In this document: in pieces, positions 1 through 64,000 of the stretch | How positions within the stretch are numbered: the stretch's first letter is position 1 | Layout of the letters: every line of letters starts with the position of its first letter | IMG/VR virus record: IMGVR_UViG_3300020579_000012 | Span: 1-64,000 of that record | Origin: a virus | Length of the DNA stretch: 64,000 nucleotides | Direction: 5' to 3' (one strand) | Position numbers and translations under genes: made by a program | Notes under the pieces: generated by a model | Database searches by the model: none | Seen by the model: the letters and a program-made list of their open reading frames with translations, nothing else | What the model was told of the DNA's origin: nothing

Positions 1-150
1 CCGCGCAGGAAGGCACCGGGCAGGACGGCACCGCGCAGGTCGGCACCGCGCAGGTCGGCACCGCGCAGGTCGGCACCGCGCAGGTCGGCACCGCGCAGGT
101 CGGCACCGCGCAGGTCGGCACCGCGCAGGTCGGCACCGCGCAGGTCGGCA
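1..150. repeat. 15-bp tandem repeat CCGCGCAGGTCGGCA: 8 perfect copies (31-150) plus 2 degenerate copies (1-30). It is coding (minus-strand GADLR pentapeptides).
   Basis: Direct reading: identical 15-mers start at 31,46,61,76,91,106,121,136. Confidence 0.95.
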
Positions 151-248
151 CCGCTCTTGAGAGCGGCCAGAACGCACAGCTTGAGTGAGCCGAACTCGCC
201 CTTGAACTTGATTGATCCATCCCACCGTGACTTGATTTCAAATTTCAT
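1..248 (-). CDS. pentapeptide-repeat protein, N-terminal part (continues past the left edge)
   Basis: ATG at 248 follows AAGGATAGG. Translates [43 protein letters not shown]..., the A(D/N)LXX signature. Absent from the ORF track because no stop lies in the window. Confidence 0.8.
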
Positions 249-359
249 TTGGTCCTATCCTTTCGAGTCTAGTGCGACCAACAAAAGAGCAGCCAGCAGC
301 GGCCATCCTTAATCCGCACTTCATACAGGCTGTTGCCGATGGTTATGTGCATTAGTTCT

Positions 360-551
360 TTAGTACGTTGCTTTTCCTTCGACCACAAATGTCAGCCCCC
401 ACTTCTTACAGAAGATCCTAGCCTTGCTCTCATCAACGATACGACTGTTCGTGATGCGTGCGCTACGGTTGTGCCGAAAGATGTTCCGAGAAAAAGACCA
501 ACTGATTTCATAGTCGCCGTCACCAATGTATCGACAATGTTTCATGACCAA
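360..551 (-). CDS. hypothetical protein
   Basis: 63-aa ORF co-directional with its neighbours. The competing plus-strand ORF 333..575 is less plausible in a minus-strand operon. Confidence 0.35.
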   Translation of the reverse strand: MVMKHCRYIGDGDYEISWSFSRNIFRHNRSARITNSRIVDESKARIFCKKWGLTFVVEGKATY

Positions 552-557
552 TCTTAT

Positions 558-827
558 CTACGAAACCTTCCATAGTAGTTCGTCCGGACCTCCACCTCTC
601 GTCACTTGGATTGGCGGAAACTCTCCGTTGAGCCCGACAGAGTATGCTCCTAGTGTCTTGATGAGGTAGATGAACCTATGCATCTCCTTCTTGGACGGAA
701 GCTTCGTCATCCTGCACCAGCCGTCCTCGCGCTTGGTAAACCAGCCTTCCTCGACCAACTCAGAGAGAGCATCCTCCCCGGTCAGGCTCATCGCGGTTCT
801 CATCTCATCACCTTCAAAGTTCAGCAC
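558..827 (-). CDS. hypothetical protein
   Basis: ORF track, 89 aa; small overlap with the upstream gene end. Confidence 0.5.
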   Translation of the reverse strand: MLNFEGDEMRTAMSLTGEDALSELVEEGWFTKREDGWCRMTKLPSKKEMHRFIYLIKTLGAYSVGLNGEFPPIQVTRGGGPDELLWKVS

Positions 828-1263
828 AGATCGGTCCGATCCCGGCAGCGATCGAGGACGGAGTTGTTAGAACGCGGTTGCAGCGGATGCAGTGCCCCTC
901 CTGATGGATCCGGAAGCCCTTCTCGGCCCAAGACGAGAAGGCGCCGTCGAGTGCCAGGGTCCAGAGAAGGTCAGCAAACTGGATCCAGCGGTGGCCGTCG
1001 GAGCCGTTGGGGGCGCCGGGCTTGGCCTTTGACGCCCAGACATGGATCCCACGGTCGTCAACAAAGCCGAATCTCGTATAGCAGGACGGATCGTCGTTCT
1101 GGGAGCCCGTCAGGAGCGATACGACGCGCTTACCGGGCGCGAACTCGGCGTCCTGATCCTGGGTTTTGATCCAAAAAGTCCGATGTTCACCGGTCACGGT
1201 CGACTCGATCGTGTACCGGCCGTTGAAGAGCTTCGCGACAGGTTTCTCCATGACCATCTCCAT
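814..1263 (-). CDS. hypothetical protein with C-terminal zinc-ribbon (CIRCNRVLTTPSSIAAGIGPICA, DUF6011-like signature)
   Basis: ATG at 1263 follows AAGAAGGAGGATACG. The CxxC...S..AGIGP.C motif is recalled from DUF6011 phage proteins. Confidence 0.55.
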   Translation of the reverse strand: MEMVMEKPVAKLFNGRYTIESTVTGEHRTFWIKTQDQDAEFAPGKRVVSLLTGSQNDDPSCYTRFGFVDDRGIHVWASKAKPGAPNGSDGHRWIQFADLLWTLALDGAFSSWAEKGFRIHQEGHCIRCNRVLTTPSSIAAGIGPICAEL

Positions 1264-1298
1264 CGTATCCTCCTTCTTTGAAGTCGTCGTGTACACGA

Positions 1299-1880
1299 TC
1301 AGTTCGCCAGCTCAAATGGCCCCTCGCAGAGGCCACAGATGATCGGCCCGGCTTCGAAAAGCTTCGCCGAGCCGCGAATGATCCGGCCGCACTCGCATTC
1401 GCCCTTGAGCTGACGGTTCTTCTGGGTCGCCTGAATGACGAGGTGGCCGCCGGGCCACGTCGGCAGGGCGGGGAGGAACTCCGTCTGGATCCGCTTCGCG
1501 AGCTCTGGCGAGGCCTTCGTCGCCGTCCAAGGCTTCAGGAGGCCAACCCGGGCCGCAAGCCTGGAGAACTGCTTCCGGTGGCCGCAGCCCATCGGCAGAG
1601 CCGCGTGGACCATCTCGTGCAGGAGGGTCTCGACAAGCTCTAGAGGCTCGCGCAGCATCGGCGAGATCAGGATGACCCGGCCGCCCTCGATCGCGCCGTC
1701 GGCCGAACCGCCCTTGTAGTGGCACTCGCCGATACGGCGCCGGTTCGCCGACGTGCCGCCTTTCGCCGGGAAGGACCAGGAGAGCGCGACCTGCTCAGGC
1801 GCCTCCTTCAGGAGCTTCCTCCGGAGGAGCGCGTATGCCGCCCGGAGCCACGCCTCACGGTTGATCTTGGTCGTCTTCAC
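1299..1880 (-). CDS. SprT-like zinc metalloprotease-domain protein with C-terminal zinc ribbon
   Basis: HEMVH (HExxH) motif followed by CECG...CGLC. Confidence 0.55.
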   Translation of the reverse strand: MKTTKINREAWLRAAYALLRRKLLKEAPEQVALSWSFPAKGGTSANRRRIGECHYKGGSADGAIEGGRVILISPMLREPLELVETLLHEMVHAALPMGCGHRKQFSRLAARVGLLKPWTATKASPELAKRIQTEFLPALPTWPGGHLVIQATQKNRQLKGECECGRIIRGSAKLFEAGPIICGLCEGPFELAN

Positions 1881-1889
1881 TGGATCCTC

Positions 1890-2078
1890 CTAGCAGCACT
1901 CGGGACAGACGCACTCGCCACCGTGCCCACGGGAGAGGGCCTGCCCGAAACAGTTGTACGGCTGGCCGCAGCGTCCACACTCGGTATCGTAGTTGTCCAG
2001 CTCCACACGGGCCCCACAGAGGCAGCGAATGACCTCGACCTTGCCAGTCTCCTGGTCGCGGACGATTACATTGTCCAT
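1890..2078 (-). CDS. small Cys-rich zinc-ribbon protein
   Basis: 62 aa with 10 Cys (CLCG...CGRCG...CVCPECC). Confidence 0.55.
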   Translation of the reverse strand: MDNVIVRDQETGKVEVIRCLCGARVELDNYDTECGRCGQPYNCFGQALSRGHGGECVCPECC

Positions 2079-2255
2079 ATCCGTCTCCTTCTTCGATCTA
2101 CAAGAGTATATCAGGATACTGTACAGTAGTCAAGAAGGAAATGCACAGAATTAGCAAAGAGTGCAGACGCCGGAGAAGGCCCCCTGGAAGGCCCTGGAAC
2201 GCGCCAGGGCCCCCCAGCGGGTAGGAAGGGGTGTGGAGCCTGGGTCCTGGGGGAA

Positions 2256-2528
2256 TCAGGCTCCGGACTGCTTAGGAACGAACAGAGGTCCAACCAAAGG
2301 TCTCCACTCGCAGGTCGATCGCCTCTCAAGACTCTTGGAAGTGGACGGCGTCGATCGGCAGGCCGCGCAGGGGATCCCGTCGAACCGGGTTCCAAGACCG
2401 TTCAGAATTACGACCCGCATAGCCTTGACGTCTTCAGGGCCACCCTCGACGACGGCGTCCAGGAGCGAGACCGAACCGCTCGTCGTGCAGGCCACCGGGA
2501 TGTCTCCGTAAATAAAAACGACCTTCAC
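2256..2528 (-). CDS. hypothetical protein
   Basis: ORF track; ATGA overlap with the stop of 2525..2884. The C-terminal third looks low-complexity. Confidence 0.4.
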   Translation of the reverse strand: MKVVFIYGDIPVACTTSGSVSLLDAVVEGGPEDVKAMRVVILNGLGTRFDGIPCAACRSTPSTSKSLERRSTCEWRPLVGPLFVPKQSGA

Positions 2529-2884
2529 AGCTTCGCGAGCTCCTGTCCGGTGACTTTCTTCATGGTCAGCGTTTCCTGGATCGAGACCTCCAGGATCTCG
2601 ACATTCTCGAACTCCTCGGCGCCGAAGTGCTCCTTGACTCGACGAAGGAGCGCGTCGGGATTCCCGGCCGTGACCGGATTCCCGGCTTCATCGGTCAGCG
2701 GATCGTCCGTCGACTCGGTTTTCGTGACGTCGAACTTCTGCGTGCCGGTGCCGATGTAGGCGCCATTGTCATCCTTCAGGAGTTCCTTCCCGTCCGGCCC
2801 CACCAGGAGCGGCTTCCCCGACGTGTTCAGGACCGGCGTCCGAAATGTCGACTTCTTTTTCACGACTGCTGTGAACCGTGGCAT
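2525..2884 (-). CDS. hypothetical protein
   Basis: ATG at 2884 follows AGAAGGAGATCTCAG. Confidence 0.6.
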   Translation of the reverse strand: MPRFTAVVKKKSTFRTPVLNTSGKPLLVGPDGKELLKDDNGAYIGTGTQKFDVTKTESTDDPLTDEAGNPVTAGNPDALLRRVKEHFGAEEFENVEILEVSIQETLTMKKVTGQELAKL

Positions 2885-3152
2885 CTGAGATCTCCTTCTT
2901 CTTCTCTACGGCGTTTAACCGGTGCTTGACAGCGATTGCCTCGCCGTTGAACACGGCAATCGGCCTGCGGGCGATGACCATGGTCTCGACGACTTCCGGA
3001 CCGCGCGACTTCGCCTCCGCCAGCAGCATCGCCCGATTCTTGCTGACGAAGACTCCGCCGTTTCCGTGCTCCTCGACGCGCTTCCAGCCGTCGATCGCGG
3101 AGATCCAGACCTCGTACTGCTCGGACTCCTCGGGTTTTCCTTTCTTTCCCAT
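2769..3152 (-). CDS. hypothetical protein
   Basis: ORF track, 127 aa. Its last 116 nt overlap 2525..2884, so the 3' end is uncertain. Confidence 0.45.
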   Translation of the reverse strand: MGKKGKPEESEQYEVWISAIDGWKRVEEHGNGGVFVSKNRAMLLAEAKSRGPEVVETMVIARRPIAVFNGEAIAVKHRLNAVEKKKEISDATVHSSREKEVDISDAGPEHVGEAAPGGAGREGTPEG

Positions 3153-3155
3153 GAC

Positions 3156-3488
3156 CTACTCCACACCAGGACGACGCCGGAGGTTCCCGCCGCGGCCGAA
3201 AGGCCCCTGCGTGATAGGACGCTCGGCAGCGCCCGTGCCGTCCTCTGGCTGCTCGACCGGCTCCTCTTGCTGCTCGAGGTTCGGCGGCTGAATCGCCTCC
3301 GGATCCGGAGAGAACTCCGTTACCGGAATCCAGACCATTCCCTTCGCATTCTCGGTGTCCCAGGACGAAAACAGGGCCTCGTCGCCATGTTTCCGGTAGG
3401 CCAGAATCGAACCGTCCTCTGGTTTCTCCGGATCAGTGATCCGCTGCCCAGGCAGCGCCGTCATCAGGACCGTAAGCCCGCTCTCCAT
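3156..3488 (-). CDS. hypothetical acidic/Pro-rich protein
   Basis: ATG at 3488 follows GAGGAGGATTTGACG. Confidence 0.5.
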   Translation of the reverse strand: MESGLTVLMTALPGQRITDPEKPEDGSILAYRKHGDEALFSSWDTENAKGMVWIPVTEFSPDPEAIQPPNLEQQEEPVEQPEDGTGAAERPITQGPFGRGGNLRRRPGVE

Positions 3489-3582
3489 CGTCAAATCCTC
3501 CTCAGTCGTGTATACTAAAAGTACAAGAAATCTTCCCTATCTCTCGCGGGGCGCCGGGAACCGTTCACCCGGCGCCCCTAAC

Positions 3583-4080
3583 TTATCCGCAGTCGTGGCT
3601 CTTCAAGCACTTCATGCAGAGCGGTGTATCGCAGGAGATGCAGCGTGACGCCGCGTTCTTCCTGCAGCCACAGAGGACGGTCTGAGCGAGCTTGTGCTGC
3701 TCTGGCGGCTGCGGCGCCTGCAGTCCGAGCACGTCTCCCATCTGCTTGATTGCGTCCGGGACGTTCAGAGGGCCCGGCGCTTTGATGCTGATATTCCGCT
3801 TCCGAGGTTGCTGTCCGGGGATCTGCTCGTCGACGGTCAGGTGGTACTGCGACTGAAGTGTTTGACCCATCATCAGCGGTCGAATCCGCGCCCGAATCGG
3901 ATCGTCGTGGAGTTGGACGCAGTCGAGGCACATGCAGAGCGGGCAGATCTTCTGTGCGTAGGCGCCGGTCCGTTTATCCTGAACGTAGACCATCTTCTGA
4001 CCTTCATGGTGGGCGTTCATGCAGACCTGACAGGTCATAACGACCCGCTCGCCGAAGCTGCCACGGCCAAATTCGTTCAT
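3583..4080 (-). CDS. Cys/His-rich protein with two B-box-like zinc-binding segments
   Basis: CQVCMNAHHEG...CPLCMCLDCVQLHD and CGCRKNAASRCISCDTPLCMKCLKSHDC. ATGA overlap with the ATPase gene stop. Confidence 0.55.
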   Translation of the reverse strand: MNEFGRGSFGERVVMTCQVCMNAHHEGQKMVYVQDKRTGAYAQKICPLCMCLDCVQLHDDPIRARIRPLMMGQTLQSQYHLTVDEQIPGQQPRKRNISIKAPGPLNVPDAIKQMGDVLGLQAPQPPEQHKLAQTVLCGCRKNAASRCISCDTPLCMKCLKSHDCG

Positions 4081-5483
4081 CCATTCACCTTCCGTAGGAC
4101 GATTTCCTTGCCGTTATCCTCAGCAAGGCCGTTCCGAAGGATCCAACCGATGTAGTCGTACGAGGTCGTCCGAGCGACCCCAGCGACCGTCGCGAGCTGT
4201 TGGCGCGTCGCCGAGCCGGTCTCGAGCAGATGCTCCAGCATCGTCTTCATGCCGACCTTCGGCGCCTTCTGGAGCCACTTCGAGAATACCCCCGGATTCG
4301 ACGGTTTGTTTCCCGACGACGTCGAGAGCTGCTCGAACAGGCCGCGGAGCGCGTCGTACTGCGGCCGGAGGGACTCCCGGACGGCGGCGAGGCGGCGCTG
4401 GGCGTCCTGGTCGGACCGGCGCATAGTCGCGAGCTGCTCATGTAGATCCTGGAACTTCGACCTCAGATCCTCATTCTCCTTCTGGAGCCGGTCGAACTCG
4501 GCGGCACGGACAAGCGAGTGCTTCGACGGATCAGGTTCACGGACAATGCGACCTCGTCGAGGAGTCTCCGGCACGGAGACGACAGTCCGAGAGAGTTCCT
4601 TCCGAAGCTTCTCAATGAAATTCGTTGAATCCCCGAGCTGAACCTCGCCGGGCCGGATCTTCAGCCGCTTCATCTCGCGCGGATGGAGCGTATGCCGTTT
4701 CCGAAATATGAACTTCTCGAGACGGTCCTCGCCGGGGTTCCAGTACCACGCCTCGCCAGGAGCGAGGGATCCGAGCTCGTCGAAGCACTTCGAGACCTGC
4801 TCGTCGATCCCCTTCGACTCGATCCATTCCCGGACGGTCTCTCTATCCTTCCGGTGCGTCATGCCCATGACAATCAGTCCTTCGCACTGCGATAGGACAT
4901 CCTTGTCGATCGTAGCGGCACGCTGACTTGCGACAACGACGCCGTATCCAAAGTTTCCGCCGACGATCGCGAGCTTCGAGACGGCGGCCTTGCAGACTTC
5001 CATCTGCGGGCCCCTGGCCTTCTGAGGGATTAGGACTTGCGCCTCCTCGAAAAATAGGACACGAGGGATCTCAGGTTTCGCCCGCATTAGGCGTCCAGCA
5101 AAAGCCGTCATGAAGTGTCGAATCGTCCCAAGCGACTCGAAGGCAATGTCAATCACAGCGCAGATCGGTGTCGCAAGAAGCGCTTCTGCGAGTCTCTCGC
5201 CGGAGTCCTTCTCGAACGGGATATCTCCGTATGTCCCGCCGATCACAGCAACATTCAGTTCACTTGGACTGCCGTCCGGCTTGACCCGAAGACCGTACAG
5301 ATTGTTTGCCGGATCGGTCGCAATCCATGGGCGCCCCGCATACCAGAGCTCCTCCAGGATCACACCTAGGCCGTAGGTCTTACCCTTCTTTGATTGAGCA
5401 AGCATCGCGAGCTTGACGTCGCTCAAATCTTCGGGTAGTCCGAACGGCTTTCCGCTCGGAATTAGCGTACCGATGTGCAACAT
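4077..5483 (-). CDS. FtsK/HerA-superfamily (DUF87-like) P-loop ATPase with C-terminal coiled coil and wHTH-like domain
   Basis: Walker A AQSKKGKTYG, IATDPANNLYG, Walker B-like VLFFEEAQ, VVVASQRAATIDKDVLSQCE. C-terminal TRQQLATVAGVARTTSYDYIGWIL. Confidence 0.75.
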   Translation of the reverse strand: MLHIGTLIPSGKPFGLPEDLSDVKLAMLAQSKKGKTYGLGVILEELWYAGRPWIATDPANNLYGLRVKPDGSPSELNVAVIGGTYGDIPFEKDSGERLAEALLATPICAVIDIAFESLGTIRHFMTAFAGRLMRAKPEIPRVLFFEEAQVLIPQKARGPQMEVCKAAVSKLAIVGGNFGYGVVVASQRAATIDKDVLSQCEGLIVMGMTHRKDRETVREWIESKGIDEQVSKCFDELGSLAPGEAWYWNPGEDRLEKFIFRKRHTLHPREMKRLKIRPGEVQLGDSTNFIEKLRKELSRTVVSVPETPRRGRIVREPDPSKHSLVRAAEFDRLQKENEDLRSKFQDLHEQLATMRRSDQDAQRRLAAVRESLRPQYDALRGLFEQLSTSSGNKPSNPGVFSKWLQKAPKVGMKTMLEHLLETGSATRQQLATVAGVARTTSYDYIGWILRNGLAEDNGKEIVLRKVNG

Positions 5484-5520
5484 TCCTCTGCTCCTTCTTC
5501 TTCTCCCCTGGTCGCGAAAA

Positions 5521-6072
5521 CTACAGTTCCTTCATCAGGTACTCGAAGAGTTTCTGCTTGGTTTCAAAGACGAGCTGCTCGTGGCGCGGCTCGATGTACT
5601 GCGGTACAGGCTCGTCGGAGACGACCTGATCGATCTGCCTGGATACTCCAGGGAACATGACCCGAAAGGCCTCCCTGATTTGAGCTCGATCCTCATCGTC
5701 CTTCCAGGACTCGCCTGCACCCTTGTCGTTGATCGCCCGAATCACCGCGCCGAAGCCATCGATCATCTTGTCGATAATCTCGTCCGGATCCTGGCCGACA
5801 AACGGGCTCGTCTGACGCTCAACGACACGAGGCTTCGGCTGCTCCGGGTTCGTCGTTAGTGTCAGCATGTAGCCATTCTCAAGCTTCTGAATATCGATGA
5901 CGACGGATGGAGCTTTGCTTGAGAATGCCGGACTTAGGTACGCGCCCATGCCACCTGGGTAATCTCCACGCATAAGTTTCTCCTTCTCCTTCTTCTCGGC
6001 AAGCTTAATGACCCTACGAACTTCTTCTTCAGGTGTCATCGGCACAGTAGTTCCATAGTATGCAGAATGCAT
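5521..6072 (-). CDS. hypothetical protein
   Basis: ORF track, 183 aa; no recognisable motif. Confidence 0.6.
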   Translation of the reverse strand: MHSAYYGTTVPMTPEEEVRRVIKLAEKKEKEKLMRGDYPGGMGAYLSPAFSSKAPSVVIDIQKLENGYMLTLTTNPEQPKPRVVERQTSPFVGQDPDEIIDKMIDGFGAVIRAINDKGAGESWKDDEDRAQIREAFRVMFPGVSRQIDQVVSDEPVPQYIEPRHEQLVFETKQKLFEYLMKEL

Positions 6073-6252
6073 TCACAATGGTCCAGTCCTTTTAGTCCTC
6101 TGTCGAATTAATAAAATCAAAGATGTCGAGGTGACAACGTCGACATCTGAAAAGCCTCCGTATTTTTAACTTCCCATCCTCTTGGTATTCGAGGTTGTAG
6201 CGAAACCACTCGTGATCCATAATCCAGCACCAGATCCTCCGAAGAGTCACGT

Positions 6253-6585
6253 TTACTCTTCCTCTGACGATTCCTTCGACTCCTTCGGCCGAAAGTCGCT
6301 GTGTCGCCTCTGACGTCCGTTGTACTTCCGACGCCACTTCTTCGCGTCCATGAACGTGACGACGACACGGTCCTCCGGACTGCAAACAGCGATCATAGCG
6401 ACCCCGAAGACCTTGATCTCATAAAGGGTTCGACCGAAGTTCGTCTTAACGACCTTCGCTTCGAGGGAGTCCAGCGTCTTTGAGATCTCCGCCTCGGCCT
6501 TCATATCCATCAGCAGGCCGATTCTCTTTGCTATCCGAGCCCGCGCGTGCGGAGAGAACCTCCAACCTTTCGCTTTCAAAGTCAT
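6253..6585 (-). CDS. hypothetical protein, DUF4258-like (possible RNase-toxin fold)
   Basis: ATG at 6585. WRFSPHARARIAKRIG ... TLYEIKVFGVAMIAVCSPEDRVVVTFMD resembles the DUF4258 pattern from memory. Confidence 0.4.
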   Translation of the reverse strand: MTLKAKGWRFSPHARARIAKRIGLLMDMKAEAEISKTLDSLEAKVVKTNFGRTLYEIKVFGVAMIAVCSPEDRVVVTFMDAKKWRRKYNGRQRRHSDFRPKESKESSEEE

Positions 6586-6596
6586 CGTGTACACGG

Positions 6597-6848
6597 TCAG
6601 AATGGAATGTCCTCGTCCATCTCCGCCTGAGAGTAGACGAGCTGCTTCCTACCGACCATCCCCCACACTCCGCGACCCTTCCATCGCCTCTCGAAAGCCG
6701 GGAAGACGTTCGACGGTATCGAACAGAAGTCGAACGTCCCGATCGGGTTCCAGCAGCCTATTACCTCGACGCCAAGCTTCTCGAGCTCCGCCCGGTCGGA
6801 CTCCTTCGCGCCGATCCAACCCTTGTAGACTAGGATTTCTTTAGGCAT
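6597..6848 (-). CDS. hypothetical protein
   Basis: ATG at 6848 (MPKEILVYKGW...) overlaps the upstream stop. Confidence 0.5.
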   Translation of the reverse strand: MPKEILVYKGWIGAKESDRAELEKLGVEVIGCWNPIGTFDFCSIPSNVFPAFERRWKGRGVWGMVGRKQLVYSQAEMDEDIPF

Positions 6849-7158
6849 CTGAAAATTTAAGAGTGAACTTCCCAAGTACAATGAACTGATCCAGCACGCC
6901 AAACTTTGTCTCTATGGCGTACGCGGCGCCAACAGGAACCGCAGCCGTATCGTTCGGCGGCGTCAGAAAACCGCGGCAGATCACTCGACGGTCTGACGAT
7001 AGAAAAGCAAGGTCGAATGGCTCCGGCACATTCCGGGAGTGGAAATAACCTCCCACAGGCGGTCCAACGAAGACGTAGATCGTGTCGTCTGGAATCCGCG
7101 GTAGACCTTGAAGCCCGAGCGCTTTCTCCTCCGGAGTCAGTAGCACTTTTACATTCAT
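6841..7158 (-). CDS. DUF192-family protein
   Basis: LLTPEEKALGLQG...DDTIYVF...FHSRNVPEPFDLAFL...AYAIETKFG matches the DUF192 pattern from memory. Confidence 0.6.
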   Translation of the reverse strand: MNVKVLLTPEEKALGLQGLPRIPDDTIYVFVGPPVGGYFHSRNVPEPFDLAFLSSDRRVICRGFLTPPNDTAAVPVGAAYAIETKFGVLDQFIVLGKFTLKFSDA

Positions 7159-7271
7159 GATAGTTTGTCTCCGCCAAGTTTTCCGAACGCCGTGATCGAC
7201 AGAAATGATATCACGCCGGAGACTACGCCGATGAAGGCGAGCGCTAACAGGACTGGGGACAACAGGATCAT
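7155..7271 (-). CDS. small single-pass membrane protein (38 aa)
   Basis: Own translation: MILLSPVLLALAFIGVVSGVISFLSITAFGKLGGDKLS. ATGA overlap with the next gene. Below the ORF-track cutoff. Confidence 0.35.
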   Translation of the reverse strand: MILLSPVLLALAFIGVVSGVISFLSITAFGKLGGDKLS

Positions 7272-7360
7272 GGTCACTGTGAAACGCACGAAAACCTTCC
7301 TACCGATCGCAACTAAGATCGAAATACGACGTAGATAGCCATGCCTTTAAGGAGCATACC

Positions 7361-7525
7361 ATGGTCGGCCGTGGATTTTTAATCATCTCAGCTCTGCTAT
7401 TTTTCTTCGCAGCGATCGGAGTCACGATGATTCCGCATCCAGAGTCATGGGCATTCGTCGCGCTGGCGCTCGGAATGGTAGCTGGAAACTGGTCTCCATT
7501 CTCCTGGCCTAAGAGAGGTCCGTAG
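7361..7525 (+). CDS. small two-TM membrane protein (54 aa) on the opposite strand
   Basis: AAGGAG lies 6 nt upstream of the ATG. MVGRGFLIISALLFFFAAIGVTMIPHPESWAFVALALGMVAGNWSPFSWPKRGP. Competes with minus ORF 7300..7530. Confidence 0.35.
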   Translation: MVGRGFLIISALLFFFAAIGVTMIPHPESWAFVALALGMVAGNWSPFSWPKRGP

Positions 7526-7526
7526 G

Positions 7527-7757
7527 TCATTTCTGCGCTGCCTTACGTACCTGTAAAGCCTGAAACTCGACATCTCCGATATCGGAACGCTTGACCCAGA
7601 CGAACAGGCGATGGTCTGGATCATAGAGGAGCAGCTCGTCCAGGTTTGCTGGGTACGTGACGCCTTCGGTAATTCCTGATCCGACTACTCGGAAGTGTTC
7701 AGCTCTCTCGTACGGACAGCAGCCACCGAGAAGAAGTAGAAGGACTAGTTTCTTCAT
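7527..7757 (-). CDS. lipoprotein
   Basis: MKKLVLLLLLGGC signal peptide with a lipobox. Confidence 0.7.
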   Translation of the reverse strand: MKKLVLLLLLGGCCPYERAEHFRVVGSGITEGVTYPANLDELLLYDPDHRLFVWVKRSDIGDVEFQALQVRKAAQK

Positions 7758-7788
7758 ATTCGCACTCTTTACCTCTTCTGTACTAATC

Positions 7789-8076
7789 CTACTTTTCGAG
7801 AACCGCCAGGATTGCCCCTTCGATCAAGATCACATACTCCTGACCTTCGATCTTCACGTCTCCAATAAACTGCTCCGAGAAAAGGACCGTGTCCCCCTTC
7901 TTCACGCGAGGCTCAATCAGACGACCGGACTGAAACGCGCCTGGGCCGACGCCTTCCACGATACCACGATTCACCTTCTCCCGAGCCGCGTCAGGAATCA
8001 GAATGCCGCCGGGCGTCTTTTCGTCAGCCTTGAGTCTGCGGACAACAATGTGGTCTGCCGTCGGGTTGATCTTCAT
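7789..8076 (-). CDS. groES: co-chaperonin GroES (Cpn10)
   Basis: MKINPTADHIVVRRLKADEKTPGGILIPD...GIVEGVGPG...KKGDTVLF aligns with bacterial GroES. AGGAGG lies 5 nt upstream of the ATG at 8076. Confidence 0.9.
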   Translation of the reverse strand: MKINPTADHIVVRRLKADEKTPGGILIPDAAREKVNRGIVEGVGPGAFQSGRLIEPRVKKGDTVLFSEQFIGDVKIEGQEYVILIEGAILAVLEK

Positions 8077-8141
8077 AAGTCCTCCTATATTGCCTCGCGC
8101 CAAAATAGCGCGTTTAGCACTCAACACCTTTTCTGTGCCAA

Positions 8142-8789
8142 CTACCAAGGAGGGGAGCCCCACCGGAACTCCATCCCCATAAGCATCACCTTCACGACGG
8201 ACGGGCCCTTCAGGTTGACGAGTGGCATTTCCGCTTCGACGCGGAAGGACTCAGTCGAGTCCAGCTCGAGCGGCTCGCCTTTGTCGGAAACTACGCCCCT
8301 GGCATAGTGCGTCCAGATACCCTCCAGGTTGAACCTCTTCAGGCAGTCCCCGACCTGTTCGTTGAAGACGTTCCACTTGTTGACCTCGGTCTCGATCTTG
8401 TAAGCCTCGTCGATCGCGTGCATCGCCAGTCCATCGGTAACGTACAGCACCGGAGAGAAGACCGACAGGGGACTCTCCTGCATTGTTACGTTGCCTCCGA
8501 AGATGAGCCGTAGCTTCAGATTTTTCAGGATCGTGAGAACATCGCTCTTGTCGTAGACCTGCTCGAGGGAGACGCCCCAGTAGTAGATCCGGAACGCCCT
8601 GGGAGTCCCGAGCATCCCGGAGCAGGTCATGTTCGTGTGAACTCCACGCTCCTTCCACTCCCCATCGGGAAAGTGAAGGTTATCGAACAGGTTGACGCTC
8701 CCGTCTCCAAGCCCGTGCGACTTCAGTCGAAGCGTGTCGAAGAGGACGTCTTTGTACCACTTCGCGTTGGGATGATAGTCTCTAGGCAT
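8142..8789 (-). CDS. hypothetical beta-rich protein
   Basis: ORF track, 215 aa, with alternating hydrophobic beta-like segments (AFRIYYWGVSL, LKLRLIFGG, VVKVMLMGMEF). Confidence 0.6.
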   Translation of the reverse strand: MPRDYHPNAKWYKDVLFDTLRLKSHGLGDGSVNLFDNLHFPDGEWKERGVHTNMTCSGMLGTPRAFRIYYWGVSLEQVYDKSDVLTILKNLKLRLIFGGNVTMQESPLSVFSPVLYVTDGLAMHAIDEAYKIETEVNKWNVFNEQVGDCLKRFNLEGIWTHYARGVVSDKGEPLELDSTESFRVEAEMPLVNLKGPSVVKVMLMGMEFRWGSPPW

Positions 8790-8807
8790 TCTTTACCTCT
8801 TCTGTGC

Positions 8808-9173
8808 CTACATCACTCTAGGCGGTTGAAGCATCTGCGTGTGGGCGAATCCGGGATATCTCCCGATTCGGGTCAATGATCTAGCCAGCTCAAACGCCTT
8901 TCTCGCTCTCTCGATCGCCGCCAATACTTCATCGCCAGTCGAGCAGATAACGAGCCTTGTCTCTGGAATGTGGGATCCGTCCAGTTCGCTCGCTACCTCT
9001 TCTTCGATCCTTCGCTTCAGATCGTCAGAAAGGTCTCCGGTCTCGACCTTCTTAAATCTTCCCTGACCAGGAGCTTGACGACGAAAGTCCTGCTTTACGG
9101 GCTCGGTGAATCTGACGGCGAATACACCCGGCTTGTCGGTCGCCAGAATGGTTACGAACTCCAGATCTCTCAT
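8808..9173 (-). CDS. hypothetical protein
   Basis: ATG at 9173 follows GGAGGATAAA (MRDLEFVTIL...). Confidence 0.55.
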   Translation of the reverse strand: MRDLEFVTILATDKPGVFAVRFTEPVKQDFRRQAPGQGRFKKVETGDLSDDLKRRIEEEVASELDGSHIPETRLVICSTGDEVLAAIERARKAFELARSLTRIGRYPGFAHTQMLQPPRVM

Positions 9174-9191
9174 TTTATCCTCCATTGGCAC

Positions 9192-9359
9192 TCAATCTGC
9201 CTTTTGTGCATGACTACCGTTGGATCTGTGATTGCCGAATACCATCTCGTGCGCCCAGTCGATGAAGAAACCGCCCGCTCTGTACCAACGGCGCTTCGCG
9301 TAGTCCAGCCAAGCGCGGTCGATAGCGTCGACCCATTCTTGCCGACCCTCTGAAGTCAT
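9192..9359 (-). CDS. small hypothetical protein (55 aa)
   Basis: Own translation: MTSEGRQEWVDAIDRAWLDYAKRRWYRAGGFFIDWAHEMVFGN... It fills the gap between neighbouring genes. Confidence 0.35.
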   Translation of the reverse strand: MTSEGRQEWVDAIDRAWLDYAKRRWYRAGGFFIDWAHEMVFGNHRSNGSHAQKAD

Positions 9360-9553
9360 GAATCACGACTCCTTCTTGGCATCAGAGCAATAAATACGGA
9401 TGGAAGGCCCATCAGAACTCCAAGTGCAAGAGCGTCGGGATTGTCCCGTACAGCGCCCTGGAGCCAAGTAAATAGAATCAAGCCGATCCCGATCCGCGCC
9501 AGAAGCGCGACGAGACAGCTTAGACCGAGCGGCTCTTCCGTATTCTCTTTCAC
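9356..9553 (-). CDS. small two-TM membrane protein
   Basis: ORF track; LSCLVALLARIGIGLILFTW and ALALGVLMGLPSVFIALM. Confidence 0.55.
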   Translation of the reverse strand: MKENTEEPLGLSCLVALLARIGIGLILFTWLQGAVRDNPDALALGVLMGLPSVFIALMPRRSRDS

Positions 9554-9565
9554 GTTATAGCTATT

Positions 9566-9658
9566 TCAGCAATCGCAGCAGTAGCAGCAGCCTTCGCACC
9601 GCTCACAATGCTCCTCGGCCATCGCCCCGCACTCAGGACAAAGGAATCGAATAATCAT
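9566..9658 (-). CDS. 30-aa Cys-rich mini-protein
   Basis: Own translation: MIIRFLCPECGAMAEEHCERCEGCCYCCDC (10 Cys). Confidence 0.3.
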   Translation of the reverse strand: MIIRFLCPECGAMAEEHCERCEGCCYCCDC

Positions 9659-9675
9659 TGTGTTCTACCATGCAC

Positions 9676-9858
9676 TCAATTCGGCTTCTGTGCCAACCCG
9701 TGTTTAGCGAGTAAGTGATCCTTAATGACCATAACGTCCAGAAAATTCAACTCCTCACCGAGGAGGCCACGAGCCTCCATCCTTACTAAAATCGCACCGC
9801 AGACGGCACATCTGTAGCAGAACACACCGTCAACGAGGTCTTTATTAATGGCTTCCAT
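9676..9858 (-). CDS. small zinc-ribbon protein
   Basis: ATG at 9858 (MEAINKDLVDGVFCYRCAVCG...). Confidence 0.45.
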   Translation of the reverse strand: MEAINKDLVDGVFCYRCAVCGAILVRMEARGLLGEELNFLDVMVIKDHLLAKHGLAQKPN

Positions 9859-9890
9859 TTCTACAGTGGCACTCAATAGGTCTAGTGTGC

Positions 9891-10064
9891 CTATCGCTTT
9901 CCGACCTTACTCTTCATGATTGAACCGAGAAGTTTCAGAGTTTCTTCAATTGTTGTTCGAACGGCTTCCTTCGACACGACGCGATCCTCATCGGTATCGT
10001 CGCACGTCCTGCTCTCAGTCCAGCTAACGATGAATCCACCATCTGCTGGTGAGACTCGAATCAT
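9891..10064 (-). CDS. small hypothetical protein
   Basis: ATG at 10064 (MIRVSPADGGFIVSW...). Confidence 0.4.
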   Translation of the reverse strand: MIRVSPADGGFIVSWTESRTCDDTDEDRVVSKEAVRTTIEETLKLLGSIMKSKVGKR

Positions 10065-10123
10065 GTTTGCAATGCGCAATGGATTTCTCCTAATGAAAAA
10101 AGTTCGCCTTCTCAAAATCACAG

Positions 10124-10579
10124 CTATCTCAACCACTGTCGAATTCCTAGATCTCGTTCCCACTCTACGGTCCACCTACCAAGCCTATCTGCCTCCGTTA
10201 CAAGCAACTTCACGACTCGCTCAAGTTCAACCGCCATTGCATCGGCAGCTACCTGGGCAACTTTCGCACCCTTACCGTCACCACGCTTCTTACATCTGTT
10301 CGCGTCGTACTGAGCATTATTCCACTCGTTTTCAAGAGACAGGAATAGACGCTCCAGAGATTCAAGGGAAACTTTCGGAGGGTTACTTAGACTTTTGGAG
10401 AGCCCCCTTCTAATCTCTGCGTATGTCCAAACGAGAGCCTTTGCGATGGCTGCGTATGATTTTCTGGTGGCGTCGGCTATTTCAGGATACCGCGCAGACA
10501 AAAGCAGTCGATCTGCTGCATTGGAGAGCATTCTTGAGTAATGCCGGACATCGGAGTACAGGGATTTAGAGGTTCTCAT
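10124..10579 (-). CDS. hypothetical helical protein
   Basis: ORF track, 151 aa. Confidence 0.6.
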   Translation of the reverse strand: MRTSKSLYSDVRHYSRMLSNAADRLLLSARYPEIADATRKSYAAIAKALVWTYAEIRRGLSKSLSNPPKVSLESLERLFLSLENEWNNAQYDANRCKKRGDGKGAKVAQVAADAMAVELERVVKLLVTEADRLGRWTVEWERDLGIRQWLR

Positions 10580-10768
10580 AAAATTCTCAGAATCCTTCGA
10601 GCTGCGGCGAGTCCCATTGACGTGCTGAACTGTCTAAGGTGCAGTACGAGAGATAGGACGTCGCCGCAGTTCGTAAGACTCATATCGCACAGCACCTTAG
10701 ACAGCATTCAGTATAAGCACTGAACGTACCTCTGTCAAGCTGTTCTGCACTCAACAATGCTTCTGTGC

Positions 10769-11209
10769 TTACAGCCCGTCGTCCCAGACGCCACCCCACC
10801 GATCGCGACGATGACGTAGTTGAGCCTTGGTTATGCCTCTCCCTTTCTCGAGGAGCGTAACAGTTCCATGGGCCGGGATGCGAACGACCGCTGACGGCCA
10901 TCCGGCCGTGAAGATCTCAAGACCGTCATCCATCGTCCGAACACCAAGCGCCAGGAGATCGATCGTCGACCCAATCGGACTCGTCTGCCGGAAGCTGTCA
11001 CCGGCCTGGATTCTGTTTGGATGGTAATCCATCGGCAGGTAGCACTCGCAGCTATTGATGGCGCATGAGCACTTCGCACGATCCTCGTACTCCCTCTGCG
11101 CCTTGATCTGGTCCGACAGGCGTAGGGCGGTCTCCTTACGCTTCGGCTCCTCCTGGAGGACATCCCGAACGAACGTCTCAAGATCTTCGTCGGTGATGAA
11201 TCTGCTCAT
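10769..11209 (-). CDS. hypothetical protein
   Basis: ORF track, 146 aa. Confidence 0.6.
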   Translation of the reverse strand: MSRFITDEDLETFVRDVLQEEPKRKETALRLSDQIKAQREYEDRAKCSCAINSCECYLPMDYHPNRIQAGDSFRQTSPIGSTIDLLALGVRTMDDGLEIFTAGWPSAVVRIPAHGTVTLLEKGRGITKAQLRHRRDRWGGVWDDGL

Positions 11210-11222
11210 ATCCCCTCCCTAG

Positions 11223-11447
11223 CTACTTCCGGATCAGCAGGTAGACGTCCCACTCGGCGCCAGCGCCGCCCTGTTCGCCGCCACAGCACATGGCGTCGGC
11301 CGCGATCCCGATGATCTCGCCACCGATCTTTCCGGCCTGGATCAGCGCGTTCGCCTTCGCCTCCTCGGCGCTCGCATGCGAGGTGCCGACCGCGACATCG
11401 TAGGTCCAGCGAGGCCACCAGAGCAGTTTCCTGAGCCACCAGAACAT
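11223..11447 (-). CDS. hypothetical protein, Trp-rich N-terminus
   Basis: ORF track, 74 aa; AGGAGG upstream of the ATG. Confidence 0.5.
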   Translation of the reverse strand: MFWWLRKLLWWPRWTYDVAVGTSHASAEEAKANALIQAGKIGGEIIGIAADAMCCGGEQGGAGAEWDVYLLIRK

Positions 11448-11459
11448 AGAGCCTCCTAT

Positions 11460-11864
11460 TTATAAATTACAGCAAAGATTCTTGCAGTCCGGCGGAGAGA
11501 ATTCTCCGGTCGGCTTTCCGCGCGAAACCTCGACGTCGGTCCAACGATGGAAAACTCGACATTCCGTGATGAGCCAGTGCTTGTGCTTATCGAGACCAAT
11601 CCTCTTCCCGCACTCTAAGCAGACCGTCGATCCCGGAACACCCTGCTTGAAATAATGCCGTTCGCCTTTCTCAAGATGCTTTCTACATGGGTGACACTGA
11701 TTCATCGTCTGTGGAACGTGCTCGGCAATGCGACCGGCTGCCTCCTCGCACCATGGGCATAGAAATGTTTCGATAGGACTCCAGGTGTGGTGTTTCCCGA
11801 CGCACTCCACCATCGCGTAGGTGCCGTTCGTCTCGACGTAAAAGTCCCCGAGCTTGAATCTCAT
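11460..11864 (-). CDS. Cys/His-rich zinc-binding protein
   Basis: ORF track; CPWC, CHPC and CLECG motifs. Confidence 0.6.
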   Translation of the reverse strand: MRFKLGDFYVETNGTYAMVECVGKHHTWSPIETFLCPWCEEAAGRIAEHVPQTMNQCHPCRKHLEKGERHYFKQGVPGSTVCLECGKRIGLDKHKHWLITECRVFHRWTDVEVSRGKPTGEFSPPDCKNLCCNL

Positions 11865-12208
11865 GAAATCGGCTCTAGAAGGGTGATGACGCGGTATTTA
11901 CCACGCTTCAGGCTCTCATTCCCCATAACCCCACGAAGCTGTATCCAATTGCTACCGAGCCTGAAATCACAGTTGAAGCTATTTGGGCTGTCACTGTACT
12001 CTTCGATCGTCCCGACAAGTACATTCGAATACCGATCGAATACCTTCTCTGGAACTTGCTTCGCGAGATTGACAAGTGATTGGATCTCTGACTGGCACTG
12101 CGATACTCTAACCTTCGCGTCGTCGGCTGCCTGCCGCGTCGACTTCACGACGGCCTCGAGATCCTTGACGCCCTGGGCGATGATCGCCTCGATGCTCTTC
12201 TGAAACAC
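11861..12208 (-). CDS. hypothetical protein
   Basis: GTG at 12208 follows AAGGAGGGTTACC. The longer track ORF would run through the upstream regulatory motif. Confidence 0.5.
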   Translation of the reverse strand: MFQKSIEAIIAQGVKDLEAVVKSTRQAADDAKVRVSQCQSEIQSLVNLAKQVPEKVFDRYSNVLVGTIEEYSDSPNSFNCDFRLGSNWIQLRGVMGNESLKRGKYRVITLLEPIS

Positions 12209-12258
12209 GGTAACCCTCCTTCTTCTTCTCCAAGCACACTTCGAGCTTTCTGTGCAGG

Positions 12259-12486
12259 CTACTTCTTCTCCATCCAGGCCGACAGCTCTGTCACGCAATC
12301 CCCACAAAGGTCCTTCCGTTGGAAGGATACCTCGCCCTCCCGGACGAGCGGCGCCAGGATCGAAGCTCCACGCTTCACGGACGAGTCCAACGGATCTGGC
12401 TTCTCAAGGGCCTTGCTCTCGGCGAACTCCTTAAGACATCTGTCACAGTCGTACTTCGTGACCCGGCCGAGCTGCCGACTGCTCAT
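12259..12486 (-). CDS. small zinc-ribbon protein
   Basis: CDRC ... CGDC; 75 aa. Confidence 0.55.
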   Translation of the reverse strand: MSSRQLGRVTKYDCDRCLKEFAESKALEKPDPLDSSVKRGASILAPLVREGEVSFQRKDLCGDCVTELSAWMEKK

Positions 12487-12827
12487 CGGTTCCTCCTCTC
12501 GATTCCTCGCCGGACGCGCTTCGCCTCGCGCTCGGCGCCGCGCTCCGTGTAAGGGCCAGTAATCTTTGTCGCCTCGAGATGCTTATCGAGGACAATCACG
12601 GAGAAGTAGCGAGGCTCCTTAAAGCGACAGGAACCATGCTTCCGCTCATCGTGCGGACAGACCAGCGGAACGACGACGACCGCGGCCGACTTGATCGCGG
12701 CCCGCATAAGCGGATCCCGGCGTTTCGTCTTCTGGAAACAACTACGACATATCGGACCGAGCTTCTCGTTCTCAACGAGCAGAAGACACTCGCAGGAAAA
12801 GCAATAGGACTCCTCGACTTTTTTCAT
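12483..12827 (-). CDS. Cys-rich hypothetical protein
   Basis: ATG at 12827 (MKKVEESYCFSCEC...); ATGA overlap with the integrase stop. Confidence 0.5.
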   Translation of the reverse strand: MKKVEESYCFSCECLLLVENEKLGPICRSCFQKTKRRDPLMRAAIKSAAVVVVPLVCPHDERKHGSCRFKEPRYFSVIVLDKHLEATKITGPYTERGAEREAKRVRRGIERRNR

Positions 12828-13609
12828 CTCCGAAGCTTCTCGAAAGTGTTTACGACCTTCTCTTCCCTTGTATGAACGTAGATCTTCGCCAACTCGATCG
12901 AAGACCAACGAAGTTGAGACCTAACGTAGTTAAAGTCAGCTCCAGCAGCGATTAGCCTACTGGCACGGGTATGTCGAAGGATATGGATCAGACCAAATCG
13001 GTCTGGCTTTACGATATCTAAAATCCTTTCGAAGATGCTCTGAAGCGTCCTCTTTGGAATCTTAAAAAGTAGATCATTCGGACCAAACTGCTTCACCCAT
13101 GTACGCAACTCGTTCGTAAAATCGCTCTTATTGTCAAGATCGACTGGTAGAAGAGGGTGCCCTGACTTCTTAAGAGTTGGAATCCAAAGGCTCGAAAATG
13201 GACCTTTCTTCCAGTCGACGTATTTCGTACGCATTAGCAATGCTTCGCCACAGCGGCATCCAGTTTCAAGGATAAATCTGATCGTAATTCCAGCCGGATT
13301 CTCAATCTTCTTTGTTTCAGCAAGAACCTCCTTGTACTCCTCGTCGCTAAGATATTTAGTTGAGTCGATTACCGCGTTCGACGACGAAAGAGTTGAGCCC
13401 TTCGAATACTTCGATCTACAGCAACCTTCTAAGCATGTGATGAACTTGTCACGACGCCCAGCAGACTTCATTATTTTCTGTTTACAGACGTGATTTGGTG
13501 ATGTGCAGACCTTCGCTCGATCTCCGATATTGTACCGGGCCATGAATGATTTCCCACAAATGAAGCAGGTCGAAGGAATCCGGTACTCTGACTTTTCCTT
13601 TTTTTTCAT
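12824..13609 (-). CDS. tyrosine recombinase/integrase with N-terminal Cys-rich extension
   Basis: ETGCRCGEAL (Arg), HILRHTRAS (HxxR) and LAKIYVHT (Tyr) catalytic signature. Confidence 0.85.
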   Translation of the reverse strand: MKKKEKSEYRIPSTCFICGKSFMARYNIGDRAKVCTSPNHVCKQKIMKSAGRRDKFITCLEGCCRSKYSKGSTLSSSNAVIDSTKYLSDEEYKEVLAETKKIENPAGITIRFILETGCRCGEALLMRTKYVDWKKGPFSSLWIPTLKKSGHPLLPVDLDNKSDFTNELRTWVKQFGPNDLLFKIPKRTLQSIFERILDIVKPDRFGLIHILRHTRASRLIAAGADFNYVRSQLRWSSIELAKIYVHTREEKVVNTFEKLRR

Positions 13610-14259
13610 TTTTTGTGCTCTCGAACGTAGAAGCCGTAATCCTGTCGCTTCCCGTCGATGTAGGCAAGCTTTGCACAGGCAAGATTGACACAGTAGTTAA
13701 AGGAGACTTGATCTCGCTTCGATCCTGACGAAATCTCATCCCACCAGAGCTCGTTGAAGCGTCGGACCGTATCGTTGTGCCTCCGGATTAGGATATTCGT
13801 CTCTCCTAAACCTGCCGCTGCTGGGTATCCGGCCTTTCTTAGTTTTGTCAAATGATTGACCATCACCAACGGATCTTCCTTCCCTGCGAGAACCGCCGCA
13901 TTGCCGCCGATATAAACGCAGTCGATTGTCTGGTGACGAAAGAGCGCAATGTCGTTGTCCGATGTGTACTTCTCAACGAGCGCGCGCAGATCTACGTCGA
14001 CAGCGTCGATCGCACCGTCTATCCAAACAACGAGTCGATAGTCTTGTACTGGACTGGCGTGGGACATGACCTTATATAGCCTCGCGTTGCGCGTCAAATC
14101 CTTGAGTACAGTCGGAAGGATAACCACCTTCGCCCGGCTCGGCACCCTCTTTGGGTAGGAATCCGTAAGAAAAAATACGTCGATATCTTCCCCGAATTCC
14201 GGCTCGACGTACGGATCATAATCTCCAAAAATCCCAGTGTACACGGCAATTTTTTCCAT
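13606..14259 (-). CDS. DUF616-type putative glycosyltransferase
   Basis: N-terminal AVYTGIFGDYDPYVEP signature recalled from DUF616. Confidence 0.6.
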   Translation of the reverse strand: MEKIAVYTGIFGDYDPYVEPEFGEDIDVFFLTDSYPKRVPSRAKVVILPTVLKDLTRNARLYKVMSHASPVQDYRLVVWIDGAIDAVDVDLRALVEKYTSDNDIALFRHQTIDCVYIGGNAAVLAGKEDPLVMVNHLTKLRKAGYPAAAGLGETNILIRRHNDTVRRFNELWWDEISSGSKRDQVSFNYCVNLACAKLAYIDGKRQDYGFYVREHKK

Positions 14260-14261
14260 GA

Positions 14262-14810
14262 TTATCGCGGCGGTAAAGGGTTGATCTTCGAAAGAGATTC
14301 GTACGACAGCAACTCACCGGCACGTCGACGCGCTTTCAAAAGCACGCCCGGCATATTTGGAACATCCTGATCGAGCGTCAGGATCTCCATGTCAACGAAG
14401 ATCTCACGGAAATGATCCAGCGTGAATCGCCAGTGGTCCTCCGGATACGGGTGATACGGGAACCCAGGCGAACGGGTTGTGACGATTAGGAGGCCACCAA
14501 CCTTCACGACGGCCTTCATCTGGTCTGTAGCCCTTTGCCAAGACTTGACGTGTTCAAGCATCTCCGTCGAGATGACAACGTCAAACTTTTCCATCCCAAA
14601 CTCCTGGACGAGCCAGTCGACGCTCACGACCCGGTCGACGCACGGACCCATCTGAAAGTCGATGCCCATGTACGAGGCTGGTTTCAACGGCTCAAGGACT
14701 TCTCGTGGAGTCCCGTTGACGTTGTAGCTGCCGACCTCCAGGACGCTCTTGCCGGAGATCTCGTCAGACTTGATCGAACGCTTCAAAAAGTCGATAACCG
14801 ACGGATGCAT
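14262..14810 (-). CDS. class I SAM-dependent methyltransferase
   Basis: Motif I VLEVGSYNVNG, VISTEMLEHV, GGLLIVTT. Confidence 0.8.
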   Translation of the reverse strand: MHPSVIDFLKRSIKSDEISGKSVLEVGSYNVNGTPREVLEPLKPASYMGIDFQMGPCVDRVVSVDWLVQEFGMEKFDVVISTEMLEHVKSWQRATDQMKAVVKVGGLLIVTTRSPGFPYHPYPEDHWRFTLDHFREIFVDMEILTLDQDVPNMPGVLLKARRRAGELLSYESLSKINPLPPR

Positions 14811-14871
14811 GTTCTTTCCCCTTCTTCAACTGGGATTATACCTTCAAACCCTAAATCTGCACACTATATTT

Positions 14872-15192
14872 CTACTGTGCAGCTCGAACTAAGACAAGAA
14901 GATCTCTCAGGATCACCGACTCCTCGAACTGCTGGCAGTCGATAAGTCTCTGACGGTACTCTTCCGCTTTCTTAACTAAAGCGCCGACCTTGACTTCTGC
15001 AACACGTTTATCGGGCTTCTTATTCTTTGCGCATGTCTCGCAGAAGATGTAGACCCGTCCAATTGCCCGAAGATCGTTAAGGAGTTCGACTTCGCACCCC
15101 TCGCAGCAGAAGATATTTCGTTCACCGCAGTTTCCACACCTTGAACTTGCAGTTCCTTTTTTGTGGCAGGAAGCCATGACGCATTCAAGCAT
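14872..15192 (-). CDS. Cys-rich zinc-finger protein
   Basis: CGNCG, CCEGC and CETC motifs. Confidence 0.6.
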   Translation of the reverse strand: MLECVMASCHKKGTASSRCGNCGERNIFCCEGCEVELLNDLRAIGRVYIFCETCAKNKKPDKRVAEVKVGALVKKAEEYRQRLIDCQQFEESVILRDLLVLVRAAQ

Positions 15193-15198
15193 CGTAAA

Positions 15199-15636
15199 TC
15201 ACCTGCAAGCGGCTACTACAGTATCGTGAAGTTCGACTAACCCGAGCATCTGCTGGTAACTATGAACCCACTCAACCATCCGACGCATCAGGCCGAAGTC
15301 CTCGCCCTTGGCGTACAAGCCAATAATCTTAACACCACGCGCCCAAGCCATCCCGAGCTCTGCCGAGGCATCCTTACCGGACGGACCGATGTACAGCACG
15401 CAGTCTGAATTCATAGCGCCGTTCGTGTCGTAGTCGAAAGAGGACTTCCCTCGCTCCGACCAGACCCAATCATCAAACGGCATCGGCTTCCCGTCCTTCG
15501 TCGCTTCGTGCCCTTTCTGCTCGCCGTGATTGTTCTCGACGAACGACAATACCTCATGCCCTCGATCGCGAAGCATGGACGTAAGCATCTCGACGGCATG
15601 CTGGTGCTTCCAGGATGCTGCGATGTAGATCTTCAT
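15199..15636 (-). CDS. nucleoside 2-deoxyribosyltransferase-like protein
   Basis: MKIYIAASW start and ...GKDASAELGMAWARGVKIIGLY resemble the NDT/Rcl family pattern. Confidence 0.55.
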   Translation of the reverse strand: MKIYIAASWKHQHAVEMLTSMLRDRGHEVLSFVENNHGEQKGHEATKDGKPMPFDDWVWSERGKSSFDYDTNGAMNSDCVLYIGPSGKDASAELGMAWARGVKIIGLYAKGEDFGLMRRMVEWVHSYQQMLGLVELHDTVVAACR

Positions 15637-15775
15637 TTATCCTCCTTCTTACTAATGCACAGATCCTACCTTCGGTGCCGACGGCTTCTAGAAGCACATA
15701 GGATCGTCCAAACGAGAACTCCAATAGCAAACCCGAGCGCTTCTAGAAGGAATATCGGCAGTTCGATCGTCACGG

Positions 15776-15970
15776 TCAGTCTTCCTTCTTGCCGAAAAGC
15801 GCCTTGATCGCCTTGACAGCAATCCCGGCGACGTTTCCCTGATTCTTGTCTGCTCCGTGGTCAGCCGCCTTCTGGATGAGCTCCATGAGGTCGGCCTTCA
15901 TTTTTTCAGGCGCCGAGCCTCCGTACTTCGTAACGAAGGCGTCGATATGCGTGAACAGCTCCTTAAGCAT
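15776..15970 (-). CDS. small hypothetical protein
   Basis: ORF track, 64 aa. Confidence 0.5.
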   Translation of the reverse strand: MLKELFTHIDAFVTKYGGSAPEKMKADLMELIQKAADHGADKNQGNVAGIAVKAIKALFGKKED

Positions 15971-16178
15971 CTTTTCCCCTTTCAGTTGGTATACGGTTCG
16001 CCTTTGAAACGGAGCGACAGGTAAGGACTACTGGAATAAATAAGATCAGTCCGACCGACGCCCCTAGCCACCCCCCTGGCCTCTGATCGGACGCCCAGCA
16101 AAAAGCGAACAGAGCGACTGCTGTTATCCACCCGGGGTGGTTCTTTGCTCCATCCAACCATTCTCTCACTGATGTCAT
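15963..16178 (-). CDS. small two-TM membrane protein
   Basis: ORF track; WITAVALFAFCWA and LGASVGLILFIPVVL. Confidence 0.55.
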   Translation of the reverse strand: MTSVREWLDGAKNHPGWITAVALFAFCWASDQRPGGWLGASVGLILFIPVVLTCRSVSKANRIPTERGKDA

Positions 16179-16417
16179 TCCTTTCGCTCTCCACTAGAAG
16201 CATCTCCGTTGATCGTACCCCCAAACTTCAAGCGAATCGGAGGACCACCATCGAAAAGATAGACCCCATCTTCGGGAACAACGAAAACTTTACATTTTTG
16301 ATGACACGGACATTCGCACAAAACAAACCCGTCGGGAGCTCCATCTGGAGCATTTTTAGGACTGACAGCCCATCCGTCACAACTTTCATGAAATCCGCAC
16401 TAGCACTTAAAGGTCAT
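16175..16417 (-). pseudogene. 81-codon reading frame interrupted by an in-frame TAG at codon 6 (16400-16402)
   Basis: ATGA-coupled at both ends. MTFKC*CGFHESCDGWAVSPKNAPDGAPDGFVLCECPCHQKCKVFVVPEDGVYLFDGGPPIRLKFGG... Confidence 0.3.
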
Positions 16418-16635
16418 GGCTTTATATATCCGCTGGAAGTATTTGCGCTTTTCGATGCCAGAATAAGCATCAGGTCGCGGTCATAGCTGAGAACCTGCTC
16501 GGCCAAGTCCTGGAGTAGGATCAACTCCAGGATCTCGGCATCCGTCATTGGGTCGTTCGTCTCCCACTTCTTGAGGATGAGTTCCTGGCGACGGTCGTTC
16601 GCCGCGTCCCACCATTTCAACTTCACCGTTGTCAT
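16414..16635 (-). CDS. hypothetical protein
   Basis: ORF track, 73 aa. Confidence 0.55.
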   Translation of the reverse strand: MTTVKLKWWDAANDRRQELILKKWETNDPMTDAEILELILLQDLAEQVLSYDRDLMLILASKSANTSSGYIKP

Positions 16636-16800
16636 CTACGCCTCCACCCATTTCCCGTTCTCGCATCTCCGCTTCAGGTGCCCGGCCTCGTCCCGAGGTT
16701 CCGTCATCGGCTTCGGGTTCGACTTCCTGCCTTTGGTGGCCCAGAAATAGACATGGATCACATTTCCGATCCACCACTTAACAGGGTTCATGAATGTCAT
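16636..16800 (-). CDS. small hypothetical protein (54 aa)
   Basis: Own translation: MTFMNPVKWWIGNVIHVYFWATKGRKSNPKP... ATGA overlap upstream; TAG followed directly by ATG downstream. Confidence 0.35.
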   Translation of the reverse strand: MTFMNPVKWWIGNVIHVYFWATKGRKSNPKPMTEPRDEAGHLKRRCENGKWVEA

Positions 16801-16982
16801 GATTTGGCTCTCGTAATTCTTAGGTCGCCCATCTCGAACTCTGCCGCCTCTAGCGCCTTGTTCAGCGCCTTCAACTCGGCCTCGCCGTAGGCTTCAACCT
16901 GCCCCTCGTCGAGAGACTCCGCGAAGTTGAGCGCCGCGATCCAGACCTTTTCGAGTAGCTTCACCTGATCGGATGGATTCAT
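16797..16982 (-). CDS. small acidic hypothetical protein
   Basis: ORF track, 61 aa. Confidence 0.5.
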   Translation of the reverse strand: MNPSDQVKLLEKVWIAALNFAESLDEGQVEAYGEAELKALNKALEAAEFEMGDLRITRAKS

Positions 16983-17003
16983 ATACGGTTCTCCAGGTAG
17001 CTC

Positions 17004-17153
17004 TTAGAAGAAATCCCTTCCCGCCGTGCAGGAGTACACGTCCCGCACGTCATCCCACTGGGCTTTGAGGAAGTCGTACTCCTCCAGGTCCACCGCCTCC
17101 GTTGCAGCATAGTCCAGGGCGATCATCCAGAGGAGCATGTCGTCTTTCGTCAT
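17004..17153 (-). CDS. small acidic hypothetical protein (49 aa), weak paralogue of 16797..16982
   Basis: Own translation: MTKDDMLLWMIALDYAATEAVDLEEYDFLKAQW... Compare KVWIAALNFAESLDEGQVEAY in 16797..16982. Confidence 0.3.
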   Translation of the reverse strand: MTKDDMLLWMIALDYAATEAVDLEEYDFLKAQWDDVRDVYSCTAGRDFF

Positions 17154-17158
17154 AGCGT

Positions 17159-17332
17159 TCATTTGTCCAGATCAGGAACTCTACGCCCCCTGAGCGCCAG
17201 CATCAGGCGGGCACTACCCCGGTCCCAATTCTTCTGGTCGTGCGGCGACATCTTCTCGTAAGGCACAAGCATCGCCCGCTTCGCCCTCTTGATGCCGCGT
17301 TCCAGTCTCTTCTTCTTCCCAGCCTCACTCAT
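17159..17332 (-). CDS. small basic protein
   Basis: ATG at 17332 (MSEAGKKKRLERGIKRAKRAM...). Confidence 0.4.
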   Translation of the reverse strand: MSEAGKKKRLERGIKRAKRAMLVPYEKMSPHDQKNWDRGSARLMLALRGRRVPDLDK

Positions 17333-17366
17333 TCTGTGCTCCCTTTTGCAATCGTTCCTACTCGCC

Positions 17367-17570
17367 TTATTCGGAATTACGTACCATCGGAAGATCGTCC
17401 AATGGGACTGACTTATGATTCTCCCACTGGATCGAATGCCACACCCCGTCACCATGAAGTATGGCGTAGTGCGGCGGATCATGGGGCCTCGATCCTTGAC
17501 ACCAAACGAACGCCTCTCCACTCCACGTCCCTTCGACCTTGTACACCGAGACGCACCTTTCGTTCAGCAC
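17367..17570 (-). CDS. hypothetical protein
   Basis: ORF track, 67 aa (non-ATG start). Confidence 0.4.
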   Translation of the reverse strand: MLNERCVSVYKVEGTWSGEAFVWCQGSRPHDPPHYAILHGDGVWHSIQWENHKSVPLDDLPMVRNSE

Positions 17571-17786
17571 TCAATACCTCCTCCGCGTCATCGGTGCCTC
17601 GGCCTTCTTCGTACACACGAAGCAGTATTCAACGGAAATGAACTTCACCATCGTCTCTGTAAAGGTCGGCACCAGAAACCTAAAGCCCGTAATTCCCTTC
17701 GCCTTCAGGCCGTAGTCGCAGGAAGAGTTAATGGTCGCTATCGCTTTCAACTCTACTCCGCAGCCATCGCACTTCGTAATCTGCAT
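17571..17786 (-). CDS. small zinc-ribbon protein
   Basis: ATG at 17786 follows AGAGGTAAAG (MQITKCDGCG...CFVC). Confidence 0.55.
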   Translation of the reverse strand: MQITKCDGCGVELKAIATINSSCDYGLKAKGITGFRFLVPTFTETMVKFISVEYCFVCTKKAEAPMTRRRY

Positions 17787-17788
17787 CT

Positions 17789-18133
17789 TTACCTCTTCTG
17801 TGCCAACCCGTTCACGAAAGGAAGCGCCTTCTTCACGCACTCGAGATGCAGGCCGTTGTAGTCGCATACCTCGGGTGCATTTTGAGGAAGGATACGCATT
17901 GAAATGGCGGGTTCGATTCCCATCTCCATCGCAACCCAGCCAGAGCTGTCGTGGTAGACCCTGTAAGCCGTAGCCTTGACCGATTTCCCACAGTAGGCGC
18001 AACGCCATTGAGGGCATTCTCTGAGCGACTGAGCTGAGGCAACCGCTCTTTTAAGATCCGCTTCCGAAGGCTCCGCATGACAGCCATCGTGACTGCATTT
18101 TGAGACTTCGACCTGAACTCCGTTTATGATCAT
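17789..18133 (-). CDS. Cys/His-rich protein
   Basis: ORF track, 114 aa; GGAGGAAAT upstream of the ATG. Confidence 0.6.
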   Translation of the reverse strand: MIINGVQVEVSKCSHDGCHAEPSEADLKRAVASAQSLRECPQWRCAYCGKSVKATAYRVYHDSSGWVAMEMGIEPAISMRILPQNAPEVCDYNGLHLECVKKALPFVNGLAQKR

Positions 18134-18141
18134 ATTTCCTC

Positions 18142-18420
18142 CTACAGAGCCTTCTTCTTCCTGTCGTACTCTGGAACAAAGTCGTTCACGAGATCGTGCT
18201 GTAGCTTTTGGTCGTACTCAGGCGTCTTCGACGGCTTTGTGAAAGCTCCGCGCCACTCCTCGTCGACATATCCGAGAAAGGTGTGCGCTTCCGCTAGGAG
18301 GTACTCGAAGTTATTCTCGAGCTTCTTCTTCCGATTCGGATCCGTCTCCTCCCACCACGCCTGCCACGTCTTCTCCAGGGTATTGACCACGCGCCGTAGA
18401 TTGCTAATTGGCATTCCCAT
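18142..18420 (-). CDS. hypothetical protein
   Basis: ATG at 18420 follows GGAGGT. Confidence 0.5.
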   Translation of the reverse strand: MGMPISNLRRVVNTLEKTWQAWWEETDPNRKKKLENNFEYLLAEAHTFLGYVDEEWRGAFTKPSKTPEYDQKLQHDLVNDFVPEYDRKKKAL

Positions 18421-18474
18421 TCCCACAGATACCTCCACATCATTGCTAAGGTTCCTACTCACGAATCTTTAAGA

Positions 18475-18507
18475 GGAGCCCGTCAACGGGGGAACCCGCC
18501 GGGCTCC
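18475..18507 (-). terminator. GC-rich stem-loop (GGAGCCCG/CGGGCTCC) between genes
   Basis: 8-bp perfect stem read directly; no clear U-tract. Confidence 0.3.
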
Positions 18508-18563
18508 AAAGGAAGTTGGATATCAATATAAGCACTCATCTTTACTTCTATGCAAACCTAGAC

Positions 18564-19106
18564 TCAAGACTCTCCCCTCATCGTCTCTTCGTTCAGCTTC
18601 TTGACACTGATCTCTCCGCGCGCGAGCTGGCCGAGAAGATCTCCGCCATGCCGTACACCGTCGTCACGCTGACTCCTCAAGGCCGCCCGCACCGCTAAGT
18701 CTAGGCGATCGATCACCTTCCCGGTCGCTGCCGGACCCTTATAGACCAGCGCCTTTTCGTAGAACGTGGTGTAGTAGGTTCGCCCACGGGTCTCCGTAGG
18801 AAGCGGAGAAACGTCTTTAGCGTAGGCGTCCCGATGAGACTTCGACGGAGTCAAAACTCGTCTAGTCAATGCCTGAAACGCCTCAACCATCTCCTTCCTA
18901 ATCTCGTCATCACGAACGAAGAAGTGGGGCCAGTCTGGAACGAGCCGGAATAGAGCCTCTTCTTTACTCTCCTCTTTGTGGTCTGCGTCCATCTTGACGG
19001 CCCTGCCGAGCGAGAGAAGTTTCGCGCATTCGTCGCAAAGACGATCAGCATAGCGCCAACCCTTCTTTCCGCAACCGTGGCAGGGCTTATAAGTTCCGCC
19101 GCTCAT
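18564..19106 (-). CDS. hypothetical protein with N-terminal zinc ribbon
   Basis: ATG at 19106 (MSGGTYKPCHGCG...CDEC). Confidence 0.6.
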   Translation of the reverse strand: MSGGTYKPCHGCGKKGWRYADRLCDECAKLLSLGRAVKMDADHKEESKEEALFRLVPDWPHFFVRDDEIRKEMVEAFQALTRRVLTPSKSHRDAYAKDVSPLPTETRGRTYYTTFYEKALVYKGPAATGKVIDRLDLAVRAALRSQRDDGVRHGGDLLGQLARGEISVKKLNEETMRGES

Positions 19107-19216
19107 AAAGTCTCCGTGTACACGATCACTTCGCCTTGGAATGCTCACGGACCTTGACGAGAATCTTCTCGAGGCTCTCTGGCGTCGTCCGAATCATTGA
19201 GTAGTCGAGCCTCGTT

Positions 19217-19522
19217 TCACCGACCAGCCATACCTTTGGTTGGACCCTGTGCATCCGTTCCTCCTTCTTCTTCGATGCCATGCGCCTTTATAATCGCGCT
19301 CTCGACTGCAGGAATAACTGCCGCTGCGAGATCGCGCAGGATCCGCTCCTGAGCTGCGCTCGGACATTGCTCAGCAGCAGCGATCATGCCGTCTTTGAAG
19401 GCTGTCGAAACAATCCGAATCGTCGACATCAGCAGCGACTCGACGTCCCTCTCGAAAGACTCGGTCGACTTATCGCCGGTCGCCCGCTTCGCCCATCGGT
19501 CAAGGAATTCATCCTTCGTCAC
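19217..19522 (-). CDS. hypothetical protein
   Basis: ORF track, 101 aa. Confidence 0.55.
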   Translation of the reverse strand: MTKDEFLDRWAKRATGDKSTESFERDVESLLMSTIRIVSTAFKDGMIAAAEQCPSAAQERILRDLAAAVIPAVESAIIKAHGIEEEGGTDAQGPTKGMAGR

Positions 19523-19565
19523 GTCGCTACCCCTGTATAATTCATCCGGACACTTGCCCCTACTG

Positions 19566-19606
19566 GGGCGGGCCGCCGCTGGGGTGTTCCCGGCGACGGC
19601 CCGCCC
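19566..19606 (-). terminator. 10-bp GC stem-loop (GGGCGGGCCG/CGGCCCGCCC)
   Basis: Read directly; sits between the stop at 19611 and the next start at 19522. Confidence 0.35.
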
Positions 19607-19610
19607 TTCT

Positions 19611-20246
19611 CTAGCAGCCGGTCGCAGTTCCTTGAGACTTCCGATGTAACTCGAGAGCTGTCCGGAATGACTTCACTTCTGTCTCGTTGCGATTGAGCGA
19701 CGGGGACTTGAGCACGATCGCCTCAGCAAGGACCAGGAGACGCCCGAACGGCTTCGTAGCGAGCTTAGATTTTTCGTTGGCCTCTTTGATACGGATCTCT
19801 GCCAGCTCGACCGCCCGCTCGGACTCACGAGCGACGTCATGCGATCTCCCTGCGCGACGCTCGGACTTGTCGCGAGCGATCTGCATCGTCGTGAGAGTGT
19901 TCTGAAGCGTCACGGTCTTCTGTTCAGCGGAAGCCGTCCGGACGAGCAAAAGTTTCTCGTTCTCGGTGAACTTATCGAGCTGGCGCTTGTAGTCGACGAG
20001 TGCTCGGTCCTTCTGACCGACTTCCTTCCGGAGACCGTCGACCTGTCCCTGGAGCTCCTTATCGGTCCGGGCCATCTTCAGGCGGACGTTCTCGGCTTCG
20101 AGGCGGATCACCTGGGCGTTCTTCTCGCGAACGAGGGACTTCAAACTGAGAACCTCAGACTCGAAATCCGAGCTTCGTTTCGTAAGGTTCACGATCCGAA
20201 GCTCCAACGCGATCCGATCATCCGACTCCGTCAGCTCCAGGCCCAT
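19611..20246 (-). CDS. coiled-coil protein
   Basis: ATG at 20246 follows AGGAGA. Heptad-like, charged sequence throughout. Confidence 0.6.
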   Translation of the reverse strand: MGLELTESDDRIALELRIVNLTKRSSDFESEVLSLKSLVREKNAQVIRLEAENVRLKMARTDKELQGQVDGLRKEVGQKDRALVDYKRQLDKFTENEKLLLVRTASAEQKTVTLQNTLTTMQIARDKSERRAGRSHDVARESERAVELAEIRIKEANEKSKLATKPFGRLLVLAEAIVLKSPSLNRNETEVKSFRTALELHRKSQGTATGC

Positions 20247-20274
20247 TTCTCTGTCTCCTACCATCGAAAATTAC

Positions 20275-20391
20275 TTAGTACGCGATCATCCGAAACACTC
20301 GAACGGCGACACCAAGAACAGCACCCAGTAGAATGATCGTTGCGGAAACGATCAGAATACACTCGATCACGTCCCTCGTCTCCTTCCTCAT
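20275..20391 (-). CDS. small single-pass membrane protein (38 aa)
   Basis: ATG at 20391 (MRKETRDVIECILIVSATIILLGAVLGVAV...). Confidence 0.4.
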   Translation of the reverse strand: MRKETRDVIECILIVSATIILLGAVLGVAVRVFRMIAY

Positions 20392-20416
20392 CCTGCACTG
20401 AATCGTAGTACTGTGC

Positions 20417-20791
20417 TTACCTAAGATCGTACTTATCCTGCCACGCAGAGATTCTCTTCTCGTCCCGTACAAGCTCTCCCTGATGGACAGACCAGATTCC
20501 TTTTTGATCTACACAGTGCTCGCCCATCGCTTTACAACCTGAAGCGACACAAACCCACCTAGCGTCCTGGATATGGTGCTGATGCCGATAAAGGCACGAC
20601 TGGGAAGTGCAGTTGGCTCCCCAGCCTATACTGTGGCCGCAGTGGACGATATCCCGAAGTGCTACGTAGTGCTTCTTGTGGCGTCCAAAAGAGCATGGGT
20701 TTGAACGGATCACCATCGAAAGAAACATCACTGTGACGACACATATGACCACCACGACCGGGATCATCAAGGCGTATTCGAAATCGGTCAT
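20417..20791 (-). CDS. N-terminally anchored Cys/His-rich protein
   Basis: TM segment IPVVVVICVVTVMFLSMVI followed by many Cys and His residues. Confidence 0.55.
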   Translation of the reverse strand: MTDFEYALMIPVVVVICVVTVMFLSMVIRSNPCSFGRHKKHYVALRDIVHCGHSIGWGANCTSQSCLYRHQHHIQDARWVCVASGCKAMGEHCVDQKGIWSVHQGELVRDEKRISAWQDKYDLR

Positions 20792-21501
20792 TTGCTATTC
20801 TCAAGAGCTAGTTTTACGAGAGTTTCAACGGTGAATTTATCGTCGACAGCCCCGTAGTACAGGTCTTTCGGAATAACCTCCTCGCGGGTCAGACATGAGC
20901 TCTCTGTAGTCGAAAACTGCCAGCCAGGGTAGTCCTCGACACCGTAGACCTTGTTGTCGATCCGGCGCCAGTCCCGGCCGAAGAGGGCATCGTGCCGGAC
21001 CCAGAAGAAGGTCCCGGCCCAGCACCAGCCGCCGCGAAACGGCATGTCCGTCGGAAGGTGCGTCCAACGAAGGCAGCCGACCGTCCCGAAGCGTTCGAGG
21101 CGCCGATCGATCACACCAGGGAATAGCAGGTTTGCACGGTACAGAAGCTCCGTCCAGCGCCGGACCGGCTCACGGAAGAAATCGTTCTTCGTAACGCCCT
21201 TTGCGTGCGCATAGAAAGTCGCCTCGTCCGACCGCCTGGACTCAAGCATCCCGAGTCCCTCAAGGAAGTACGCAGTCTCGGCGAGTGCAGGATTATTCCG
21301 GCGGACCAGGATCTCGGCTTCGAGCGGCGAAAGCTTGTCGCGAAGCTCGGCCTCCGGAGCGGTCCGGTCGTCGAGCGCCAGGATGACAATCCGGCGACCG
21401 TTCCAGACGTGCCGGTACTCGCGCAGGCGATCGACGTGCCAGGGCCAAAGCGTCCCACGAATCGGATAGCAGTGGAATAGGAGGTTACGGGTCATCGTCA
21501 T
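20788..21501 (-). CDS. hypothetical protein (adjacent to the glycosyltransferase cluster)
   Basis: ORF track, 237 aa; no motif I can name. Confidence 0.6.
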   Translation of the reverse strand: MTMTRNLLFHCYPIRGTLWPWHVDRLREYRHVWNGRRIVILALDDRTAPEAELRDKLSPLEAEILVRRNNPALAETAYFLEGLGMLESRRSDEATFYAHAKGVTKNDFFREPVRRWTELLYRANLLFPGVIDRRLERFGTVGCLRWTHLPTDMPFRGGWCWAGTFFWVRHDALFGRDWRRIDNKVYGVEDYPGWQFSTTESSCLTREEVIPKDLYYGAVDDKFTVETLVKLALENSK

Positions 21502-21559
21502 TGCCAGTTTCCGAGGTCCTTCCGCATCTGCGCCAGCACGTACTCAACCCAGTCGGCGG

Positions 21560-22084
21560 TTATTTTTTTTTTTTTGAAATACGTCTATTCAACTGTTGCT
21601 GAATTCCGGTTGCCCAACGGATGTTGCCGGGTTCGTAGTTCCCGTTATTTTCGATCCTATCGATCGATACTTTAGAGGAAGGCTTCCTTCCGATCTCATT
21701 AACTAAGTCGTTAAAGAAATCATAAAAAGACCTCCTCCAGCGAGCACATACAGATATGCCGCGGCCTCCGTAGTTTTTGAAATTTGTGTGGTTTTTATTA
21801 TGGCACCTCTGAATCATTGCTTCCCAAGTTTGGTACTCAGGTTTGAATTCAGGTTTTCTAGACATTCCGTGAGTTCTATTTAAGAAACGCTCATCTCGAA
21901 TACATCCGCAAGATCTCGTTGGATGCCCAGACCTTGAAAGTGAACTTCCGTTCACATCAACTATCTTTCCGCAAAGGCATTTACATCTAAATCTTCTATC
22001 TCTGTTTCTGCCTTTAACGCCTATAAATTTAAGGACAGTTAATCTCCCAAATTTCTCTCTGACAGAAACGGATGCCGGTCTCAT
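21560..22084 (-). CDS. homing-endonuclease-like DNA-binding protein in an AT-rich island
   Basis: FGRLTVL...CKCLCG...SCGC, then YGGRGISVCARW...SIDRIENNGNYEPGNIRWAT. This pattern is common in phage HNH/AP2-like mobile genes. Visibly lower GC than the flanks. Confidence 0.6.
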   Translation of the reverse strand: MRPASVSVREKFGRLTVLKFIGVKGRNRDRRFRCKCLCGKIVDVNGSSLSRSGHPTRSCGCIRDERFLNRTHGMSRKPEFKPEYQTWEAMIQRCHNKNHTNFKNYGGRGISVCARWRRSFYDFFNDLVNEIGRKPSSKVSIDRIENNGNYEPGNIRWATGIQQQLNRRISKKKK

Positions 22085-22095
22085 CCTTTAAGTCT

Positions 22096-22878
22096 CTACT
22101 TTACAGAGGTAATCGAAAAAGATGAGACCTTCCAAGCACCGCCAGCAGCGACTACGAACAGGCGTCCGGATATCGAGACCTTAACGGCCGGGTGCAATGA
22201 CGCCTGCTTCCAGTCAACGTGATTCTTCGAGAAGTCTTTTCCATCCAGCTGCACGATCAGTGCTTCCCGGCGAACCATCAGCTTGACTGTTCTTGGTTTC
22301 CCTGACTTGAAGACACACCCATTCGCGTGCTCGCCCTCGCCTCCGCCGACAAGCGCGAGGCAGCTCTTCGTGCCGTCGTAGCAGTCGAAGTGGAAGGCGC
22401 AGAGACCGCCAGGAACGACGATGCCGACGTCGAAGTCCTTGTTTCCGGAGTCTCCGCGCTCGACGATGAGCGTCAGATCATACTCCTCAGGAAGAGGGCC
22501 GTAGTCAAACATCAGCGGTGCGCGCGTCGGCCAGGAGGCCGTTCCTACGAGGGTTCGTCCGACGAGCTTCCAGCCTTCGGCTTTCTGAACGTCCGCCTTC
22601 AAGAGCAGGTCGGTCGTCGCGGTCTGTTTTGTGGGGAAGGATATCGACGCCCCGGTCAGCGGTCCTGCAGCAGGAGCGGCTGGGTCCTCAGACGGTACCG
22701 ACAAACGCTCGACGTCTGCCTTGCGGACGCTGACGGTCCGACCGTCCTTTGTTTGGATAGAGTAGTTATCTCCGTCATCGGAGAGCGACTTCCAGGCGAG
22801 GCGCTTCCCGTCCCGGAGGAGCATCTCGTCGGCGGAACATGGGAGTGCTAACAGGAACGCGATCACAAAGAACCGCAT
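22096..22878 (-). CDS. secreted protein (signal peptide), beta-sandwich-like
   Basis: MRFFVIAFLLALPCSA signal peptide. The domain call is a guess only. Confidence 0.7.
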   Translation of the reverse strand: MRFFVIAFLLALPCSADEMLLRDGKRLAWKSLSDDGDNYSIQTKDGRTVSVRKADVERLSVPSEDPAAPAAGPLTGASISFPTKQTATTDLLLKADVQKAEGWKLVGRTLVGTASWPTRAPLMFDYGPLPEEYDLTLIVERGDSGNKDFDVGIVVPGGLCAFHFDCYDGTKSCLALVGGGEGEHANGCVFKSGKPRTVKLMVRREALIVQLDGKDFSKNHVDWKQASLHPAVKVSISGRLFVVAAGGAWKVSSFSITSVK

Positions 22879-23028
22879 AACGACCTCACTTTCTCTTTAG
22901 GACGTCCCAATACGGTGTTTTGCACTTGCCACATCTACGTGGATGAGGGTCTTTGGAATGCCAGACACAGCCCTTCCGTAGACACTTGTGCTCGTACAGC
23001 CTGATCGTGATTCTCATCATGCACCGTC

Positions 23029-23057
23029 AGTGTACACCATCAGTGTACACTTGTCAA
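23029..23057 (-). promoter_or_regulatory. sigma70-like promoter TTGACA-N17-TACACT overlapped by GTGTACAC palindromes
   Basis: Minus strand: TTGACAAGTGTACACTGATGGTGTACACT. Spacing counted by hand. Confidence 0.4.
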
Positions 23058-23064
23058 TGTAAAA

Positions 23065-23802
23065 TCACTGTACACCCATTTTCGAATAGACCGGATGCTT
23101 CCGGACATCCGCGCGCTCCTGGTCGGTCATGTCGTGCCACTGCTTCCAGCGACCCTCACGGACCTCGCGCCAGACACCGAATGCGGTGTCGTACTCGACC
23201 TTCTGGTCGAGCTCCTTCTTCTCGATCGCCTCAGCGGTCGAGGCGCTTCCGCGATGCCAGATCGGACAAGAGTGGACACGAACTGATCGGAGACAGAACG
23301 AATGCAGCGCACGGTGGATCGCATCCGAGTCAGACATGTAGAAGCGCATCCGCTCGTCGACCCCTCGCAACTTGTTCCAATAGTCTCGGCGAATCGCCGC
23401 AACGTAAAACTGGAGTTGGTCGGTCGTCAGACGGTCGTCGATCTGACGCTCATCGGAGATCTCACGCATAGCCTGTCGTGACGGCATCGGCTCCGAAGTC
23501 GGCGACGACCCGAACGGATCAGGCGTCGCGAAGGCAAGATCCGGATTCCGGTCGATCGCTTCGACGAGACGAAGGTCCCAGTCCGGACAAAGTGCAATGT
23601 CTGGGTTCATGATAACAATATAATCACCGCGTCCAGCCGCCGCGAGATCGTTCCAGAGTCTCGAGAGCGTCTTCGAATTACGACTGTTGTCAAAGTAATG
23701 GACTGCGGTTTTACAGGCGCTCATATTCGAGATGTCCTGACGGAGTCTTGGTAGGTACATGTCGGATCGGTACCCGACTAGAACAATGTCAACTTTCCTC
23801 AT
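23065..23802 (-). CDS. glycosyltransferase-like protein
   Basis: ATG at 23802 (MRKVDIVLVGYRS...IVIMNPD). GT-A-like start; weak call. Confidence 0.5.
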   Translation of the reverse strand: MRKVDIVLVGYRSDMYLPRLRQDISNMSACKTAVHYFDNSRNSKTLSRLWNDLAAAGRGDYIVIMNPDIALCPDWDLRLVEAIDRNPDLAFATPDPFGSSPTSEPMPSRQAMREISDERQIDDRLTTDQLQFYVAAIRRDYWNKLRGVDERMRFYMSDSDAIHRALHSFCLRSVRVHSCPIWHRGSASTAEAIEKKELDQKVEYDTAFGVWREVREGRWKQWHDMTDQERADVRKHPVYSKMGVQ

Positions 23803-23810
23803 AGCTTCCC

Positions 23811-24458
23811 TCAGTAGATATAAGCGATCACCTGATCTACCCAAATAAGAGCATCTTCCTTCTCCGGATAGAGATTTACAGTCGACTTTACATAGTCGAA
23901 ATCTCCGCTGTAATGGTTTCCGAAACGACCTACACGTCCAGGCACATTCGGTGCGACCAGCATAGGCGTTCCGACGTTCCCACACAGAATTTCTTTTGAT
24001 CGCCAGCAGTGTCCGTACGAATGCCTCGGAGAGCAGGCGAGCATCTTAAAGAGATGTGGACGGGTCGGGTTCTCAGAAACGACCTGACGGATACTGTCGA
24101 TTGCCCCTGGAGAATATGTGTCGTCGTCGTCCATTACGACGACATGGCTACCGAAAGCCTTCTCAAGGCCTACGTTTTTCTGGGCCTGTCCGACCATCTT
24201 AGTGACCGGTCCAACTGTGAATTTAGAATCGATCCAACGCCTGTAGAAATCGAGGATCTTCTCTGCTTCCGGAGACGGACCATCACTGATGACGAGCAGC
24301 TCATCGACATTCTTACGGAATCCGTTGTCGATGATGCTGCGGATCGTCTGCTGAAGCGTCGGACGTCCGACCGTCGGAACTATGATAGATAGCCTGATTT
24401 CGCTCAAGGCTGTACCTCGATCAATCTGTTTGTAATAAGTTCTGCGGTAATATCCCAT
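23811..24458 (-). CDS. family-2 (GT-A) glycosyltransferase
   Basis: LSIIVPTVGRP and VVMDDDDTY (DxD). An alternative TTG start at 24407 overlaps the upstream stop. Confidence 0.8.
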   Translation of the reverse strand: MGYYRRTYYKQIDRGTALSEIRLSIIVPTVGRPTLQQTIRSIIDNGFRKNVDELLVISDGPSPEAEKILDFYRRWIDSKFTVGPVTKMVGQAQKNVGLEKAFGSHVVVMDDDDTYSPGAIDSIRQVVSENPTRPHLFKMLACSPRHSYGHCWRSKEILCGNVGTPMLVAPNVPGRVGRFGNHYSGDFDYVKSTVNLYPEKEDALIWVDQVIAYIY

Positions 24459-26122
24459 GTCATCCGACTCATCCGCACCTGTAGTCGTTCCGTTCGCTCA
24501 CGAACCTCTCGACCTCCGGAGTGGACAGTTCTGATAAGCTCAGCGAGGGCACGCCGGGCTCTGGCACCATAGCGCGGCCAGTCCATGTCGACGTACCACG
24601 GAGAAACGGACTCCGCTTCCGGACACTTCGATATACCGTCTTTCTCAAACATCCAGGCATCCTCCCCGAGAACGTCTGGATTCGCACTGTTCCTAGGAAC
24701 GATGATAGGCTTACCGCAGGCCGCCCCTTCGTGGGATGGGAGCCCCCAGCCTTCACCAAGACTAGCCGATACGATAGCGTCCGACGACGAGTAGATCTCT
24801 GCCATCTGCGTATCCGTGAACTTCCCTTCAAGGATCCAGACGCGCGTCTTCAGATTTGCGAGCTTGTCGTGAATCCTAGACGACCAAGATCCAGGAGCGT
24901 GCGTCGTTGCGATCACGAAGTCGACGTCGGATTTCTTCGGAAACGCCAGTTCGATCGCCTCCGCGATAAACTCAAAATTCTTCCGGCGGGAAGGTAGTCC
25001 GACCGCCAGTGCAATCCAGCCGGACGGGGATCTGTAGTTTCCTCTTTTCGAGGTCGAGACGAGACGGCATTCAGGGAATGCTATTTTCTTCAAAGGTTTG
25101 AAAATTGCTGGATTTATTCCGAGCGGAACCACTCTTGTCGGGATCCGGACGCCGGAACCGACAAAGGCGCTCTTCCCCCAGTTCGTACACGTCCATAATT
25201 CCGAGTACCGAGAATTGATCTTCTCAACCATATCTCGGTGTACACGATCAGTCTCCATTAGCGTGTAGCAGATCGAGAATCGATCTTTCTGCGGCTCGTG
25301 ATCTGGCCCAAAAATCCTTAGGATCGGCGCTTTCGGGCCTATCAACGTCGACTGGAATGATTCGACTTTAGTTCTTGTGTACTCGTCAACGAGTATCGCC
25401 TCCTTGGAATCTGATTCGATCCGAACAGCCAAACTATTTGCTATCCGGAATAGGATCTCGCGATTAAGGCGACCGTATGATGCCCAGGATAGGAAGTGTC
25501 CTGACTGCAGAACCTCAGGAAAATTAGACTTTTTGTAGACATGCTTTAGAGCTGTAGATTCAACCGGCTTAGGTTTAGGAGGTTCATAGGTAACAGCTGG
25601 AAGCGACTGAACGCTTCCGAACCGCACGACCGCGTCGGATTCCGGGATGAACGACTCGGCGTGCCAGCGCCATGTCGGCGGCAGGAACAGGAAGGAGGTC
25701 TCCCGCGTCTCGGTCAGGGCGATACAGAGATTAACGTCCTCCTTGCCTGGATACGCGGCGTTCCGCTGGACCCAGCGGTCGAGTAGGCGCCGAGCACCCG
25801 TCGTCGGCCGGACGAGGATCGTCTCGAGCGAGACTACTCCGATCCCGTCGAACTGCCGAGGGGTCGTCGGCGTCGAGCCGATCCGGTCGACGTAGGCTGC
25901 GACGTCGAAGTCCTTCGAGCGCAGCCGCTCCAAGACCGGTGCGGTCCAGACGCGGGCCCCAGGCTGGACGAACAGGAACCCGTCCCGCTCGATCGTGAAG
26001 CGGCCGAGTGCGTCCAGGAACGCGTCAGCCGGGGACGGCCCGCGTGCGAGCGCGCAGATCGTGATGCCTTTCACGTGACCGACGAGCGGCGACGGGGCAC
26101 CCTTGAAGGTGACGACGATCAT
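24404..26122 (-). CDS. two-domain glycosyltransferase (C-terminal GT-B/GT4-like)
   Basis: GEGWGLPSHEGAACGKPIIVP (E-x7-E motif). Confidence 0.75.
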   Translation of the reverse strand: MIVVTFKGAPSPLVGHVKGITICALARGPSPADAFLDALGRFTIERDGFLFVQPGARVWTAPVLERLRSKDFDVAAYVDRIGSTPTTPRQFDGIGVVSLETILVRPTTGARRLLDRWVQRNAAYPGKEDVNLCIALTETRETSFLFLPPTWRWHAESFIPESDAVVRFGSVQSLPAVTYEPPKPKPVESTALKHVYKKSNFPEVLQSGHFLSWASYGRLNREILFRIANSLAVRIESDSKEAILVDEYTRTKVESFQSTLIGPKAPILRIFGPDHEPQKDRFSICYTLMETDRVHRDMVEKINSRYSELWTCTNWGKSAFVGSGVRIPTRVVPLGINPAIFKPLKKIAFPECRLVSTSKRGNYRSPSGWIALAVGLPSRRKNFEFIAEAIELAFPKKSDVDFVIATTHAPGSWSSRIHDKLANLKTRVWILEGKFTDTQMAEIYSSSDAIVSASLGEGWGLPSHEGAACGKPIIVPRNSANPDVLGEDAWMFEKDGISKCPEAESVSPWYVDMDWPRYGARARRALAELIRTVHSGGREVRERTERLQVRMSRMTWDITAELITNRLIEVQP

Positions 26123-26406
26123 CTGCTCCCTCGCTTATTCGATTTCGCTTTTGTCTTGTGCTTCCCGTTTCCATTCCTTGACACATCGATATCTGCCGTA
26201 TCGTAGATCGGCATAGTCGGCTTTAGAATTATTTGTTTTATCTTAACAGGCTCTCTTGAGAGTCGAGCTCCTTCACATTTCGCTTCGTGACTTAAACCAC
26301 AAGACCCTTCCCAGCCGAAGGATTGGTGAACGAGTTTGAAGCAGTACGGGCAATGTGAGATTGCATATTTCTCACATTCAGTGCAGACCTTCAATTCCGT
26401 TGACAT
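26119..26406 (-). CDS. Cys-rich zinc-finger protein with basic tail
   Basis: CTECEKYAISHCPYC... Confidence 0.55.
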   Translation of the reverse strand: MSTELKVCTECEKYAISHCPYCFKLVHQSFGWEGSCGLSHEAKCEGARLSREPVKIKQIILKPTMPIYDTADIDVSRNGNGKHKTKAKSNKRGSR

Positions 26407-26681
26407 CTAACCTCCAATTCGTGTGCAACGACCGACGCAAGGTCCTCGATGGTCTCCGGATGCGACGGGAGCGGAGCATCAAGTTCCAAAAGGATGTGGA
26501 TTAATTTTCCTTCGACCGGAAAGACGGCGGACTTGTTCCAGTCGAGCGGCCAGCCGGTGAACCGCTCGTTCGTATCAAGGTCCTGAAGACACCAGGAGCA
26601 GAGGAAGCAGACCGGCCTTCGAGCCAGCAGCAGCTCCCGAAGCGCCGAGGACATTTCTATTTGTCGAAGGACTTCGCCCAT
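26391..26681 (-). CDS. hypothetical protein
   Basis: ORF track, 96 aa. Confidence 0.5.
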   Translation of the reverse strand: MGEVLRQIEMSSALRELLLARRPVCFLCSWCLQDLDTNERFTGWPLDWNKSAVFPVEGKLIHILLELDAPLPSHPETIEDLASVVAHELEVRCQRN

Positions 26682-26899
26682 TTCTCCCTCGCTTCCGTCT
26701 CACGTGCAATGATCGTATCCTTGAGGCGACGAGCTTCCTCGATCTGAGGTGTCGTTGCCTCGCCATCGACGACCTTTCGAAGGAGCCTCGAGTACCTCGC
26801 CCGAATCCGGTCAAGCTCGGTCCAACCGCGATCACCGCGACGTCGCTGCGGCAACGGACCGAATATATCGGATGTCTTTTTACGTCCTGTTTCGCCCAT
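26657..26899 (-). CDS. hypothetical basic protein
   Basis: ATG at 26899 follows GAGGAGGTGTGAT. Confidence 0.55.
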   Translation of the reverse strand: MGETGRKKTSDIFGPLPQRRRGDRGWTELDRIRARYSRLLRKVVDGEATTPQIEEARRLKDTIIARETEAREKWAKSFDK

Positions 26900-26922
26900 A
26901 TCACACCTCCTCGTGTACACGA

Positions 26923-27162
26923 TCAGTTCTCATCCCGATCGATACCGTACTGGTCGCACATTTTATGGAGCGTGTCGAGCTGTCGTTGGGTCAACGGTCT
27001 CTTGTCGATCTGGAGTTGATCGAGAATGCTCTGAAGGAATCCAGCCTCCCAGGTATTCAGGTCATCCTCCATAACGTCGAGCGCCTTGGCGAGTGCGAGC
27101 TGGCGCTCCAACGTTTCGTTGAAAGCTCGGTCAATGTCGCCAAATGGATTCTCAGCGGACAC
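26923..27162 (-). CDS. hypothetical protein
   Basis: GTG at 27162 follows AGGAGGTGTTCG. Confidence 0.45.
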   Translation of the reverse strand: MSAENPFGDIDRAFNETLERQLALAKALDVMEDDLNTWEAGFLQSILDQLQIDKRPLTQRQLDTLHKMCDQYGIDRDEN

Positions 27163-27610
27163 CGAACACCTCCTGGATCTTAACGACGGCGTCGAGAGCC
27201 TCCTGGTAGACCGTGGTTCCTTCAAGCGCTTGCAGATCCAGGAGCGTTTGCAAACATGTTCCATTCCGACCAAAGCGGATCGGCGAGCGGGCGCCTGGAA
27301 CTTCCTTCACGATCGTCAGGCCGGAGGCTGTCAACATCTCCTCGGTCATGCATTCGAGGACAAGAAAAGCCTCGTTTCCGGAGAGTCCGGCCGGATAGAT
27401 ATCGCCGTTGTACTCACGAACTAGCGAGAGCCAGAGTGCCTTCTTCTCACAAAAAAGACTCTTCGGCTCACACGGGCAGACGCCGGACCAGTCCGAGCGA
27501 CAGCGGATTCCCTGACGCCAGAGGTTACCGAGGACCCCAGCACCCTTCATAAGGCGGGACGGGATCATAGCGCGTTGCTTAGCTGCGATAGTCTCTTGAA
27601 TCGAGCTCAT
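27152..27610 (-). CDS. hypothetical protein
   Basis: ORF track, 152 aa. Confidence 0.6.
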   Translation of the reverse strand: MSSIQETIAAKQRAMIPSRLMKGAGVLGNLWRQGIRCRSDWSGVCPCEPKSLFCEKKALWLSLVREYNGDIYPAGLSGNEAFLVLECMTEEMLTASGLTIVKEVPGARSPIRFGRNGTCLQTLLDLQALEGTTVYQEALDAVVKIQEVFGVR

Positions 27611-27649
27611 TTTCGTACCTCAAACGTATCTAACATTCGCATTTTGAGA

Positions 27650-27811
27650 CGGTGAATTTAGTGACGAAAGTGACAGACCAAACCTATTCTGCTCCACAAT
27701 TACACACACAGAAAAATATTCCTTTATCGCTACTCTACATAATATTTTTCAATACCCTAATTACCAGGGTAGAATAGGTTAGTTCTGTCACTTTAGTCAC
27801 CAATTGTCACT
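27650..27811. repeat. ~33-bp imperfect inverted repeats with GTGAC iterons flanking an ~80-bp AT-rich spacer; candidate replication origin
   Basis: 27658-27690 TTAGTGACGAAAGTGACAGACCAAACCTATTCT versus the reverse complement of 27771-27803, TTGGTGACTAAAGTGACAGAACTAACCTATTCT. Confidence 0.45.
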
Positions 27812-27829
27812 GAAAACATCATTTTTAGA

Positions 27830-30241
27830 TCAAAATTCAATATCAGCCTGTCGTTGGCTCGGTTGAATCGTTGGCTTACCGAACTGAGCTACCTCGTCAA
27901 GGGCGCCGGTCGGCGGGTGTCCATTTGACCACGTAAGACCTCCCCAGCCGCGTGCCTCACCGCGCCGGACCTCTCTAACATTCGCTCCTCGAAGCGTCTT
28001 GTTAAACTCGCGCGTTGACATCGGTTTTCTACCACCATCCTCAGACCAGATTTTGTACCGATCGTAGACAAGCGGTCCAGCCAGCCAGCCGTTGGAATCA
28101 TCACGGCAGCACTCCCGGAGGAAGTCATAAGCTGAGTTGCAGTCGCGTCTGTACTCCTCAAGCGCATTCTTTGAAGACCCAGGTATTGTGAATCGACCGC
28201 GAGTCACAAGGCGACTAAGACCATCGACAGCCCGGGACAGGAACGCCGATAGAAGTCCTGATTCTGAAACCAGCTTCTCTGAGTATTTTTTGATCTCGTT
28301 TGCGGTGTCACGGATCCGCTGATTGAATTCAACAAAGAGGAACCGGTCGAAATAAGCCGACGACCGATCCGTCGCCCTCGGCATCTGATTCGTTGCGAAG
28401 ACCATCCGGCAGAACGGCCGGAACCAGAAAGGCGCCTTCCCTTTCTCCTCAGCTTTGATCTGGTTACCGTCGGTGATCTGTTTGAATATTCCAGTGTTCT
28501 CAAGCGCCTTCGACTCAAGCTCGTCGTAGCAGTTCGCGAGCTTACCGATCAAAACCGAAGCCAGGAATCGTTCCTCGGTAAGGCTTTGAAGCGAGCAGTA
28601 CGCTATATTTCTTTCGCCGATAAGGTGTTCGACGAGCTCAAGGAACGTCGATTTTCCGTTGCCACCTTCTCCTACCATAACAAGACATTTCGTCATCGAA
28701 GCGTCTGGGATCATCATATGCCCGACGTATTCCTCTATCATGAGGATCGCATCTTCCGGAAGTATTGACTTAAAGAACTTGTCGAGCGTCTCGGACTTCG
28801 CGTTTGGATCCCAGGCGACCGGGATTTGGATCGTCGAAATGTATTTTGGGTCGTGCGGGGAAAGCTGTTTTGTTCTCCAGTCGAGCATTCCGTTTTTGAC
28901 GTTGATTAGAGTTTTTGCATGGAGATCGACTTCGTCGTACGGTCTCTTTGAGAGTTCCGTGATGAGCTCGACGACTTCGGTCAGGTGCTTATCCCGGAGA
29001 GACTTGCCCATCGCTTTCACGATCTCGCGACGCGCAAAGTCAGATCCACCGGGCTTGAAGACGCCGTCCTTGTAGAAGGACAGTCGAATACCTTTCCCGT
29101 CATCGCCTATCGGTGTTGCCAGGAAGCGCGTTTCGGACATGATATGCGCAGCCAGGAGCGCTGGAACAAGCTTTCCATTCTCGTCGAACCATGGGGGTCC
29201 GTCTGAAGGGCCTCTAAGCTCATCGTCCTTCCGGCGTTCCTTTCGATCATCCTTCTCTTCGGCACGCTTAATCTCTTCACGTGCCCAAATATCCTCGACT
29301 ATTTTCTCGATCTCGTCGTCCGGGAGCGGTGGACGATTCTTCTTGTTCCAGTCTGTTATTGCGTAGAGAGCGAGTTTTCTTGTTTTAAGTTTTGCGCAGT
29401 AGTGTCCAGCCATTGCAACGGCCGATAGATGTCGTCCGCCGTAAGGTCCGCCGGATTCATCGACACCATCTTTAATCTGCTCGATTTTAGGGTCACGGGA
29501 CGTCGTTGATATTTTTGCGCGGTCCTTCTCTTCCTGCTCGATCTCGAGGTCATCGACTGATTTCTTTAGGTCCGTGATTGAGAAGTCCTTGAAAACCTCT
29601 ATCGGGTAACGGTTCCAGGTCGCATCGACGATCTGGCACCATTTCGGATCTTTAGGATTCTTCAGGTTCATGAAACCCGGCATCCGAAGGATTCTGCGCG
29701 GGTCATGAATTGAATCAGAGATCTTAAAGTAGTCCATGATTCCTGCGCAGACTGGACGCGCTAGTTCTTTCGGATATGGCTTATCGAAGAGCCAGTAGGC
29801 GTGCATGCCGCGTCCGGACTCGAGGACGATTGATGGTTGAAGGTCTCTTGCTTTAAAGTCTGCGACCACTCCATCGAACTGCGCCCGCACGGCCTGCTCG
29901 TTTCCATGGAAATCAACATCGACCCAGGCGGCAACGTAGTGTGAAACATCGGCGTTCGTTCCGTGCTTCTTCGGTTTCCGGAATCGTGGATTGATGCAAT
30001 GATGAATATTTTCGACTTGAGTCCGGTTCATGTGATCGAGTTGTCGTTCGATCGTCGGCCAGTCGGAGAGGACTTGGGCGACCGTGTAGAACATTGCCCG
30101 CATCCGCTTAGCGTCGGGGTTCTCCTGCGTCGGTCGGTACTGGAGCAGATTGAACTCGACGAACCAGTCGCTCGGGGCGGACCCCCAGAGCTCCCGTATG
30201 AACTGCGTCGGAGTTACCTTCTCCGACGGTTGATCGATCAT
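27830..30241 (-). CDS. bifunctional AEP primase-polymerase / D5-like SF3 helicase
   Basis: WVDVDFHG and ESGRGMHAYW (AEP motifs). Walker A VGEGGNGKST in the C-terminal helicase. Confidence 0.9.
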   Translation of the reverse strand: MIDQPSEKVTPTQFIRELWGSAPSDWFVEFNLLQYRPTQENPDAKRMRAMFYTVAQVLSDWPTIERQLDHMNRTQVENIHHCINPRFRKPKKHGTNADVSHYVAAWVDVDFHGNEQAVRAQFDGVVADFKARDLQPSIVLESGRGMHAYWLFDKPYPKELARPVCAGIMDYFKISDSIHDPRRILRMPGFMNLKNPKDPKWCQIVDATWNRYPIEVFKDFSITDLKKSVDDLEIEQEEKDRAKISTTSRDPKIEQIKDGVDESGGPYGGRHLSAVAMAGHYCAKLKTRKLALYAITDWNKKNRPPLPDDEIEKIVEDIWAREEIKRAEEKDDRKERRKDDELRGPSDGPPWFDENGKLVPALLAAHIMSETRFLATPIGDDGKGIRLSFYKDGVFKPGGSDFARREIVKAMGKSLRDKHLTEVVELITELSKRPYDEVDLHAKTLINVKNGMLDWRTKQLSPHDPKYISTIQIPVAWDPNAKSETLDKFFKSILPEDAILMIEEYVGHMMIPDASMTKCLVMVGEGGNGKSTFLELVEHLIGERNIAYCSLQSLTEERFLASVLIGKLANCYDELESKALENTGIFKQITDGNQIKAEEKGKAPFWFRPFCRMVFATNQMPRATDRSSAYFDRFLFVEFNQRIRDTANEIKKYSEKLVSESGLLSAFLSRAVDGLSRLVTRGRFTIPGSSKNALEEYRRDCNSAYDFLRECCRDDSNGWLAGPLVYDRYKIWSEDGGRKPMSTREFNKTLRGANVREVRRGEARGWGGLTWSNGHPPTGALDEVAQFGKPTIQPSQRQADIEF

Positions 30242-30377
30242 CGGACCCCTCTACTCGCGTTCCCCGAACCCGCCATGTCTCTTCCTATCGCTGCCCTGGG
30301 AGCTTCGGAGGAACCTCCCAGGACAGCAGAGGAAGAGGACGGAGAGGTGGTCACGGCTCTCCGCCCCTGGAGGAACG

Positions 30378-31022
30378 CTAGAAGTCTGCCGGGCCCTTAC
30401 CGGCGGCCTGCGTGGACTTCTTCGAAGATTCAGCGGCGGGTTTTCCAGGCGCCGCAGTGAGCTTCTTCTGGTCTGGCTTCGCATCGCCTTTCGCCGCGCT
30501 CGCCTTTTCGTTCTTCGGTGGAGTCCAGGGGTTGATGTAGGCGATCCGGCTACGGATTCTACCGGATTTTTCAGGGTACTCCTCGTCGTAGACGACACCT
30601 TCGAAGGTCCTACCGGCCCATGGGATTGAGACGACCTCTCCCATATGGGTCAGGTCTCGTTCGAGGATTACTGAGAGGTCCCGTAGAATGTAAGGCAGGT
30701 TCTTTTTTGTGACCCAGAAGACATGTTCGAGAACTTGCCCCTTTGTGGTGTACGGCTCTTCGGTTTTTTCGTTCTTGACGGATTCGGGCTCAAGGACCTC
30801 GCAGAAGAGCTTAAAACCCTTCGTGCCGGACGGCGTCACGAAGATTTCGTGATCTGCGAGGACCTGTTCGGAGCTGTCGCGCTGCGTGATTTCCTGGGCG
30901 GTCAAGACGAACTTGTACGTATTTGGAGGGATACGCCCAGGAGTCGCTGCGGGACCTGCTTTCTCTGTTTTTTTGAAGTCCTCTTCGAACTCTCCGAATG
31001 GGTTGCTTGGATCGTGCGTCAT
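30378..31022 (-). CDS. hypothetical protein (possible ssDNA-binding protein, by position only)
   Basis: ORF track, 214 aa, with a Lys/Ala/Pro-rich tail. Confidence 0.55.
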   Translation of the reverse strand: MTHDPSNPFGEFEEDFKKTEKAGPAATPGRIPPNTYKFVLTAQEITQRDSSEQVLADHEIFVTPSGTKGFKLFCEVLEPESVKNEKTEEPYTTKGQVLEHVFWVTKKNLPYILRDLSVILERDLTHMGEVVSIPWAGRTFEGVVYDEEYPEKSGRIRSRIAYINPWTPPKNEKASAAKGDAKPDQKKLTAAPGKPAAESSKKSTQAAGKGPADF

Positions 31023-31083
31023 ACCTTCTCCTTCTTTCTTTGATCCGTACTGTCAACTATCCAGTCTCTCCAGAGCCAGGATA

Positions 31084-31821
31084 CTAATCGTATTCGAGAA
31101 CCTTCCTCCTAACCTCCTCTTCTGTGTCGCCTGTCGGGTTTTTGATGAAAACAGTTCCGGTAGGATCCCTGGCGACGTAAGCCCTTCCTGCGAGTACATT
31201 TCCGAACAGATCGTGCAGGAATTCGATCTGTGGTTTACGTAGATCTTTTGAAGACTCAACCCCGTAGGCAGCTCGGATCAAGGACTTGCCGTCGGCGGTC
31301 CTAAACGATTCGTGGTTGTGTTGGTTATTAGAACAATTCTGCCTTCGGCACATTTGATTGTCGTCCGGCCAGCTCATATTATTTGCTTTTGTCATGAGAA
31401 CTTTTATGTCTTCGAGCGTTGCTTCTGGTTGAGATTTATCGATGGGCGGACCACAGAAGAAGCGATTTATGTCTTTGATATTCTCTTCCGGTGTCGCTGG
31501 TGGCGGTAGCGGGTTGGATGGAGGGTCGCTTGGGGCATCTGTCGGCGGGGGGTCGTTCTTAATTGTGACTGACTTTTCAGCCTCGGTATGTATGGGCTCA
31601 AAGAGCTTACTGAATTCGCCAGCTTCGAACATATCCCGGATACTGAGTTTGTGCGGATTCTTATTTATTTTCCGATTCGCCTTTCTGCATGGACCGCACC
31701 TTTTTGGCATCCGATACCCAAGGGTGTCGGCAAACATTTTCTCTCGCGCGGTGATCTTGAATTCCTGTTGGCAGGCTGCGCAGACAGCTTTCTGGTCTTC
31801 GTAGACCTTACGTCCGCTCAT
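31084..31821 (-). CDS. protein with N-terminal zinc-ribbon (zf-trcl-like)
   Basis: CAACQQEFKITAREKMFADTLGYRMPKRCGPCRKA. Confidence 0.6.
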   Translation of the reverse strand: MSGRKVYEDQKAVCAACQQEFKITAREKMFADTLGYRMPKRCGPCRKANRKINKNPHKLSIRDMFEAGEFSKLFEPIHTEAEKSVTIKNDPPPTDAPSDPPSNPLPPPATPEENIKDINRFFCGPPIDKSQPEATLEDIKVLMTKANNMSWPDDNQMCRRQNCSNNQHNHESFRTADGKSLIRAAYGVESSKDLRKPQIEFLHDLFGNVLAGRAYVARDPTGTVFIKNPTGDTEEEVRRKVLEYD

Positions 31822-31826
31822 TTAAT

Positions 31827-32036
31827 CTAACCTTCCTTCTTCTCTTCCTTGGTGTATCGCTTCGTTGTGACAGAATTGGACACACCATCCGGACCGAGTT
31901 TTACTTTACACCGATCGCACGGAGCAGTCGTCACGCGGATCTTCGCGGCGTGCTCTCCTGGAGGCAGGCGCCGGTCTGATTCGAGACCGAGCGACCTGCC
32001 GCAGTATCCGCAGATGACGACCTTAGGGAGACTCAT
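31827..32036 (-). CDS. small zinc-ribbon protein
   Basis: CGYCG ... CDRC. Confidence 0.55.
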   Translation of the reverse strand: MSLPKVVICGYCGRSLGLESDRRLPPGEHAAKIRVTTAPCDRCKVKLGPDGVSNSVTTKRYTKEEKKEG

Positions 32037-33826
32037 TGACGTATCTCCTTTGGGGCGCCATTCCGGATTGCCTCATGGAACCAGTCCGGAAGCATCTTCG
32101 AGTTCTTCCAGAGGAATGACTCAAAACCCGCGTCCAGCAGATAGGTCGTTGCCCAGTCGTCGCGCGAGCGTACGGAGCGTCCGTAGGACTGCACGATCTT
32201 GAGGGCGCAGAGCCATGCGTACCACTGGGAATCCATGTCCATACGCTGTTTGATGACCCTGTCCTTCATATTGGGCCATGGCATTTTTGCGATCACCTGG
32301 AAGCGCGAGAGGTCACCTTTCAGGTCGAGACCTTCATGCATGGCGGGCGCGACGATGACGGAGTCTGTCCGGCGGGCGTGCTCGGCCAGCATTTCGTCCT
32401 TCGACTCGAAGTGCTCCTGGAACAGAAGCCGGTCGCCGTGCGGAGCAGGGATGTCATTGAAAAGGATCTTTGAGAGCGAGAAGGAGTGGCAGTGGATGAT
32501 TCCACGCTGCCCGCGGTGCCGTTCCAGGATCTCGATGACTTTTCGGACGAACTTCGGCTCGGTCGGATCCTTCGGGTTCTGCTCGCGCGTGAAGTATTTG
32601 AAACCGAAGTTTCCGCAGTAAGACTTGTGGATCAGCCGGTTCTCCACCGGGAAGTCGCATGGCGTCCGGATTAGCTCGACCTCGTCCATCGAGAGTCCGA
32701 GGTTCCGGGCCCAGACCTTGACGTCCAGGATCGTTGCCGACATGAAGCAGAGGCGATCGGCGTGACGGAACAGTAGATCCTGTGCGAAGTCCTTTGCGTA
32801 GAGTGGGCGGGCGACGATCTTCCGGCGCTCGTCGTCGGTCCTTTTGTCGTTGTACTTTACGACCTCCAGGATCCATTCGGTCTTCTCTAAGAAGGTCATG
32901 AAGTTCGAGAGCTTACCGTCCAACTCTCTGAGGGCGTCGATCTCAGCCGCGGACAGGTCCACGTCGTCGGAGTCCATTGAGCTTTCTGCTTCGCCTTCTG
33001 CGGCCTTCAGACGCCGCATGATGAGCGCGACGAGGTCGGTTTCTGCGAGCCATTCCAGAAACTCCGCCTTCGTCCTGATCTCACGGGTGATCTGGACACC
33101 GACCAGCGAGAGCGCCCACTCCGAGAGCTCCAGCGTCACGAATCCCATCAACTGAGATTCGCAGTTGTGCGCCTCGTCGACGATCATGAGGGCACGTTTC
33201 GGGAACCGCGAGATCCGCTTCTGGAAGAGGAAACTTGAGAAGTTGAAGAGCGAGATCGCTGCGTCGTGGCAGCGCTGAAGCTGCGCCCAGTACGGGCAGC
33301 GGTGGAAAGTTGCGGGGAGTGCAAGGCCGACCGCGGCTTGCATCGGCGAGATCTGCGCTGCGGAGGCATATTGATTAGCCTCGTCCGTGATGCACTCGCC
33401 GAGGATGCCTTTCGACCGGCGGCGGCAGACGCCGTCGCCAGCGTCCTGGCCATCTTCGGCAAGTTCGTGCGTGCAGGAGTAGTTCGACCGGCCCTTCAGC
33501 GTCTCGATGTCCGGTGCTGGGTAATCGGTGGCATACTGGTCCTGCAGGATCTTCTGAGAGGTCAGCATGAAGGTCGATTGTCCGTCCGACCGGAGGGCGT
33601 TCGCCAGGGTTTTGCAGGCGTCGGTCTTTCCGGCGCCGGTTGGTAGCTCTCCGACCACCACGCGCTTTCCCGCCGCGAAGGCCGCAGCGGCGCGCTCAAG
33701 GAAGTAAGTCTGTTGCGGGCGTGGAGTTTTCCCTGGTGTGAAGTGCCCGAGAAGCTGTTCCGCTGTGAATGACCAAGGCTTCACGTTTGAACTGGTTTGC
33801 GGTGGCGCGGCAGGCTTTGTGACCAC
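32033..33826 (-). CDS. DinG/XPD (Rad3)-family SF2 DNA helicase
   Basis: ELPTGAGKTD (motif I), MIVDEAHN (DEAH), QSYGRSVRSRDD (motif VI). Confidence 0.9.
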   Translation of the reverse strand: MVTKPAAPPQTSSNVKPWSFTAEQLLGHFTPGKTPRPQQTYFLERAAAAFAAGKRVVVGELPTGAGKTDACKTLANALRSDGQSTFMLTSQKILQDQYATDYPAPDIETLKGRSNYSCTHELAEDGQDAGDGVCRRRSKGILGECITDEANQYASAAQISPMQAAVGLALPATFHRCPYWAQLQRCHDAAISLFNFSSFLFQKRISRFPKRALMIVDEAHNCESQLMGFVTLELSEWALSLVGVQITREIRTKAEFLEWLAETDLVALIMRRLKAAEGEAESSMDSDDVDLSAAEIDALRELDGKLSNFMTFLEKTEWILEVVKYNDKRTDDERRKIVARPLYAKDFAQDLLFRHADRLCFMSATILDVKVWARNLGLSMDEVELIRTPCDFPVENRLIHKSYCGNFGFKYFTREQNPKDPTEPKFVRKVIEILERHRGQRGIIHCHSFSLSKILFNDIPAPHGDRLLFQEHFESKDEMLAEHARRTDSVIVAPAMHEGLDLKGDLSRFQVIAKMPWPNMKDRVIKQRMDMDSQWYAWLCALKIVQSYGRSVRSRDDWATTYLLDAGFESFLWKNSKMLPDWFHEAIRNGAPKEIRQ

Positions 33827-34101
33827 TGACTCCTCCTTCTTCTTTCCGCACCCGCCAGCGGTTCCTCCACCGCTTTCGGGCGTACTACCTAGAGCCTCTG
33901 AATCTTCGCGGCGGTCTTGGATCCGTCCGACAACCTCCCGGAACGGAAGGTGTGAACGCCCGAGCCGGGAGCGGACGAACCGTTACCCCGGCCGCGAAGG
34001 TTCAGAGACTCTACGACTACTCGGGCGTTCACGAAAGGAGTATAGCACGAGACGGAGCCCTGTCAATGTGAAAAAGAACGAATATTCAGATCGGAAAACG
34101 C

Positions 34102-34129
34102 TTGCCTTATTGGCCGGTGCTCATAATAA
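34102..34129 (+). promoter_or_regulatory. possible sigma70-like promoter TTGCCT-N16-TAATAA for the plus-strand module
   Basis: Read by eye in the divergent intergenic region; 12 nt before the ATG at 34142. Confidence 0.25.
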
Positions 34130-34141
34130 TAAGCACCATAG

Positions 34142-34396
34142 ATGGGTCGCCCACTTAAAGCAACACTGCCGATCAGTTTGAAGTGTCCTCTCAGCGGTGC
34201 GCTGATCGGTTCGAAAGCCTTCGACGAGCACTTTGCGAACGCCTATTCGGCGAAAAGCGGTCAGTCCGTCTACGTCCTCTGCTATCCACACGGCTTCCAG
34301 GGATTTATCAATAACCCTACTATCGTGGAGCTCGTCAATGCCGAAGCGGAAAAAGCTCGAGTCCGATCAGCCTCAGCCACTCCTCGACCCCACTGA
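34142..34396 (+). CDS. small hypothetical protein
   Basis: ORF track, 84 aa. The 3' end overlaps the next gene by 59 nt. Confidence 0.3.
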   Translation: MGRPLKATLPISLKCPLSGALIGSKAFDEHFANAYSAKSGQSVYVLCYPHGFQGFINNPTIVELVNAEAEKARVRSASATPRPH

Positions 34397-36395
34397 GGAC
34401 GCCTCCGTCGAGACGCAGACATTGCCGGAGCCAGACAACGGCCATCCCGAACAGATCGAGACGGTCGAGCCCGTTGAGCCGCCAGCGAAGGTTAAGTACT
34501 CGGCGGAAGGATCGCCACGTGCTGTTGCCGCCGCGGCCCGGAAGATTGCGAACGTCCAAGTAGCTCCGCTACCAATTCCATCCGATGATGTCGAACCGCC
34601 GGATGAGACCGATAACCTGCTTGCCGACGGTCACAATATGGTGATCGTTCAGCGTCAATTTCCGAAGTCCGTCGACATGGCGGACGGCTCGAAGCGTCGT
34701 TGCGCCGTCAAGCTTCCGGACCGCTATCAGTGCCCGACGACGCGCGAGGAGATCGAGAATGATGTCTTCGATCGGCATGGTGGGAAGAAGTACAAGTGTA
34801 CGATCCACCCGGCAACGACAAACGGTGAGTCGACGATTCTTGGCTTCTTTACGATCGAACATCCGGATCCGGAGGTCGAGCCGTACTTCGACGATGCACC
34901 TACCGCCGGGCAACAGGACCCTCGGGATACACGGACGATGGTTCATACAAGCGGTGGCGATCCGACCATGCACGAGACCGATGGACTCGCTAAGCTTCGT
35001 GCCGATGCTGAGCGACGTCTAGACCGCGCTCGTGTCCGAAAGGAGATGAAGGAGCTCGAGGCTGAGGCGAAGCGGCTCGAGGCTGAGATCGACGGGGACG
35101 GGAAACCGTCCGCTGCTTTACAGCCTACCGTAGAGTCCGACGAAGTGAAGAAGCTTCGTGCGGAACTCGCCGAGAAGGATCGCCTGCTTGCTAAAAAAGA
35201 AGTCAATGATCGTTTCGATAAGATTGAGAACGTCTTAGGAACAATCATGACGACGCTCGCGGCTCCAAAGCCCGTCGAGAAGTCCGGAGACAGCGAGTTA
35301 ATGAAGTTCATCACGAAGAAGATGGAAACAGACTCGACGCAGATCACGGCGCTTATGACTGCGCTCACGGCGAAGGCTCCGGCGCCGGTCCACTCCTCCG
35401 GAGACGACCTCGACAAGTTTCTGAGTCGGGCCGAGAAGTTGAAGGCGATTACCAGCAGCACTGATAGCAAAGGAGGTCGACTTTCGGAGATCGAGAATCG
35501 TTTGATAGACGTTGCCTGGGAGCGACTGCAGGGCGGCGATGGGGGCGACGAGACCGAGGACGTCGCAAAACTTGCCGTCAAGGAGTTCGCGCCGATCTTG
35601 AAGACCTTCGTCGAGCAGAAGATGAAGCAGGAGAGCGGTGCGAGCGGCGGAGCGCCGATCCCTCAGGAACGTCTCCAGCAGATCTACGCCGAGGCAGCTC
35701 AAGCCGCCGCAAAGAAAGTCACGGACGACCTTGCAGTCCAGGGTATTCAGCTTGCCCAGGGTGTCGACGGCCGATTGATTGCTATGACGGCGGTGAAGTC
35801 AGGACCGACAAAGTCGGTTGTTCCGCCACGACAGCACGCAGGTACAAAGGTCGTCGCCGAGCAGCGGACATCGTCAGGAGTCGTCAAGCAAGTTTCGATC
35901 AAACCGACAGACCTGACGAGCAAGACACAGCCGGAACCGCAGCCATCGGCGGAGCCGTCTAAGGAAGGAGGAGACGTGAAACAGGGAGAATTCCCGTTGC
36001 TCGGCGAGAACGGGGCGACTCTTAAGATTCCATTCCCGATCAGCCCCGGCGAGATGAAATATGACAGGAAGCGTGCCGTCGACTTCGTCCTAGCTGGAAT
36101 CCGATCGGAGATCCGGCAGCAGTTCCCGCAGAAGGCCGAGAACAATCAGCAGGTAGAGAGTTATGTTGCTTCAGACGCGATGGCCTACCTCGACGATGAG
36201 CTTCTCGATAGTCTTGAGGCGATCGACAACGGACCGCAGCTCGAGGCGCTTCTAATGCAGTCTGGCGGAGAAGCTTCGCAGATCAACGAGATCAAGAAGG
36301 CTGGTGAGGACGAGGTCGTTGCGAGCTTCTTGAGGCGTCTCATCAAGACGATTCAGACCGAGTGGATTAAAGAAAAGGCGAAGAACACGAAATAA
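34338..36395 (+). CDS. large acidic coiled-coil protein (scaffold or assembly candidate)
   Basis: ATG at 34338 (MPKRKKLESDQ...) with charged heptad stretches, e.g. KEMKELEAEAKRLEAEI. Confidence 0.65.
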   Translation: MPKRKKLESDQPQPLLDPTEDASVETQTLPEPDNGHPEQIETVEPVEPPAKVKYSAEGSPRAVAAAARKIANVQVAPLPIPSDDVEPPDETDNLLADGHNMVIVQRQFPKSVDMADGSKRRCAVKLPDRYQCPTTREEIENDVFDRHGGKKYKCTIHPATTNGESTILGFFTIEHPDPEVEPYFDDAPTAGQQDPRDTRTMVHTSGGDPTMHETDGLAKLRADAERRLDRARVRKEMKELEAEAKRLEAEIDGDGKPSAALQPTVESDEVKKLRAELAEKDRLLAKKEVNDRFDKIENVLGTIMTTLAAPKPVEKSGDSELMKFITKKMETDSTQITALMTALTAKAPAPVHSSGDDLDKFLSRAEKLKAITSSTDSKGGRLSEIENRLIDVAWERLQGGDGGDETEDVAKLAVKEFAPILKTFVEQKMKQESGASGGAPIPQERLQQIYAEAAQAAAKKVTDDLAVQGIQLAQGVDGRLIAMTAVKSGPTKSVVPPRQHAGTKVVAEQRTSSGVVKQVSIKPTDLTSKTQPEPQPSAEPSKEGGDVKQGEFPLLGENGATLKIPFPISPGEMKYDRKRAVDFVLAGIRSEIRQQFPQKAENNQQVESYVASDAMAYLDDELLDSLEAIDNGPQLEALLMQSGGEASQINEIKKAGEDEVVASFLRRLIKTIQTEWIKEKAKNTK

Positions 36396-36415
36396 CAATA
36401 AGGAGAGAGAATTCG

Positions 36416-36730
36416 ATGGCGCATCTCGAGAATATTCCAAGTCAGACTGTAATTCTTGACCAGATCGAGGACCTCTTTCGGCAGTCACTTGCCTTCAGTG
36501 GTCGGATCATCGGCGAGTTCTCGAAGTCTCATGGTTTTAGTGAATCTGAAACCAAGGACCTCATACTCGCAGCCGGTCCGCTTATCGCAACGGACTATTT
36601 GAAGCAGGTAACGGGTGTCGCACAGATCATCGAACGGGCAAACCAGAGTCAGATCGATGATATGGTGGACTCCATGGAGAAGATCCTCGTCGATATCCGC
36701 AAGAGGAACAAGCTGACAGACACGGCCTGA
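36416..36730 (+). CDS. hypothetical protein
   Basis: ORF track, 104 aa. Confidence 0.6.
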   Translation: MAHLENIPSQTVILDQIEDLFRQSLAFSGRIIGEFSKSHGFSESETKDLILAAGPLIATDYLKQVTGVAQIIERANQSQIDDMVDSMEKILVDIRKRNKLTDTA

Positions 36731-36759
36731 ACTGACCGTGTACACGGAGAATTTTCGAG

Positions 36760-37083
36760 ATGCCTCCTGATGAACAGGACGTCCAGATCCGCGCTCAGCG
36801 TGCGGCATTTATAAAGGCCTTTCAGGATATTTCCGTTGCGACGGCGAATCTTGCTGCGATCTCGAAGAAGCAGATCGAGCTCATGAACGCTATGATCGAC
36901 ACGGCGACTGGCCTAGCTGCTACGGTTATGGAACCGAAGGATGGTCTCCGAGATGTGATCGATGAGTTGATCGAAGAGATCAACGGGCTTCGGGGAGACA
37001 TTCGACTCATCGCGAAGGCAGGCGGCATGAACGGAGTGCTCGCGGCGCTCTTTTCCGGCGTGCGCGGACGGAAGGGTGGCTGA
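36760..37083 (+). CDS. hypothetical protein
   Basis: ORF track, 107 aa. Confidence 0.6.
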   Translation: MPPDEQDVQIRAQRAAFIKAFQDISVATANLAAISKKQIELMNAMIDTATGLAATVMEPKDGLRDVIDELIEEINGLRGDIRLIAKAGGMNGVLAALFSGVRGRKGG

Positions 37084-37085
37084 TG

Positions 37086-37235
37086 TGCGATTCTTTCGTT
37101 GGATCCGGCAGACGCTATGCGGCCTGCGTGGTCGTCATGATCCGCATACCGAAAATGTCGCCGCGCTTTGGGGGCGGACGCGCTGGTGCCGGGTCTGTCG
37201 GCGCTGTGGAAAGGTTCTCGAGATTTTATAATTCA
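37086..37235 (+). CDS. small zinc-ribbon protein (49 aa)
   Basis: Own translation from a GTG start: ...LCGLRGRHDPHTENVAALWGRTRWCRVCRRCGKVLEIL. Confidence 0.3.
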
Positions 37236-37365
37236 CATTTCGTTTGACAAACGGGTCTTCTTATCGCAAACTCTGACTTAGATGATTCGGCGGATCACCC
37301 GAACTGGGTGGACAAGCCGCGCGGCGTGAAGACGCTACGCGGCTTGCTTCGTTGAGAGACGAAAG

Positions 37366-37548
37366 ATGCCTGAGAGCAGCACGGTTGGTGGGGACCTTCG
37401 GTGTCCGGCCTGCGCGAACTGGATCCTGAGAGGATGGTTCGAGGGTGGGTTGAACCTGAAGTGCGGCAACAAGAGATGTGCCGCGCAGCTCCGAGTGGAG
37501 ATGCGATCCGGGAAGCCGACGATCACCGTGCTCTCGACAAAAAAGTAG
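37366..37548 (+). CDS. Com-like zinc-ribbon protein
   Basis: LRCPACANWILRGWFEGGLNLKCGNKRCAAQLRVEM resembles the Mu Com zinc-finger family. Confidence 0.5.
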   Translation: MPESSTVGGDLRCPACANWILRGWFEGGLNLKCGNKRCAAQLRVEMRSGKPTITVLSTKK

Positions 37549-37665
37549 GCGGATCGCCCGTCCTGGGCGGACAGCCTGGAGAAATCCAGGGAGCGCAATG
37601 CGCTGTTCGCTCGGTACAACCGAACGTAACCTGCACCTCCAGCTTAACTTAGTTCCTTCTTCTTC

Positions 37666-37699
37666 GAGGGGGCTCAGTTCCTCCATACTGAGCCCCCTC
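37666..37699 (+). promoter_or_regulatory. perfect 12-bp stem-loop GAGGGGGCTCAG/CTGAGCCCCCTC, 26 nt upstream of the 37726 start
   Basis: Read directly; 10-nt loop. Confidence 0.5.
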
Positions 37700-37725
37700 G
37701 CCCCATACACCGTCGGAGCCTCTCG

Positions 37726-39378
37726 ATGAGCAACACTGTCGAGAATCTCGATCGTGGCGTGTCAGGCACGTCGGCGACGCTCGACAAGATGCACCAGCTC
37801 GTCGCTCAGGGAAAACTCGACCCGACGTTTCAAAAGATTGCGACTTGGATCCGCGCATCCGTCTCACAGGATCGTCGTGGCAAGACCAAGGATACGGCCG
37901 ACGCGATCTTCGATTGGGTGAAGACGAGCGGGATCTTTCAGTCAGATCCATTTCAGATCGAGAAGATTGAAAGTCCGATCGAAGCGATGCGTCCGATCAT
38001 CCAGGCGCGTCAGGCAGGCACATATACGGGACCCGGTCTCTTTGTCGGTGACTGCGACACGTTTGCGATCATAACTGCGACACTTGGCGGCATTCTAGGT
38101 TTCCAGTACGCCTTCGAGACCGCGAAGGTCGACGCCTCTCGTCCGGACGAGTTTTCGCACGTCTGGACGGCACTACTTGTCGACAACGACTGGTACCCGC
38201 TCGACTCCTCGACTCCTGGCGCCTACCCAGGCTGGCGCCCTCCTGTCGCGCCGAATCTGCTGGCGCGTTGGCCGGAGCAACCGATCGAGAACTTCGTCAA
38301 GGGGTCCGTCATGAGCGCATTCAACCGCGGACTCGGCGATAACCAGACCTCACCGACTGCTGGAATTGACACAGCGTATCCGCAGGACTACATCGCCTAC
38401 GGTGTTCCGAAAGATTTTGGCGCTGGCCCTGGCGTGATTCCGCAAGCGAACTTCGATGATCTTCAACTTCTCCCGCCGCATGAGACGCAGATTCCGGACG
38501 CCGACATGCAGCCGGACATGCATCTGCTTAAGGCTGCGCCGCTACTAAACCCATCCGAACGGATCGAGTCGATCTCTGGATTCCCGACAAACGACCACGG
38601 AAACCCGTACTTCCAGAGCAAACCCGGCAACCCACGCTACAAGGTAGAAAACCAGTTTTACCCGCCCGGCTCGCGCTGGAACGGGCAGATGGGTCACGAC
38701 ATCGTCCGGTACGTTAAGACCGGGTCGTACGTGAAGGTCAAGAGTGCCGAGTCCCCAGAGAGACAAGTGAGGGCGAATATGGCTCAACCGATGATGGTTC
38801 GCAGGCGTATCATCATGTCGAACGGACGACAGATTCCGTTCGGTGCGATGGAGGGCCTCGGTCAGACTGATCCTGGTCTTGTCACGTCACTTGATCCGTC
38901 CGTCTCAGACCCGACAGCCACACCACCGGACACGTCGGGGATGGTTACGTCGCTTGGGCCGACTCCGGCTCCAGCTCCGACTCCAACTCCGGCTCCAGCA
39001 CCATCTTCGGCCTCCATCATGTCGACCGCCGTCACGTCGAATCAGCTTGCACCGACGCCGACTCCAGCCGCCTCATCGAGCCCGCAAGCCGCTGCCGCAG
39101 CATCCGCTGGAGGATCTGTCTGGTCGTCGATCTCATCTGCCTTCCAGGCTGCTGGAACGATCGCCCCGGCCGCGATGCAGTCATCGTTGATGCAGTCCGT
39201 TATCGCAGCGACGAACAAGCTTGCCGGGAAAACCGTTCTCGCACCCGGCGTCGTTCCATGGTACCTGAACCCGATCACGCTCTTCACGCTCGCCCTGATT
39301 GGTGGCGGCGGCTACTACATTCTGCACAAGAACCGTCCTGGGGGCTCCGGAACTCGCCGTCGCCGTCGGTACGCCTAA
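37726..39378 (+). CDS. transglutaminase-like cysteine-protease-fold protein with PAST-rich linker and C-terminal membrane anchor
   Basis: GDCDTFA (Cys), FSHVW (His), PLDSS (Asp). C-terminus LFTLALIGGGGYYILHKNRPGGSGTRRRRRYA. Confidence 0.6.
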   Translation: MSNTVENLDRGVSGTSATLDKMHQLVAQGKLDPTFQKIATWIRASVSQDRRGKTKDTADAIFDWVKTSGIFQSDPFQIEKIESPIEAMRPIIQARQAGTYTGPGLFVGDCDTFAIITATLGGILGFQYAFETAKVDASRPDEFSHVWTALLVDNDWYPLDSSTPGAYPGWRPPVAPNLLARWPEQPIENFVKGSVMSAFNRGLGDNQTSPTAGIDTAYPQDYIAYGVPKDFGAGPGVIPQANFDDLQLLPPHETQIPDADMQPDMHLLKAAPLLNPSERIESISGFPTNDHGNPYFQSKPGNPRYKVENQFYPPGSRWNGQMGHDIVRYVKTGSYVKVKSAESPERQVRANMAQPMMVRRRIIMSNGRQIPFGAMEGLGQTDPGLVTSLDPSVSDPTATPPDTSGMVTSLGPTPAPAPTPTPAPAPSSASIMSTAVTSNQLAPTPTPAASSSPQAAAAASAGGSVWSSISSAFQAAGTIAPAAMQSSLMQSVIAATNKLAGKTVLAPGVVPWYLNPITLFTLALIGGGGYYILHKNRPGGSGTRRRRRYA

Positions 39379-39382
39379 GTAA

Positions 39383-39652
39383 ATGTCTCAGATCATCTAC
39401 GTCCGGAGACCCGGCCTCGGCGACGTGACTTCATCGATCACGGACGCTGCGACCGCGTCTATGGCTCCCGTGATCGAGCAGATGCTCGTGAATGACGTTC
39501 TACCGATGGTTGTTGTCGGTATGGTTGCGGGAGCCGCCGTCGCCGCGTTCATCGGCACATGGTTTTCGCACAAGGCGATGCGTTCTGCAGGAGTTATCAG
39601 GAAGAATCCTGTCGCGCGGACGTACGTCTCGCTCCGACGGAGGCGTGCGTGA
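39383..39652 (+). CDS. small membrane protein with basic tail
   Basis: LPMVVVGMVAGAAVAAFIGTW ... IRKNPVARTYVSLRRRRA. Confidence 0.6.
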   Translation: MSQIIYVRRPGLGDVTSSITDAATASMAPVIEQMLVNDVLPMVVVGMVAGAAVAAFIGTWFSHKAMRSAGVIRKNPVARTYVSLRRRRA

Positions 39653-39675
39653 GCTGGCTGAATTTAAAATCAAGG

Positions 39676-42642
39676 ATGATGTCAGAGCTTCGGCGCTGGG
39701 CTCGAGGTATTACAGAGACCAGCGGCCCGGAGTTCAACTTCGACGCCGAGTCGGCAATCTGGTGGTTCGCAAACGACTACCACAGCGGCGGCGGCAGCGA
39801 GCTCTATCAGATCCTCTCGATGTCGAAACTCCGTCCCGGTCCGTCGCACCGTTCTGTCTCAGACGAGGGTGAGATCCCGGCGATGATGTACGAGGCTCTC
39901 GAGCAGAAGTTCATCCCGAAGGGTAAAGCTAAACGGAATCCTTCCCGTGTCCGAGCGAACAGTAACTACGCTCATCAGGACGCGAAGCTTTTCCAGATCG
40001 TCTACATCGGTCGATCGAAGTACCGAGCGATCGGACGGCTGCCAGACGGAATCATGCTCTGGAAGGGCTCAGGTCCGACGATTTATATGTTGATCGAGAA
40101 TGCCCAGGGCGAGTGGGGAACCGGTCGCTTCGACAACAAACTCTTCGCGCAGCCGGTCGCCCAGCAGTTCTCGCGTCTGCCGACAGAGACCAAGCGGTAC
40201 ATCATCACCCAGCAGAAACGCGGTTCGGCGATCACTCCGGGCGGCATCTGGAAGAACTCCGGAGGCTCCGTGCGGAAGAATATCTACACCTTTAACAATC
40301 CCGGCAACGCCCAGAAGATTCTCGCCGAGAACTTCATGCGCGGCGCGAACTCCGGCGTTGCATCGTCGATGTACATCCACGGGAACAGGATCTACTCGTA
40401 CGGCCCGCACTTCCCGATCGCGCAGCGGAACGACGACGGGACGATCCTGATCCGGCACCCGAGCAAGAAGGCGCCGTCAAAGACGACTGCGGGGCACATC
40501 TCCGCCGTCGTGAATGCTGCGCGTCAGGTCTACTCGCCCGACTCGATTCTGTATGACACGGCCGGGGAGCTTTCGGCTGAGGCGAAAGGTCCGGCGGCGT
40601 ACTCGAACCCAGGTGTCAGAAAAAACATCTACACGTTCAACAATCCGCGTGACTCCTCTGTCGAGTCCGCCGCTCGCGCGGTCGGTCTGTTCGTTGGAGT
40701 TTGGTCGCCTGGAGACGGACAGACACGATATCGCTTCTTCTCGAAGACAACGCGCGGTAGTCGGTATGCCGATTACCACGAGGGCGATGGCATCTACACG
40801 GCGCTCGGACGGAAGGACGCGCTGGCGTTCATTGCGGCATACGGGAAGGGCCGTGGAGCCAGGAGAAATCCAAAGACGTCGGTATATGTTATCGAAGGCT
40901 TCACACACCGTGGTCGACGCGGCAAAAGTCAACGGCGTGCGGAATTCAGGACGCCGTCTCTCACAGAGGCACGTGCGAGAGCGGAGCAGATATTCCAGGA
41001 GACCGGCGTTGTTGTTGCGATCACTCAGAGGAACCCACTGACACGCTCGGAGGCCGGATACCTGCTTCGGCATGCGAAGGCAGACGTCACCGAGGCAGCC
41101 GTCGCTCGCCGACATGGCCTGACCTACGAGCAGAAGTACGCCGTCGGACACGCCCGCGGGATCGGCTTCGCGGTCCAGGAGACAGGACCGAAGGCAGCGC
41201 GGAAGGCCTGGGTCGATCTCCATACGAGGTTGGATCGGGTCACTCGGAATCCGTGCTTGAATAATCCAACCTGCGCGAATCCGAGGCATCCGCACGGTCC
41301 TGTCGAGAACACAGCCTACGGACAGCGTCGTTCGTATGCCGACTTCGTCGCGCGGAAGCGTGCGGAGTACGGTGACAAGTTCGACGACTCGGATCTCGCG
41401 CCTCAGTTCATCCAGTACTACGAATCCGGCGCGCGGATCGAGGTCGAGTTCGTCTCGTCGACAACCGGTAAGCCGTACGAGACGAAGCGCGGTCGCGTCG
41501 GCGTGACGACCGGCTGGAAGCCTGTCTTTCTGCTCATGCTGACAACGAGAAGTATGGGTTCTCCGTACACGCTCGGGAAAAATGATCGTGTAGTCCGGTT
41601 CGTCCGGTCGAACCCTCTTACCGTCTCCGAAGACAGAGAGATCGAGCACGTCGCAAGACGTGAGAGGATCATAGGCGAGCAGATTCAGAGTCCCGGCAGC
41701 CGCGGGTATGCACTCGGTCACTCGGACGGAATGAACCACGTCCGGAGGAAGTACGGCCCTATTCGTCGCAACCCTCTCCTCCAGACGATCGGCCTGATGG
41801 CAAACCCGCCGGTCTCTGACCAGTGGAACAGGATGACGTCGCGCCAGCGACTCCATGCGCTCGAGTTCGTCGGCTACCCGACGGATTTCGCCAGTTCGAT
41901 GGCCCGGCGCCTCTGGATGACGCTTCCTGGGACTGCTCGCGAGCGCCTCGAGTCCGCTCGGCTCGACACGAGCTCGCGCGGGACGACCCGTCGGCGCGTC
42001 GCTGTGCCGGTCGGGGCGAATCCTCTGACACGGACAGAATCAGGTCAGATCCTTCGGGATGCGAGATTTGACGCCCGTTACGGATCGACATTTCAGGGTG
42101 GACACACTCGCTCATCCCGTGCCGGGATGGCCTGGGCGAAGGCGAAAGTCGTCCGTCAGTACGGACCGAAGAGCGCTCGTCGCGCTGCGAGTCGGATTGC
42201 CGATAAAGCTCGGACTGTGGCGCGGACGGCGATGTCGAACCCCGGTGTCCGCTTCCCGAAGCCCGGCACGAAGTTGACCGTTGCACAAGCCTTCGAGCTC
42301 GCGCGCCGGATCGGCGATCGGGCCCTGATCGAGCAGTGCCGGAAGGCGCTGAAGCTCCAGAAGGCCGCCAACAAGGACGTCAAGTGTGTCATCTGGAAGA
42401 CCTTTCCGATGGGCTCGAAAGGACAAATCGACTCGGTGATCGCCCTGACGCACTACGGCGACTCGCCGGAGACGATGTACCGGCCGCCGCCAGGATCGAA
42501 GAAGGGCAACCACATGTACCGTCACAACTGGGGCGAGAAGGGCGGCAAGCAGACCGTCCCGCTGCTCGCCTCGGCGGACGGGAAGATGCTGCTGATGCCG
42601 CTTGAAGGTAAGAAGGTCGCTTCCGATTGGCTGAGGCATTGA
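39676..42642 (+). CDS. 988-aa basic multi-repeat protein (internal or core virion protein candidate)
   Basis: ATG ATG at 39676. VRKNIYTFNNP occurs twice, NPLT(R/V)(S/T)E modules three times, and there are many [RKS]NP motifs. Confidence 0.7.
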   Translation: MMSELRRWARGITETSGPEFNFDAESAIWWFANDYHSGGGSELYQILSMSKLRPGPSHRSVSDEGEIPAMMYEALEQKFIPKGKAKRNPSRVRANSNYAHQDAKLFQIVYIGRSKYRAIGRLPDGIMLWKGSGPTIYMLIENAQGEWGTGRFDNKLFAQPVAQQFSRLPTETKRYIITQQKRGSAITPGGIWKNSGGSVRKNIYTFNNPGNAQKILAENFMRGANSGVASSMYIHGNRIYSYGPHFPIAQRNDDGTILIRHPSKKAPSKTTAGHISAVVNAARQVYSPDSILYDTAGELSAEAKGPAAYSNPGVRKNIYTFNNPRDSSVESAARAVGLFVGVWSPGDGQTRYRFFSKTTRGSRYADYHEGDGIYTALGRKDALAFIAAYGKGRGARRNPKTSVYVIEGFTHRGRRGKSQRRAEFRTPSLTEARARAEQIFQETGVVVAITQRNPLTRSEAGYLLRHAKADVTEAAVARRHGLTYEQKYAVGHARGIGFAVQETGPKAARKAWVDLHTRLDRVTRNPCLNNPTCANPRHPHGPVENTAYGQRRSYADFVARKRAEYGDKFDDSDLAPQFIQYYESGARIEVEFVSSTTGKPYETKRGRVGVTTGWKPVFLLMLTTRSMGSPYTLGKNDRVVRFVRSNPLTVSEDREIEHVARRERIIGEQIQSPGSRGYALGHSDGMNHVRRKYGPIRRNPLLQTIGLMANPPVSDQWNRMTSRQRLHALEFVGYPTDFASSMARRLWMTLPGTARERLESARLDTSSRGTTRRRVAVPVGANPLTRTESGQILRDARFDARYGSTFQGGHTRSSRAGMAWAKAKVVRQYGPKSARRAASRIADKARTVARTAMSNPGVRFPKPGTKLTVAQAFELARRIGDRALIEQCRKALKLQKAANKDVKCVIWKTFPMGSKGQIDSVIALTHYGDSPETMYRPPPGSKKGNHMYRHNWGEKGGKQTVPLLASADGKMLLMPLEGKKVASDWLRH

Positions 42643-42652
42643 GGGTGAGATC

Positions 42653-43762
42653 ATGATCGGAGCACTTGTATTTGCGAACCCCGGGCGGCCTGTCGCCGCA
42701 CGGCGGAGACGTTCACGTTCCAGAACCGCCCGCGCGACGGGCAAGGAGATCAGGATGGCACGCACTCGTACGCGCCGTCGGGCAGGGCGGCGTAGGAATG
42801 CCAAAGGGCATTTCATGAAGACACGCCGGTCGTCCCGGCGTCGGAACCCCAGCGGTCACATCAAGGTAGGCCGCCGCTGGAGGAAGATCACGAAGTTCGC
42901 CACGCGCCGCAAGCGCGGCAAGCGTCGCGGACAGATTCGTGGGTTTCACTTTCCGAAGCGGTATCGCCGGTCGCGTCGGCGCGTCCACCGGAACCCGGTG
43001 GTCGTGTCGAATCCGCGTCGGAGCCGTCGTCGGGCCCGCCGGAATCCGTACCGTCGGAGCTATCGGCACGCGCGCCGGAACCCGGCCGTGTCGATGCGTC
43101 TGTCGAACGATCCGATCGCGGCGATCAAGAATGCGCTGATGTCGGCGTTCTCGATGGACACCGCAGAGACGCTGTTCCAGATGGGCCTCGGCTTCGGCGG
43201 TGCGATGTCTATGAGCAAGTGGCTGTACGTTCAGCCCTGGATGCCCGCCACGGCCACGACGGCGCCGTTCGTGCAGGTCGGGTCGACGCTGTTGTCGACC
43301 GCGCTGTTGACCGGTGCGTCGGTTCTGCTCAAGAATCCGAAGTTGACGGCCCGGGTCCTGACCGGCGGTCTCTTCGCAACGCTTTGGCAGGGGCTCTCTC
43401 TGGCGGTTGCCGGAACCCCGGTCCAGCAGTTCATTCCGACCCTCTCCGGTTCGCCGGAGACCGATGCCTTCCGGAAGGCGATCGAGGCGGAGGTCCTCAA
43501 GGAGCTCAAGGGTGGCGGCGTCCACGGCTACCTGCGTGCGGCGGGTTCCGAGGGGATGTCGACCTACCTGCAGCCTGCCGGGATCGCGTACCTCAAGCCC
43601 GCGGGCAGCGAGGCGTACCTGACCCAGGTGAACACCGAGCGTGCGAACGCCGGGATGGGCGCCTATTTGACCCAGGTCAATTCCGAGATGGCGAATGCCG
43701 GAGTCGGACACGACCAGGGCGACGACGAGTTCTCCCGTCGGGGCATGTCGGAGAGGTTCTAG
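42653..43762 (+). CDS. arginine-rich (protamine-like) N-terminal domain fused to a hydrophobic C-terminal half
   Basis: RRRRSRSRTARATG...RTRTRRRAGRRRN...RRSRRRVHRNP... Confidence 0.7.
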   Translation: MIGALVFANPGRPVAARRRRSRSRTARATGKEIRMARTRTRRRAGRRRNAKGHFMKTRRSSRRRNPSGHIKVGRRWRKITKFATRRKRGKRRGQIRGFHFPKRYRRSRRRVHRNPVVVSNPRRSRRRARRNPYRRSYRHARRNPAVSMRLSNDPIAAIKNALMSAFSMDTAETLFQMGLGFGGAMSMSKWLYVQPWMPATATTAPFVQVGSTLLSTALLTGASVLLKNPKLTARVLTGGLFATLWQGLSLAVAGTPVQQFIPTLSGSPETDAFRKAIEAEVLKELKGGGVHGYLRAAGSEGMSTYLQPAGIAYLKPAGSEAYLTQVNTERANAGMGAYLTQVNSEMANAGVGHDQGDDEFSRRGMSERF

Positions 43763-43781
43763 ATCAGAGCGATCGAAGGGA

Positions 43782-43846
43782 GCACCGGGGACGTGAGTCT
43801 CCGGTGCCTCCCCGAGGGGTGTCCAGAACGGACGCCCCTCGGGGAG
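43782..43846 (+). terminator. twin GC-rich hairpins (second has a 12-bp perfect stem, CTCCCCGAGGGG/CCCCTCGGGGAG)
   Basis: Read directly, after the stop at 43762; no U-tract. Confidence 0.4.
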
Positions 43847-43936
43847 CCGGGCCAGAACGCCAGCCCGTCCCGCGGTATTTTGTGGACGAAAGTCCCGGCC
43901 GATGCGGAAGTGGCGTGAGATCGAAAGGTGGAAGCC

Positions 43937-44599
43937 ATGAATATGGGACAGGCGGCGGCAGCCGCGGCGGCGGATCCCGCCAGCCAGGGAGTGACGGTCG
44001 TTCAACCGTACTACAAGATCACGCAGGGCGTTCCTGCGGCGATCGTGCGGTCGTACAAGCAGCCCTTGTACGACTCCGAGATCATCCTGGCGTCGGCGCC
44101 GCAGCGTGAGTTCACGCTGTACCAGAAGCCCGTCGGCCAGACGCTCAACGACGGTGTGACCGTGAAGACGTTCTTGTACTCGAACCAGACCCAGGCGGGC
44201 TCCCTCGGGACTCCCCTGAGTTTCGACGTATTCGGGTATAACTGCCGCATCTGGGGCAGCCCGGCGTCCAAGCTCCTGTCGATCGGCAACTACACCCTGG
44301 TCGAAGCCGCGGGCGTCGCCCAGGTCGTTTTCGGACAGGACACGACCTTCCTGACGATCCCGATCGAGGACGTGCCGTCCGGCGTCGACACCGAAGGTCA
44401 GGCCGTGACCGATGCTCCGCACATCGGCTGGGGCGTGAGCGACAACATCTACCGGTTCGATATCGGTGGACGTGCGCTCCACATCAACGCGACAGAGCCG
44501 TATTCCGTCAAGATCTCCTGGCCGAGCGGGCTGACCGGCACGACCGGCAACCTGCTCTTCCGCTGGTTCATGAGGGGCATCCTCTACAAGGGCGTCTAG
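43937..44599 (+). CDS. beta-rich structural protein, capsid candidate (jelly-roll-like)
   Basis: ATG at 43937 follows AAGGTGGA. Beta-strand-like segments; flanked by the strongest hairpins in the window. Confidence 0.55.
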   Translation: MNMGQAAAAAAADPASQGVTVVQPYYKITQGVPAAIVRSYKQPLYDSEIILASAPQREFTLYQKPVGQTLNDGVTVKTFLYSNQTQAGSLGTPLSFDVFGYNCRIWGSPASKLLSIGNYTLVEAAGVAQVVFGQDTTFLTIPIEDVPSGVDTEGQAVTDAPHIGWGVSDNIYRFDIGGRALHINATEPYSVKISWPSGLTGTTGNLLFRWFMRGILYKGV

Positions 44600-44626
44600 A
44601 GCGCCTTTGGCATCGAGTGTAACTTC

Positions 44627-44649
44627 GCGTGCCCCGAAGAGGGGCACGC
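44627..44649 (+). terminator. 9-bp perfect stem-loop GCGTGCCCC-GAAGA-GGGGCACGC
   Basis: Read directly; 28 nt after the stop at 44599. Confidence 0.45.
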
Positions 44650-44731
44650 CTTGATGGACTCGACGAACTAGAATAGCGCCCGCACTGTGCGCGGTCCGCT
44701 TCCCTGCTGAGTAGCTCGGAAGGAGACGACG

Positions 44732-45673
44732 ATGAGTTGGGGTCAGGTACCGACATTCCTCCGCGACAAGGACACCGGCCAGATCTACATGAACCCAGCG
44801 AAGGACTGGGTTCAACCGTTCGAGCTGACGGTCTCGAAGCCGAACCAGATCATCCACCTCGCAGCAGGAGAGAGTCGTGGGGTCTTTCCGCTCACGGCCC
44901 AGTACGACGGGCCGATCGAGGTTTTCTATGTCAAAGCGAACGTCTATGCTCCGGCCGAGGACCCGACACAGCCGGGCGCGCTCCTTCAGACGTACGATAT
45001 CGATTTCCTGCTGGAGCATCCTGGAAAGCGGATTCAGTTCTCGAACAGGATCGTTCCGCTCCTGGCCCTATCCGGGAACGCTGCGCAGCCGTACGTCCTG
45101 CCGGAGACGATCTTTGTTCCGCCGGTCCAGTCGCTCAATCTGACACTCGTAAACAACGATCTTGTGAACGCCGTCTTCGTTGAGTTTGTTCTTGGCGGGA
45201 TCAAGTTCTATCCGAATCAGGCGCCCGCCGGTCAGATCAAGGACGAGGTTTGGAAGTACGTCGATCGGCGTGAGCGGACCTATTGCTACTTTCAGACGAC
45301 TGACGAGCCGGTCGTTCTGACGGCGCTCCAGGAGACCATGTTCTTCATGACGATCCCGGACAACTCGGACTTTGAGTGCTTCAAGCTCTCGCAGCAGTCG
45401 ACCGACGTCTTTCGCTGTTTGATTCGAGATGGTCAGAATGACCGGGCTCTAACCGGTGATCGGATCCACCGGGACCTGCTGTTCGGAGGTCACGCACAGA
45501 TGCCACTAGGAGCACAGTTCCTTGGCTCCGGTGGGATCTGGCCCGCTCGGTGGGCGTCATCCTGGCTGATTCGACGATCGACGAAAGTCCAGCTCGACCT
45601 GTCGGACATCTCGGACGCTTCGAACACGATCAAGGTCGTCTTCGCGGGGAGAAAGATCTCGTATGTCAGCTAA
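44732..45673 (+). CDS. beta-rich structural protein, major capsid candidate (two jelly-roll-like halves)
   Basis: 313 aa. Two halves each end in long beta-like runs (VEFVLGGIKFY; NTIKVVFAGRKISY). No HK97-like features seen. Confidence 0.5.
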   Translation: MSWGQVPTFLRDKDTGQIYMNPAKDWVQPFELTVSKPNQIIHLAAGESRGVFPLTAQYDGPIEVFYVKANVYAPAEDPTQPGALLQTYDIDFLLEHPGKRIQFSNRIVPLLALSGNAAQPYVLPETIFVPPVQSLNLTLVNNDLVNAVFVEFVLGGIKFYPNQAPAGQIKDEVWKYVDRRERTYCYFQTTDEPVVLTALQETMFFMTIPDNSDFECFKLSQQSTDVFRCLIRDGQNDRALTGDRIHRDLLFGGHAQMPLGAQFLGSGGIWPARWASSWLIRRSTKVQLDLSDISDASNTIKVVFAGRKISYVS

Positions 45674-46400
45674 GAGGCCGCCGGGACGTCCTCCGGGACG
45701 CCCGCCGGGCCCCCCTCGCCCGCCGCGTGGCGGTGGCATGGGCGGTCCCGATCACGAGGAGTACCAATACGAGGGCTGGCGTGACGCCGGACAGGGCGAG
45801 CCGCGTCCGAACGACGTCGTCTTTGATCCTAACTGTCCGCCGCAGCCGGACCCGTGCGCAAAGCCGCGAGTTTGCTTCGTCAAGTTTCCGGCCTTCAATC
45901 AGCCACCTTGGTTCTCGAAACCGCTGATTAAAGTTCGCTCGTCGCTCGTGATTCCGGCGGGACAGATTGCGCTGATATTCGACCGTGAGATTCCTGATCG
46001 GCAGCGTGCAGTCTCGTCGTTTCTTGGGATCGACGTTGCACCGATTGCGCCGCTACTTAACTCTCAGCTTGAGTTCTGGTTTCAGCTCGGCCAGAAGGGT
46101 ATCGCTGCGCCATCCTCAAACGTCATCCCTGTCTGGGACGATCAGAATCCGACAAGCTACGGGACATCTCACGCGATCCAGTCTGGCCGAACGACCGTCT
46201 GGCCCGGTGTTGGAACACCTCTAAACTTTCAAGAAGTTGGCCTGCAGTTCGGTCTGCGTGGCCGCTGTCAGTTTCAAGGGCTTATCGAGAACAAGTCTGG
46301 CGTCGCGATTACGGTCCGCGGTGTCTTCGGCTACTACTACTACTGGGCGTCCGCAAAGGGCGGAGCGTCCGAGTGGGAGTCCGGCGACTTCGAGGCCTAG
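45663..46400 (+). CDS. structural protein with RPPG-repeat N-terminus and beta-rich C-terminal domain (penton or minor capsid candidate)
   Basis: MSAKRPPGRPPGRPPGPPRPPRGGG..., ...VAITVRGVFGYYYYW. Confidence 0.5.
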   Translation: MSAKRPPGRPPGRPPGPPRPPRGGGMGGPDHEEYQYEGWRDAGQGEPRPNDVVFDPNCPPQPDPCAKPRVCFVKFPAFNQPPWFSKPLIKVRSSLVIPAGQIALIFDREIPDRQRAVSSFLGIDVAPIAPLLNSQLEFWFQLGQKGIAAPSSNVIPVWDDQNPTSYGTSHAIQSGRTTVWPGVGTPLNFQEVGLQFGLRGRCQFQGLIENKSGVAITVRGVFGYYYYWASAKGGASEWESGDFEA

Positions 46401-46421
46401 AGGTTTCGAGAAGGAGACACG

Positions 46422-46829
46422 ATGCCCGCGCCACTAAATCCGAACCTCTGGCCCTCAGTCCTGCACGACGAGAACGGGATCCCGATCGGCCCACTGAACC
46501 CGCTGCCTGTTACGGGCGGTGGCGGTGGCGGCGGTGCTGCGAACCGTCCGGCCTTCGTGACCGGTCAGGTCAATGTCCCGGTTCCGGGAACCGCCGCGCA
46601 GCTTCCGGCGCAGGCGATTCCGGACGGTTTCACGATCTTCATCCGCGCGAAGGTCACGAACACCGGGAACATCTACATCGGGAACTCTGCACCGAACGCC
46701 CAGAATCATCTTGTCGCTTTCATCCTGGAGCCAGGCGCCTTCCTCGAGTACGGCATCACGAACGGCGATCTCGTCTTTCTGGACGCGGACGACGCGAACG
46801 ACGGCGTCATGTGGACCTCCGAGGTATAG
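46422..46829 (+). CDS. small beta-sandwich-like structural protein
   Basis: ORF track, 135 aa; G7 tract then FTIFIRAKVTNTGNIYIGN... Confidence 0.55.
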   Translation: MPAPLNPNLWPSVLHDENGIPIGPLNPLPVTGGGGGGGAANRPAFVTGQVNVPVPGTAAQLPAQAIPDGFTIFIRAKVTNTGNIYIGNSAPNAQNHLVAFILEPGAFLEYGITNGDLVFLDADDANDGVMWTSEV

Positions 46830-46832
46830 ACC

Positions 46833-47732
46833 ATGGCAAGCGGTGGAATTGGAAATCAGTCCCCGGCGTCACTCTTCCAGGCACGTCTGGACACGACGGA
46901 CGGCGTCAATAATCTCCTGACCCTGAAACAGTACCAGGGAAACAAAGTCGTCGTTTCCGGAGTGACGGTCGTGATTCCCGGAGGCGGTCTGACCGTCTCG
47001 GTAGCTGCGAACCTGATCGACCCGGCCGGAGCGGACTTCGGCTCTCCCGGCGTCGCCAGCACGCTATACTATGTCTACATCTCGAACGCAAGGTCTCCAT
47101 TTGCGCCGTCGTCGATCCGGCTCTGCGCGACCGCACCGACCCTGGTGAACGGTGTCAAGTACCTCGGTGCCGCCGGGAACGCGCTCAACTGGCGCTTCGT
47201 CGGCTGGGTCTTCCTGAACGCCACGCCGCAGTTCGAGTCCTCACTGACGGGAAGACTCATCGTCAACTACTACAACCGGCTGCTCCTGAAGCTATTCACC
47301 TGTCCCGGATATGTCGACGACAACGCGGCCACCCTATACCTGTGTAACAATACGGTATGGGATCAGATCTCGAAGGGGACTGTAACGGGCGGCGTCGACA
47401 GCCGCGTGACCTACATCGCCAACGGCGAGGATGCTCAGTCATTCAAGATCGCCGGATCCGCGGACAATACTGTAGGCCGTCCGGGACTTATTGGGCTTGG
47501 TATCGACACACCGAACACCTCAAAAGTAGAGGCGATCCTGGATAATCCAACCGCAGGGGATATCTCGATCCATGAGACATACGAAGATGTGGGCGTTGAA
47601 GGCCACCACACTGCCGACCTTCTTGGCATGCAGACTGCCGTGAATCCGATGAACGTCTTCGCGGACGACGTCCGGAACGGCGGCACGAAAGACCCATTTT
47701 TGACTTACCTCACGGGAACGCTGTTCGCGTAA
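46833..47732 (+). CDS. fibre or spike-like protein
   Basis: MASGG N-terminus. STLYYVYISN...WRFVGWVF pattern as in phage fibre proteins, from memory. Confidence 0.5.
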   Translation: MASGGIGNQSPASLFQARLDTTDGVNNLLTLKQYQGNKVVVSGVTVVIPGGGLTVSVAANLIDPAGADFGSPGVASTLYYVYISNARSPFAPSSIRLCATAPTLVNGVKYLGAAGNALNWRFVGWVFLNATPQFESSLTGRLIVNYYNRLLLKLFTCPGYVDDNAATLYLCNNTVWDQISKGTVTGGVDSRVTYIANGEDAQSFKIAGSADNTVGRPGLIGLGIDTPNTSKVEAILDNPTAGDISIHETYEDVGVEGHHTADLLGMQTAVNPMNVFADDVRNGGTKDPFLTYLTGTLFA

Positions 47733-47736
47733 CGAT

Positions 47737-48405
47737 ATGGCGAGCGGCGGCGGCCCCGGCGGGGGCGGAGGCCCCGGAGGGTCTGGAGGCGGTATCAAGC
47801 ACTATTGCGAAGTCCGATTGGACGCGACCATGGCCCTGCTGGGCGCCACCCGGTACATGGTACCCTGGACCCATGTCGTCTACGACGAGAGCGGGATCTA
47901 CTCGATCGTCGTCGATCCGTCTCCTCCGGCAAACTGGAATCCGGACGGCCGGTACGGTGCGTTCGATATCCCGGAGGACGGATCATGGACCCTCTGGTGT
48001 CAGGCCTATCAGCAGACATCGGGAAGCACGGAACACGGTCTGAACTTTCTGAGAGATATTCCTGCGGTTCAGCACTCTCCGACAGCACTTCCCGGAGACC
48101 ACGCGCGGGGAGAATGGCTCCTACTCCAGAACCCGGTATCTCCGGACGCTACGAACCAGCCGATGACGTCCATCTACAAGGGTGCGCTGTTTAAGGGTGA
48201 TCGAATCTACTGCGAGGTGCAATCCGCGGACCCTTTCTACCTTCTGTACAACGATCCCGCAATACCTCCTCCGGGCTGGGGTGGCACCGTTCAGGACTGG
48301 ATCAATGCCCAGGCGATCCGGCCGAAGGAGCAGTACGTTTACCCGAGGATGGTGGCGTACATGGATGGCCCGTTGCCGCCACTCTTGGATAAGATTCTGA
48401 GCTGA
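47737..48405 (+). CDS. Gly-rich-N-terminus structural protein (C1q/TNF-like beta domain guess)
   Basis: MASGGGPGGGGGPGGSGGG... Confidence 0.5.
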   Translation: MASGGGPGGGGGPGGSGGGIKHYCEVRLDATMALLGATRYMVPWTHVVYDESGIYSIVVDPSPPANWNPDGRYGAFDIPEDGSWTLWCQAYQQTSGSTEHGLNFLRDIPAVQHSPTALPGDHARGEWLLLQNPVSPDATNQPMTSIYKGALFKGDRIYCEVQSADPFYLLYNDPAIPPPGWGGTVQDWINAQAIRPKEQYVYPRMVAYMDGPLPPLLDKILS

Positions 48406-48415
48406 ATGGAACTCT

Positions 48416-48805
48416 ATGGCTAAAGGCGGAGGTCCTGGTGGCGGCTCCGGTTCGAAACAAGCCGGAAACGTAATCGACGTAACTGGAACCAGCACCGATA
48501 TCAACACCACTGTATTCGATGTTGTTCAGGCTCGAGGGCTGGTCGGCATTGGAGCAATCAAGAATACGGGCGCCAATAGCATTACGATCATCGAGACCGT
48601 CACCGACAAGTTCGGCGTCACGACGCCTGTGCCGACGGACATCCCGGCCGGAGACCAGTACATCCTGAATCCGCAGTCCAGTTTCAACGATGAGATCACG
48701 AACTCCTGGCCCCCATATACGGAGTACAAACTGGAGGTTCAGAGCACGACCGCCGGTCAGCCGAGCACCTTCGAGTTGCACTACATCGATGTTTCACCGT
48801 CCTGA
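48416..48805 (+). CDS. small structural protein with Gly-rich N-terminus
   Basis: MAKGGGPGGGSGSK... Confidence 0.55.
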   Translation: MAKGGGPGGGSGSKQAGNVIDVTGTSTDINTTVFDVVQARGLVGIGAIKNTGANSITIIETVTDKFGVTTPVPTDIPAGDQYILNPQSSFNDEITNSWPPYTEYKLEVQSTTAGQPSTFELHYIDVSPS

Positions 48806-48841
48806 TGAACATGAACTTCTTACTTGTAGCGTGGTGTCCTA

Positions 48842-49240
48842 ATGGCCGCGGTTAAGAGAGAGAAGACCGGGCTCTCGGCAGAGTTCGCGGACACGCTTCC
48901 GACGTACGCATTCACGTGGCCCGGGCCGAATAACCTGAACACTACGAGCAATGCGGACACTCCGAGATTGATCGGGAAGAACAATTTCGTATCTCGTGCG
49001 GCCGGTCAGGTCGTCGTCGCTCCGGTCGGTGCCGCGATCACGGTGGATCTTCAGATCGGTCTCCGGTCGACAGGTGTCTTGGCGGCGGCCTTCGCGACCG
49101 TCACCATTCCGGACGGAGCTTTGACGGTGGATTTCGGATTCGCTGCGGTCGAGATCGACAGCGCGCACTTTCTTGCGGCGAACATCACGCAGGTCGGCTC
49201 CGGAACACCCGGGAAGAACATGACCATTCAGGTGTTCTGA
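48842..49240 (+). CDS. small beta-rich structural protein
   Basis: ORF track, 132 aa. Confidence 0.55.
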   Translation: MAAVKREKTGLSAEFADTLPTYAFTWPGPNNLNTTSNADTPRLIGKNNFVSRAAGQVVVAPVGAAITVDLQIGLRSTGVLAAAFATVTIPDGALTVDFGFAAVEIDSAHFLAANITQVGSGTPGKNMTIQVF

Positions 49241-49241
49241 G

Positions 49242-49955
49242 ATGGGAAACTTCACCAGTCCCGGCGGAACGCTCGTCTGCGAGATCTGGGCTGACGGCGG
49301 AATCGGACAGACATGGGGGTCAGCATCCGGAAAGGGCGGCGGGGGTGGCAGCTACGCGAGGGTGGAGCTTGTGACAGCTCCCGGAGACATACTGCAATTC
49401 CTCGACACTGGTGCTGGTGGCATAACTAAACTCACCGTAGCAGCAGTAATCAAGGCGTCAGCAGGGAATGGAGGTGCTGGTGCTGGGGGTGGAGGAGTTG
49501 CTACCGTCGGCGACGTGCTTTATAACGGCGGAAGTGGAGCCAATGCCTCGGATGTCAACGGTTTCAATGATGACGGAGGCGGCGGAGGAGGACCTGCTCT
49601 AAGAGATACCAATGGCGTTAGCACGCCTACTACCACAAGTATTCTTGGCGGTGTAACGTCGCCTGGGAATTTTGGTGGAGAAGGCGGTGGGAGATTTTCT
49701 AGCGCTCCTCAGCCTCCTGAAAGTGGGAGCTCTCCAGGAGGCGGCGGAGGCGGTGCAGGGAATGGAAATCCTAGCCCTGGCGGTAGTAGTGGTGGCTATG
49801 CGGTTGCTGTCTGGACTTTGGCAAACTGGAATGGGAATCCGCAGGTTGGTGGGACTCTTCCTGTTTCAGGCGCAAGTCCATTATATACCGAAGGGGCGCC
49901 TCAACCGGCTCCTCCGGCCTTGGATCCGACGCAGCGAGCGGCATTTGTGATGTGA
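49242..49955 (+). CDS. glycine-rich domain protein
   Basis: Multiple GGGGG tracts; VCEIWADGGIGQ...GKGGGGGSYA pattern of phage Gly-rich proteins. Confidence 0.6.
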   Translation: MGNFTSPGGTLVCEIWADGGIGQTWGSASGKGGGGGSYARVELVTAPGDILQFLDTGAGGITKLTVAAVIKASAGNGGAGAGGGGVATVGDVLYNGGSGANASDVNGFNDDGGGGGGPALRDTNGVSTPTTTSILGGVTSPGNFGGEGGGRFSSAPQPPESGSSPGGGGGGAGNGNPSPGGSSGGYAVAVWTLANWNGNPQVGGTLPVSGASPLYTEGAPQPAPPALDPTQRAAFVM

Positions 49956-50011
49956 GTTCGCTCTTTGAAGATGTACTATATGATTATAAATGACCGGGGC
50001 TAGGAGGATGG

Positions 50012-50275
50012 GTGAACCTTCTATTGGCGGCGCTTTCAGCGACGAACGTTGATCCACCGGCCGGAACGTTCAGTCAGGCGTCCTGGGCGATTATTGTCGT
50101 GCTCGGGGCTGCACTTATGGCGGTTAGTGGTTTTGCCGTCAAGTGGTTGACGAAGATGTATGACGATTTAAAGGCGTGCAATGCGGCTCGTGCAGCTCAG
50201 GAGGAGGACATTCTCGGGCTGCTGAAAGTGCTGAGGCTTCAGATGGAACAGTCTAGAGGAGGTAGACCACGATGA
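50012..50275 (+). CDS. small membrane protein
   Basis: GTG start; TM segment WAIIVVLGAALMAVSGFAV. Confidence 0.45.
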   Translation: MNLLLAALSATNVDPPAGTFSQASWAIIVVLGAALMAVSGFAVKWLTKMYDDLKACNAARAAQEEDILGLLKVLRLQMEQSRGGRPR

Positions 50276-50502
50276 CTGTACGGAGCATGAGCACAGCGAA
50301 GTTCCTGTGTCACAAAGCTCACATTGCTCGTGAGGAGCTGACGCTTGAGGCCCAAAAATTGTTCGACTTATACAACGATCCGAATGTCGCACCAGAGCAA
50401 AAGGAGATCGCACGGCAGCAGCTTGACGAGGCGATCGAAAAGCTCGAAAAGAAGGTGACGACCAGGAGACTTCCTGACCAGAAGAAGGAAGATACACCCT
50501 GA
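50272..50502 (+). CDS. small hypothetical protein
   Basis: ORF track, 76 aa; ATGA overlap. Confidence 0.5.
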   Translation: MTVRSMSTAKFLCHKAHIAREELTLEAQKLFDLYNDPNVAPEQKEIARQQLDEAIEKLEKKVTTRRLPDQKKEDTP

Positions 50503-50511
50503 AGCACTTGA

Positions 50512-50538
50512 AACCGCCCGACCCCTAGCCGGGCGGTT
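50512..50538 (+). terminator. stem-loop AACCGCCCG/CGGGCGGTT followed by TTCT
   Basis: Read directly, 10 nt after the stop at 50502. Confidence 0.45.
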
Positions 50539-50607
50539 CTGATCCGGCGATCGGTGATTACTGATGGAAAGCCCGGGGCGGGCGGGAATATTTAGAGGAG
50601 GGTTCAA

Positions 50608-51180
50608 ATGGCGGACGAAGCGGCGGCAGCGACCTCGGCGACGGCGGTGAAGCCGGGCTGGCAGACGACGGAGTTCTGGCTTCATTTGATCGCCACATTA
50701 GCTGGTGCAGTAATGGCGAGCGGTCTTCCGAGTAACAGTAAGATCGTGCAGGTTGCGGGCATGGCGACCTCTTTGATCTCTGTGCTCGGTTATACGACGA
50801 GTCGCACGATGGTCAAGAATGCGGCGCAGGCTTTTTTGATCGGAATCCTCCTGATGGGGGCTGGCTGCAAGACCATTGACGCAAAGACGCTGGCGGACTT
50901 TCAGACCGGCGAGGCACTAATCCTGAAGGACATGGCGAAGTACATCGCCGCGGATGTTGCGGCTGGGAAAACCCCGACGATCACCCAGGCCGCCCTCGAC
51001 GCGCATATGATAAAGATCAAGGCGGATGTTACGAGCGTCGATCCGACGGAGGAGCAGGCGATCATGGCTCAGTTCCAAGCCTATATTGCTAGTGACTCGA
51101 AGATGTCCGCTGGAACGCTCCGGGCATGGAACGGAGAAGTCAGCGGACATTTGGCTCTATTCACGTCGGTTCATCGGTAG
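50608..51180 (+). CDS. multi-pass membrane protein (holin-like N-terminal half?)
   Basis: GWQTTEFWLHLIATLAGAVMA plus two further TM segments. Confidence 0.55.
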   Translation: MADEAAAATSATAVKPGWQTTEFWLHLIATLAGAVMASGLPSNSKIVQVAGMATSLISVLGYTTSRTMVKNAAQAFLIGILLMGAGCKTIDAKTLADFQTGEALILKDMAKYIAADVAAGKTPTITQAALDAHMIKIKADVTSVDPTEEQAIMAQFQAYIASDSKMSAGTLRAWNGEVSGHLALFTSVHR

Positions 51181-51206
51181 ACCCTGAAAGAGAAAGAGAG
51201 AGTCCT

Positions 51207-51614
51207 ATGGTAGACCAAATTCCTCCGACCCCTGTACCGGCTCCTACCCCCGCACCCGCCGGGCTAGACTGGTCCGCGATTGGCTCATCGATCCTAGCCG
51301 ATGCGAAGGCCGCCCTCGGTGCGGCGGCGACCGGTTTCCTTACCACGCATCCGAACGCTCTGGCCTTTCTGGAGAATTCGAGTATCGAAGCGGCTAAGTC
51401 CCTCGTCCTGTACGCCATCACCTCTGACCCGGATGCGAAGGCAGATCTGAAGCTTCAGGTTGACCTCTGGCGACAGGGGATCAAGGAAGAGGCGGAGTCC
51501 ATCGTCAAGGACATTCTGGACGAAGCGCCTTCGGTGTTCATGACCATTGTTGAGGACATCGGGCGGATCGCCATGGGCCTCGCGCCGGTCCTGTTGAAGG
51601 CCATTCCGATCTGA
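51207..51614 (+). CDS. hypothetical protein, Pro-rich N-terminus
   Basis: ATG at 51207 (MVDQIPPTPVPAPTPAPAG...). Confidence 0.55.
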   Translation: MVDQIPPTPVPAPTPAPAGLDWSAIGSSILADAKAALGAAATGFLTTHPNALAFLENSSIEAAKSLVLYAITSDPDAKADLKLQVDLWRQGIKEEAESIVKDILDEAPSVFMTIVEDIGRIAMGLAPVLLKAIPI

Positions 51615-51630
51615 CGAAACGGAGAATCCG

Positions 51631-52773
51631 ATGCAAGTTTACGCGCCCCCCGGCCCAGGTCTTGGAAGCCAGGAGGTTTCTGCCTTTCAGCGCCTTTCGC
51701 CCAGGTCTAGGGCACTTGTTGCGGATGAGTTTCGGAGCCCGGAGTCGCACGAGGCGATCCGATGGGTCCTCCAGCAGCGAGATCCGGAGGCCGCGTTAGC
51801 CGATGCGATTTCCGAGAATGTTCATCAGGCGTCCAGAGACGCTGCGTCTGGTGTTGGGCTTGGTGACGGACTTGGACGGAGCTTCTTTAAGAGACTTGCG
51901 AGGTTGCACCGAAAGATCTTCAACGTCTTCAAGAAGGTCGATCCGGGGCTTCATGCGCTGACAAAGAAGAAGCACAGTGGCTCAGCGGCGGTTCCGTACG
52001 CAGCGGCGACCGCCTCGGCACCAGCGCCGACGCCGCCTCCTGTCGATTCTGGATCTTCGGCGGCCCCTGGGATGTACAACATGCCTGCACCGATTGTGCC
52101 TACTCCTTCAGCTTCACAGCCGTCTCCATCTTCGTCGATGTACAATATGCCATCTCCGCAGGTGCCGGTCAACTATGTCCAGGAGCAGCCGCCGACGGAT
52201 CCATCTGCTTCCGCTCCTCCTACGTTCGATCCGTCGACGATGACACAGGTTGCTGCTCCCGCAACTCCTGTAGCTCCTGTTCCAGCAGCAGCATCGCCTT
52301 CTACACCCGTTGCTGCTTCGTCGTATACGACCGGCACGGACGAGACGGCCGGGCTCCCGTCGGCAACAGGTTACACGCTGACCGTTGAGGGCCAAACGAT
52401 CACGAACTATCCGGTTGACATCACGCAGATCTCGTCACTCGTCCAGTCTGGCACGCAGCCCGGAGACCGCTTCGAGATTCTAGCAGATGGAGTTGGGACC
52501 GGGCTCCGGGTCCGGACGACCACAGGTTTCATTTCGATCCCAGATTCTATGCGTGCGCAGGTTCAGGCAATGCCGAAGGGTCAAGTTCTCGCTCTCTTAA
52601 CGCAGGCCGCGGCGAATGTTGCGGCGTCTGGAGTCCCGATGCCGACACCGCTTCCGGCGACGCCGCCACCGAGCGCAGCACCGGCCTCGGACGGTGGTGG
52701 AATAGTCTGGCTACTCGGCGCTGGCGGTGTTGTGGCAGCTCTAGCGGTCGCTGGTGGAGGGAAGCGTCGGTGA
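51631..52773 (+). CDS. PAST-rich protein with C-terminal membrane anchor
   Basis: C-terminus GGIVWLLGAGGVVAALAVAGGGKRR. Confidence 0.7.
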   Translation: MQVYAPPGPGLGSQEVSAFQRLSPRSRALVADEFRSPESHEAIRWVLQQRDPEAALADAISENVHQASRDAASGVGLGDGLGRSFFKRLARLHRKIFNVFKKVDPGLHALTKKKHSGSAAVPYAAATASAPAPTPPPVDSGSSAAPGMYNMPAPIVPTPSASQPSPSSSMYNMPSPQVPVNYVQEQPPTDPSASAPPTFDPSTMTQVAAPATPVAPVPAAASPSTPVAASSYTTGTDETAGLPSATGYTLTVEGQTITNYPVDITQISSLVQSGTQPGDRFEILADGVGTGLRVRTTTGFISIPDSMRAQVQAMPKGQVLALLTQAAANVAASGVPMPTPLPATPPPSAAPASDGGGIVWLLGAGGVVAALAVAGGGKRR

Positions 52774-54107
52774 GCGTCCGCTACATCAAACGTCCGACGG
52801 TTACGTACATCCGGCGACCCGGCCTTGGAGGATTCGCTCCTCCGTCAGATCCGACCGCCGGATTGCCGGGTGGCGGTCCGATCTCATATCCAGGAGGCCC
52901 TGTAAATCAAACTTATACAGGACCTCAGAATCAATTCCGTTATCTTGCCGACGGAACTGCCCAGCAGCTTATTTTTCCTAAGTATTTCAGTGGAACAAAT
53001 GCTGGATCGTGGCAAAACGTAACCGACATAAGTAGCGTAGCTTTCGAGGGTATGAAGTGGTACGTCGATGGGATCTACTTCATTTATAGTGCAACAGACC
53101 CTCAATCTGGAGCGAGGAATCCTGGATGGCATCTAAGCCTTCCAGGTGCGCAGGAGATCTACTCGCGCGCCAATGCTATGAGATCTTCAGGGAATATAAT
53201 CTATGCGCCGCTCCCTCCCGGCGTAGACCAGACGACCATTGTTAGTCCGAGCAACAACACATGGAGTACTCCTCCGGATTCTATCAATGTTGATTACATA
53301 ACTGCGAAGCAGGCGGCGAGTCAGAACGTCCGCAGCAACACCTATCGGATCTACGATCCGTTCACTTGGCAGGGGTATCAGGCTCTTCCTGATGGTTTCA
53401 TGGAGCCGGTTGACGGAGGTGTCTGGGTCCTCGCTTCCGACAACGTGCTCGATGCTGTTCAGCAGAAGTTCGGAATTTTTGCGGATCCATGGTACTGGCT
53501 GGTTGCGACGCACCCGACGACCGGTCAGGAGCGGCTCTTTCTCGTGAATCGTGGACCGAATATCAGTAACATCTTCACGCGACTCGGAAAGACAGGTCCC
53601 ATGGTGATCTCGATCCTCGGGACTGTGCTTGCACCGTTTACGCTTGGCATCTCGGCCGCCGTCGCCGCGGTCGCTGACACGGCCATCGCGATCGAACAGA
53701 AGAAGGCAGCAGCAGCAGCCGCAGCCGCGGCCAATCAGCACCAAGCCGACGTTCTTCAGCAGCAGGTTAACGACCAGACGGTCCAGGTCACTGCGCAGGC
53801 CGACTCCGTCTATCAGGCGAACCAGACAGCATTCCTGGCGGCCGGGTACACGCAGGCCATCTGGAATGGGCTCACGCTCGATCAGAAAACCGCCCTTCTC
53901 CAGCAGGCCGCCGCCGGACAGCTCCAGCCAACCCCAGCCGCGGTTGCCGTGGCTCAGCAGACCCAGCAGACCGTCGCCAATGCCATCCAGAGCGCTACAG
54001 TAAACGCGGCGCTAGGTACGCAACAGCCGACGTCATCCGGCGGCGTCTGGCTCCTGTTGCTCGGCGGTGGAGCTGCACTGGCGTTTGCCGGGGGTGGAAA
54101 GAAGTAG
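52770..54107 (+). CDS. protein with C-terminal membrane anchor
   Basis: C-terminus GGVWLLLLGGGAALAFAGGGKK; N-terminus VTYIRRPGLGG. Confidence 0.7.
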   Translation: MSVRYIKRPTVTYIRRPGLGGFAPPSDPTAGLPGGGPISYPGGPVNQTYTGPQNQFRYLADGTAQQLIFPKYFSGTNAGSWQNVTDISSVAFEGMKWYVDGIYFIYSATDPQSGARNPGWHLSLPGAQEIYSRANAMRSSGNIIYAPLPPGVDQTTIVSPSNNTWSTPPDSINVDYITAKQAASQNVRSNTYRIYDPFTWQGYQALPDGFMEPVDGGVWVLASDNVLDAVQQKFGIFADPWYWLVATHPTTGQERLFLVNRGPNISNIFTRLGKTGPMVISILGTVLAPFTLGISAAVAAVADTAIAIEQKKAAAAAAAAANQHQADVLQQQVNDQTVQVTAQADSVYQANQTAFLAAGYTQAIWNGLTLDQKTALLQQAAAGQLQPTPAAVAVAQQTQQTVANAIQSATVNAALGTQQPTSSGGVWLLLLGGGAALAFAGGGKK

Positions 54108-54109
54108 CC

Positions 54110-54712
54110 ATGGACCCAGACGTCACCTACGCCCGGGCCCTCGCGACCGCCTTTGCGGCGGACATAGACAATCCGTCAATCGCCGGGGTGATCCAACGTG
54201 GTGGCCTTACGCAGGACCAGTTTACGTCGATTGTTTATCGGGACATTCAGCGGGGCCTTACCGGAGCACCTGGACCAGCTCTTTTTCCGTCTGTTCGGGC
54301 TTTTGCACGTCAGGTTGTTGGTATTACAGCGATAAAGCAGGCGAGGAGCTACGGACTCTCGCAGGCCTCTTCTGACATCGGCGGGGCCGCCGGTTTAGTC
54401 GGCGCTATTGCTGGAGCTGTTGGTGCGATTTGGAGTACGAAGATCAACACCGACTCCCAGAAGAATCTTGCAAAGATCCAGGCAAACGAGGCGCAGATCA
54501 CTCAGAACTCCCAGACACTTGCTGCGCAGTCTGCATTGATCCAGAATGCGACAGCGAACGGCGTACTCCTCTCTCCGGCGGGAGGTGTGACTCCTGTGAC
54601 CGCGATAGGTCCGTCGGGGACTCTGACCGCCGTTAGTGGTCTTCCGGTTCTGGCGATCGGAACGGCGCTCGCAGCGATGGTGTTCGGTGGCTACTTCTTC
54701 GCAAAAGGATGA
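54110..54712 (+). CDS. protein with C-terminal membrane anchor
   Basis: C-terminus LPVLAIGTALAAMVFGGYFFAKG. Confidence 0.65.
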   Translation: MDPDVTYARALATAFAADIDNPSIAGVIQRGGLTQDQFTSIVYRDIQRGLTGAPGPALFPSVRAFARQVVGITAIKQARSYGLSQASSDIGGAAGLVGAIAGAVGAIWSTKINTDSQKNLAKIQANEAQITQNSQTLAAQSALIQNATANGVLLSPAGGVTPVTAIGPSGTLTAVSGLPVLAIGTALAAMVFGGYFFAKG

Positions 54713-54716
54713 TTCT

Positions 54717-55574
54717 ATGAGAAACCTGCAGCACGGCGTTAGAGTCCGCGTCGTCCAGACGCCGTTGGTTATGTACGTCAACGAGGCGACCTGGATCCCC
54801 AGCGGCATGCATGGCTACGGCGACGAGGGCTGGCGGAGCGGCATGTCCGCCTACCCGGTCGTCGATGACGACTCCGCCGCGATCGAGCCGCTCGTCTCGA
54901 AGCTCATGGTGAATGGGTTACCGGAGGCACAGGCAAGGGCAATCGTTCAGGCCGCCGTAGGGCGTGTCCGGTCGGTTGGAGGCGGTATGGGCGCCTCGTT
55001 GATGGTTGAGAAGGCTACCGCTCTCGACGCGGTCTTCCAGGGTCTCTTAGTCAGGGGTATCCCTGCCGATCGAGCCCGTATTCTCGTCAACCGGGCTGCC
55101 ATGCGTCGTGCCGGTCTGTCCGGTATGGGCCAGAGCGCGACCGTCGACGCTGCAGTCCTGCAGAAGGCGAGCGATACGCAGACCCAGCACCAAGCTTTAA
55201 TTGCCCAGTACGCCGCGGCGACAGACCCCACTTCGCAACTGGATATCCGGAACCAGATTGATGCTCTGTATTCCGACTGGACGACCTACGCGGTCGGCGT
55301 CGAGAATGGTCAGCCTCCGTACCAGTGGAATCTGGCCGACCCGACCGCGGCAATCCTTTCGTCGATCCGAAATGACATCGCGAATACGCTGTCCCTGATC
55401 GATGCCGGGAAGGCTCAGCTCGCGCTCCAAAAGAACATCGTGACCTCCTGGTCGCAGTCTTCGCCGAATATGACCATGCCGACGATATCACCAGGCGATG
55501 TCCCCTGGTACGTCTGGGCGGGTGGCGGTGTGGTTGGCCTGACAGCACTCAGCAAGTTATTCGGGAAGAAGTGA
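54717..55574 (+). CDS. protein with C-terminal membrane anchor
   Basis: ATG at 54717; C-terminus VPWYVWAGGGVVGLTALSKLFGKK. Confidence 0.65.
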   Translation: MRNLQHGVRVRVVQTPLVMYVNEATWIPSGMHGYGDEGWRSGMSAYPVVDDDSAAIEPLVSKLMVNGLPEAQARAIVQAAVGRVRSVGGGMGASLMVEKATALDAVFQGLLVRGIPADRARILVNRAAMRRAGLSGMGQSATVDAAVLQKASDTQTQHQALIAQYAAATDPTSQLDIRNQIDALYSDWTTYAVGVENGQPPYQWNLADPTAAILSSIRNDIANTLSLIDAGKAQLALQKNIVTSWSQSSPNMTMPTISPGDVPWYVWAGGGVVGLTALSKLFGKK

Positions 55575-55651
55575 CATTACGTTTCCTGCACAGTAGAATA
55601 GTTCAGCCGCGGCATGGTGCTTCGGCGGGGTGAAGAAGAAGGAGAGGGGTT

Positions 55652-56980
55652 ATGCCTCAGAAACCGCAGCTCATCGACATGATCCGGACGGTCCCGGAAG
55701 TCGCCGTGCGACTTTGGGCGGGCGGAGTCCCGCGCCCGTCCGACGATGGCGTCCGGATCGAGTTCGAGGGCCACATGCCGGTATTTCATGCGGACATCTA
55801 CCAGCAGGCCGACAAAGTCGCTCGGATCCTGGCGATCCGCTGGGGCAGTCGCAAGCTCCGGTCGATGACGGACCTTTTGGATCTCCGGCACGCCGCTGAG
55901 GATGTTTTCATCGAAAATCTCTTCCATCGAGAGGACACACCGAAAGTCCTCTTTGTTCCGGCTGGTGAGACCGCCTCCGGCTTCTACCGTGCGATGATCC
56001 CGGCAGATCTGATGAATGAGGGCGGCCGGATCATCTCCCATTGGACGAGTCGCCCGGATGTTGCGAAGGCACTTCGCTACGACGTCCTTTGGATCCAGCT
56101 CATCACGGCGCCGATTCTGATCGAGATCGCCCGTCAGGCGCAGGCGAGCGGCGTCCGGATCGTCTACGACATCGACGACAACCTGTCTGCGATTCCAGAC
56201 GAGAATCAAGCAAAGAACGTCTACGGGACTCCGGAAAAGCAGGCGGAGATCCGGGCGATGATCGATTTGGCGGATCTCGTCACAGTCTCGACGGCACCGC
56301 TCGGGCGGGTCATTGCCGCTCGGCACCCTGGCAAACGGGTCGTCGTCCTTCCGAATATGGTGACGGCGAACGTTGCTCCGCGTCGGCATACACCGAATCC
56401 TGGCTTTGTTCGGATACTCTGGGCCGGAACGCCGACACATAAGCGGGACCTCGCGATCGTTGCACCCGCACTCCGGGAGCTGCTCCGGGAGCGGAACGGA
56501 AATGTTCGCTTTACGCTCTTCGGCGAGCGCGTCCCGGAGGCCCTGGCGGACTGCCAACAGTGGATCGACCTTAAGAAGCCGGTCGACTTTCAGGACTACC
56601 ACGACGAGCTTGCCGAGCTCGCCGCGGACTTTGGGATCGTCCCGCTCGAGGCGAATGCCTTTAACGAATCGAAGTCCGGCTTGAAGGGTCTCGAGTACGC
56701 CTCCGCGGGCTACCCGATGCTCTGTTCTCCGGCCGCTGAGTACCCGGACATGGTCCGGGACGGATTCCCGTCCGCACTCGTTGCCGATGGCGACTGGCTT
56801 CCCGCGCTCCGGTACATGGTCGATCTGACGGCCAAGGAACGCGATATCATGGGGAAGGCTTGCATTGACTGGGCCACCCGGAACCGCTGCATGGGGACGA
56901 ACCATGCAGACCAGTGGGCCGACGTTGTCCATGATCTTCTCGGGAAGCCGACGAAGGCGGAACTGAAGCTGGTGAGTTGA
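55652..56980 (+). CDS. GT-B type glycosyltransferase
   Basis: RILWAGTPTH...FNESKSGLKGLEYASAGYPMLCS signature. Confidence 0.7.
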   Translation: MPQKPQLIDMIRTVPEVAVRLWAGGVPRPSDDGVRIEFEGHMPVFHADIYQQADKVARILAIRWGSRKLRSMTDLLDLRHAAEDVFIENLFHREDTPKVLFVPAGETASGFYRAMIPADLMNEGGRIISHWTSRPDVAKALRYDVLWIQLITAPILIEIARQAQASGVRIVYDIDDNLSAIPDENQAKNVYGTPEKQAEIRAMIDLADLVTVSTAPLGRVIAARHPGKRVVVLPNMVTANVAPRRHTPNPGFVRILWAGTPTHKRDLAIVAPALRELLRERNGNVRFTLFGERVPEALADCQQWIDLKKPVDFQDYHDELAELAADFGIVPLEANAFNESKSGLKGLEYASAGYPMLCSPAAEYPDMVRDGFPSALVADGDWLPALRYMVDLTAKERDIMGKACIDWATRNRCMGTNHADQWADVVHDLLGKPTKAELKLVS

Positions 56981-57246
56981 TGGCGCGACTTGATGCAGCG
57001 ATCGATGTGGCGACGGAGTACGCCTACCACCTCTACAAGGTGGACGGCGTTCCACAGGCTCAGGCCATCACGATCGGTGCGGCGGCGGTCGTCCGGGCAG
57101 CTCGTGCGAATCCGTTAAAGTTCGTCACGCCGAGAGCACAGCCACAGCCGGAGTCCGCACTTGGTTGGTCCGGACAGGCACTCTCACTGGTTGGTTCATC
57201 TCTCTCGGTAATCGGTTTGATTAAAACACTTTTCGGTGGAGGATAG
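56977..57246 (+). CDS. small protein with C-terminal membrane anchor
   Basis: C-terminus GWSGQALSLVGSSLSVIGLIKTLFGGG. Confidence 0.55.
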   Translation: MMARLDAAIDVATEYAYHLYKVDGVPQAQAITIGAAAVVRAARANPLKFVTPRAQPQPESALGWSGQALSLVGSSLSVIGLIKTLFGGG

Positions 57247-57250
57247 AAAG

Positions 57251-57661
57251 ATGTCGAAGGGAATCCGACGCTCCGGTCCAGGAAAATGTAACACGATCCT
57301 AGACTCGGTCATCTACCAGATGATCGGAGAGGGCATGGGCGACGAGTCTTGCGGGGATGTTTCCGAGGTTGGATTCGCTGCCGAGAAGATCTCTCTCGGT
57401 AGGGATGCTATCAAGGAGGCTGAGAGAATTGCCGCGGAAGACGACGGTCTGACCGACGAGGAAGTCGATATGATAAAAGACTCCGTCGGGGCGATCATGG
57501 TCGAGAACGACCAAGGATTCGTCACTGTCGACTACTACGAAAATGAGAAGGAATTCGAGAAGGACTGGGAGGAAATCCAGGACGACGCTTCCCCTGAAGA
57601 CGAGGAAGAAGAGGAAGAGGAATCTGAAGAGGAAGACGCCGAGACCGAGGAGGCTGAATAG
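57251..57661 (+). CDS. highly acidic protein with poly-Glu tail
   Basis: ATG at 57251; ends ...DDASPEDEEEEEEESEEEDAETEEAE. Confidence 0.65.
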   Translation: MSKGIRRSGPGKCNTILDSVIYQMIGEGMGDESCGDVSEVGFAAEKISLGRDAIKEAERIAAEDDGLTDEEVDMIKDSVGAIMVENDQGFVTVDYYENEKEFEKDWEEIQDDASPEDEEEEEEESEEEDAETEEAE

Positions 57662-57663
57662 CC

Positions 57664-58113
57664 ATGTCGCTGACAACCGAACAGTACAGGACCTTGGCAG
57701 ACGTCCAGCGCAACCTCGTCCGACGTGGGGTGAGTCCGGTAGCCGCAGGGCAGGCGATCCTCCGTGCCGTCGACCGGGTGGCGCCGGGTGGCATGGGCTC
57801 GTGTGGTCCGGACTGCTGCTGCTGCCGTGGCAGTGGCGTCGGACAGACTACTCTTGCGCCCCTCTCGACGACGACCGGCGGGCTGGCGCCAACGACGGCC
57901 AGTCCCGTAGCCGGAGCCCCTCCGATCATCTCGACGATCGACGCGGCAGGGAATAATCCGTCCGTTGCGGCAATGCGGGACCTCGTCGGGAAGTGGTCTT
58001 GGGTGATTCCGGTTGGCGGTCTATTGATGTCCGCGAAGTCGAAGTTCACGGACTGGCGGGCCTCGAAGACGGATCCGGCGTATGCTGCTTCGAAGAGTCT
58101 GAGGAGCCGGTGA
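57664..58113 (+). CDS. hypothetical protein (CCCC cluster, PAST-rich middle)
   Basis: ORF track, 149 aa. Confidence 0.6.
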   Translation: MSLTTEQYRTLADVQRNLVRRGVSPVAAGQAILRAVDRVAPGGMGSCGPDCCCCRGSGVGQTTLAPLSTTTGGLAPTTASPVAGAPPIISTIDAAGNNPSVAAMRDLVGKWSWVIPVGGLLMSAKSKFTDWRASKTDPAYAASKSLRSR

Positions 58114-58340
58114 AGCTGCTGAAAGCCTTCAGGTTTCTTCATAAGAAGAAACCGTGTTTTCGATGCGGCGGGAACGCGACAGTCGGGTATATGTCGATCG
58201 ACTACTGCGTGATCTGCCGTGAAGTCGTGATGAGAATGATGCCGATCGTCGGGTTTGGCGGGATGTTCGGGTTTCCGGGGGCGACCGGATACTTGGAGTT
58301 CCCGAATTTGGAGAAGATCCAGGAGAAGAAGGAGAACTGA
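58110..58340 (+). CDS. small zinc-ribbon protein
   Basis: GTG at 58110 (GTGA overlap); CFRCG ... CVIC. Confidence 0.45.
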   Translation: MKLLKAFRFLHKKKPCFRCGGNATVGYMSIDYCVICREVVMRMMPIVGFGGMFGFPGATGYLEFPNLEKIQEKKEN

Positions 58341-58341
58341 C

Positions 58342-58656
58342 ATGGGAGACGCGCCGTACATCATCATCAAGAACCGTCCCGGGTCCGGGGCCTTTAAGCG
58401 GTCGATCAGAACCCCTCGTTTCTGGCAGCACAACGAGACCGGGAACGTGGTCGAGATCGTCCGAGTTCAGGAGGTCGACGGGAGCTGGCTCAGGTACATC
58501 TTCATCGATCCGACTGTTCCCGGCGTGCAGCTTTCCATGCCGTTCAAGACCCGGGAGAATCCGTACCAGCCACCCGGCCGATCGACGCCGCTGATGGAGC
58601 CTGGTTTTGAGGACCAGTACCACGTTTACAAGGACCAGCAGAGCACGCGGGTCTAG
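58342..58656 (+). CDS. hypothetical protein
   Basis: ATG at 58342 (MGDAPYIIIKNRPGSG...). Confidence 0.55.
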   Translation: MGDAPYIIIKNRPGSGAFKRSIRTPRFWQHNETGNVVEIVRVQEVDGSWLRYIFIDPTVPGVQLSMPFKTRENPYQPPGRSTPLMEPGFEDQYHVYKDQQSTRV

Positions 58657-58658
58657 TT

Positions 58659-59168
58659 ATGGATGAACTCAATAAACCACAAAAGGTCCGGCCGATTGTA
58701 TTTCCGGACATCCTGTCTCCCGAGGAGCTCGACCGGGAGATCCGTCGCGTCTGGAAGATCTGTATCGCCGCGTCTGTCTCGGTTCCGCTCCTGGCGTGCG
58801 TCGTCGTGGCACTCCTGTTCTTCGGCGTCACGGACCTAAAGACCGTCGGACTGATCGCCTACCCGATAACGGCGATCGTTCTGATGACGTTCGGGCTCGC
58901 CTTCGTGATCCCGGCGACACTGACCAGCATCCGCCGCGTTTCGGCTACGGTCCGGATGGCCTATACAGGGCTACAGACGAACCAGCAGACGACGGAGTCG
59001 ATAAAGGCCTTTCTCGAGGAGGCTCGGCCGATCGTCGATGTCATGAAGAATCAGATCCAGGACGGTTTCCTTGAGAAAATCGAGGGACACTTGAAGACGA
59101 TCGCCGAGCGCGTCAAGCGCGACACGACGCCGTTGCCGACAGGTCGCCGACCCTCGATCGAGGCCTAA
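58659..59168 (+). CDS. two-TM membrane protein
   Basis: ICIAASVSVPLLACVVVALLFFGV and LIAYPITAIVLMTFGLAFVI. Confidence 0.65.
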   Translation: MDELNKPQKVRPIVFPDILSPEELDREIRRVWKICIAASVSVPLLACVVVALLFFGVTDLKTVGLIAYPITAIVLMTFGLAFVIPATLTSIRRVSATVRMAYTGLQTNQQTTESIKAFLEEARPIVDVMKNQIQDGFLEKIEGHLKTIAERVKRDTTPLPTGRRPSIEA

Positions 59169-59177
59169 CGGAAAAAT

Positions 59178-59612
59178 ATGGCAGGCGGCGGAGGCAGCGG
59201 GACGATTTACCTGAGAGGCTCTACCTATCAATGCTGCGGCAGCATATCCCAAAATAAAGACGTGGTGACGATCCGGAAGGGCCAGCCAGTTGCCGTTCAC
59301 TCGAGCGGAGTCGGAGTCGTCCTGGCCGGTGCCGCTCTCAACGGGATGTACGCTGTTGGACTAGCGAAGGAAGACATTGCGGTAGGCGCGAGCGGACCGA
59401 TCGCAGACTTCGGCGACTTCCAGATGTCCGACTGGACACCCGTCGTCGGTTCGCCGTCCCTGGCGGCGAAGGCAACGTACTTCCTAAGTGACGTGGTAGG
59501 CCAGCTCTCGACAGTTTCTCCGTCATCCCCTGGAGACGTCAGTCAGATTGTTCTGCGTGAGATAGCTCCGGACACTGCGTCGCTACGAATAGAATCTCCG
59601 ATTTTGATCTGA
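59178..59612 (+). CDS. structural protein, paralogue of 59621..60097
   Basis: MAGGGGSG N-terminus; C-terminus ...LRIESPILI. Confidence 0.6.
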   Translation: MAGGGGSGTIYLRGSTYQCCGSISQNKDVVTIRKGQPVAVHSSGVGVVLAGAALNGMYAVGLAKEDIAVGASGPIADFGDFQMSDWTPVVGSPSLAAKATYFLSDVVGQLSTVSPSSPGDVSQIVLREIAPDTASLRIESPILI

Positions 59613-59620
59613 GGTGATCC

Positions 59621-60097
59621 TTGGCACTCAGAAAACCGCTCGTCTTCAACGGCGGCATCCAGCAGCTCCAGAGTGGAGACACCCTGGATGCCGCACGGTC
59701 CGATTCATCCGGTCTGATCCAGACGAACGACAACGTCGGCGCAATGATCGCCGGACAGGTCGTATACAACGACGCGAACGACGGCGTCAAGAGCGCGAAG
59801 GCTGACGCCAGCGCGACGAAGGACGTCGTCGGTCTGATGCTCGACACTCCGGCGGCGGCCGGAACCGGCTTCGTCGCTATGAGCGGACCGGTCACGTTGA
59901 CGACCGCGCAATGGGATGCGGTCTTCGGGACGTCCGGAGGACTGACAAAGGGAACTCGCTACTACCTGTCGGCAACATCCGCCGGTCAGGGTCAGGCTGG
60001 TGCCCCAACCACCGTGGGACAGTATGTCGTCGAACTCGGTATCGCCATTTCGACGACCGAGCTGATGCTTGCGATCAGGAGCCCGATCCTCCTTTGA
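59621..60097 (+). CDS. structural protein, paralogue of 59178..59612
   Basis: C-terminus ...LAIRSPILL; shared G.pV...VG(L)...G.....G.v layout. Confidence 0.6.
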   Translation: MALRKPLVFNGGIQQLQSGDTLDAARSDSSGLIQTNDNVGAMIAGQVVYNDANDGVKSAKADASATKDVVGLMLDTPAAAGTGFVAMSGPVTLTTAQWDAVFGTSGGLTKGTRYYLSATSAGQGQAGAPTTVGQYVVELGIAISTTELMLAIRSPILL

Positions 60098-60315
60098 GCG
60101 ACAAGAAGCCTCTTGTCCTGGGGACCGATCCGTCGAGCGGTGCGGTTCAGATGCAGCAGATTCAGCCGTGCGATCAGGTTAACCCGGCCTCGCTCCCGTT
60201 CGATCGGGAGACGAATTTGCGTAGGCTCTTTCGTGTCCTGATTCGAGATCTGATGAGCATTGGATTCCCTGTGTCTCAGGAATTGATCGACGAAGCCTCT
60301 AAGCAAGGATACTGA
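60094..60315 (+). CDS. small hypothetical protein
   Basis: TTG start in a TTGA overlap. LSDKKPLVLG... echoes MALRKPLVFNG of the preceding gene. Confidence 0.4.
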   Translation: MSDKKPLVLGTDPSSGAVQMQQIQPCDQVNPASLPFDRETNLRRLFRVLIRDLMSIGFPVSQELIDEASKQGY

Positions 60316-60316
60316 C

Positions 60317-61081
60317 ATGGCAAACTTCACAGCGATCGTACGAGGGATAGCGCAGCGCGTCCTCGCGATCACATCGCCGACCCCGGACGGAACGGAGACA
60401 CCGAACGGAGTCCGTACTGGGAGATTCAACGAACTATTCTCGCTGAATCTCTGGGCAAAACAGCACGGCCTCGCGGACGAGGAGTCGTCCTTTGTGATGT
60501 CCGGAACGCTCGGCACCGGAGTCGCAACGATCGCTGCGCTCACGGGGCTTGTCGATACATCTCCTTTTATCATTGCGAAGAATATTGCTGATCCGTCAAC
60601 CGGGATCCGGTCCTATCTCGACCTCTTGAAGCTCATCTGCACGGTGGCCGGGACAGCAGGGACGGCGCTTCGATACGGGGTCAAAGTCGGACCGAGTCGA
60701 CAAGACCCGACCGGAATGGACGCTGCATTCAACCCGACTCTGGCGGCACCGACCGGCGTTCCACAAAACGTCCAGGCGTCCAGCCAGAGGCAGTCGATCC
60801 TGCGCGTCTATGCCGGGGCGCTCGTTGCACCGGCCGCTCAGGGCGGTACGCGCCAGCTTGGGGGAGGTCTCCTGAAGAGCGCAATCCCCGTCGCCAACGA
60901 CCAATACATCATCAACTTCGGCGGAATCGATCCGGCCGCGCCTGCAACCCAGGTCGATAGGAACGACGCGCATCCTTCGGTGGTAATCCCTCCCGGCTAC
61001 TCCGCGTTCATACACATTTGGCTCCCCTCGCAGTCTGCGGCCTCGAGCTACGAGATTCAACTCCATCATCACGAAAGATAG
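60317..61081 (+). CDS. beta-rich structural protein
   Basis: ORF track, 254 aa. Confidence 0.6.
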   Translation: MANFTAIVRGIAQRVLAITSPTPDGTETPNGVRTGRFNELFSLNLWAKQHGLADEESSFVMSGTLGTGVATIAALTGLVDTSPFIIAKNIADPSTGIRSYLDLLKLICTVAGTAGTALRYGVKVGPSRQDPTGMDAAFNPTLAAPTGVPQNVQASSQRQSILRVYAGALVAPAAQGGTRQLGGGLLKSAIPVANDQYIINFGGIDPAAPATQVDRNDAHPSVVIPPGYSAFIHIWLPSQSAASSYEIQLHHHER

Positions 61082-61084
61082 ATC

Positions 61085-61483
61085 GTGACCAGAGTCGAAG
61101 TCCTCTTCGATCTCATCCGGACACAGGCGTCGCTCCGGTTCCCCTGGATCGCCCAGGTCAAGGTGAAGTTCTGTCCGATGGCCGACCGGGATCACGGGAT
61201 GAAATGGCGCCAGTTCGCCCATACAAATCATCGCGTGTACACGGTCTGTTTCGCGAAGGCGGCCGAGATCGAACTCTTCGACGAGGAGGTCCTCGGGATG
61301 TCGGCGCACGAGCTGGGGCATATCGTCGGGAAGCGTCTTCGATACCCGGAGCACTCGCGGCCGACGACGACGAAGAGGACCCCCAAGGCCGTCCAGGACG
61401 AGGCCGACAGGATCGCCCAGGAGGTCCTTGGGTTCGACGGCCTTCACTACAACCACCGGACGCTCCAGGAGCTTAGAGGATAG
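61085..61483 (+). CDS. small HExxH zinc metalloprotease-like protein
   Basis: MSAHELGHIVG motif; GTG start. Confidence 0.5.
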   Translation: MTRVEVLFDLIRTQASLRFPWIAQVKVKFCPMADRDHGMKWRQFAHTNHRVYTVCFAKAAEIELFDEEVLGMSAHELGHIVGKRLRYPEHSRPTTTKRTPKAVQDEADRIAQEVLGFDGLHYNHRTLQELRG

Positions 61484-61700
61484 TCTCCTCCGGCGTGTCC
61501 GGCAACGTGAAGGCGACCGTCATCTGGAACTCATAGATCAGCCGTTTGGCCGCGTCAATCGAGACGAGCTTCCAATAAAACGGGTCTCCGCGCTCGTCCC
61601 GGAACTGCAGGCAGGCGACGATCTCGTCGTCGGAGATCTGGATCCTGAGCGGACAATTGGAGCCCTTGATCGCATAGACCTTCAAGCGCCCAACCCCCAC
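61473..61700 (-). CDS. hypothetical protein
   Basis: ORF track, 75 aa; convergent with the late module. Confidence 0.45.
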   Translation of the reverse strand: MGVGRLKVYAIKGSNCPLRIQISDDEIVACLQFRDERGDPFYWKLVSIDAAKRLIYEFQMTVAFTLPDTPEETIL

Positions 61701-61735
61701 CCGGTCGCGCCTGCTATTTTATACGATCTCCAGGT

Positions 61736-61975
61736 CTAGCGCCAGATGCAGCGGCACCAGTCATGCTCGCCCTGATGATGGTTGCAGAGCCCGTAGATCT
61801 CCACCTTGCAGACGACGCACTTCTTGCAGTCCGAGCTCGAGACGGCGTTCCTCGCGATCGAGTACCTTCTCAGGATGGAGAATCTTGAGCGCGTCACGGT
61901 GAAAAGGGCCGCCAGCATGAACATTCCAAAGGATACCCCGAACGTCGCCTTCCAGTGGACCAGGATGCTCGTCAT
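61736..61975 (-). CDS. N-terminally anchored Cys-rich protein
   Basis: TM segment FGVSFGMFMLAALFTV, then CKKCVVC...CNHH...CRC. Confidence 0.5.
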   Translation of the reverse strand: MTSILVHWKATFGVSFGMFMLAALFTVTRSRFSILRRYSIARNAVSSSDCKKCVVCKVEIYGLCNHHQGEHDWCRCIWR

Positions 61976-62020
61976 GGCTCTCTCTCCTGCAGTACGGCAC
62001 TTTATAACAGTTCTGTGCAG

Positions 62021-62206
62021 CTACCCGGAACGGACCTTGTTCTTGTGGGACTTGAGCTCCTGCTTTGTCCTGTTCTGTCGACCGTGCCGTCCATGGTCCT
62101 TCGAGCTGCTTTGAGCCTTGTAGTCCCTATCCAACCTCTCGCAGAGATCGTCGCAGAAACGTCGATCGCCCAGGATTACTTCTCCGCACCAGAAGCAGGT
62201 TTTCAT
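62021..62206 (-). CDS. small zinc-ribbon protein with basic tail
   Basis: CFWCG...CDDLC. Confidence 0.5.
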   Translation of the reverse strand: MKTCFWCGEVILGDRRFCDDLCERLDRDYKAQSSSKDHGRHGRQNRTKQELKSHKNKVRSG

Positions 62207-62228
62207 GTATTATTTTACACAAAGAAGA

Positions 62229-62411
62229 TTACAGGGAGAGAGGCTTTCGCCCATGGATCTTCTTAAAGAGATCCTCGTACACCTTCCTTGCCTTCGGTCC
62301 GCTGACGAAGCACTTACCGCCGCCAGCTATGAACCCTCGACGCCCCTTCTTCCTTGGGGCGAGAAGTGAAAGGCTCACGTAGTACGCCTTGTCTCGATGC
62401 GCCTTGTCCAT
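62229..62411 (-). CDS. small basic protein
   Basis: ATG at 62411 (MDKAHRDKAYYV...). Confidence 0.35.
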   Translation of the reverse strand: MDKAHRDKAYYVSLSLLAPRKKGRRGFIAGGGKCFVSGPKARKVYEDLFKKIHGRKPLSL

Positions 62412-62419
62412 GAAACCCC

Positions 62420-62662
62420 CTAATAGAGGTCTTCGCTCATCAGAACAGTATAGAGCTTCGGAACCTGCCCAGCCTCGAACGCCACCTTTGCTGCTTCCTT
62501 CCTGTCTAAGAACTTTCCGCATTCGGTGACGAATCCCTGGGTCCCCCTGACCGGGGCGGCCTTGCGACCGAGCTCGTCGATGATTTTTTGAATCACGTCG
62601 TGGTGCCTACGGCCGGTCCAGACGACGCCACCGTGTATGATGGCGGCCTCTTTGATCCTCAT
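62420..62662 (-). CDS. conserved-looking small phage protein
   Basis: AAIIHGGVVWTGRRHHDV...QGFVTECGKFLDRKEAAKVA...SEDLY; family not named. Confidence 0.55.
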   Translation of the reverse strand: MRIKEAAIIHGGVVWTGRRHHDVIQKIIDELGRKAAPVRGTQGFVTECGKFLDRKEAAKVAFEAGQVPKLYTVLMSEDLY

Positions 62663-62692
62663 TTATCTTCCGCAGAGAAGATTACGTAGGGA

Positions 62693-62959
62693 TTAACATC
62701 TCTCAGCGTTCTCGTGAAGCACGCTCCTTGATGAGAATTCGTCATTTTTCATCGCCGTGAAGTGCTCCTTATTCACCCAGTACAGCTTTTGGTCAGCCTC
62801 GCAAATCACGAGCAGGTAGGTCTTATGTGAGAACCACGTATCCTTGACCCAGACGCCAAGAGCCCGGACTGGAGCGTCGGTGATCGGAGCGGCCTCAAGA
62901 TCATCGAAGTTGATCCTGAATACATTGCCCTTGATCGGTTCCTGAAACATCGAGACCAT
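62693..62959 (-). CDS. hypothetical protein
   Basis: ORF track, 88 aa. Confidence 0.55.
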   Translation of the reverse strand: MVSMFQEPIKGNVFRINFDDLEAAPITDAPVRALGVWVKDTWFSHKTYLLVICEADQKLYWVNKEHFTAMKNDEFSSRSVLHENAERC

Positions 62960-62976
62960 ATTCTCTCCTGAGAAGA

Positions 62977-63198
62977 TTACGTAGGGAGACTCCCCATAAA
63001 CTTCCTGGCGTCCTCTAGCGTATGGAGCCTATGAAGCTCTCCACTTAGAGGATGCTCGACCTCTACCACAATTGAGTTCCAAGCGAGCGTCCTATCTGAT
63101 CCGATGCGGTCGCCTTCGGCTTTATATTTGAATTGAAGTCCAGCCGCATGTAGCAGGCTCGCTATGGTGACCGCAACCTCATCAGCATCCATAATCAT
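62977..63198 (-). CDS. hypothetical protein
   Basis: ORF track, 73 aa. Confidence 0.5.
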   Translation of the reverse strand: MIMDADEVAVTIASLLHAAGLQFKYKAEGDRIGSDRTLAWNSIVVEVEHPLSGELHRLHTLEDARKFMGSLPT

Positions 63199-63419
63199 AA
63201 TCTTATTCCGAACCGTCTTGCGTACTCGTCTTTGAGCGCCGAAAGGCGGTCCTCTGCGATCTTAATCTCCGTCTCCAGTCGCGACTTATTGATTCGACCT
63301 TGGACCCGATAGCACTCAGGATTTCCACAAAGAATCCACTTCGCATAATACGGCTTCGCGTGGTCAGGCTCGTATTCGAACCTGCAGCCACAGTCCATCG
63401 GGATCTCAACGATCGCCAT
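63195..63419 (-). CDS. small Cys-containing protein
   Basis: ORF track, 74 aa; CGC...CGNPEC. Confidence 0.5.
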   Translation of the reverse strand: MAIVEIPMDCGCRFEYEPDHAKPYYAKWILCGNPECYRVQGRINKSRLETEIKIAEDRLSALKDEYARRFGIRL

Positions 63420-63592
63420 TAGTATCCACGTTCTTTCAGGTGCTTATCGACGGCATTGCTTACGGTATCAAGTAGCACCTTTCGGCAAGATTCGCATACC
63501 TCCGTATGCTTATTGAAGGTCTTTGCTTCTCTACTTGTGATTTTAGCACCAACCATCTTGAACAATTTCTTTTTGAACTGCTCGCAGGTCAT
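63419..63592 (-). CDS. zf-HC2 (anti-sigma-factor-type zinc finger)-like small protein
   Basis: ATG at 63592: MTCEQFKKKLFKMVGAKITSREAKTFNKHTEVCESCRKVL (C...H...C..C). Confidence 0.45.
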   Translation of the reverse strand: MTCEQFKKKLFKMVGAKITSREAKTFNKHTEVCESCRKVLLDTVSNAVDKHLKERGY

Positions 63593-63678
63593 AATCTTCT
63601 TCCACAATGAAACCGGGTTTATCGGGCCTTTCCCCGGTAAGCGGGTTCCAACTGGCACCCAACCCGCGATAGCCTTTC

Positions 63679-64000
63679 TTATTTAGCCGTCACCTCTTCT
63701 GCGGCCCGCCAGTCCGCTTCCCTATCGCCAAGCCGCCGATCCATCCTCTGGCACGTTTCCGGCTCAAGGTGGGCGTCATTCACGATCCGGAAGTAAAACT
63801 CGTTCCACCACTCTCTGATAGTTTGATCGGGATGTTTGTATCCCAGAATCTCAGCAGCGTGCATCAGGTGCAGTTGGAAGTGATGCGGGAGTTCGTCTAC
63901 CGAGCGAAAATACTCATTGGCGTATGAGTCTAGCTGATCGTATCCACTCAACCCAGATCCATCCGGCGGCCTTGGTATCGGGCCCGTAAAGGACCCCCCT
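63679..64000 (-). CDS. hypothetical protein (frame stays open to the right edge; possibly partial)
   Basis: ORF track plus own check: no in-frame stop between 63951 and 64000. Confidence 0.5.
   Translation of the reverse strand, partial: GGSFTGPIPRPPDGSGLSGYDQLDSYANEYFRSVDELPHHFQLHLMHAAEILGYKHPDQTIREWWNEFYFRIVNDAHLEPETCQRMDRRLGDREADWRAAEEVTAK

Follow-up and report, generated by a model that had tools for sequence, protein, structure and literature searches.

Two adjacent genes of an uncultured virus, which encode β-rich proteins of 220 and 313 residues (here g220 and g313) and are flanked by strong hairpins, raise the question of whether they specify a pair of capsid proteins and, if so, which capsid architecture the pair would represent. 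The genes lie within a 64 kb stretch of DNA (IMGVR_UViG_3300020579_000012, positions 1 to 64,000; hereafter the window), for which a sequence-only reading had offered two options for the larger protein: a short double jelly roll (DJR) resembling PM2 P2 or one partner of a system with two major capsid proteins (MCPs). The interpretation favoured here, to which we assign a probability of roughly two in three, is that g313 is a DJR-type MCP and g220 a single-jelly-roll (SJR) shell protein of a tailless virus, with RNA stem-loops that insulate the expression of g220. We infer the capsid location of the two proteins, their oligomeric state and the role of g220 from predicted structures, gene order and comparison with known viruses. 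The features under discussion are collected in Table 1.

Table 1. Genes, domains and RNA elements of the window considered in this study
Feature	Position (nt)	Strand	Description
HerA/FtsK-superfamily ATPase	4077-5483	-	468 aa, Walker A GKT, coiled-coil C-terminal half
g550	37726-39378	+	Homologue of SSIP-1 structural protein gp34
g1027	39559-42642	+	Large basic protein; 14 x-N-P motifs, mostly R/S-N-P
g369	42653-43762	+	Very basic, 75 K+R versus 18 D+E; RRNP repeats; hydrophobic middle
Hairpin 1	43782-43807	+	Arms 43782-43792/43797-43807, 11 bp, GUGA (GNRA) tetraloop
Hairpin 2	43808-43846	+	Arms 43808-43824/43830-43846, 17 bp
g220	43937-44599	+	220 aa, single-jelly-roll protein; candidate penton or second shell protein
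Downstream element	44611-44666	+	Outer stem, internal loop, variable GC-rich inner stem-loop
Mini-ORF	44653-44670	+	Five codons, ATG GAC TCG ACG AAC TAG
g313	44732-45673	+	313 aa, two consecutive eight-stranded jelly rolls; candidate DJR-type MCP
g313 JR1	44810-45208	+	Residues ~27-159, strands B-I
g313 JR2	45278-45661	+	Residues ~183-310, strands B'-I'
g245	45663-46400	+	Conserved with the g220-g313 pair throughout the assemblage; alternative penton candidate

Genome type and gene module

The window appears to cover all but ~4.4 kb of the ~68-69 kb genome of what would be a tailless icosahedral dsDNA virus with a prokaryote-type gene organization, the virion of which probably contains a membrane; several proteins of the conserved module bear hydrophobic anchors. 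No tail genes were found in the window, and the portal, terminase and HK97-MCP families gave no match to any of its ORFs of at least 300 aa. Both g220 and g313 are conserved ORFs and real genes, present where they had been called. The metagenomic homologues number 61 for g220 and 101 for g313, homologues of the pair sit on metagenomic contigs of 64-75 kb, a 220-aa protein identical to g220 is called on contigs of ~68-69 kb from independent samples, and the g313 family comprises 445 representative clusters at 50% identity. The order g550-g1027-g369-g220-g313-g245 recurs on metagenomic contigs of ~65-75 kb and in very distant relatives, and is kept even at E values of ~1e-23 to 1e-30. The plus-strand genes being the conserved ones, a 768-aa antisense ORF (42713-45019) was dismissed as an artefact of high GC content. 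A search for a host in GTDB genomes returned only a single binned contig of 14 kb. The group most likely represents undescribed, widespread tailless soil viruses of ~70 kb that are distant kin of the Salisaeta phage SSIP-1.

The genes of the module are tightly packed and accompanied by SD-like motifs, and long flanking spacers are found at g220 only. The start codon of g245 overlaps the stop codon of g313 by 11 nt, which suggests that the two genes are translationally coupled. Directly upstream of g220, in a conserved position, lies g369, which is likely to encode an internal or membrane-associated virion protein. No family match was obtained for g245, g550 or g369 in Pfam, PHROGs, NCBIfam and PDB sequences and profiles, and profile comparison of g245 with g220 and with either jelly roll of g313 gave no signal. 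No Walker A motif was found in the genes upstream of the pair (g369, g1027, g89 and g550), and the only one among the listed module genes, in g190, is doubtful. The sole candidate for a genome-packaging ATPase in the window is the HerA/FtsK-superfamily gene, which is conserved and lies far from g220-g313. A PHROG 'terminase large subunit' match of this protein turned out to reflect HerA-type similarity; its packaging role is putative, since a tailed phage equipped with a terminase carries a similar, non-packaging HerA gene.

Relation to SSIP-1

SSIP-1 is a tailless, membrane-containing bacterial virus with T=49 (PMC6260650) that has been counted among the viruses with two single-β-barrel MCPs (PMC4958249, PMC5332951, PMC6356626), and its gp34 and gp47 are annotated as structural proteins. 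When a broad profile of the g313 family was searched against the SSIP-1 ORFs, gp47 alone was retrieved (hmmsearch E = 6.5e-5), with a local hhalign match as well, and the best viral structural match of g313 in BFVD is I1ZBI0 (256 aa, TM 0.56/0.67), which is probably gp47 itself. The gp34 homologue g550 is detected both by phmmer (4.1e-6) and by hhalign (96.3%, E = 1.9e-9); its distant homologues in the relatives L044 and L047 carry the Pfam domain Transglut_core and are matched by the g550 HMM with E values of 2e-25 and 5e-16. By synteny only, g1027 is the positional match of the giant structural protein gp43. Profile comparisons of g220 with gp45 and gp46, and of the HerA-like ATPase with gp40, gave no signal. 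The proposal that g220 and g313 are capsid proteins gains strength from their place in a conserved virion-type module that is tied to SSIP-1 through homologues of the annotated structural proteins gp34 and gp47.

Predicted structure of g313

The division of g313 into two β-rich halves, noticed in the sequence, corresponds in the AlphaFold2 model (pLDDT 87.1, pTM 0.84) to two consecutive jelly rolls. The halves are homologous and of similar size (hhalign 74.6%, E = 2.7e-5). As assigned by DSSP, helical turns at residues ~108-119 precede strand G and a helix at residues 247-250 precedes strand G' (strand names inferred), so that the helices of the model are placed where DJR-MCPs have their post-F and post-F' helices. 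Helices after F and F' are typical of DJR-MCPs and of DUF2961 proteins (PMC8812541).

Foldseek ranks the DUF2961/GH172 proteins 7v1v, 4kq7 and 8ic8 first among the PDB structures that resemble g313, followed by PHM, with E values of 1e-5 to 1e-4, a probability of 1.00 and TM scores of about 0.35-0.42 at an overall rmsd of ~10 Å over more than 300 aligned columns. All of the top matches are two-jelly-roll proteins. Among viral DJR-MCPs, that of STIV is matched in the PDB (3j31_P, E = 1.2e-4, TM 0.23) and in BFVD (TM 0.32), and pithovirus and asfarvirus-like MCPs are matched in BFVD with a TM score of 0.35; the MCPs of PM2 and PRD1 are absent from the best 50 matches in the PDB and BFVD. Family searches with the g313 sequence returned nothing from Pfam, PHROGs, NCBIfam and PDB sequences and profiles, and tblastn against 50,697 phage records was likewise negative.

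g313 may thus be described as a putative major shell protein in which one chain would form two homologous jelly rolls of the vertical type, as a compact DJR that can be likened to PM2 P2 or STIV B345. The barrels are presumed to lie side by side and, by analogy with DJR-MCPs, g313 would assemble into pseudo-hexameric trimers.

Predicted structure and role of g220

g220, for which an alternative GTG start exists at 43928, is modelled as a single jelly roll (pLDDT 80.4, pTM 0.72), and its conserved N-terminal arm contains PYYKITQGVPAAIVRSYKQPLYDSE. With both proteins predicted to be jelly rolls, no other fold emerged from the AlphaFold2 and Foldseek analysis. The best PDB match of g220 is the SPV1 chain 6oj0_A (E = 1.4e-3, prob 1.00, TM 0.38/0.45), after which many SJR capsid proteins follow. 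No sequence family was found for g220 in Pfam, PHROGs, NCBIfam and PDB sequences and profiles. In distant loci, its homologues are found upstream of the MCP gene (A2 HMM, E = 2e-34 and 7e-33), and at such distances g220 is the most conserved gene of the module and exceeds g313 in conservation.

Read as an SJR shell protein whose N-terminal arm is conserved, g220 could occupy one of two positions. A penton at the fivefold vertex is chosen as the most parsimonious role, at odds slightly short of even, and a role as co-major shell protein is a close second. As a separate observation, higher conservation than that of g313 is unusual for a penton and counts against the penton reading.

Double jelly roll or two-MCP shell

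The foremost alternative is a two-MCP shell of the sphaerolipovirus type, with g220 as the small MCP (VP16/VP7) and g313 as the large MCP (VP17/VP4), in which the second barrel of g313 would be a tower on the base barrel, the capsomers would be hetero-hexamers with g220 and the hairpins would supply the higher dosage of g220 that such a shell needs. We consider this unlikely, even though several features fit it. The likeness to sphaerolipovirus MCP pairs that had been seen in the sequence stands as far as the sizes and the small-then-large order are concerned, the latter being kept in all loci including the distant ones; the literature places SSIP-1 with the two-MCP viruses; P23-77 VP16 is among the structure matches of g220 (rank 32, prob 0.72), a list headed by SPV1; g220, the most conserved gene of the module, is bracketed by strong conserved stem-loops; and g245 would be free to act as the penton. 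However, the two domains of g313 are homologous jelly rolls of equal size, and it is matched best by DJR proteins at ~10 Å overall rmsd, which stacked barrels should not give; this argument against stacking is provisional. No P23-77 VP17- or VP4-type chain is found among the best 50 PDB matches of g313, sequence comparison revealed no similarity to proteins of sphaerolipoviruses and the pair is not immediately preceded by an ATPase gene, whereas the Helvetiavirae have a conserved ATPase-small MCP-large MCP gene block. Because an adjacent ATPase gene, VP17-like chains in the top 50 and sequence similarity are all lacking, the evidence leans away from the sphaerolipovirus family and, of the two options originally offered, towards the short DJR.

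Conserved RNA elements flanking g220

The twin hairpins and the 9 bp hairpin were found exactly where the sequence-only reading had placed them, and the finding that these structures are RNA-like, conserved and confined to one strand reinforces its suggestion that they serve expression or stability. Hairpin 1 begins 20 nt past the stop codon of g369 and is conserved with covariation, with GNRA caps in most relatives. The stem of hairpin 2 consists of a perfect run of 12 bp, one G.U pair and four further pairs; its base, CCUCCCC/GGGGAGG, is conserved, and compensatory changes occur in all 11 pairs of its inner helix. No other 50-nt fold on the two strands of the 64 kb window is as stable as hairpin 2 (-44.6 kcal/mol against a window mean of -11.6, s.d. 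4.7), and the two hairpins together reach -62.1 kcal/mol (z = -8.05), a stability equalled by none of 200 shuffles. Across the upstream element, double changes are seen in 20 of 23 pairs and 86.8% of cells are paired, a value that none of 500 shuffles reaches.

The stem of the downstream element begins 14 nt past the stop codon of g220. Here its inner stem is a perfect 9 bp helix (44627-44635/44641-44649), which forms the core of an imperfect stem extending over 44613-44663 (z = -4.9). Double changes occur in 14 of 17 pairs, and 92.6% of cells are paired, compared with 35-42% when the pairing is slid (0/500 shuffles). The conserved flanks CAACUUCG and CCUUGAUG form a UUC/CUU internal loop, and because both the loop and the flanks are conserved in sequence, the element seems to have a specific binding partner. 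A covariance model of the element (R1) finds one match per genome, on the plus strand only (53-71 bits, versus at most 27 bits on the minus strand). Since relatives preserve both flanking elements through compensatory changes, they are most likely conserved RNA structures that go beyond chance. In Rfam 15, no family reaches its gathering score for the hairpins; the only hit, on the minus strand, resembles the HDV ribozyme and is sub-threshold, with 24 bits (E = 0.67) where 50 bits are required. A simple intrinsic-terminator scan calls neither site in the window, because neither hairpin precedes a T-run; in the distant relatives, a canonical terminator with a T-run occupies the equivalent site in L044, and T-rich tails are found in L047.

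Alternatively, the hairpins might act on DNA or be components of mobile DNA, for instance as landing sites or regulatory parts of homing endonucleases or introns, as recombination sites or as origin-like cruciforms, a possibility to which we give little credence. Several relatives do have a homing-endonuclease gene immediately behind the downstream element; in two of them, L007 and L028, a LAGLIDADG gene occupies the slot of the mini-ORF and starts at the same conserved ATG. In L007, g220 itself is interrupted by an intron-like insertion, which on splice-site logic only is a candidate group I intron; Rfam gave no group I intron match for it. A second, inverted copy of the flanking motif AACTTCG...CCTTGATG lies inside g369, but it occurs in only three of ~14 distinct genomes and was judged a probable coding coincidence. 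Against action on DNA, every relative has the downstream element, whether or not it carries an endonuclease gene, and the element is recognized by its model on one strand; G.U pairs and GNRA and UUCG tetraloops are features of RNA; both elements begin 14-20 nt past stop codons; and L044 has its canonical terminator at the equivalent junction.

Read as RNA structures, the twin hairpins and the element after g220 would act on the sense-strand transcript as a terminator, as an attenuator or as protectors of 3' ends. They could thereby uncouple the expression of g220 from that of the internal-protein operon upstream and of the g313-g245 unit downstream, and in this way set the stoichiometry of the capsid proteins.

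Implications for capsid architecture

That g220 and g313 are not shell proteins at all, but jelly-roll proteins of a different type of virus or mobile element, with a carbohydrate-binding or enzymatic function (as in GH172/DUF2961) or a receptor-binding or vertex function, is very improbable. In favour of this reading, glycoside hydrolases and a glycan-binding protein head the PDB list of g313, its BFVD list includes many tail-fibre or 'minor tail' proteins at low TM, and several glycosyltransferase genes are present in the genome. On the other side, the two genes are the most conserved of a virus-like genome type of 65-75 kb, they are syntenic with the SSIP-1 structural block, the broad profile singles out the virion protein gp47, no other capsid candidate, of HK97 type or otherwise, was found among the large ORFs, and DUF2961 genes reportedly have no association with viruses (PMC8812541).

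A DJR-type g313 would place this fold class in a widespread, unannotated, mostly soil lineage with genomes of 65-75 kb. The similarity of the two g313 barrels, together with the adjoining conserved SPV1-like SJR protein, bears on the origin of DJR capsid proteins, that is, on duplication and fusion within viruses as opposed to capture from cells. SSIP-1 is the only tailless phage in culture known to be of similar size, and its capsid proteins have never been resolved. If gp47 and g313 are both DJR proteins, the filing of SSIP-1 with the viruses having two single-barrel MCPs therefore needs a second look, and SSIP-1 would be a ready experimental model for the lineage. More speculatively, the shell of the group and of SSIP-1 could combine a DJR of the DUF2961/Bamfordvirae type with an abundant SJR of the SPV1/Helvetiavirae type in a ratio set by a protein-recognized RNA element. 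We hold this doubtful; if true, it would be a hybrid or intermediate between the two kingdoms of Varidnaviria, in genomes three to four times larger than those of any known prokaryotic DJR virus. The stem-loops around g220 would in turn provide a concrete, testable case of an uncultured virus group controlling the dosage of its capsid genes.

Comparison with known systems

Like the DJR-MCPs of Bamfordvirae (PM2 P2, STIV B345 and PRD1 P3), g313 is predicted to have two eight-stranded jelly rolls and post-F/F' helices, an SJR gene adjoins it and the genome encodes an FtsK/HerA-superfamily ATPase. It differs from them in sharing no sequence similarity or family membership and only low TM scores with viral DJR-MCPs. 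The SJR partner is here more conserved than the DJR protein, and the halves of g313 keep a detectable sequence similarity that, to our knowledge, is not usual for DJR-MCPs. Prokaryotic DJR-MCP viruses have genomes of <20 kbp (PMC8812541), whereas the genome here is three to four times larger. DUF2961 proteins are true DJR proteins, form capsomer-like trimers and are the closest cellular relatives of DJR-MCPs, and PHM is likewise described as a true DJR protein (PMC8812541); DUF2961/GH172 proteins and PHM are, however, cellular enzymes, whereas g313 belongs to a virion module and shares no sequence similarity with them.

With the Helvetiavirae (P23-77 VP16/VP17; VP7/VP4 of SH1, HHIV-2 and HCIV-1), the virus shares the order and similar sizes of the two genes, a weak match of g220 to VP16 and, as proposed, a virion that is tailless and contains a membrane. 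In the P23-77 large MCP VP17, a single base barrel carries a stacked tower domain (PMC4958249), whereas the model of g313 looks like tandem homologous jelly rolls; the adjoining ATPase gene and matches to that family in Pfam, PHROG, NCBIfam and PDB sequences are also missing here. In SPV1 (Portogloboviridae), a capsid chain of which heads the PDB list of g220, each of the two shell proteins, VP4 and VP10, is a single jelly roll (PMC8459092), and the SPV1 MCP is described as basal to the helvetiavirus SJR-MCPs (PMC8812541). SPV1 differs from the present virus in having no DJR protein, a hyperthermophilic archaeal host and a 20 kb genome.

Phage mRNA is punctuated around capsid genes by intrinsic terminators and by stem-loops that stabilize or process 3' ends, as with T-phi and RNase III sites in the case of T7 gene 10. 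GC-rich stem-loops placed directly after stop codons bracket one structural gene here in a similar manner, although the hairpins of the window, unlike intrinsic terminators, have no U-tract, and the downstream element has an internal loop and flanks conserved in sequence and belongs to no Rfam family.

SSIP-1 differs from the present group in its genome size (44 kb against ~68 kb), in its halophilic nature (the group here comes from soil and other non-saline metagenomes), in its predicted packaging ATPase gp40, which has no counterpart here, and in the single-barrel MCPs that the literature assumes for it, whereas g313 is predicted to have two barrels. Sequence similarity is marginal, and kinship between g220 and gp46 is not detectable. 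The two nevertheless share the order of a giant or basic structural protein, a protein of ~210-220 aa, one of 256-313 aa and further small proteins, and the g220-g313 region is syntenic with the structural-protein block gp43-gp48.

Candidate capsid gene pair and its homologues

The adjacent open reading frames (ORFs) that the sequence-only reading had singled out as a candidate capsid pair are present as genes, named here g220 and g313 after the lengths of their products. A protein identical to that of g220 is also called on contigs of 68–69 kb from independent samples. Neither protein matched Pfam, PHROGs, NCBIfam or PDB sequences, and g313 had no match among 50,697 deposited phage genomes. 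Metagenomic homologues number 101 for g313 and 61 for g220, many of them on contigs of 64–75 kb, and among 1.84 billion representatives a profile search assigned 445 clusters to the g313 family. A 768-aa antisense ORF across g369, g220 and part of g313, which greedy longest-ORF calling favours over the real genes, was rejected as a high-GC artefact, the plus-strand genes being the conserved ones.

Features of the window and of related loci (L numbers)
Sequence	Feature	Position	Strand	Description
Window	g220	43937-44599	+	220 aa
Window	g313	44732-45673	+	313 aa; candidate major capsid protein
Window	Antisense ORF	42713-45019	-	768 aa
Window	Upstream hairpin 1	43782-43807	+	11 bp, GUGA loop
Window	Upstream hairpin 2	43808-43846	+	17 bp including perfect 12-bp run
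Window	Leader stem-loop	43884-43895		GGAC-GAAA-GUCC, GNRA tetraloop
Window	Downstream stem	44627-44649	+	perfect 9 bp, nested in longer imperfect stem 44613-44663 (z = -4.9)
Window	Second motif copy	42859-42897	-	inside g369
Window	Mini-ORF	44653-44670		5 codons
Window	Intergenic hairpins	19561-19610, 2176-2225, 30286-30335, 31956-32005, 37661-37710, 3546-3595		very stable, GC-rich
Window	g1027	39559-42642		
Window	g369	42653-43762	+	
Window	g299	46833-47732		
Window	g222	47737-48405		
Window	g129	48416-48805		
Window	g237	49242-49955		Gly-rich over whole length
Window	HerA-clade ATPase	4077-5483	-	468 aa; ATPase domain residues ~14-254; C-terminal half coiled-coil or leucine-zipper-like
Window	Replication, integration and sugar genes	12824-13609, 27830-30241, 32033-33826, 13606-14259, 23065-23985, 24404-26122	-	tyrosine integrase, D5/PriCT-type primase-helicase, XPD/Rad3-like helicase, three glycosyltransferase-like genes
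L007 (same in L025)	Insert in g220	7784-8443		660 nt
L007	LAGLIDADG gene	9102-9944		between g220 and g313
L028	LAGLIDADG gene	~5851-6681		between g220 and g313
L030	LAGLIDADG gene	1838-2956		between g220 and g313
L029	LAGLIDADG gene			between g220 and g313

Predicted folds

AlphaFold2 models of both proteins, built from the metagenomic homologue alignments, were confident. The two beta-rich halves anticipated for g313 take the form of two jelly rolls in its model (pLDDT 87.1, pTM 0.84), with successive eight-stranded sandwiches at residues ~27–159 and ~183–310, and the Foldseek matches were led by double jelly roll (DJR) proteins. The top PDB matches were DUF2961/GH172 proteins (7v1v, 4kq7 and 8ic8), peptidylglycine hydroxylating monooxygenase (PHM), the SIDT1 ectodomain and the major capsid protein (MCP) of STIV (E = 1.2e-4). 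Both 4kq7 and 7v1v have been established as true DJR proteins, with homology to the DJR-MCPs of viruses (Krupovic et al., PMC8812541), and PHM has also been described as a DJR fold (PMC8812541). Post-F and post-F' helices are typical of DJR-MCPs (PMC8812541); in the g313 model, short helices precede strands G and G'. The overall rmsd to the top matches is ~10 Å over more than 300 aligned columns (TM 0.35–0.42), which would be hard to obtain with stacked barrels and suggests that the modelled barrels lie side by side. The two halves are mutually homologous (hhalign 74.6%, E = 2.7e-5, 108 columns).

In the g220 model (pLDDT 80.4), a disordered, highly conserved N-terminal arm is followed by one eight-stranded sandwich. 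Sulfolobus polyhedral virus 1 (SPV1) supplies the first-ranked PDB match of this single jelly roll (SJR), a capsid chain (E = 1.4e-3, prob 1.00), and a long series of SJR capsid proteins that includes P23-77 VP16 comes after it.

RNA elements flanking g220

Folding confirmed the twin hairpins upstream of g220 and the 9-bp hairpin downstream. The upstream pair jointly reaches -62.1 kcal/mol (z = -8), and no other 50-nt fold in the window, on either strand, is as stable as hairpin 2 (-44.6 kcal/mol versus a window mean of -11.6, s.d. 4.7). No T-run follows either hairpin or the downstream stem in the window, and a terminator scan for this reason does not call them.

In relatives, the downstream element differs in sequence and keeps its pairing, with double changes at 14 of 17 pairs and 92.6% of cells paired versus 35–42% when slid; the upstream hairpins have double changes at 20 of 23 pairs and 86.8% pairing, and none of 500 shuffles was as good in either case. 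The G·U pairs on the plus strand, the GNRA tetraloop of hairpin 1 in most relatives and the GNRA or UUCG loop of the downstream stem point to sense-strand RNA as the probable form of these elements. The downstream element has flanks conserved in sequence, CAACUUCG and CCUUGAUG; the UUC/CUU internal loop that they make up is a hint of a specific binding partner. A covariance model of this element gave exactly one strong match per genome, always on the plus strand just after the g220 homologue (53–71 bits, versus at most 27 on the reverse strand), including loci left out of model building; no Rfam family matched it. At the same junction in the distant relative L044, twin hairpins precede a T-run and so make a canonical intrinsic terminator, and in L047 hairpins with T-rich tails flank the g220 homologue on both sides, so that the bracketing of this gene is ancient. 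On the sequence evidence, the flanking hairpins are functional elements of RNA type, best read as acting in termination, attenuation or 3'-end protection, which would uncouple g220 dosage, upwards or downwards, from that of its neighbours.

AACTTCG-N-CCTTGATG has one more exact match in the window, inverted relative to the element at 44621–44656 and with no stem between its flanks. No such match is expected by chance; since it occurs in only 3 of ~14 distinct related genomes, it is probably a coding coincidence. The g220 leader also holds a small third stem-loop, which reads GGAC-GAGA-GUCC in L007. Of six further hairpins between genes, at -30 to -41 kcal/mol per 50 nt, most lack T-runs, and GC-rich stems seem to serve this genome as general gene punctuation.

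In one relative, L007 (L025 is the same), which has 87% MCP identity, an insert interrupts g220 after '..VVQP'; it is preceded by U, ends in G and holds a LAGLIDADG ORF, and joining its flanks restores P-Y-Y-K-I-T-Q-G. The capsid gene may here hold a group I intron, although the insert had no match to Rfam group I models. Several relatives carry free-standing double-motif LAGLIDADG homing-endonuclease genes in the interval from g220 to g313, and those of L007 and L028 begin at an ATG within the downstream element's conserved CCTTGATGG flank; a mini-ORF is all that occupies this slot in the window. In L013 and L024, ~950 nt separate g369 from g220.

Module and genome context

The order g550-g89-g1027-g369-g220-g313-g245 is kept in all related loci of sufficient length (36 loci, 42–89% MCP identity) and also in two very distant members; in these, the g220 homologue (profile HMM, E = 2e-34 and 7e-33) immediately precedes that of the MCP. 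g245, which overlaps the stop codon of g313, accompanies the pair in relatives. Tight gene packing with SD-like motifs indicates a prokaryotic host; long spacers (174 and 132 nt) set off g220 only. Several module proteins have hydrophobic anchors. The very basic, R-N-P-rich g1027 and g369 (163 and 75 K+R) carry 14 and seven x-N-P motifs, mainly RRNP or SNP. They may serve as core proteins or condense DNA, or be polyproteins in which protease sites recur; g369 has C-terminal repeats 'AGSE..YL' and 'YLTQVN'. Among relatives, g299, g222, g129 and g237 form the module's least conserved block. g222 and g129 begin with a common Gly-rich stretch, MA[SK]GGGPGGG.. (hhalign 58%), and the block may encode vertex, spike or host-recognition proteins that use a shared motif for anchoring.

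Among window ORFs of at least 300 aa, none was identified as a portal, terminase or HK97-type capsid gene, and the HerA-clade ATPase (49–72% identity across related large contigs) is the sole candidate packaging enzyme. The Manatee Spring tailed phage MW202482 encodes a 33%-identical 'hera helicase' beside its own terminase, so a packaging role for the window ATPase is tentative. The tyrosine integrase gene suggests a possible temperate lifestyle; GTDB genomes yielded no integrated copy.

Link to SSIP-1 and the role of g220

SSIP-1, a Salisaeta phage of 44 kb, is tailless and membrane-containing, with T=49 (PMC6260650). Reviews place it with the two-single-barrel-MCP viruses, one table adding a question mark, and cite no high-resolution structure (PMC4958249, PMC5332951, PMC6356626). 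The best match of g313 in a viral structure library was I1ZBI0 (256 aa, TM 0.56/0.67), which is probably SSIP-1 gp47, a 256-aa 'structural protein' preceded in the record by the 211-aa structural protein gp46, with the giant gp43 further upstream. In independent agreement, a broad g313-family profile matched gp47 (E = 6.5e-5) and no other SSIP-1 ORF (0.66 for the next in rank), and this match and that by hhalign both align the G-H-I strand region. The SSIP-1 structural protein gp34 is in turn a homologue of g550 (phmmer 4e-6, hhalign 96.3%), and distant homologues of g550 contain a transglutaminase-core domain.

The single most likely arrangement is a DJR MCP (g313) with g220 as penton protein. 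A DJR trimer makes a pseudo-hexamer without a partner, which favours the penton role and, to our knowledge, every known DJR virus has an SJR vertex protein, usually encoded beside the MCP. A two-protein shell with g220 as co-major capsid protein is a live rival, as g220 resembles capsid jelly rolls of the SPV1 and helvetiavirus types, exceeds every other module gene in conservation (56–59%, versus 48–53% for g313 and 29–49% for g245) and is uniquely insulated by strong RNA structures; moreover, two major capsid protein types are reported for SSIP-1, and g245 could supply the penton.

Comparison with known viruses

We found no description of this virus group in the literature. Its genomes are three to four times as large as stated for prokaryotic DJR viruses (PMC8812541), and the residual similarity between the barrels of g313, the conserved SJR partner and the RNA elements go beyond the routine. 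The g313 protein had been proposed as either a short DJR protein or one partner of a sphaerolipovirus-like MCP pair. Membership of the sphaerolipoviruses is unlikely, since the locus has no adjacent ATPase, no apparent base-plus-tower large MCP and no sequence similarity to them; the former option stands in part, the g313 model sharing some of the fold-level features of DJR-MCPs. From sequence and predicted fold, the pair may be likened to the capsid genes of Varidnaviria, yet it belongs to no described family. The closest relative of the pair with experimental data is SSIP-1.

Follow-up and report, generated by a model that had tools for sequence, protein, structure and literature searches.

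PM2 combines a double jelly-roll capsid with an inner membrane, the architecture that we infer for the present virus. Its membrane-associated structural proteins P3 and P8, and its gp j, lack an N-terminal hydrophobic segment and, like the anchored proteins described below, have a single hydrophobic helix at the C-terminal extremity and a K/R end (...LLLGFGGLLVLGLVMRGNK and ...LLIVGAVVIGLFLVIKRK are examples among the three); P3 is believed to bring capsomers into register on the membrane (PMC6356626). In sequence, these PM2 proteins show no similarity to those reported here. They are short (75-279 aa) and come from a genome of 10 kb, whereas the present proteins, of 200-550 aa, contain enzyme and coiled-coil domains and belong to a genome of 69 kb; the anchors of the latter have more Gly and a lower hydrophobicity. 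In PRD1, the membrane proteins P7/P14, P32, P18, P16, P20 and P22 are encoded as a cluster in the distal late operon beside the lysis genes, an arrangement similar to the one found here. They connect the vertices with the membrane and form the tube for DNA delivery. P7/P14, P32 and P18 structure this tube (PMC3782422), and the membrane proteins are recruited to the host membrane, from which a patch is pinched off (PMC6356626). The transglycosylase P7 resembles one of the present proteins in being an enzyme whose TM segment lies close to the C-terminus (as it does in P14), but the present enzyme has a transglutaminase/cysteine-protease fold, P7 extends 25 residues beyond its TM segment, unlike the present anchors, and the TM helices of most PRD1 membrane proteins are N-terminal. 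The E. coli proteins ElaB and YqjD, which have no signal peptide, end in a TM helix rich in Gly with a basic patch directly behind it (PMC5525287). The present tails share this design, although ElaB and YqjD bind ribosomes, whereas the present proteins are encoded in a viral structural block. In large double jelly-roll viruses of the PBCV-1 type, which are eukaryotic and have genomes above 300 kb with many glycosyltransferases, minor capsid proteins that contain TM helices connect the shell with the inner membrane; the present virus also encodes many glycosyltransferases, a likeness of gene content with no sequence relation.

The stretch of DNA analysed here (the window) covers 64 kb of the 68.8-kb genome of a prokaryotic virus that is uncultivated and probably tailless. 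The presence of Shine-Dalgarno motifs points to a prokaryotic host, and a lipobox lipoprotein carried by relatives suggests that this host is probably a bacterium. The anchored set comprises a series of four adjacent proteins (51631-55574), a fifth that is a weaker case (56977-57246) and two further proteins encoded upstream (37726-39652). The corresponding genes, with a glycosyltransferase gene that lies among them, are:

37726..39378 (+), enzyme of 550 aa, fold of the transglutaminase-like Cys-His-Asp type
39383..39652 (+), single-pass protein of 89 aa, YVRRPGLG motif at the N-terminus, TM segment at residues 34-62
51631..52773 (+), 380-aa C-tail-anchored protein, anchor IVWLLGAGGVVAALAVAGGGKRR, retained in orthologues
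52770..54107 (+), 445-aa C-tail-anchored protein, anchor VWLLLLGGGAALAFAGGGKK
54110..54712 (+), 200-aa protein, C-terminal anchor LPVLAIGTALAAMVFGGYFFAKG
54717..55574 (+), 285-aa protein with a PWY motif before a weak anchor, VPWYVWAGGGVVGLTALSKLFGKK
55652..56980 (+), GT4-family glycosyltransferase (PF13692; phrog_7162, E 3e-35), inside the run and without an anchor
56977..57246 (+), 88/89-aa protein with a borderline hydrophobic C-terminal segment, ALSLVGSSLSVIGLI, and no basic end

All the C-termini quoted in the first-pass annotation lie where it had placed them, and the gene caller of an identical public contig yields the same ORFs (380, 445, 200, 285, 442 and 88 aa). The 380-aa protein consists of a helical/basic N-terminal part, a Pro/Ser/Thr-rich linker, a beta-rich C-terminal part and the anchor. 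In the 445-aa protein, an N-terminal YIRRPGLG motif, a globular domain and a conserved internal hydrophobic segment (around residues 276-308) are followed by an Ala/Gln-rich coil, a conserved FLAAGY..W..LTLDQK region and the anchor. The 200-aa protein, whose conservation is the widest in the run (L008, L009, L013, L018, L019), has a hydrophobic Gly/Ala-rich internal segment (residues 89-108) and a Gln-rich coil ahead of its anchor. The PWYVW motif of the 285-aa protein is identical in the orthologues examined (L001, L002, L008, L009), and the synteny of the glycosyltransferase gene is kept in relatives. In the upstream enzyme, C110, H145 and D160 are invariant, and a disordered Pro/Thr-rich linker leads through a PWY motif to a TM helix (residues 516-535) and an RRRRR tail. 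This helix and tail agree with the anchor previously assigned to it, but its 89-aa neighbor, similarly classed, ends in an Arg-rich 27-residue tail containing RKNP and is not a strict tail anchor.

In all five proteins of the run, the extreme C-terminus is the most hydrophobic segment (Kyte-Doolittle and Hessa dGapp sums). The best 15-17-mer dGapp values, in order, are -0.4, -0.4, +0.4, +2.9 and +0.9 kcal/mol, so the anchors are short and only moderately hydrophobic, with those of 54717-55574 and 56977-57246 borderline. The anchors are also rich in Gly/Ala, usually start with Pro/Trp and mostly finish with K/R. Under a strict anchor criterion, 5 of the 34 late genes encode one, compared with 2 of 55 on the opposite strand, of which one is doubtful, and a control on phage lambda returned anchors in 0 of 25 structural genes. 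No N-terminal signal peptide is present in any of the anchored proteins, and the tail-anchored architecture proposed earlier, a C-terminal hydrophobic helix with an N-terminus unlike a signal peptide, was recovered in each protein. We regard the products of 51631-55574, 37726-39378 and 39383-39652 as virus-encoded membrane proteins held in place by a tail anchor at the C-terminus, and that of 56977-57246 is probably another.

The tails had also been described as near-identical, with a common W...GGGK(K/R) ending. Near-identity holds for the first two but not for the others, and the strict ending occurs in only two of the seven tails; what the remaining tails have in common are generic tail-anchor traits, namely interfacial Trp/Pro, Gly/Ala richness and a basic end, which ElaB and YqjD also show (PMC5525287). 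In relatives, anchors are retained while their sequence drifts, down to 48% capsid identity: they are kept in orthologues in L001, L002, L005, L008, L009, L013, L018 and L019, in 62 of the 64 homologues of the 550-aa protein and in all 18 of the 445-aa protein. In L008 and in P0218-P0220, a single ORF joins parts of the 380-aa and 445-aa proteins and carries a single terminal anchor. Because relatives encode both proteins as one, the first two tails appear to be copies of one ancestral anchor, and their likeness is best explained by duplication of that anchor when the ancestral gene split; it gives no indication of a special sorting code. The dedicated shared insertion or sorting signal that had been suggested for the run is not supported.

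Another reading is that the tails are sorting signals of the sortase, exosortase or rhombosortase type, by which a host enzyme would cleave the proteins and attach them to the cell surface. GlyGly-CTERM, PEP-CTERM and MYXO-CTERM domains do resemble the tails superficially in their tripartite build of Gly-rich (Gly-Gly or Ser/Gly) motif, hydrophobic helix and terminal basic cluster, but such domains depend on a signal peptide at the N-terminus and on a dedicated enzyme for processing; neither was found here. Lacking a signal peptide, the body of the anchored proteins would not be exported; no sortase-like gene was detected among the genome's reading frames scanned, and C-terminal sorting-domain models gave no match (NCBIfam at E up to 1, Pfam at E up to 0.1). 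The anchored proteins likewise matched no Pfam family, DUF883 included, at E up to 0.1. We consider cell-surface sorting highly improbable.

The nature of the particle bears on where these anchors act. The candidate capsid and packaging genes are:

4077..5483 (-), 468-aa HerA/FtsK-type P-loop ATPase, Walker A AQSKKGKT
42653..43762 (+), 369-aa highly conserved protein encoded beside the capsid genes
43928..44599 (+), protein of 223 aa with the highest conservation in the module (57-92% identity)
44732..45673 (+), 313-aa protein with a predicted double jelly-roll fold, the predicted major capsid protein
45663..46400 (+), 245-aa conserved capsid-module protein

The AF2 model of the 313-aa protein (pLDDT 86.6) shows two beta sandwiches of eight strands each. 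Its best full-length Foldseek matches are 4kq7, 7v1v and 8ic8 (DUF2961/GH172), PHM, the PBCV-1 capsid, the STIV coat protein and a Megaviridae MCP, from families listed as double jelly-roll proteins (PMC8812541), with TM-scores to double jelly-roll proteins that are modest (0.35-0.54). Several other matches are tail-fibre proteins, and since this fold is known from cellular enzymes as well (DUF2961, PHM), the 313-aa product might conceivably be an enzyme or a fibre domain instead. It is among the most conserved proteins of the genome (42-88% identity across 100 homologues; 436 clusters at 50% identity), and its gene has the strongest ribosome-binding site in its block. The 223-aa protein is a candidate second capsid or penton protein, and the 369-aa protein, whose extremely Arg-rich N-terminal 150 residues include four RNP motifs and precede three marginally hydrophobic helices, is a candidate major membrane or genome-binding protein. 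The 468-aa ATPase, confirmed in two relatives, has a coiled coil and a winged-helix-like, DNA-binding-like C-terminal end and is a candidate genome-packaging ATPase; its gene lies on the opposite strand amid replication genes, and it could act in replication or segregation instead.

These tail-fibre matches, together with the jelly-roll domains known in fibres, would also suit a very divergent tailed phage, in which the 313-aa protein would serve in a fibre, as decoration or in glycan binding, the anchored proteins would belong to the tail or the ejection apparatus, and capsid, portal and terminase would have escaped detection. Profile searches often miss divergent tailed-phage modules, and 69 kb is a typical tailed-phage size, against 7-18 kb for the genomes of prokaryotic double jelly-roll viruses (Yutin et al. 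2018). Nevertheless, terminase, portal, HK97 capsid and tail proteins had no match among the larger reading frames of the window and the 4.9 kb past its end, nor did tape-measure, sheath or tube proteins among the genome reading frames scanned. Large terminases are normally detectable, and the only packaging-type ATPase found is HerA/FtsK-like. With no Caudoviricetes hallmark matched in the structural/late block and the conservation of the jelly-roll protein, a tailed phage is quite improbable, and the earlier view of the run as unlike a tailed-phage module stands.

The double jelly-roll capsid would enclose an internal lipid membrane, as it does, to our knowledge, in almost all bacterial and archaeal double jelly-roll viruses studied so far. 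Adenoviruses have the fold without an inner membrane, and a particle of that kind has a small chance of being the correct model here: the Gly-rich tails would be buried in the capsid or core and freed at entry to penetrate the host membrane, as pilot, ejection or membrane-lytic peptides comparable to those of non-enveloped viruses and podovirus ejection proteins. The short, marginally hydrophobic anchors would fit such a role, the internal Gly/Ala-rich segments of the 445-aa and 200-aa proteins are reminiscent of fusion or penetration peptides, and the Arg-rich tails and Arg-rich 369-aa protein suit a DNA-associated core. Against it, a C-terminal hydrophobic helix with a basic end is the tail-anchor pattern of PM2 P3/P8 and of ElaB/YqjD, and seven anchored proteins plus one polytopic protein are many for a membrane-free particle.

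A site of action outside the particle is suggested by the genes directly upstream of the run:

50012..51180 (+), small membrane proteins

They include a protein of 87 aa, which combines a TM segment at its N-terminus with a coiled coil, and one of 190 aa, which contains hydrophobic segments and, internally, a lipobox-like LLMGAGC; relatives encode a canonical lipobox lipoprotein at this position, and the genes look like a lysis or spanin-type cassette. Because this cassette adjoins the run, the anchored proteins might act at the host membrane as lysis accessories, superinfection-exclusion factors or assembly scaffolds, in the last case as non-structural, PRD1 P10-like proteins that label the membrane patch before being displaced; PRD1 does use a membrane-associated non-structural assembly protein (PMC6356626). 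We give this a minor but appreciable chance. The anchored proteins differ, however, from holins or spanins in their large size (200-550 aa) and conserved globular domains, and they have an N-terminal peptide motif in common; two of them (37726-39652) belong to the most conserved core, adjoining the capsid genes, and the set is conserved lineage-wide, whereas exclusion genes are usually variable morons.

With moderate confidence, and on sequence grounds, we favor the anchored proteins as tail-anchored components of an internal virion membrane. The part of the first-pass annotation that directed the tails to a viral membrane is plausible, given the predicted jelly-roll capsid, the HerA/FtsK-type ATPase and the PM2/PRD1 analogues, although a dedicated signal finds no support. 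Under this model the proteins would be made in the cytoplasm late in infection and would insert into the host cytoplasmic membrane post-translationally, possibly unassisted, like weakly hydrophobic bacterial tail anchors, which need low hydrophobicity and insert without SecYEG or YidC (PMC6794478). The large N-terminal domains would remain at the cytoplasmic face, where capsomers would assemble, and the membrane patch would then enter the particle, as in PRD1 and PM2. A simple N-in/C-out anchor conflicts with the positive-inside rule, which keeps KRR/RRRRR ends cytoplasmic (most clearly in 37726-39378); the Gly-rich anchor centres could form a monotopic hairpin instead. As for likely roles, the proteins may link the capsid shell to the membrane, perhaps via their shared YVRRPGLG peptide at the N-terminus; the 445-aa and 200-aa proteins may remodel the membrane for DNA delivery through their internal Gly/Ala hydrophobic segment, coil and anchor; and the anchored transglutaminase-fold protein may catalyze cell-wall peptide cleavage, protein processing or cross-linking.

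Taken together, the lineage appears to be undescribed and its anchors a variant of a known membrane-anchoring design. The virus looks like a large tailless virus with an inner lipid membrane, and its genome of about 69 kb would be unusually large compared with the mainly 7-18 kb of the bacterial viruses of such type known to date.

The five late reading frames and the two upstream ones that the first-pass annotation had credited with C-terminal anchors are all present, and their C-termini match the letters it quoted exactly. Together with the genes discussed alongside them, they are arranged as follows:

4077-5483 (-), candidate ATPase, 468 aa
37726-39378 (+), first protein of the upstream anchored pair, 550 aa
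39383-39652 (+), second protein of the upstream pair, 89 aa
42653-43762 (+), capsid-module neighbour, 369 aa
43928-44599 (+), capsid-module neighbour, 223 aa
44732-45673 (+), predicted capsid protein, 313 aa
45663-46400 (+), capsid-module neighbour, 245 aa
51631-52773 (+), first protein of the anchored run, 380 aa
52770-54107 (+), second protein of the run, 445 aa
54110-54712 (+), third protein of the run, 200 aa
54717-55574 (+), fourth protein of the run, 285 aa
55652-56980 (+), GT4 glycosyltransferase lying inside the run, 442 aa
56977-57246 (+), last protein of the run, 88 aa

An independent gene caller, applied to the identical public contig ENA k141_4216895 (68,831 bp), returned the same reading frames across the run (380, 445, 200, 285, 442 and 88 aa). 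Kyte-Doolittle scans placed a hydrophobic segment within 2-3 residues of the C-terminus in the 380-, 200- and 88-aa proteins and weaker C-terminal segments in the 445- and 285-aa proteins. On the Hessa scale, the most membrane-like stretch in each of the five is the C-terminal 15-17-mer, with values, in run order, of -0.4, -0.4, +0.4, +2.9 and +0.9 kcal/mol, two of them borderline; the anchors are therefore short and at most moderately hydrophobic. No anchored protein examined has a signal-peptide-like N-terminus. A strict anchor criterion flagged 5 of 34 late genes versus 2 of 55 opposite-strand genes (one doubtful), and none of 25 phage lambda structural genes, which bears out the earlier view that such anchors are foreign to ordinary tailed-phage modules. 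The tails conform to the definition of a bacterial tail anchor (a single TM helix no more than ~15-30 residues from the C-terminus, with no N-terminal signal or anchor), and do so cleanly in the 380-aa, 445-aa (with an additional internal hydrophobic segment), 285-aa and 550-aa proteins; the 200-aa protein has a second, internal segment besides its C-terminal one, and the 89-aa protein has no strict tail anchor. We regard it as very probable that these tails are membrane anchors.

Related contigs of ~64-75 kb were found in IMG/VR, JGI, ENA, NCBI and Logan assemblies, and orthologs of every run member keep the C-terminal hydrophobic stretch while its sequence changes. The basic end is also kept in orthologs of the first two run proteins and of the 550-aa protein. 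Relatives at 48-68% capsid identity encode two to four successive anchored proteins directly upstream of the GT4 glycosyltransferase and, ahead of the capsid genes, retain the other anchored pair. Among 64 homologs of the 550-aa protein (34-87% identity), 62 have the hydrophobic segment, 57 have at least three K/R within the last 12 residues and none has an acidic residue there, and PW[YFW] marks the helix start in 35; the anchor is likewise present in all 18 homologs of the 445-aa protein. The anchor is under selection and no by-product of base composition. An artefact of GC-rich reading frames was ruled out, because the anchors persist over 48-89% capsid identity and the independent caller finds the same ORFs.

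The tails had also been described as near-identical throughout the run, a description that fits the first two proteins; the others share with them only general features: an interfacial Pro/Trp, a high Gly/Ala content and basic residues at the end. Outside the tail, BLASTP detected no similarity between the 380- and 445-aa proteins, and their relation is visible only through fused homologs: in the related contig L008, and likewise in P0218-P0220, a single protein has 380-aa-type N- and C-terminal parts, a 445-aa-type center (hydrophobic segment, coil and FLAAGY..W..LTLDQK) and one anchor. The two window genes therefore appear to be a split or reshuffled single ancestral gene whose anchor was duplicated. 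Because the DNA encoding the two tails is only loosely similar, a recent duplication was rejected as their origin.

Several established classes of membrane protein were compared with the run. In E. coli, the tail-anchored ElaB and YqjD combine a Gly-rich helix with basic residues at the extreme end and lack a signal peptide (PMC5525287); the window tails have this anchor design in common with them and nothing beyond it, and no anchored protein matched any Pfam family, theirs (DUF883) included, at E up to 0.1. Bacterial tail anchors need far lower hydrophobicity than ordinary signal anchors, and moderately hydrophobic ones get to the membrane without SecYEG or YidC, and in vitro can even do so unassisted (PMC6794478). 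On known membrane-containing phages, our anchor detector identified PM2 structural proteins P3 and P8 and gp j as C-tail anchored with K/R ends, and located a TM segment near the C-terminus of PRD1 P7/P14. PRD1 places its membrane proteins in the host membrane, a patch of which is pinched off beneath the assembling capsid (PMC6356626); the tube for DNA delivery is built later, by P7/P14, P32 and P18 (PMC3782422). From the ElaB/YqjD-type design and the PM2 and PRD1 parallels we infer both the insertion mode and the virion location of the run proteins, which we read as the tail-anchored share of the membrane proteins of a virus with an internal membrane; on balance, we lean towards placing the anchored proteins in an internal virion membrane.

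Two further classes were compared with the run. Sorting by a sortase, exosortase or rhombosortase would call for signal-peptide-like N-termini, which are missing, and no NCBIfam match to such sorting domains was obtained at E up to 1. Holins and spanins are proteins under ~150 aa with N-terminal or multiple TM segments or a lipobox; the run proteins considered here have 200-445 aa and an anchor at the C-terminus only. The anchors pose a conflict in topology: under the positive-inside rule, the KRR/RRRRR ends should be cytoplasmic, at odds with an N-in/C-out tail anchor, and the problem is sharpest in the 550-aa protein and in the Arg-rich 89- and 369-aa proteins. It would be resolved by a monotopic hairpin at the Gly-rich center, or if the membrane were acquired by wrapping. 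In some homologs, the 550-aa-type and 89-aa-type tails are merged into one.

The class of virus was approached through the strongly conserved 313-aa protein, which has ~100 close homologs and whose profile reaches 436 clusters (50% identity). Its AlphaFold2 model (pLDDT 86.6) comprises two eight-stranded beta sandwiches with a helix between them. The best full-length Foldseek matches were 4kq7, 7v1v, 8ic8 and 8ah3 (DUF2961/GH172), PHM, the PBCV-1 capsid protein, the STIV coat protein and Megaviridae MCP, with probabilities of 1.0 for 4kq7/7v1v/8ic8, PHM and Megaviridae MCP and 0.99 for the PBCV-1 and STIV capsid proteins, and with modest TM-scores of 0.35-0.54. The best viral fold match was I1ZBI0 (TM 0.54/0.64), which may be a protein of phage SSIP-1. 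The families matched are those listed as double jelly-roll proteins in PMC8812541 (viral MCPs, DUF2961, PHM and PNGase F). The 313-aa protein is thus predicted to have the double jelly-roll fold expected of a major capsid protein of internal-membrane viruses (Varidnaviria/Bamfordvirae; PRD1- and PM2-like). None of ten remote members of the capsid superfamily belonged to a PHROG family, and hhalign detected no relation of the 223- and 245-aa proteins to the capsid protein. With a mean column identity of 79% over 9 relatives, the 223-aa protein surpasses even the predicted capsid protein in conservation; it may be a second major shell component. From at least eight predicted membrane proteins in the structural block, we infer a lipid bilayer beneath the putative capsid.

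Terminase, portal, HK97 capsid and tail proteins gave no PHROG or Pfam match in the late block, the larger window ORFs or the 4.9 kb completing the genome; on this profile-search absence, which falls short of proof, the virus would lie outside the Caudoviricetes. With the exception of the GT4 glycosyltransferase, the late block had no PHROG or Pfam match. Single-sequence and profile queries of the anchored proteins, the 313-aa protein and its large neighbors against Pfam, PHROGs, NCBIfam, a GenBank phage collection and PDB sequences returned nothing useful, the sole matches in those searches being the glycosyltransferase and a HerA-like ATPase. The latter is 468 aa long and encoded on the opposite strand; it contains a Walker A motif, matches HerA helicases (PDB, NCBIfam) and a PHROG "head and packaging" family, and is a candidate packaging ATPase encoded outside the capsid block. 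A pattern-based search confirmed its gene in two relatives, a low count that reflects the limit of the method and gives no sign of absence. The same genome encodes a D5-like primase-helicase (27830-30241, -), an SF2-type helicase (32033-33826, -; phrog_2488, E 5e-94) and a SprT-like metalloprotease (1299-1880, -); no DNA polymerase was recognized among the larger ORFs scanned.

Some anchored proteins have recognizable domains. The N-terminal domain of the 550-aa protein was modeled (pLDDT above 90) as a transglutaminase-like cysteine-protease fold matching 3isr, TglA, TG2 and PNGase; Cys110, His145 and Asp160 are invariant in its homologs, two of which contain Pfam PF01841. It is thus a predicted anchored enzyme, comparable to PRD1 P7 in position but different in chemistry. 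The 445- and 200-aa proteins share a layout of globular part, internal Gly/Ala-rich hydrophobic segment, Gln/Ala-rich coil and C-terminal anchor, equal to that of class-I fusion proteins (internal hydrophobic peptide, coiled coil, C-terminal anchor); that it fits a membrane-remodeling role is speculation.

Short motifs recur in the module. The N-terminal peptide Y-[VI]-R-R-P-G-[LM]-G is common to the 89-aa (39383-39420) and 445-aa (52770-52830) proteins and to orthologs in five related contigs (L001, L002, L005, L006 and L008), and the 380-aa protein (51631-51670) has a degenerate form, VYAPPGPGLG; all three carriers are anchored, and the peptide could be a capsid-docking or processing site. 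The motif [RK]-N-P, mostly RRNP, occurs five times each in the 1027-aa protein (39559-42642) and the 369-aa protein, versus means of 0.33 and 0.14, respectively, and a maximum of 3 in shuffled sequences; the 89-aa protein has it too, within its Arg-rich tail, as do the extended tails of some 550-aa homologs, and it could serve in DNA binding or in recognition by a protease. The 1027-aa protein, encoded upstream of the capsid genes, ranges from 829 to 2060 aa across relatives (L011 1847-8029; L013 5557-8061) around a conserved C-terminal part of ~300 residues ending ...DWLRH/G, and relatives match Pfam DUF2958, Kyano_Gp96 or Phage_gp86. Positions 46422-49955 encode a string of small variable proteins, some with a conserved N-terminus (e.g., MPAPLNPNLWPSVLHDENG) and others with Gly-rich N-termini (e.g., MASGGGPGGGGGPGGSGGG, MAKGGGPGGGSG), with variable C-terminal parts, a pattern expected of vertex spikes or receptor-binding proteins. 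Downstream of the run, a 141-aa protein (57236-57661) has a C-terminal stretch of ~25 acidic residues (EEEEEEEESEEEDAETEEAE), in contrast to the module's many Arg-rich proteins.

The genome also encodes an unusually rich glycosyltransferase set (TOD1/MUCI70-like, GT2 and two GT4-type) plus one methyltransferase (13606-14259, 14262-14810, 23065-23985 and 24404-26122, all -, and 55652-56980, +), and relatives have more such genes beside the capsid block; the long Pro/Ser/Thr linkers of the anchored proteins could be glycosylated. A phage-encoded GroES/Cpn10 co-chaperonin homolog lies at 7789-8163 (-; PF00166, E 6e-24), and a small tyrosine recombinase (12824-13609, -; PF00589, E 2e-13) may serve as an integrase or to resolve dimers. 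In two relatives (L017 9526-9942; L018 9527-9943), the capsid gene is separated from a 211-aa capsid-module gene by a 138-aa ORF, which contains a LAGLIDADG-like motif (AAGLFDGEGC) and is probably a homing endonuclease aimed at the conserved capsid region; the window lacks this ORF.

Evidence on the host comes from translation signals and a lysis-like cassette. A Shine-Dalgarno motif precedes 34 of 53 starts versus a 22% background. Adjoining the run on its upstream side, 50012-50275 encodes an N-terminal-TM coiled-coil protein, followed in relatives (L018 17728-17985; L019 15871-16116) by a lipoprotein whose lipobox is canonical (LALSGC) and in the window by a 190-aa ORF (50608-51180) into which the lipoprotein equivalent is fused, with an internal LLMGAGC. 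The 50012-51180 pair is probably spanin-like, which would imply a diderm host; a lipobox lipoprotein beside an N-terminal-TM coiled-coil protein points to a bacterial host, probably diderm. No tRNA genes from which to name the host were found, and the single genome-collection match, a 14-kb MAG contig, probably represents a viral fragment that was binned with the MAG.

Neither the membrane proteins of double jelly-roll phages nor bacterial tail anchors are new in themselves; what is new is the combination of a conserved set of large, domain-bearing tail-anchored proteins with a 64-75 kb lineage that has no member in PHROGs or Pfam, and our literature search found no description of such a virus group. 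We tentatively propose, as a possible rather than an established reading, an undescribed, widespread lineage of large (~64-75 kb) bacterial viruses that combine a double jelly-roll capsid with an inner membrane, and in which host-type self-inserting tail anchors would load the membrane proteome, Arg-rich tails and RNP repeats would tether the genome to the membrane, and two anchored proteins (Gly/Ala peptide, coil, anchor) would drive membrane remodeling for DNA delivery. Prokaryotic viruses of the double jelly-roll kind had been found to have genomes of 7-18 kb (Yutin et al. 2018, PMC5894146), and a preprint puts genomes of the phylum containing them below 50 kb (bioRxiv 10.1101/2024.03.18.585575). 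If true, a double jelly-roll lineage at 64-75 kb, recovered in many metagenomes (~100 close capsid homologs; 436 clusters at 50% identity), would widen this genome-size range several-fold and bring small bacterial membrane-containing phages closer to the large eukaryotic viruses of the same realm, and its conserved tail-anchored set would offer a handle on how phage proteins are selected for, and oriented in, an internal viral membrane.
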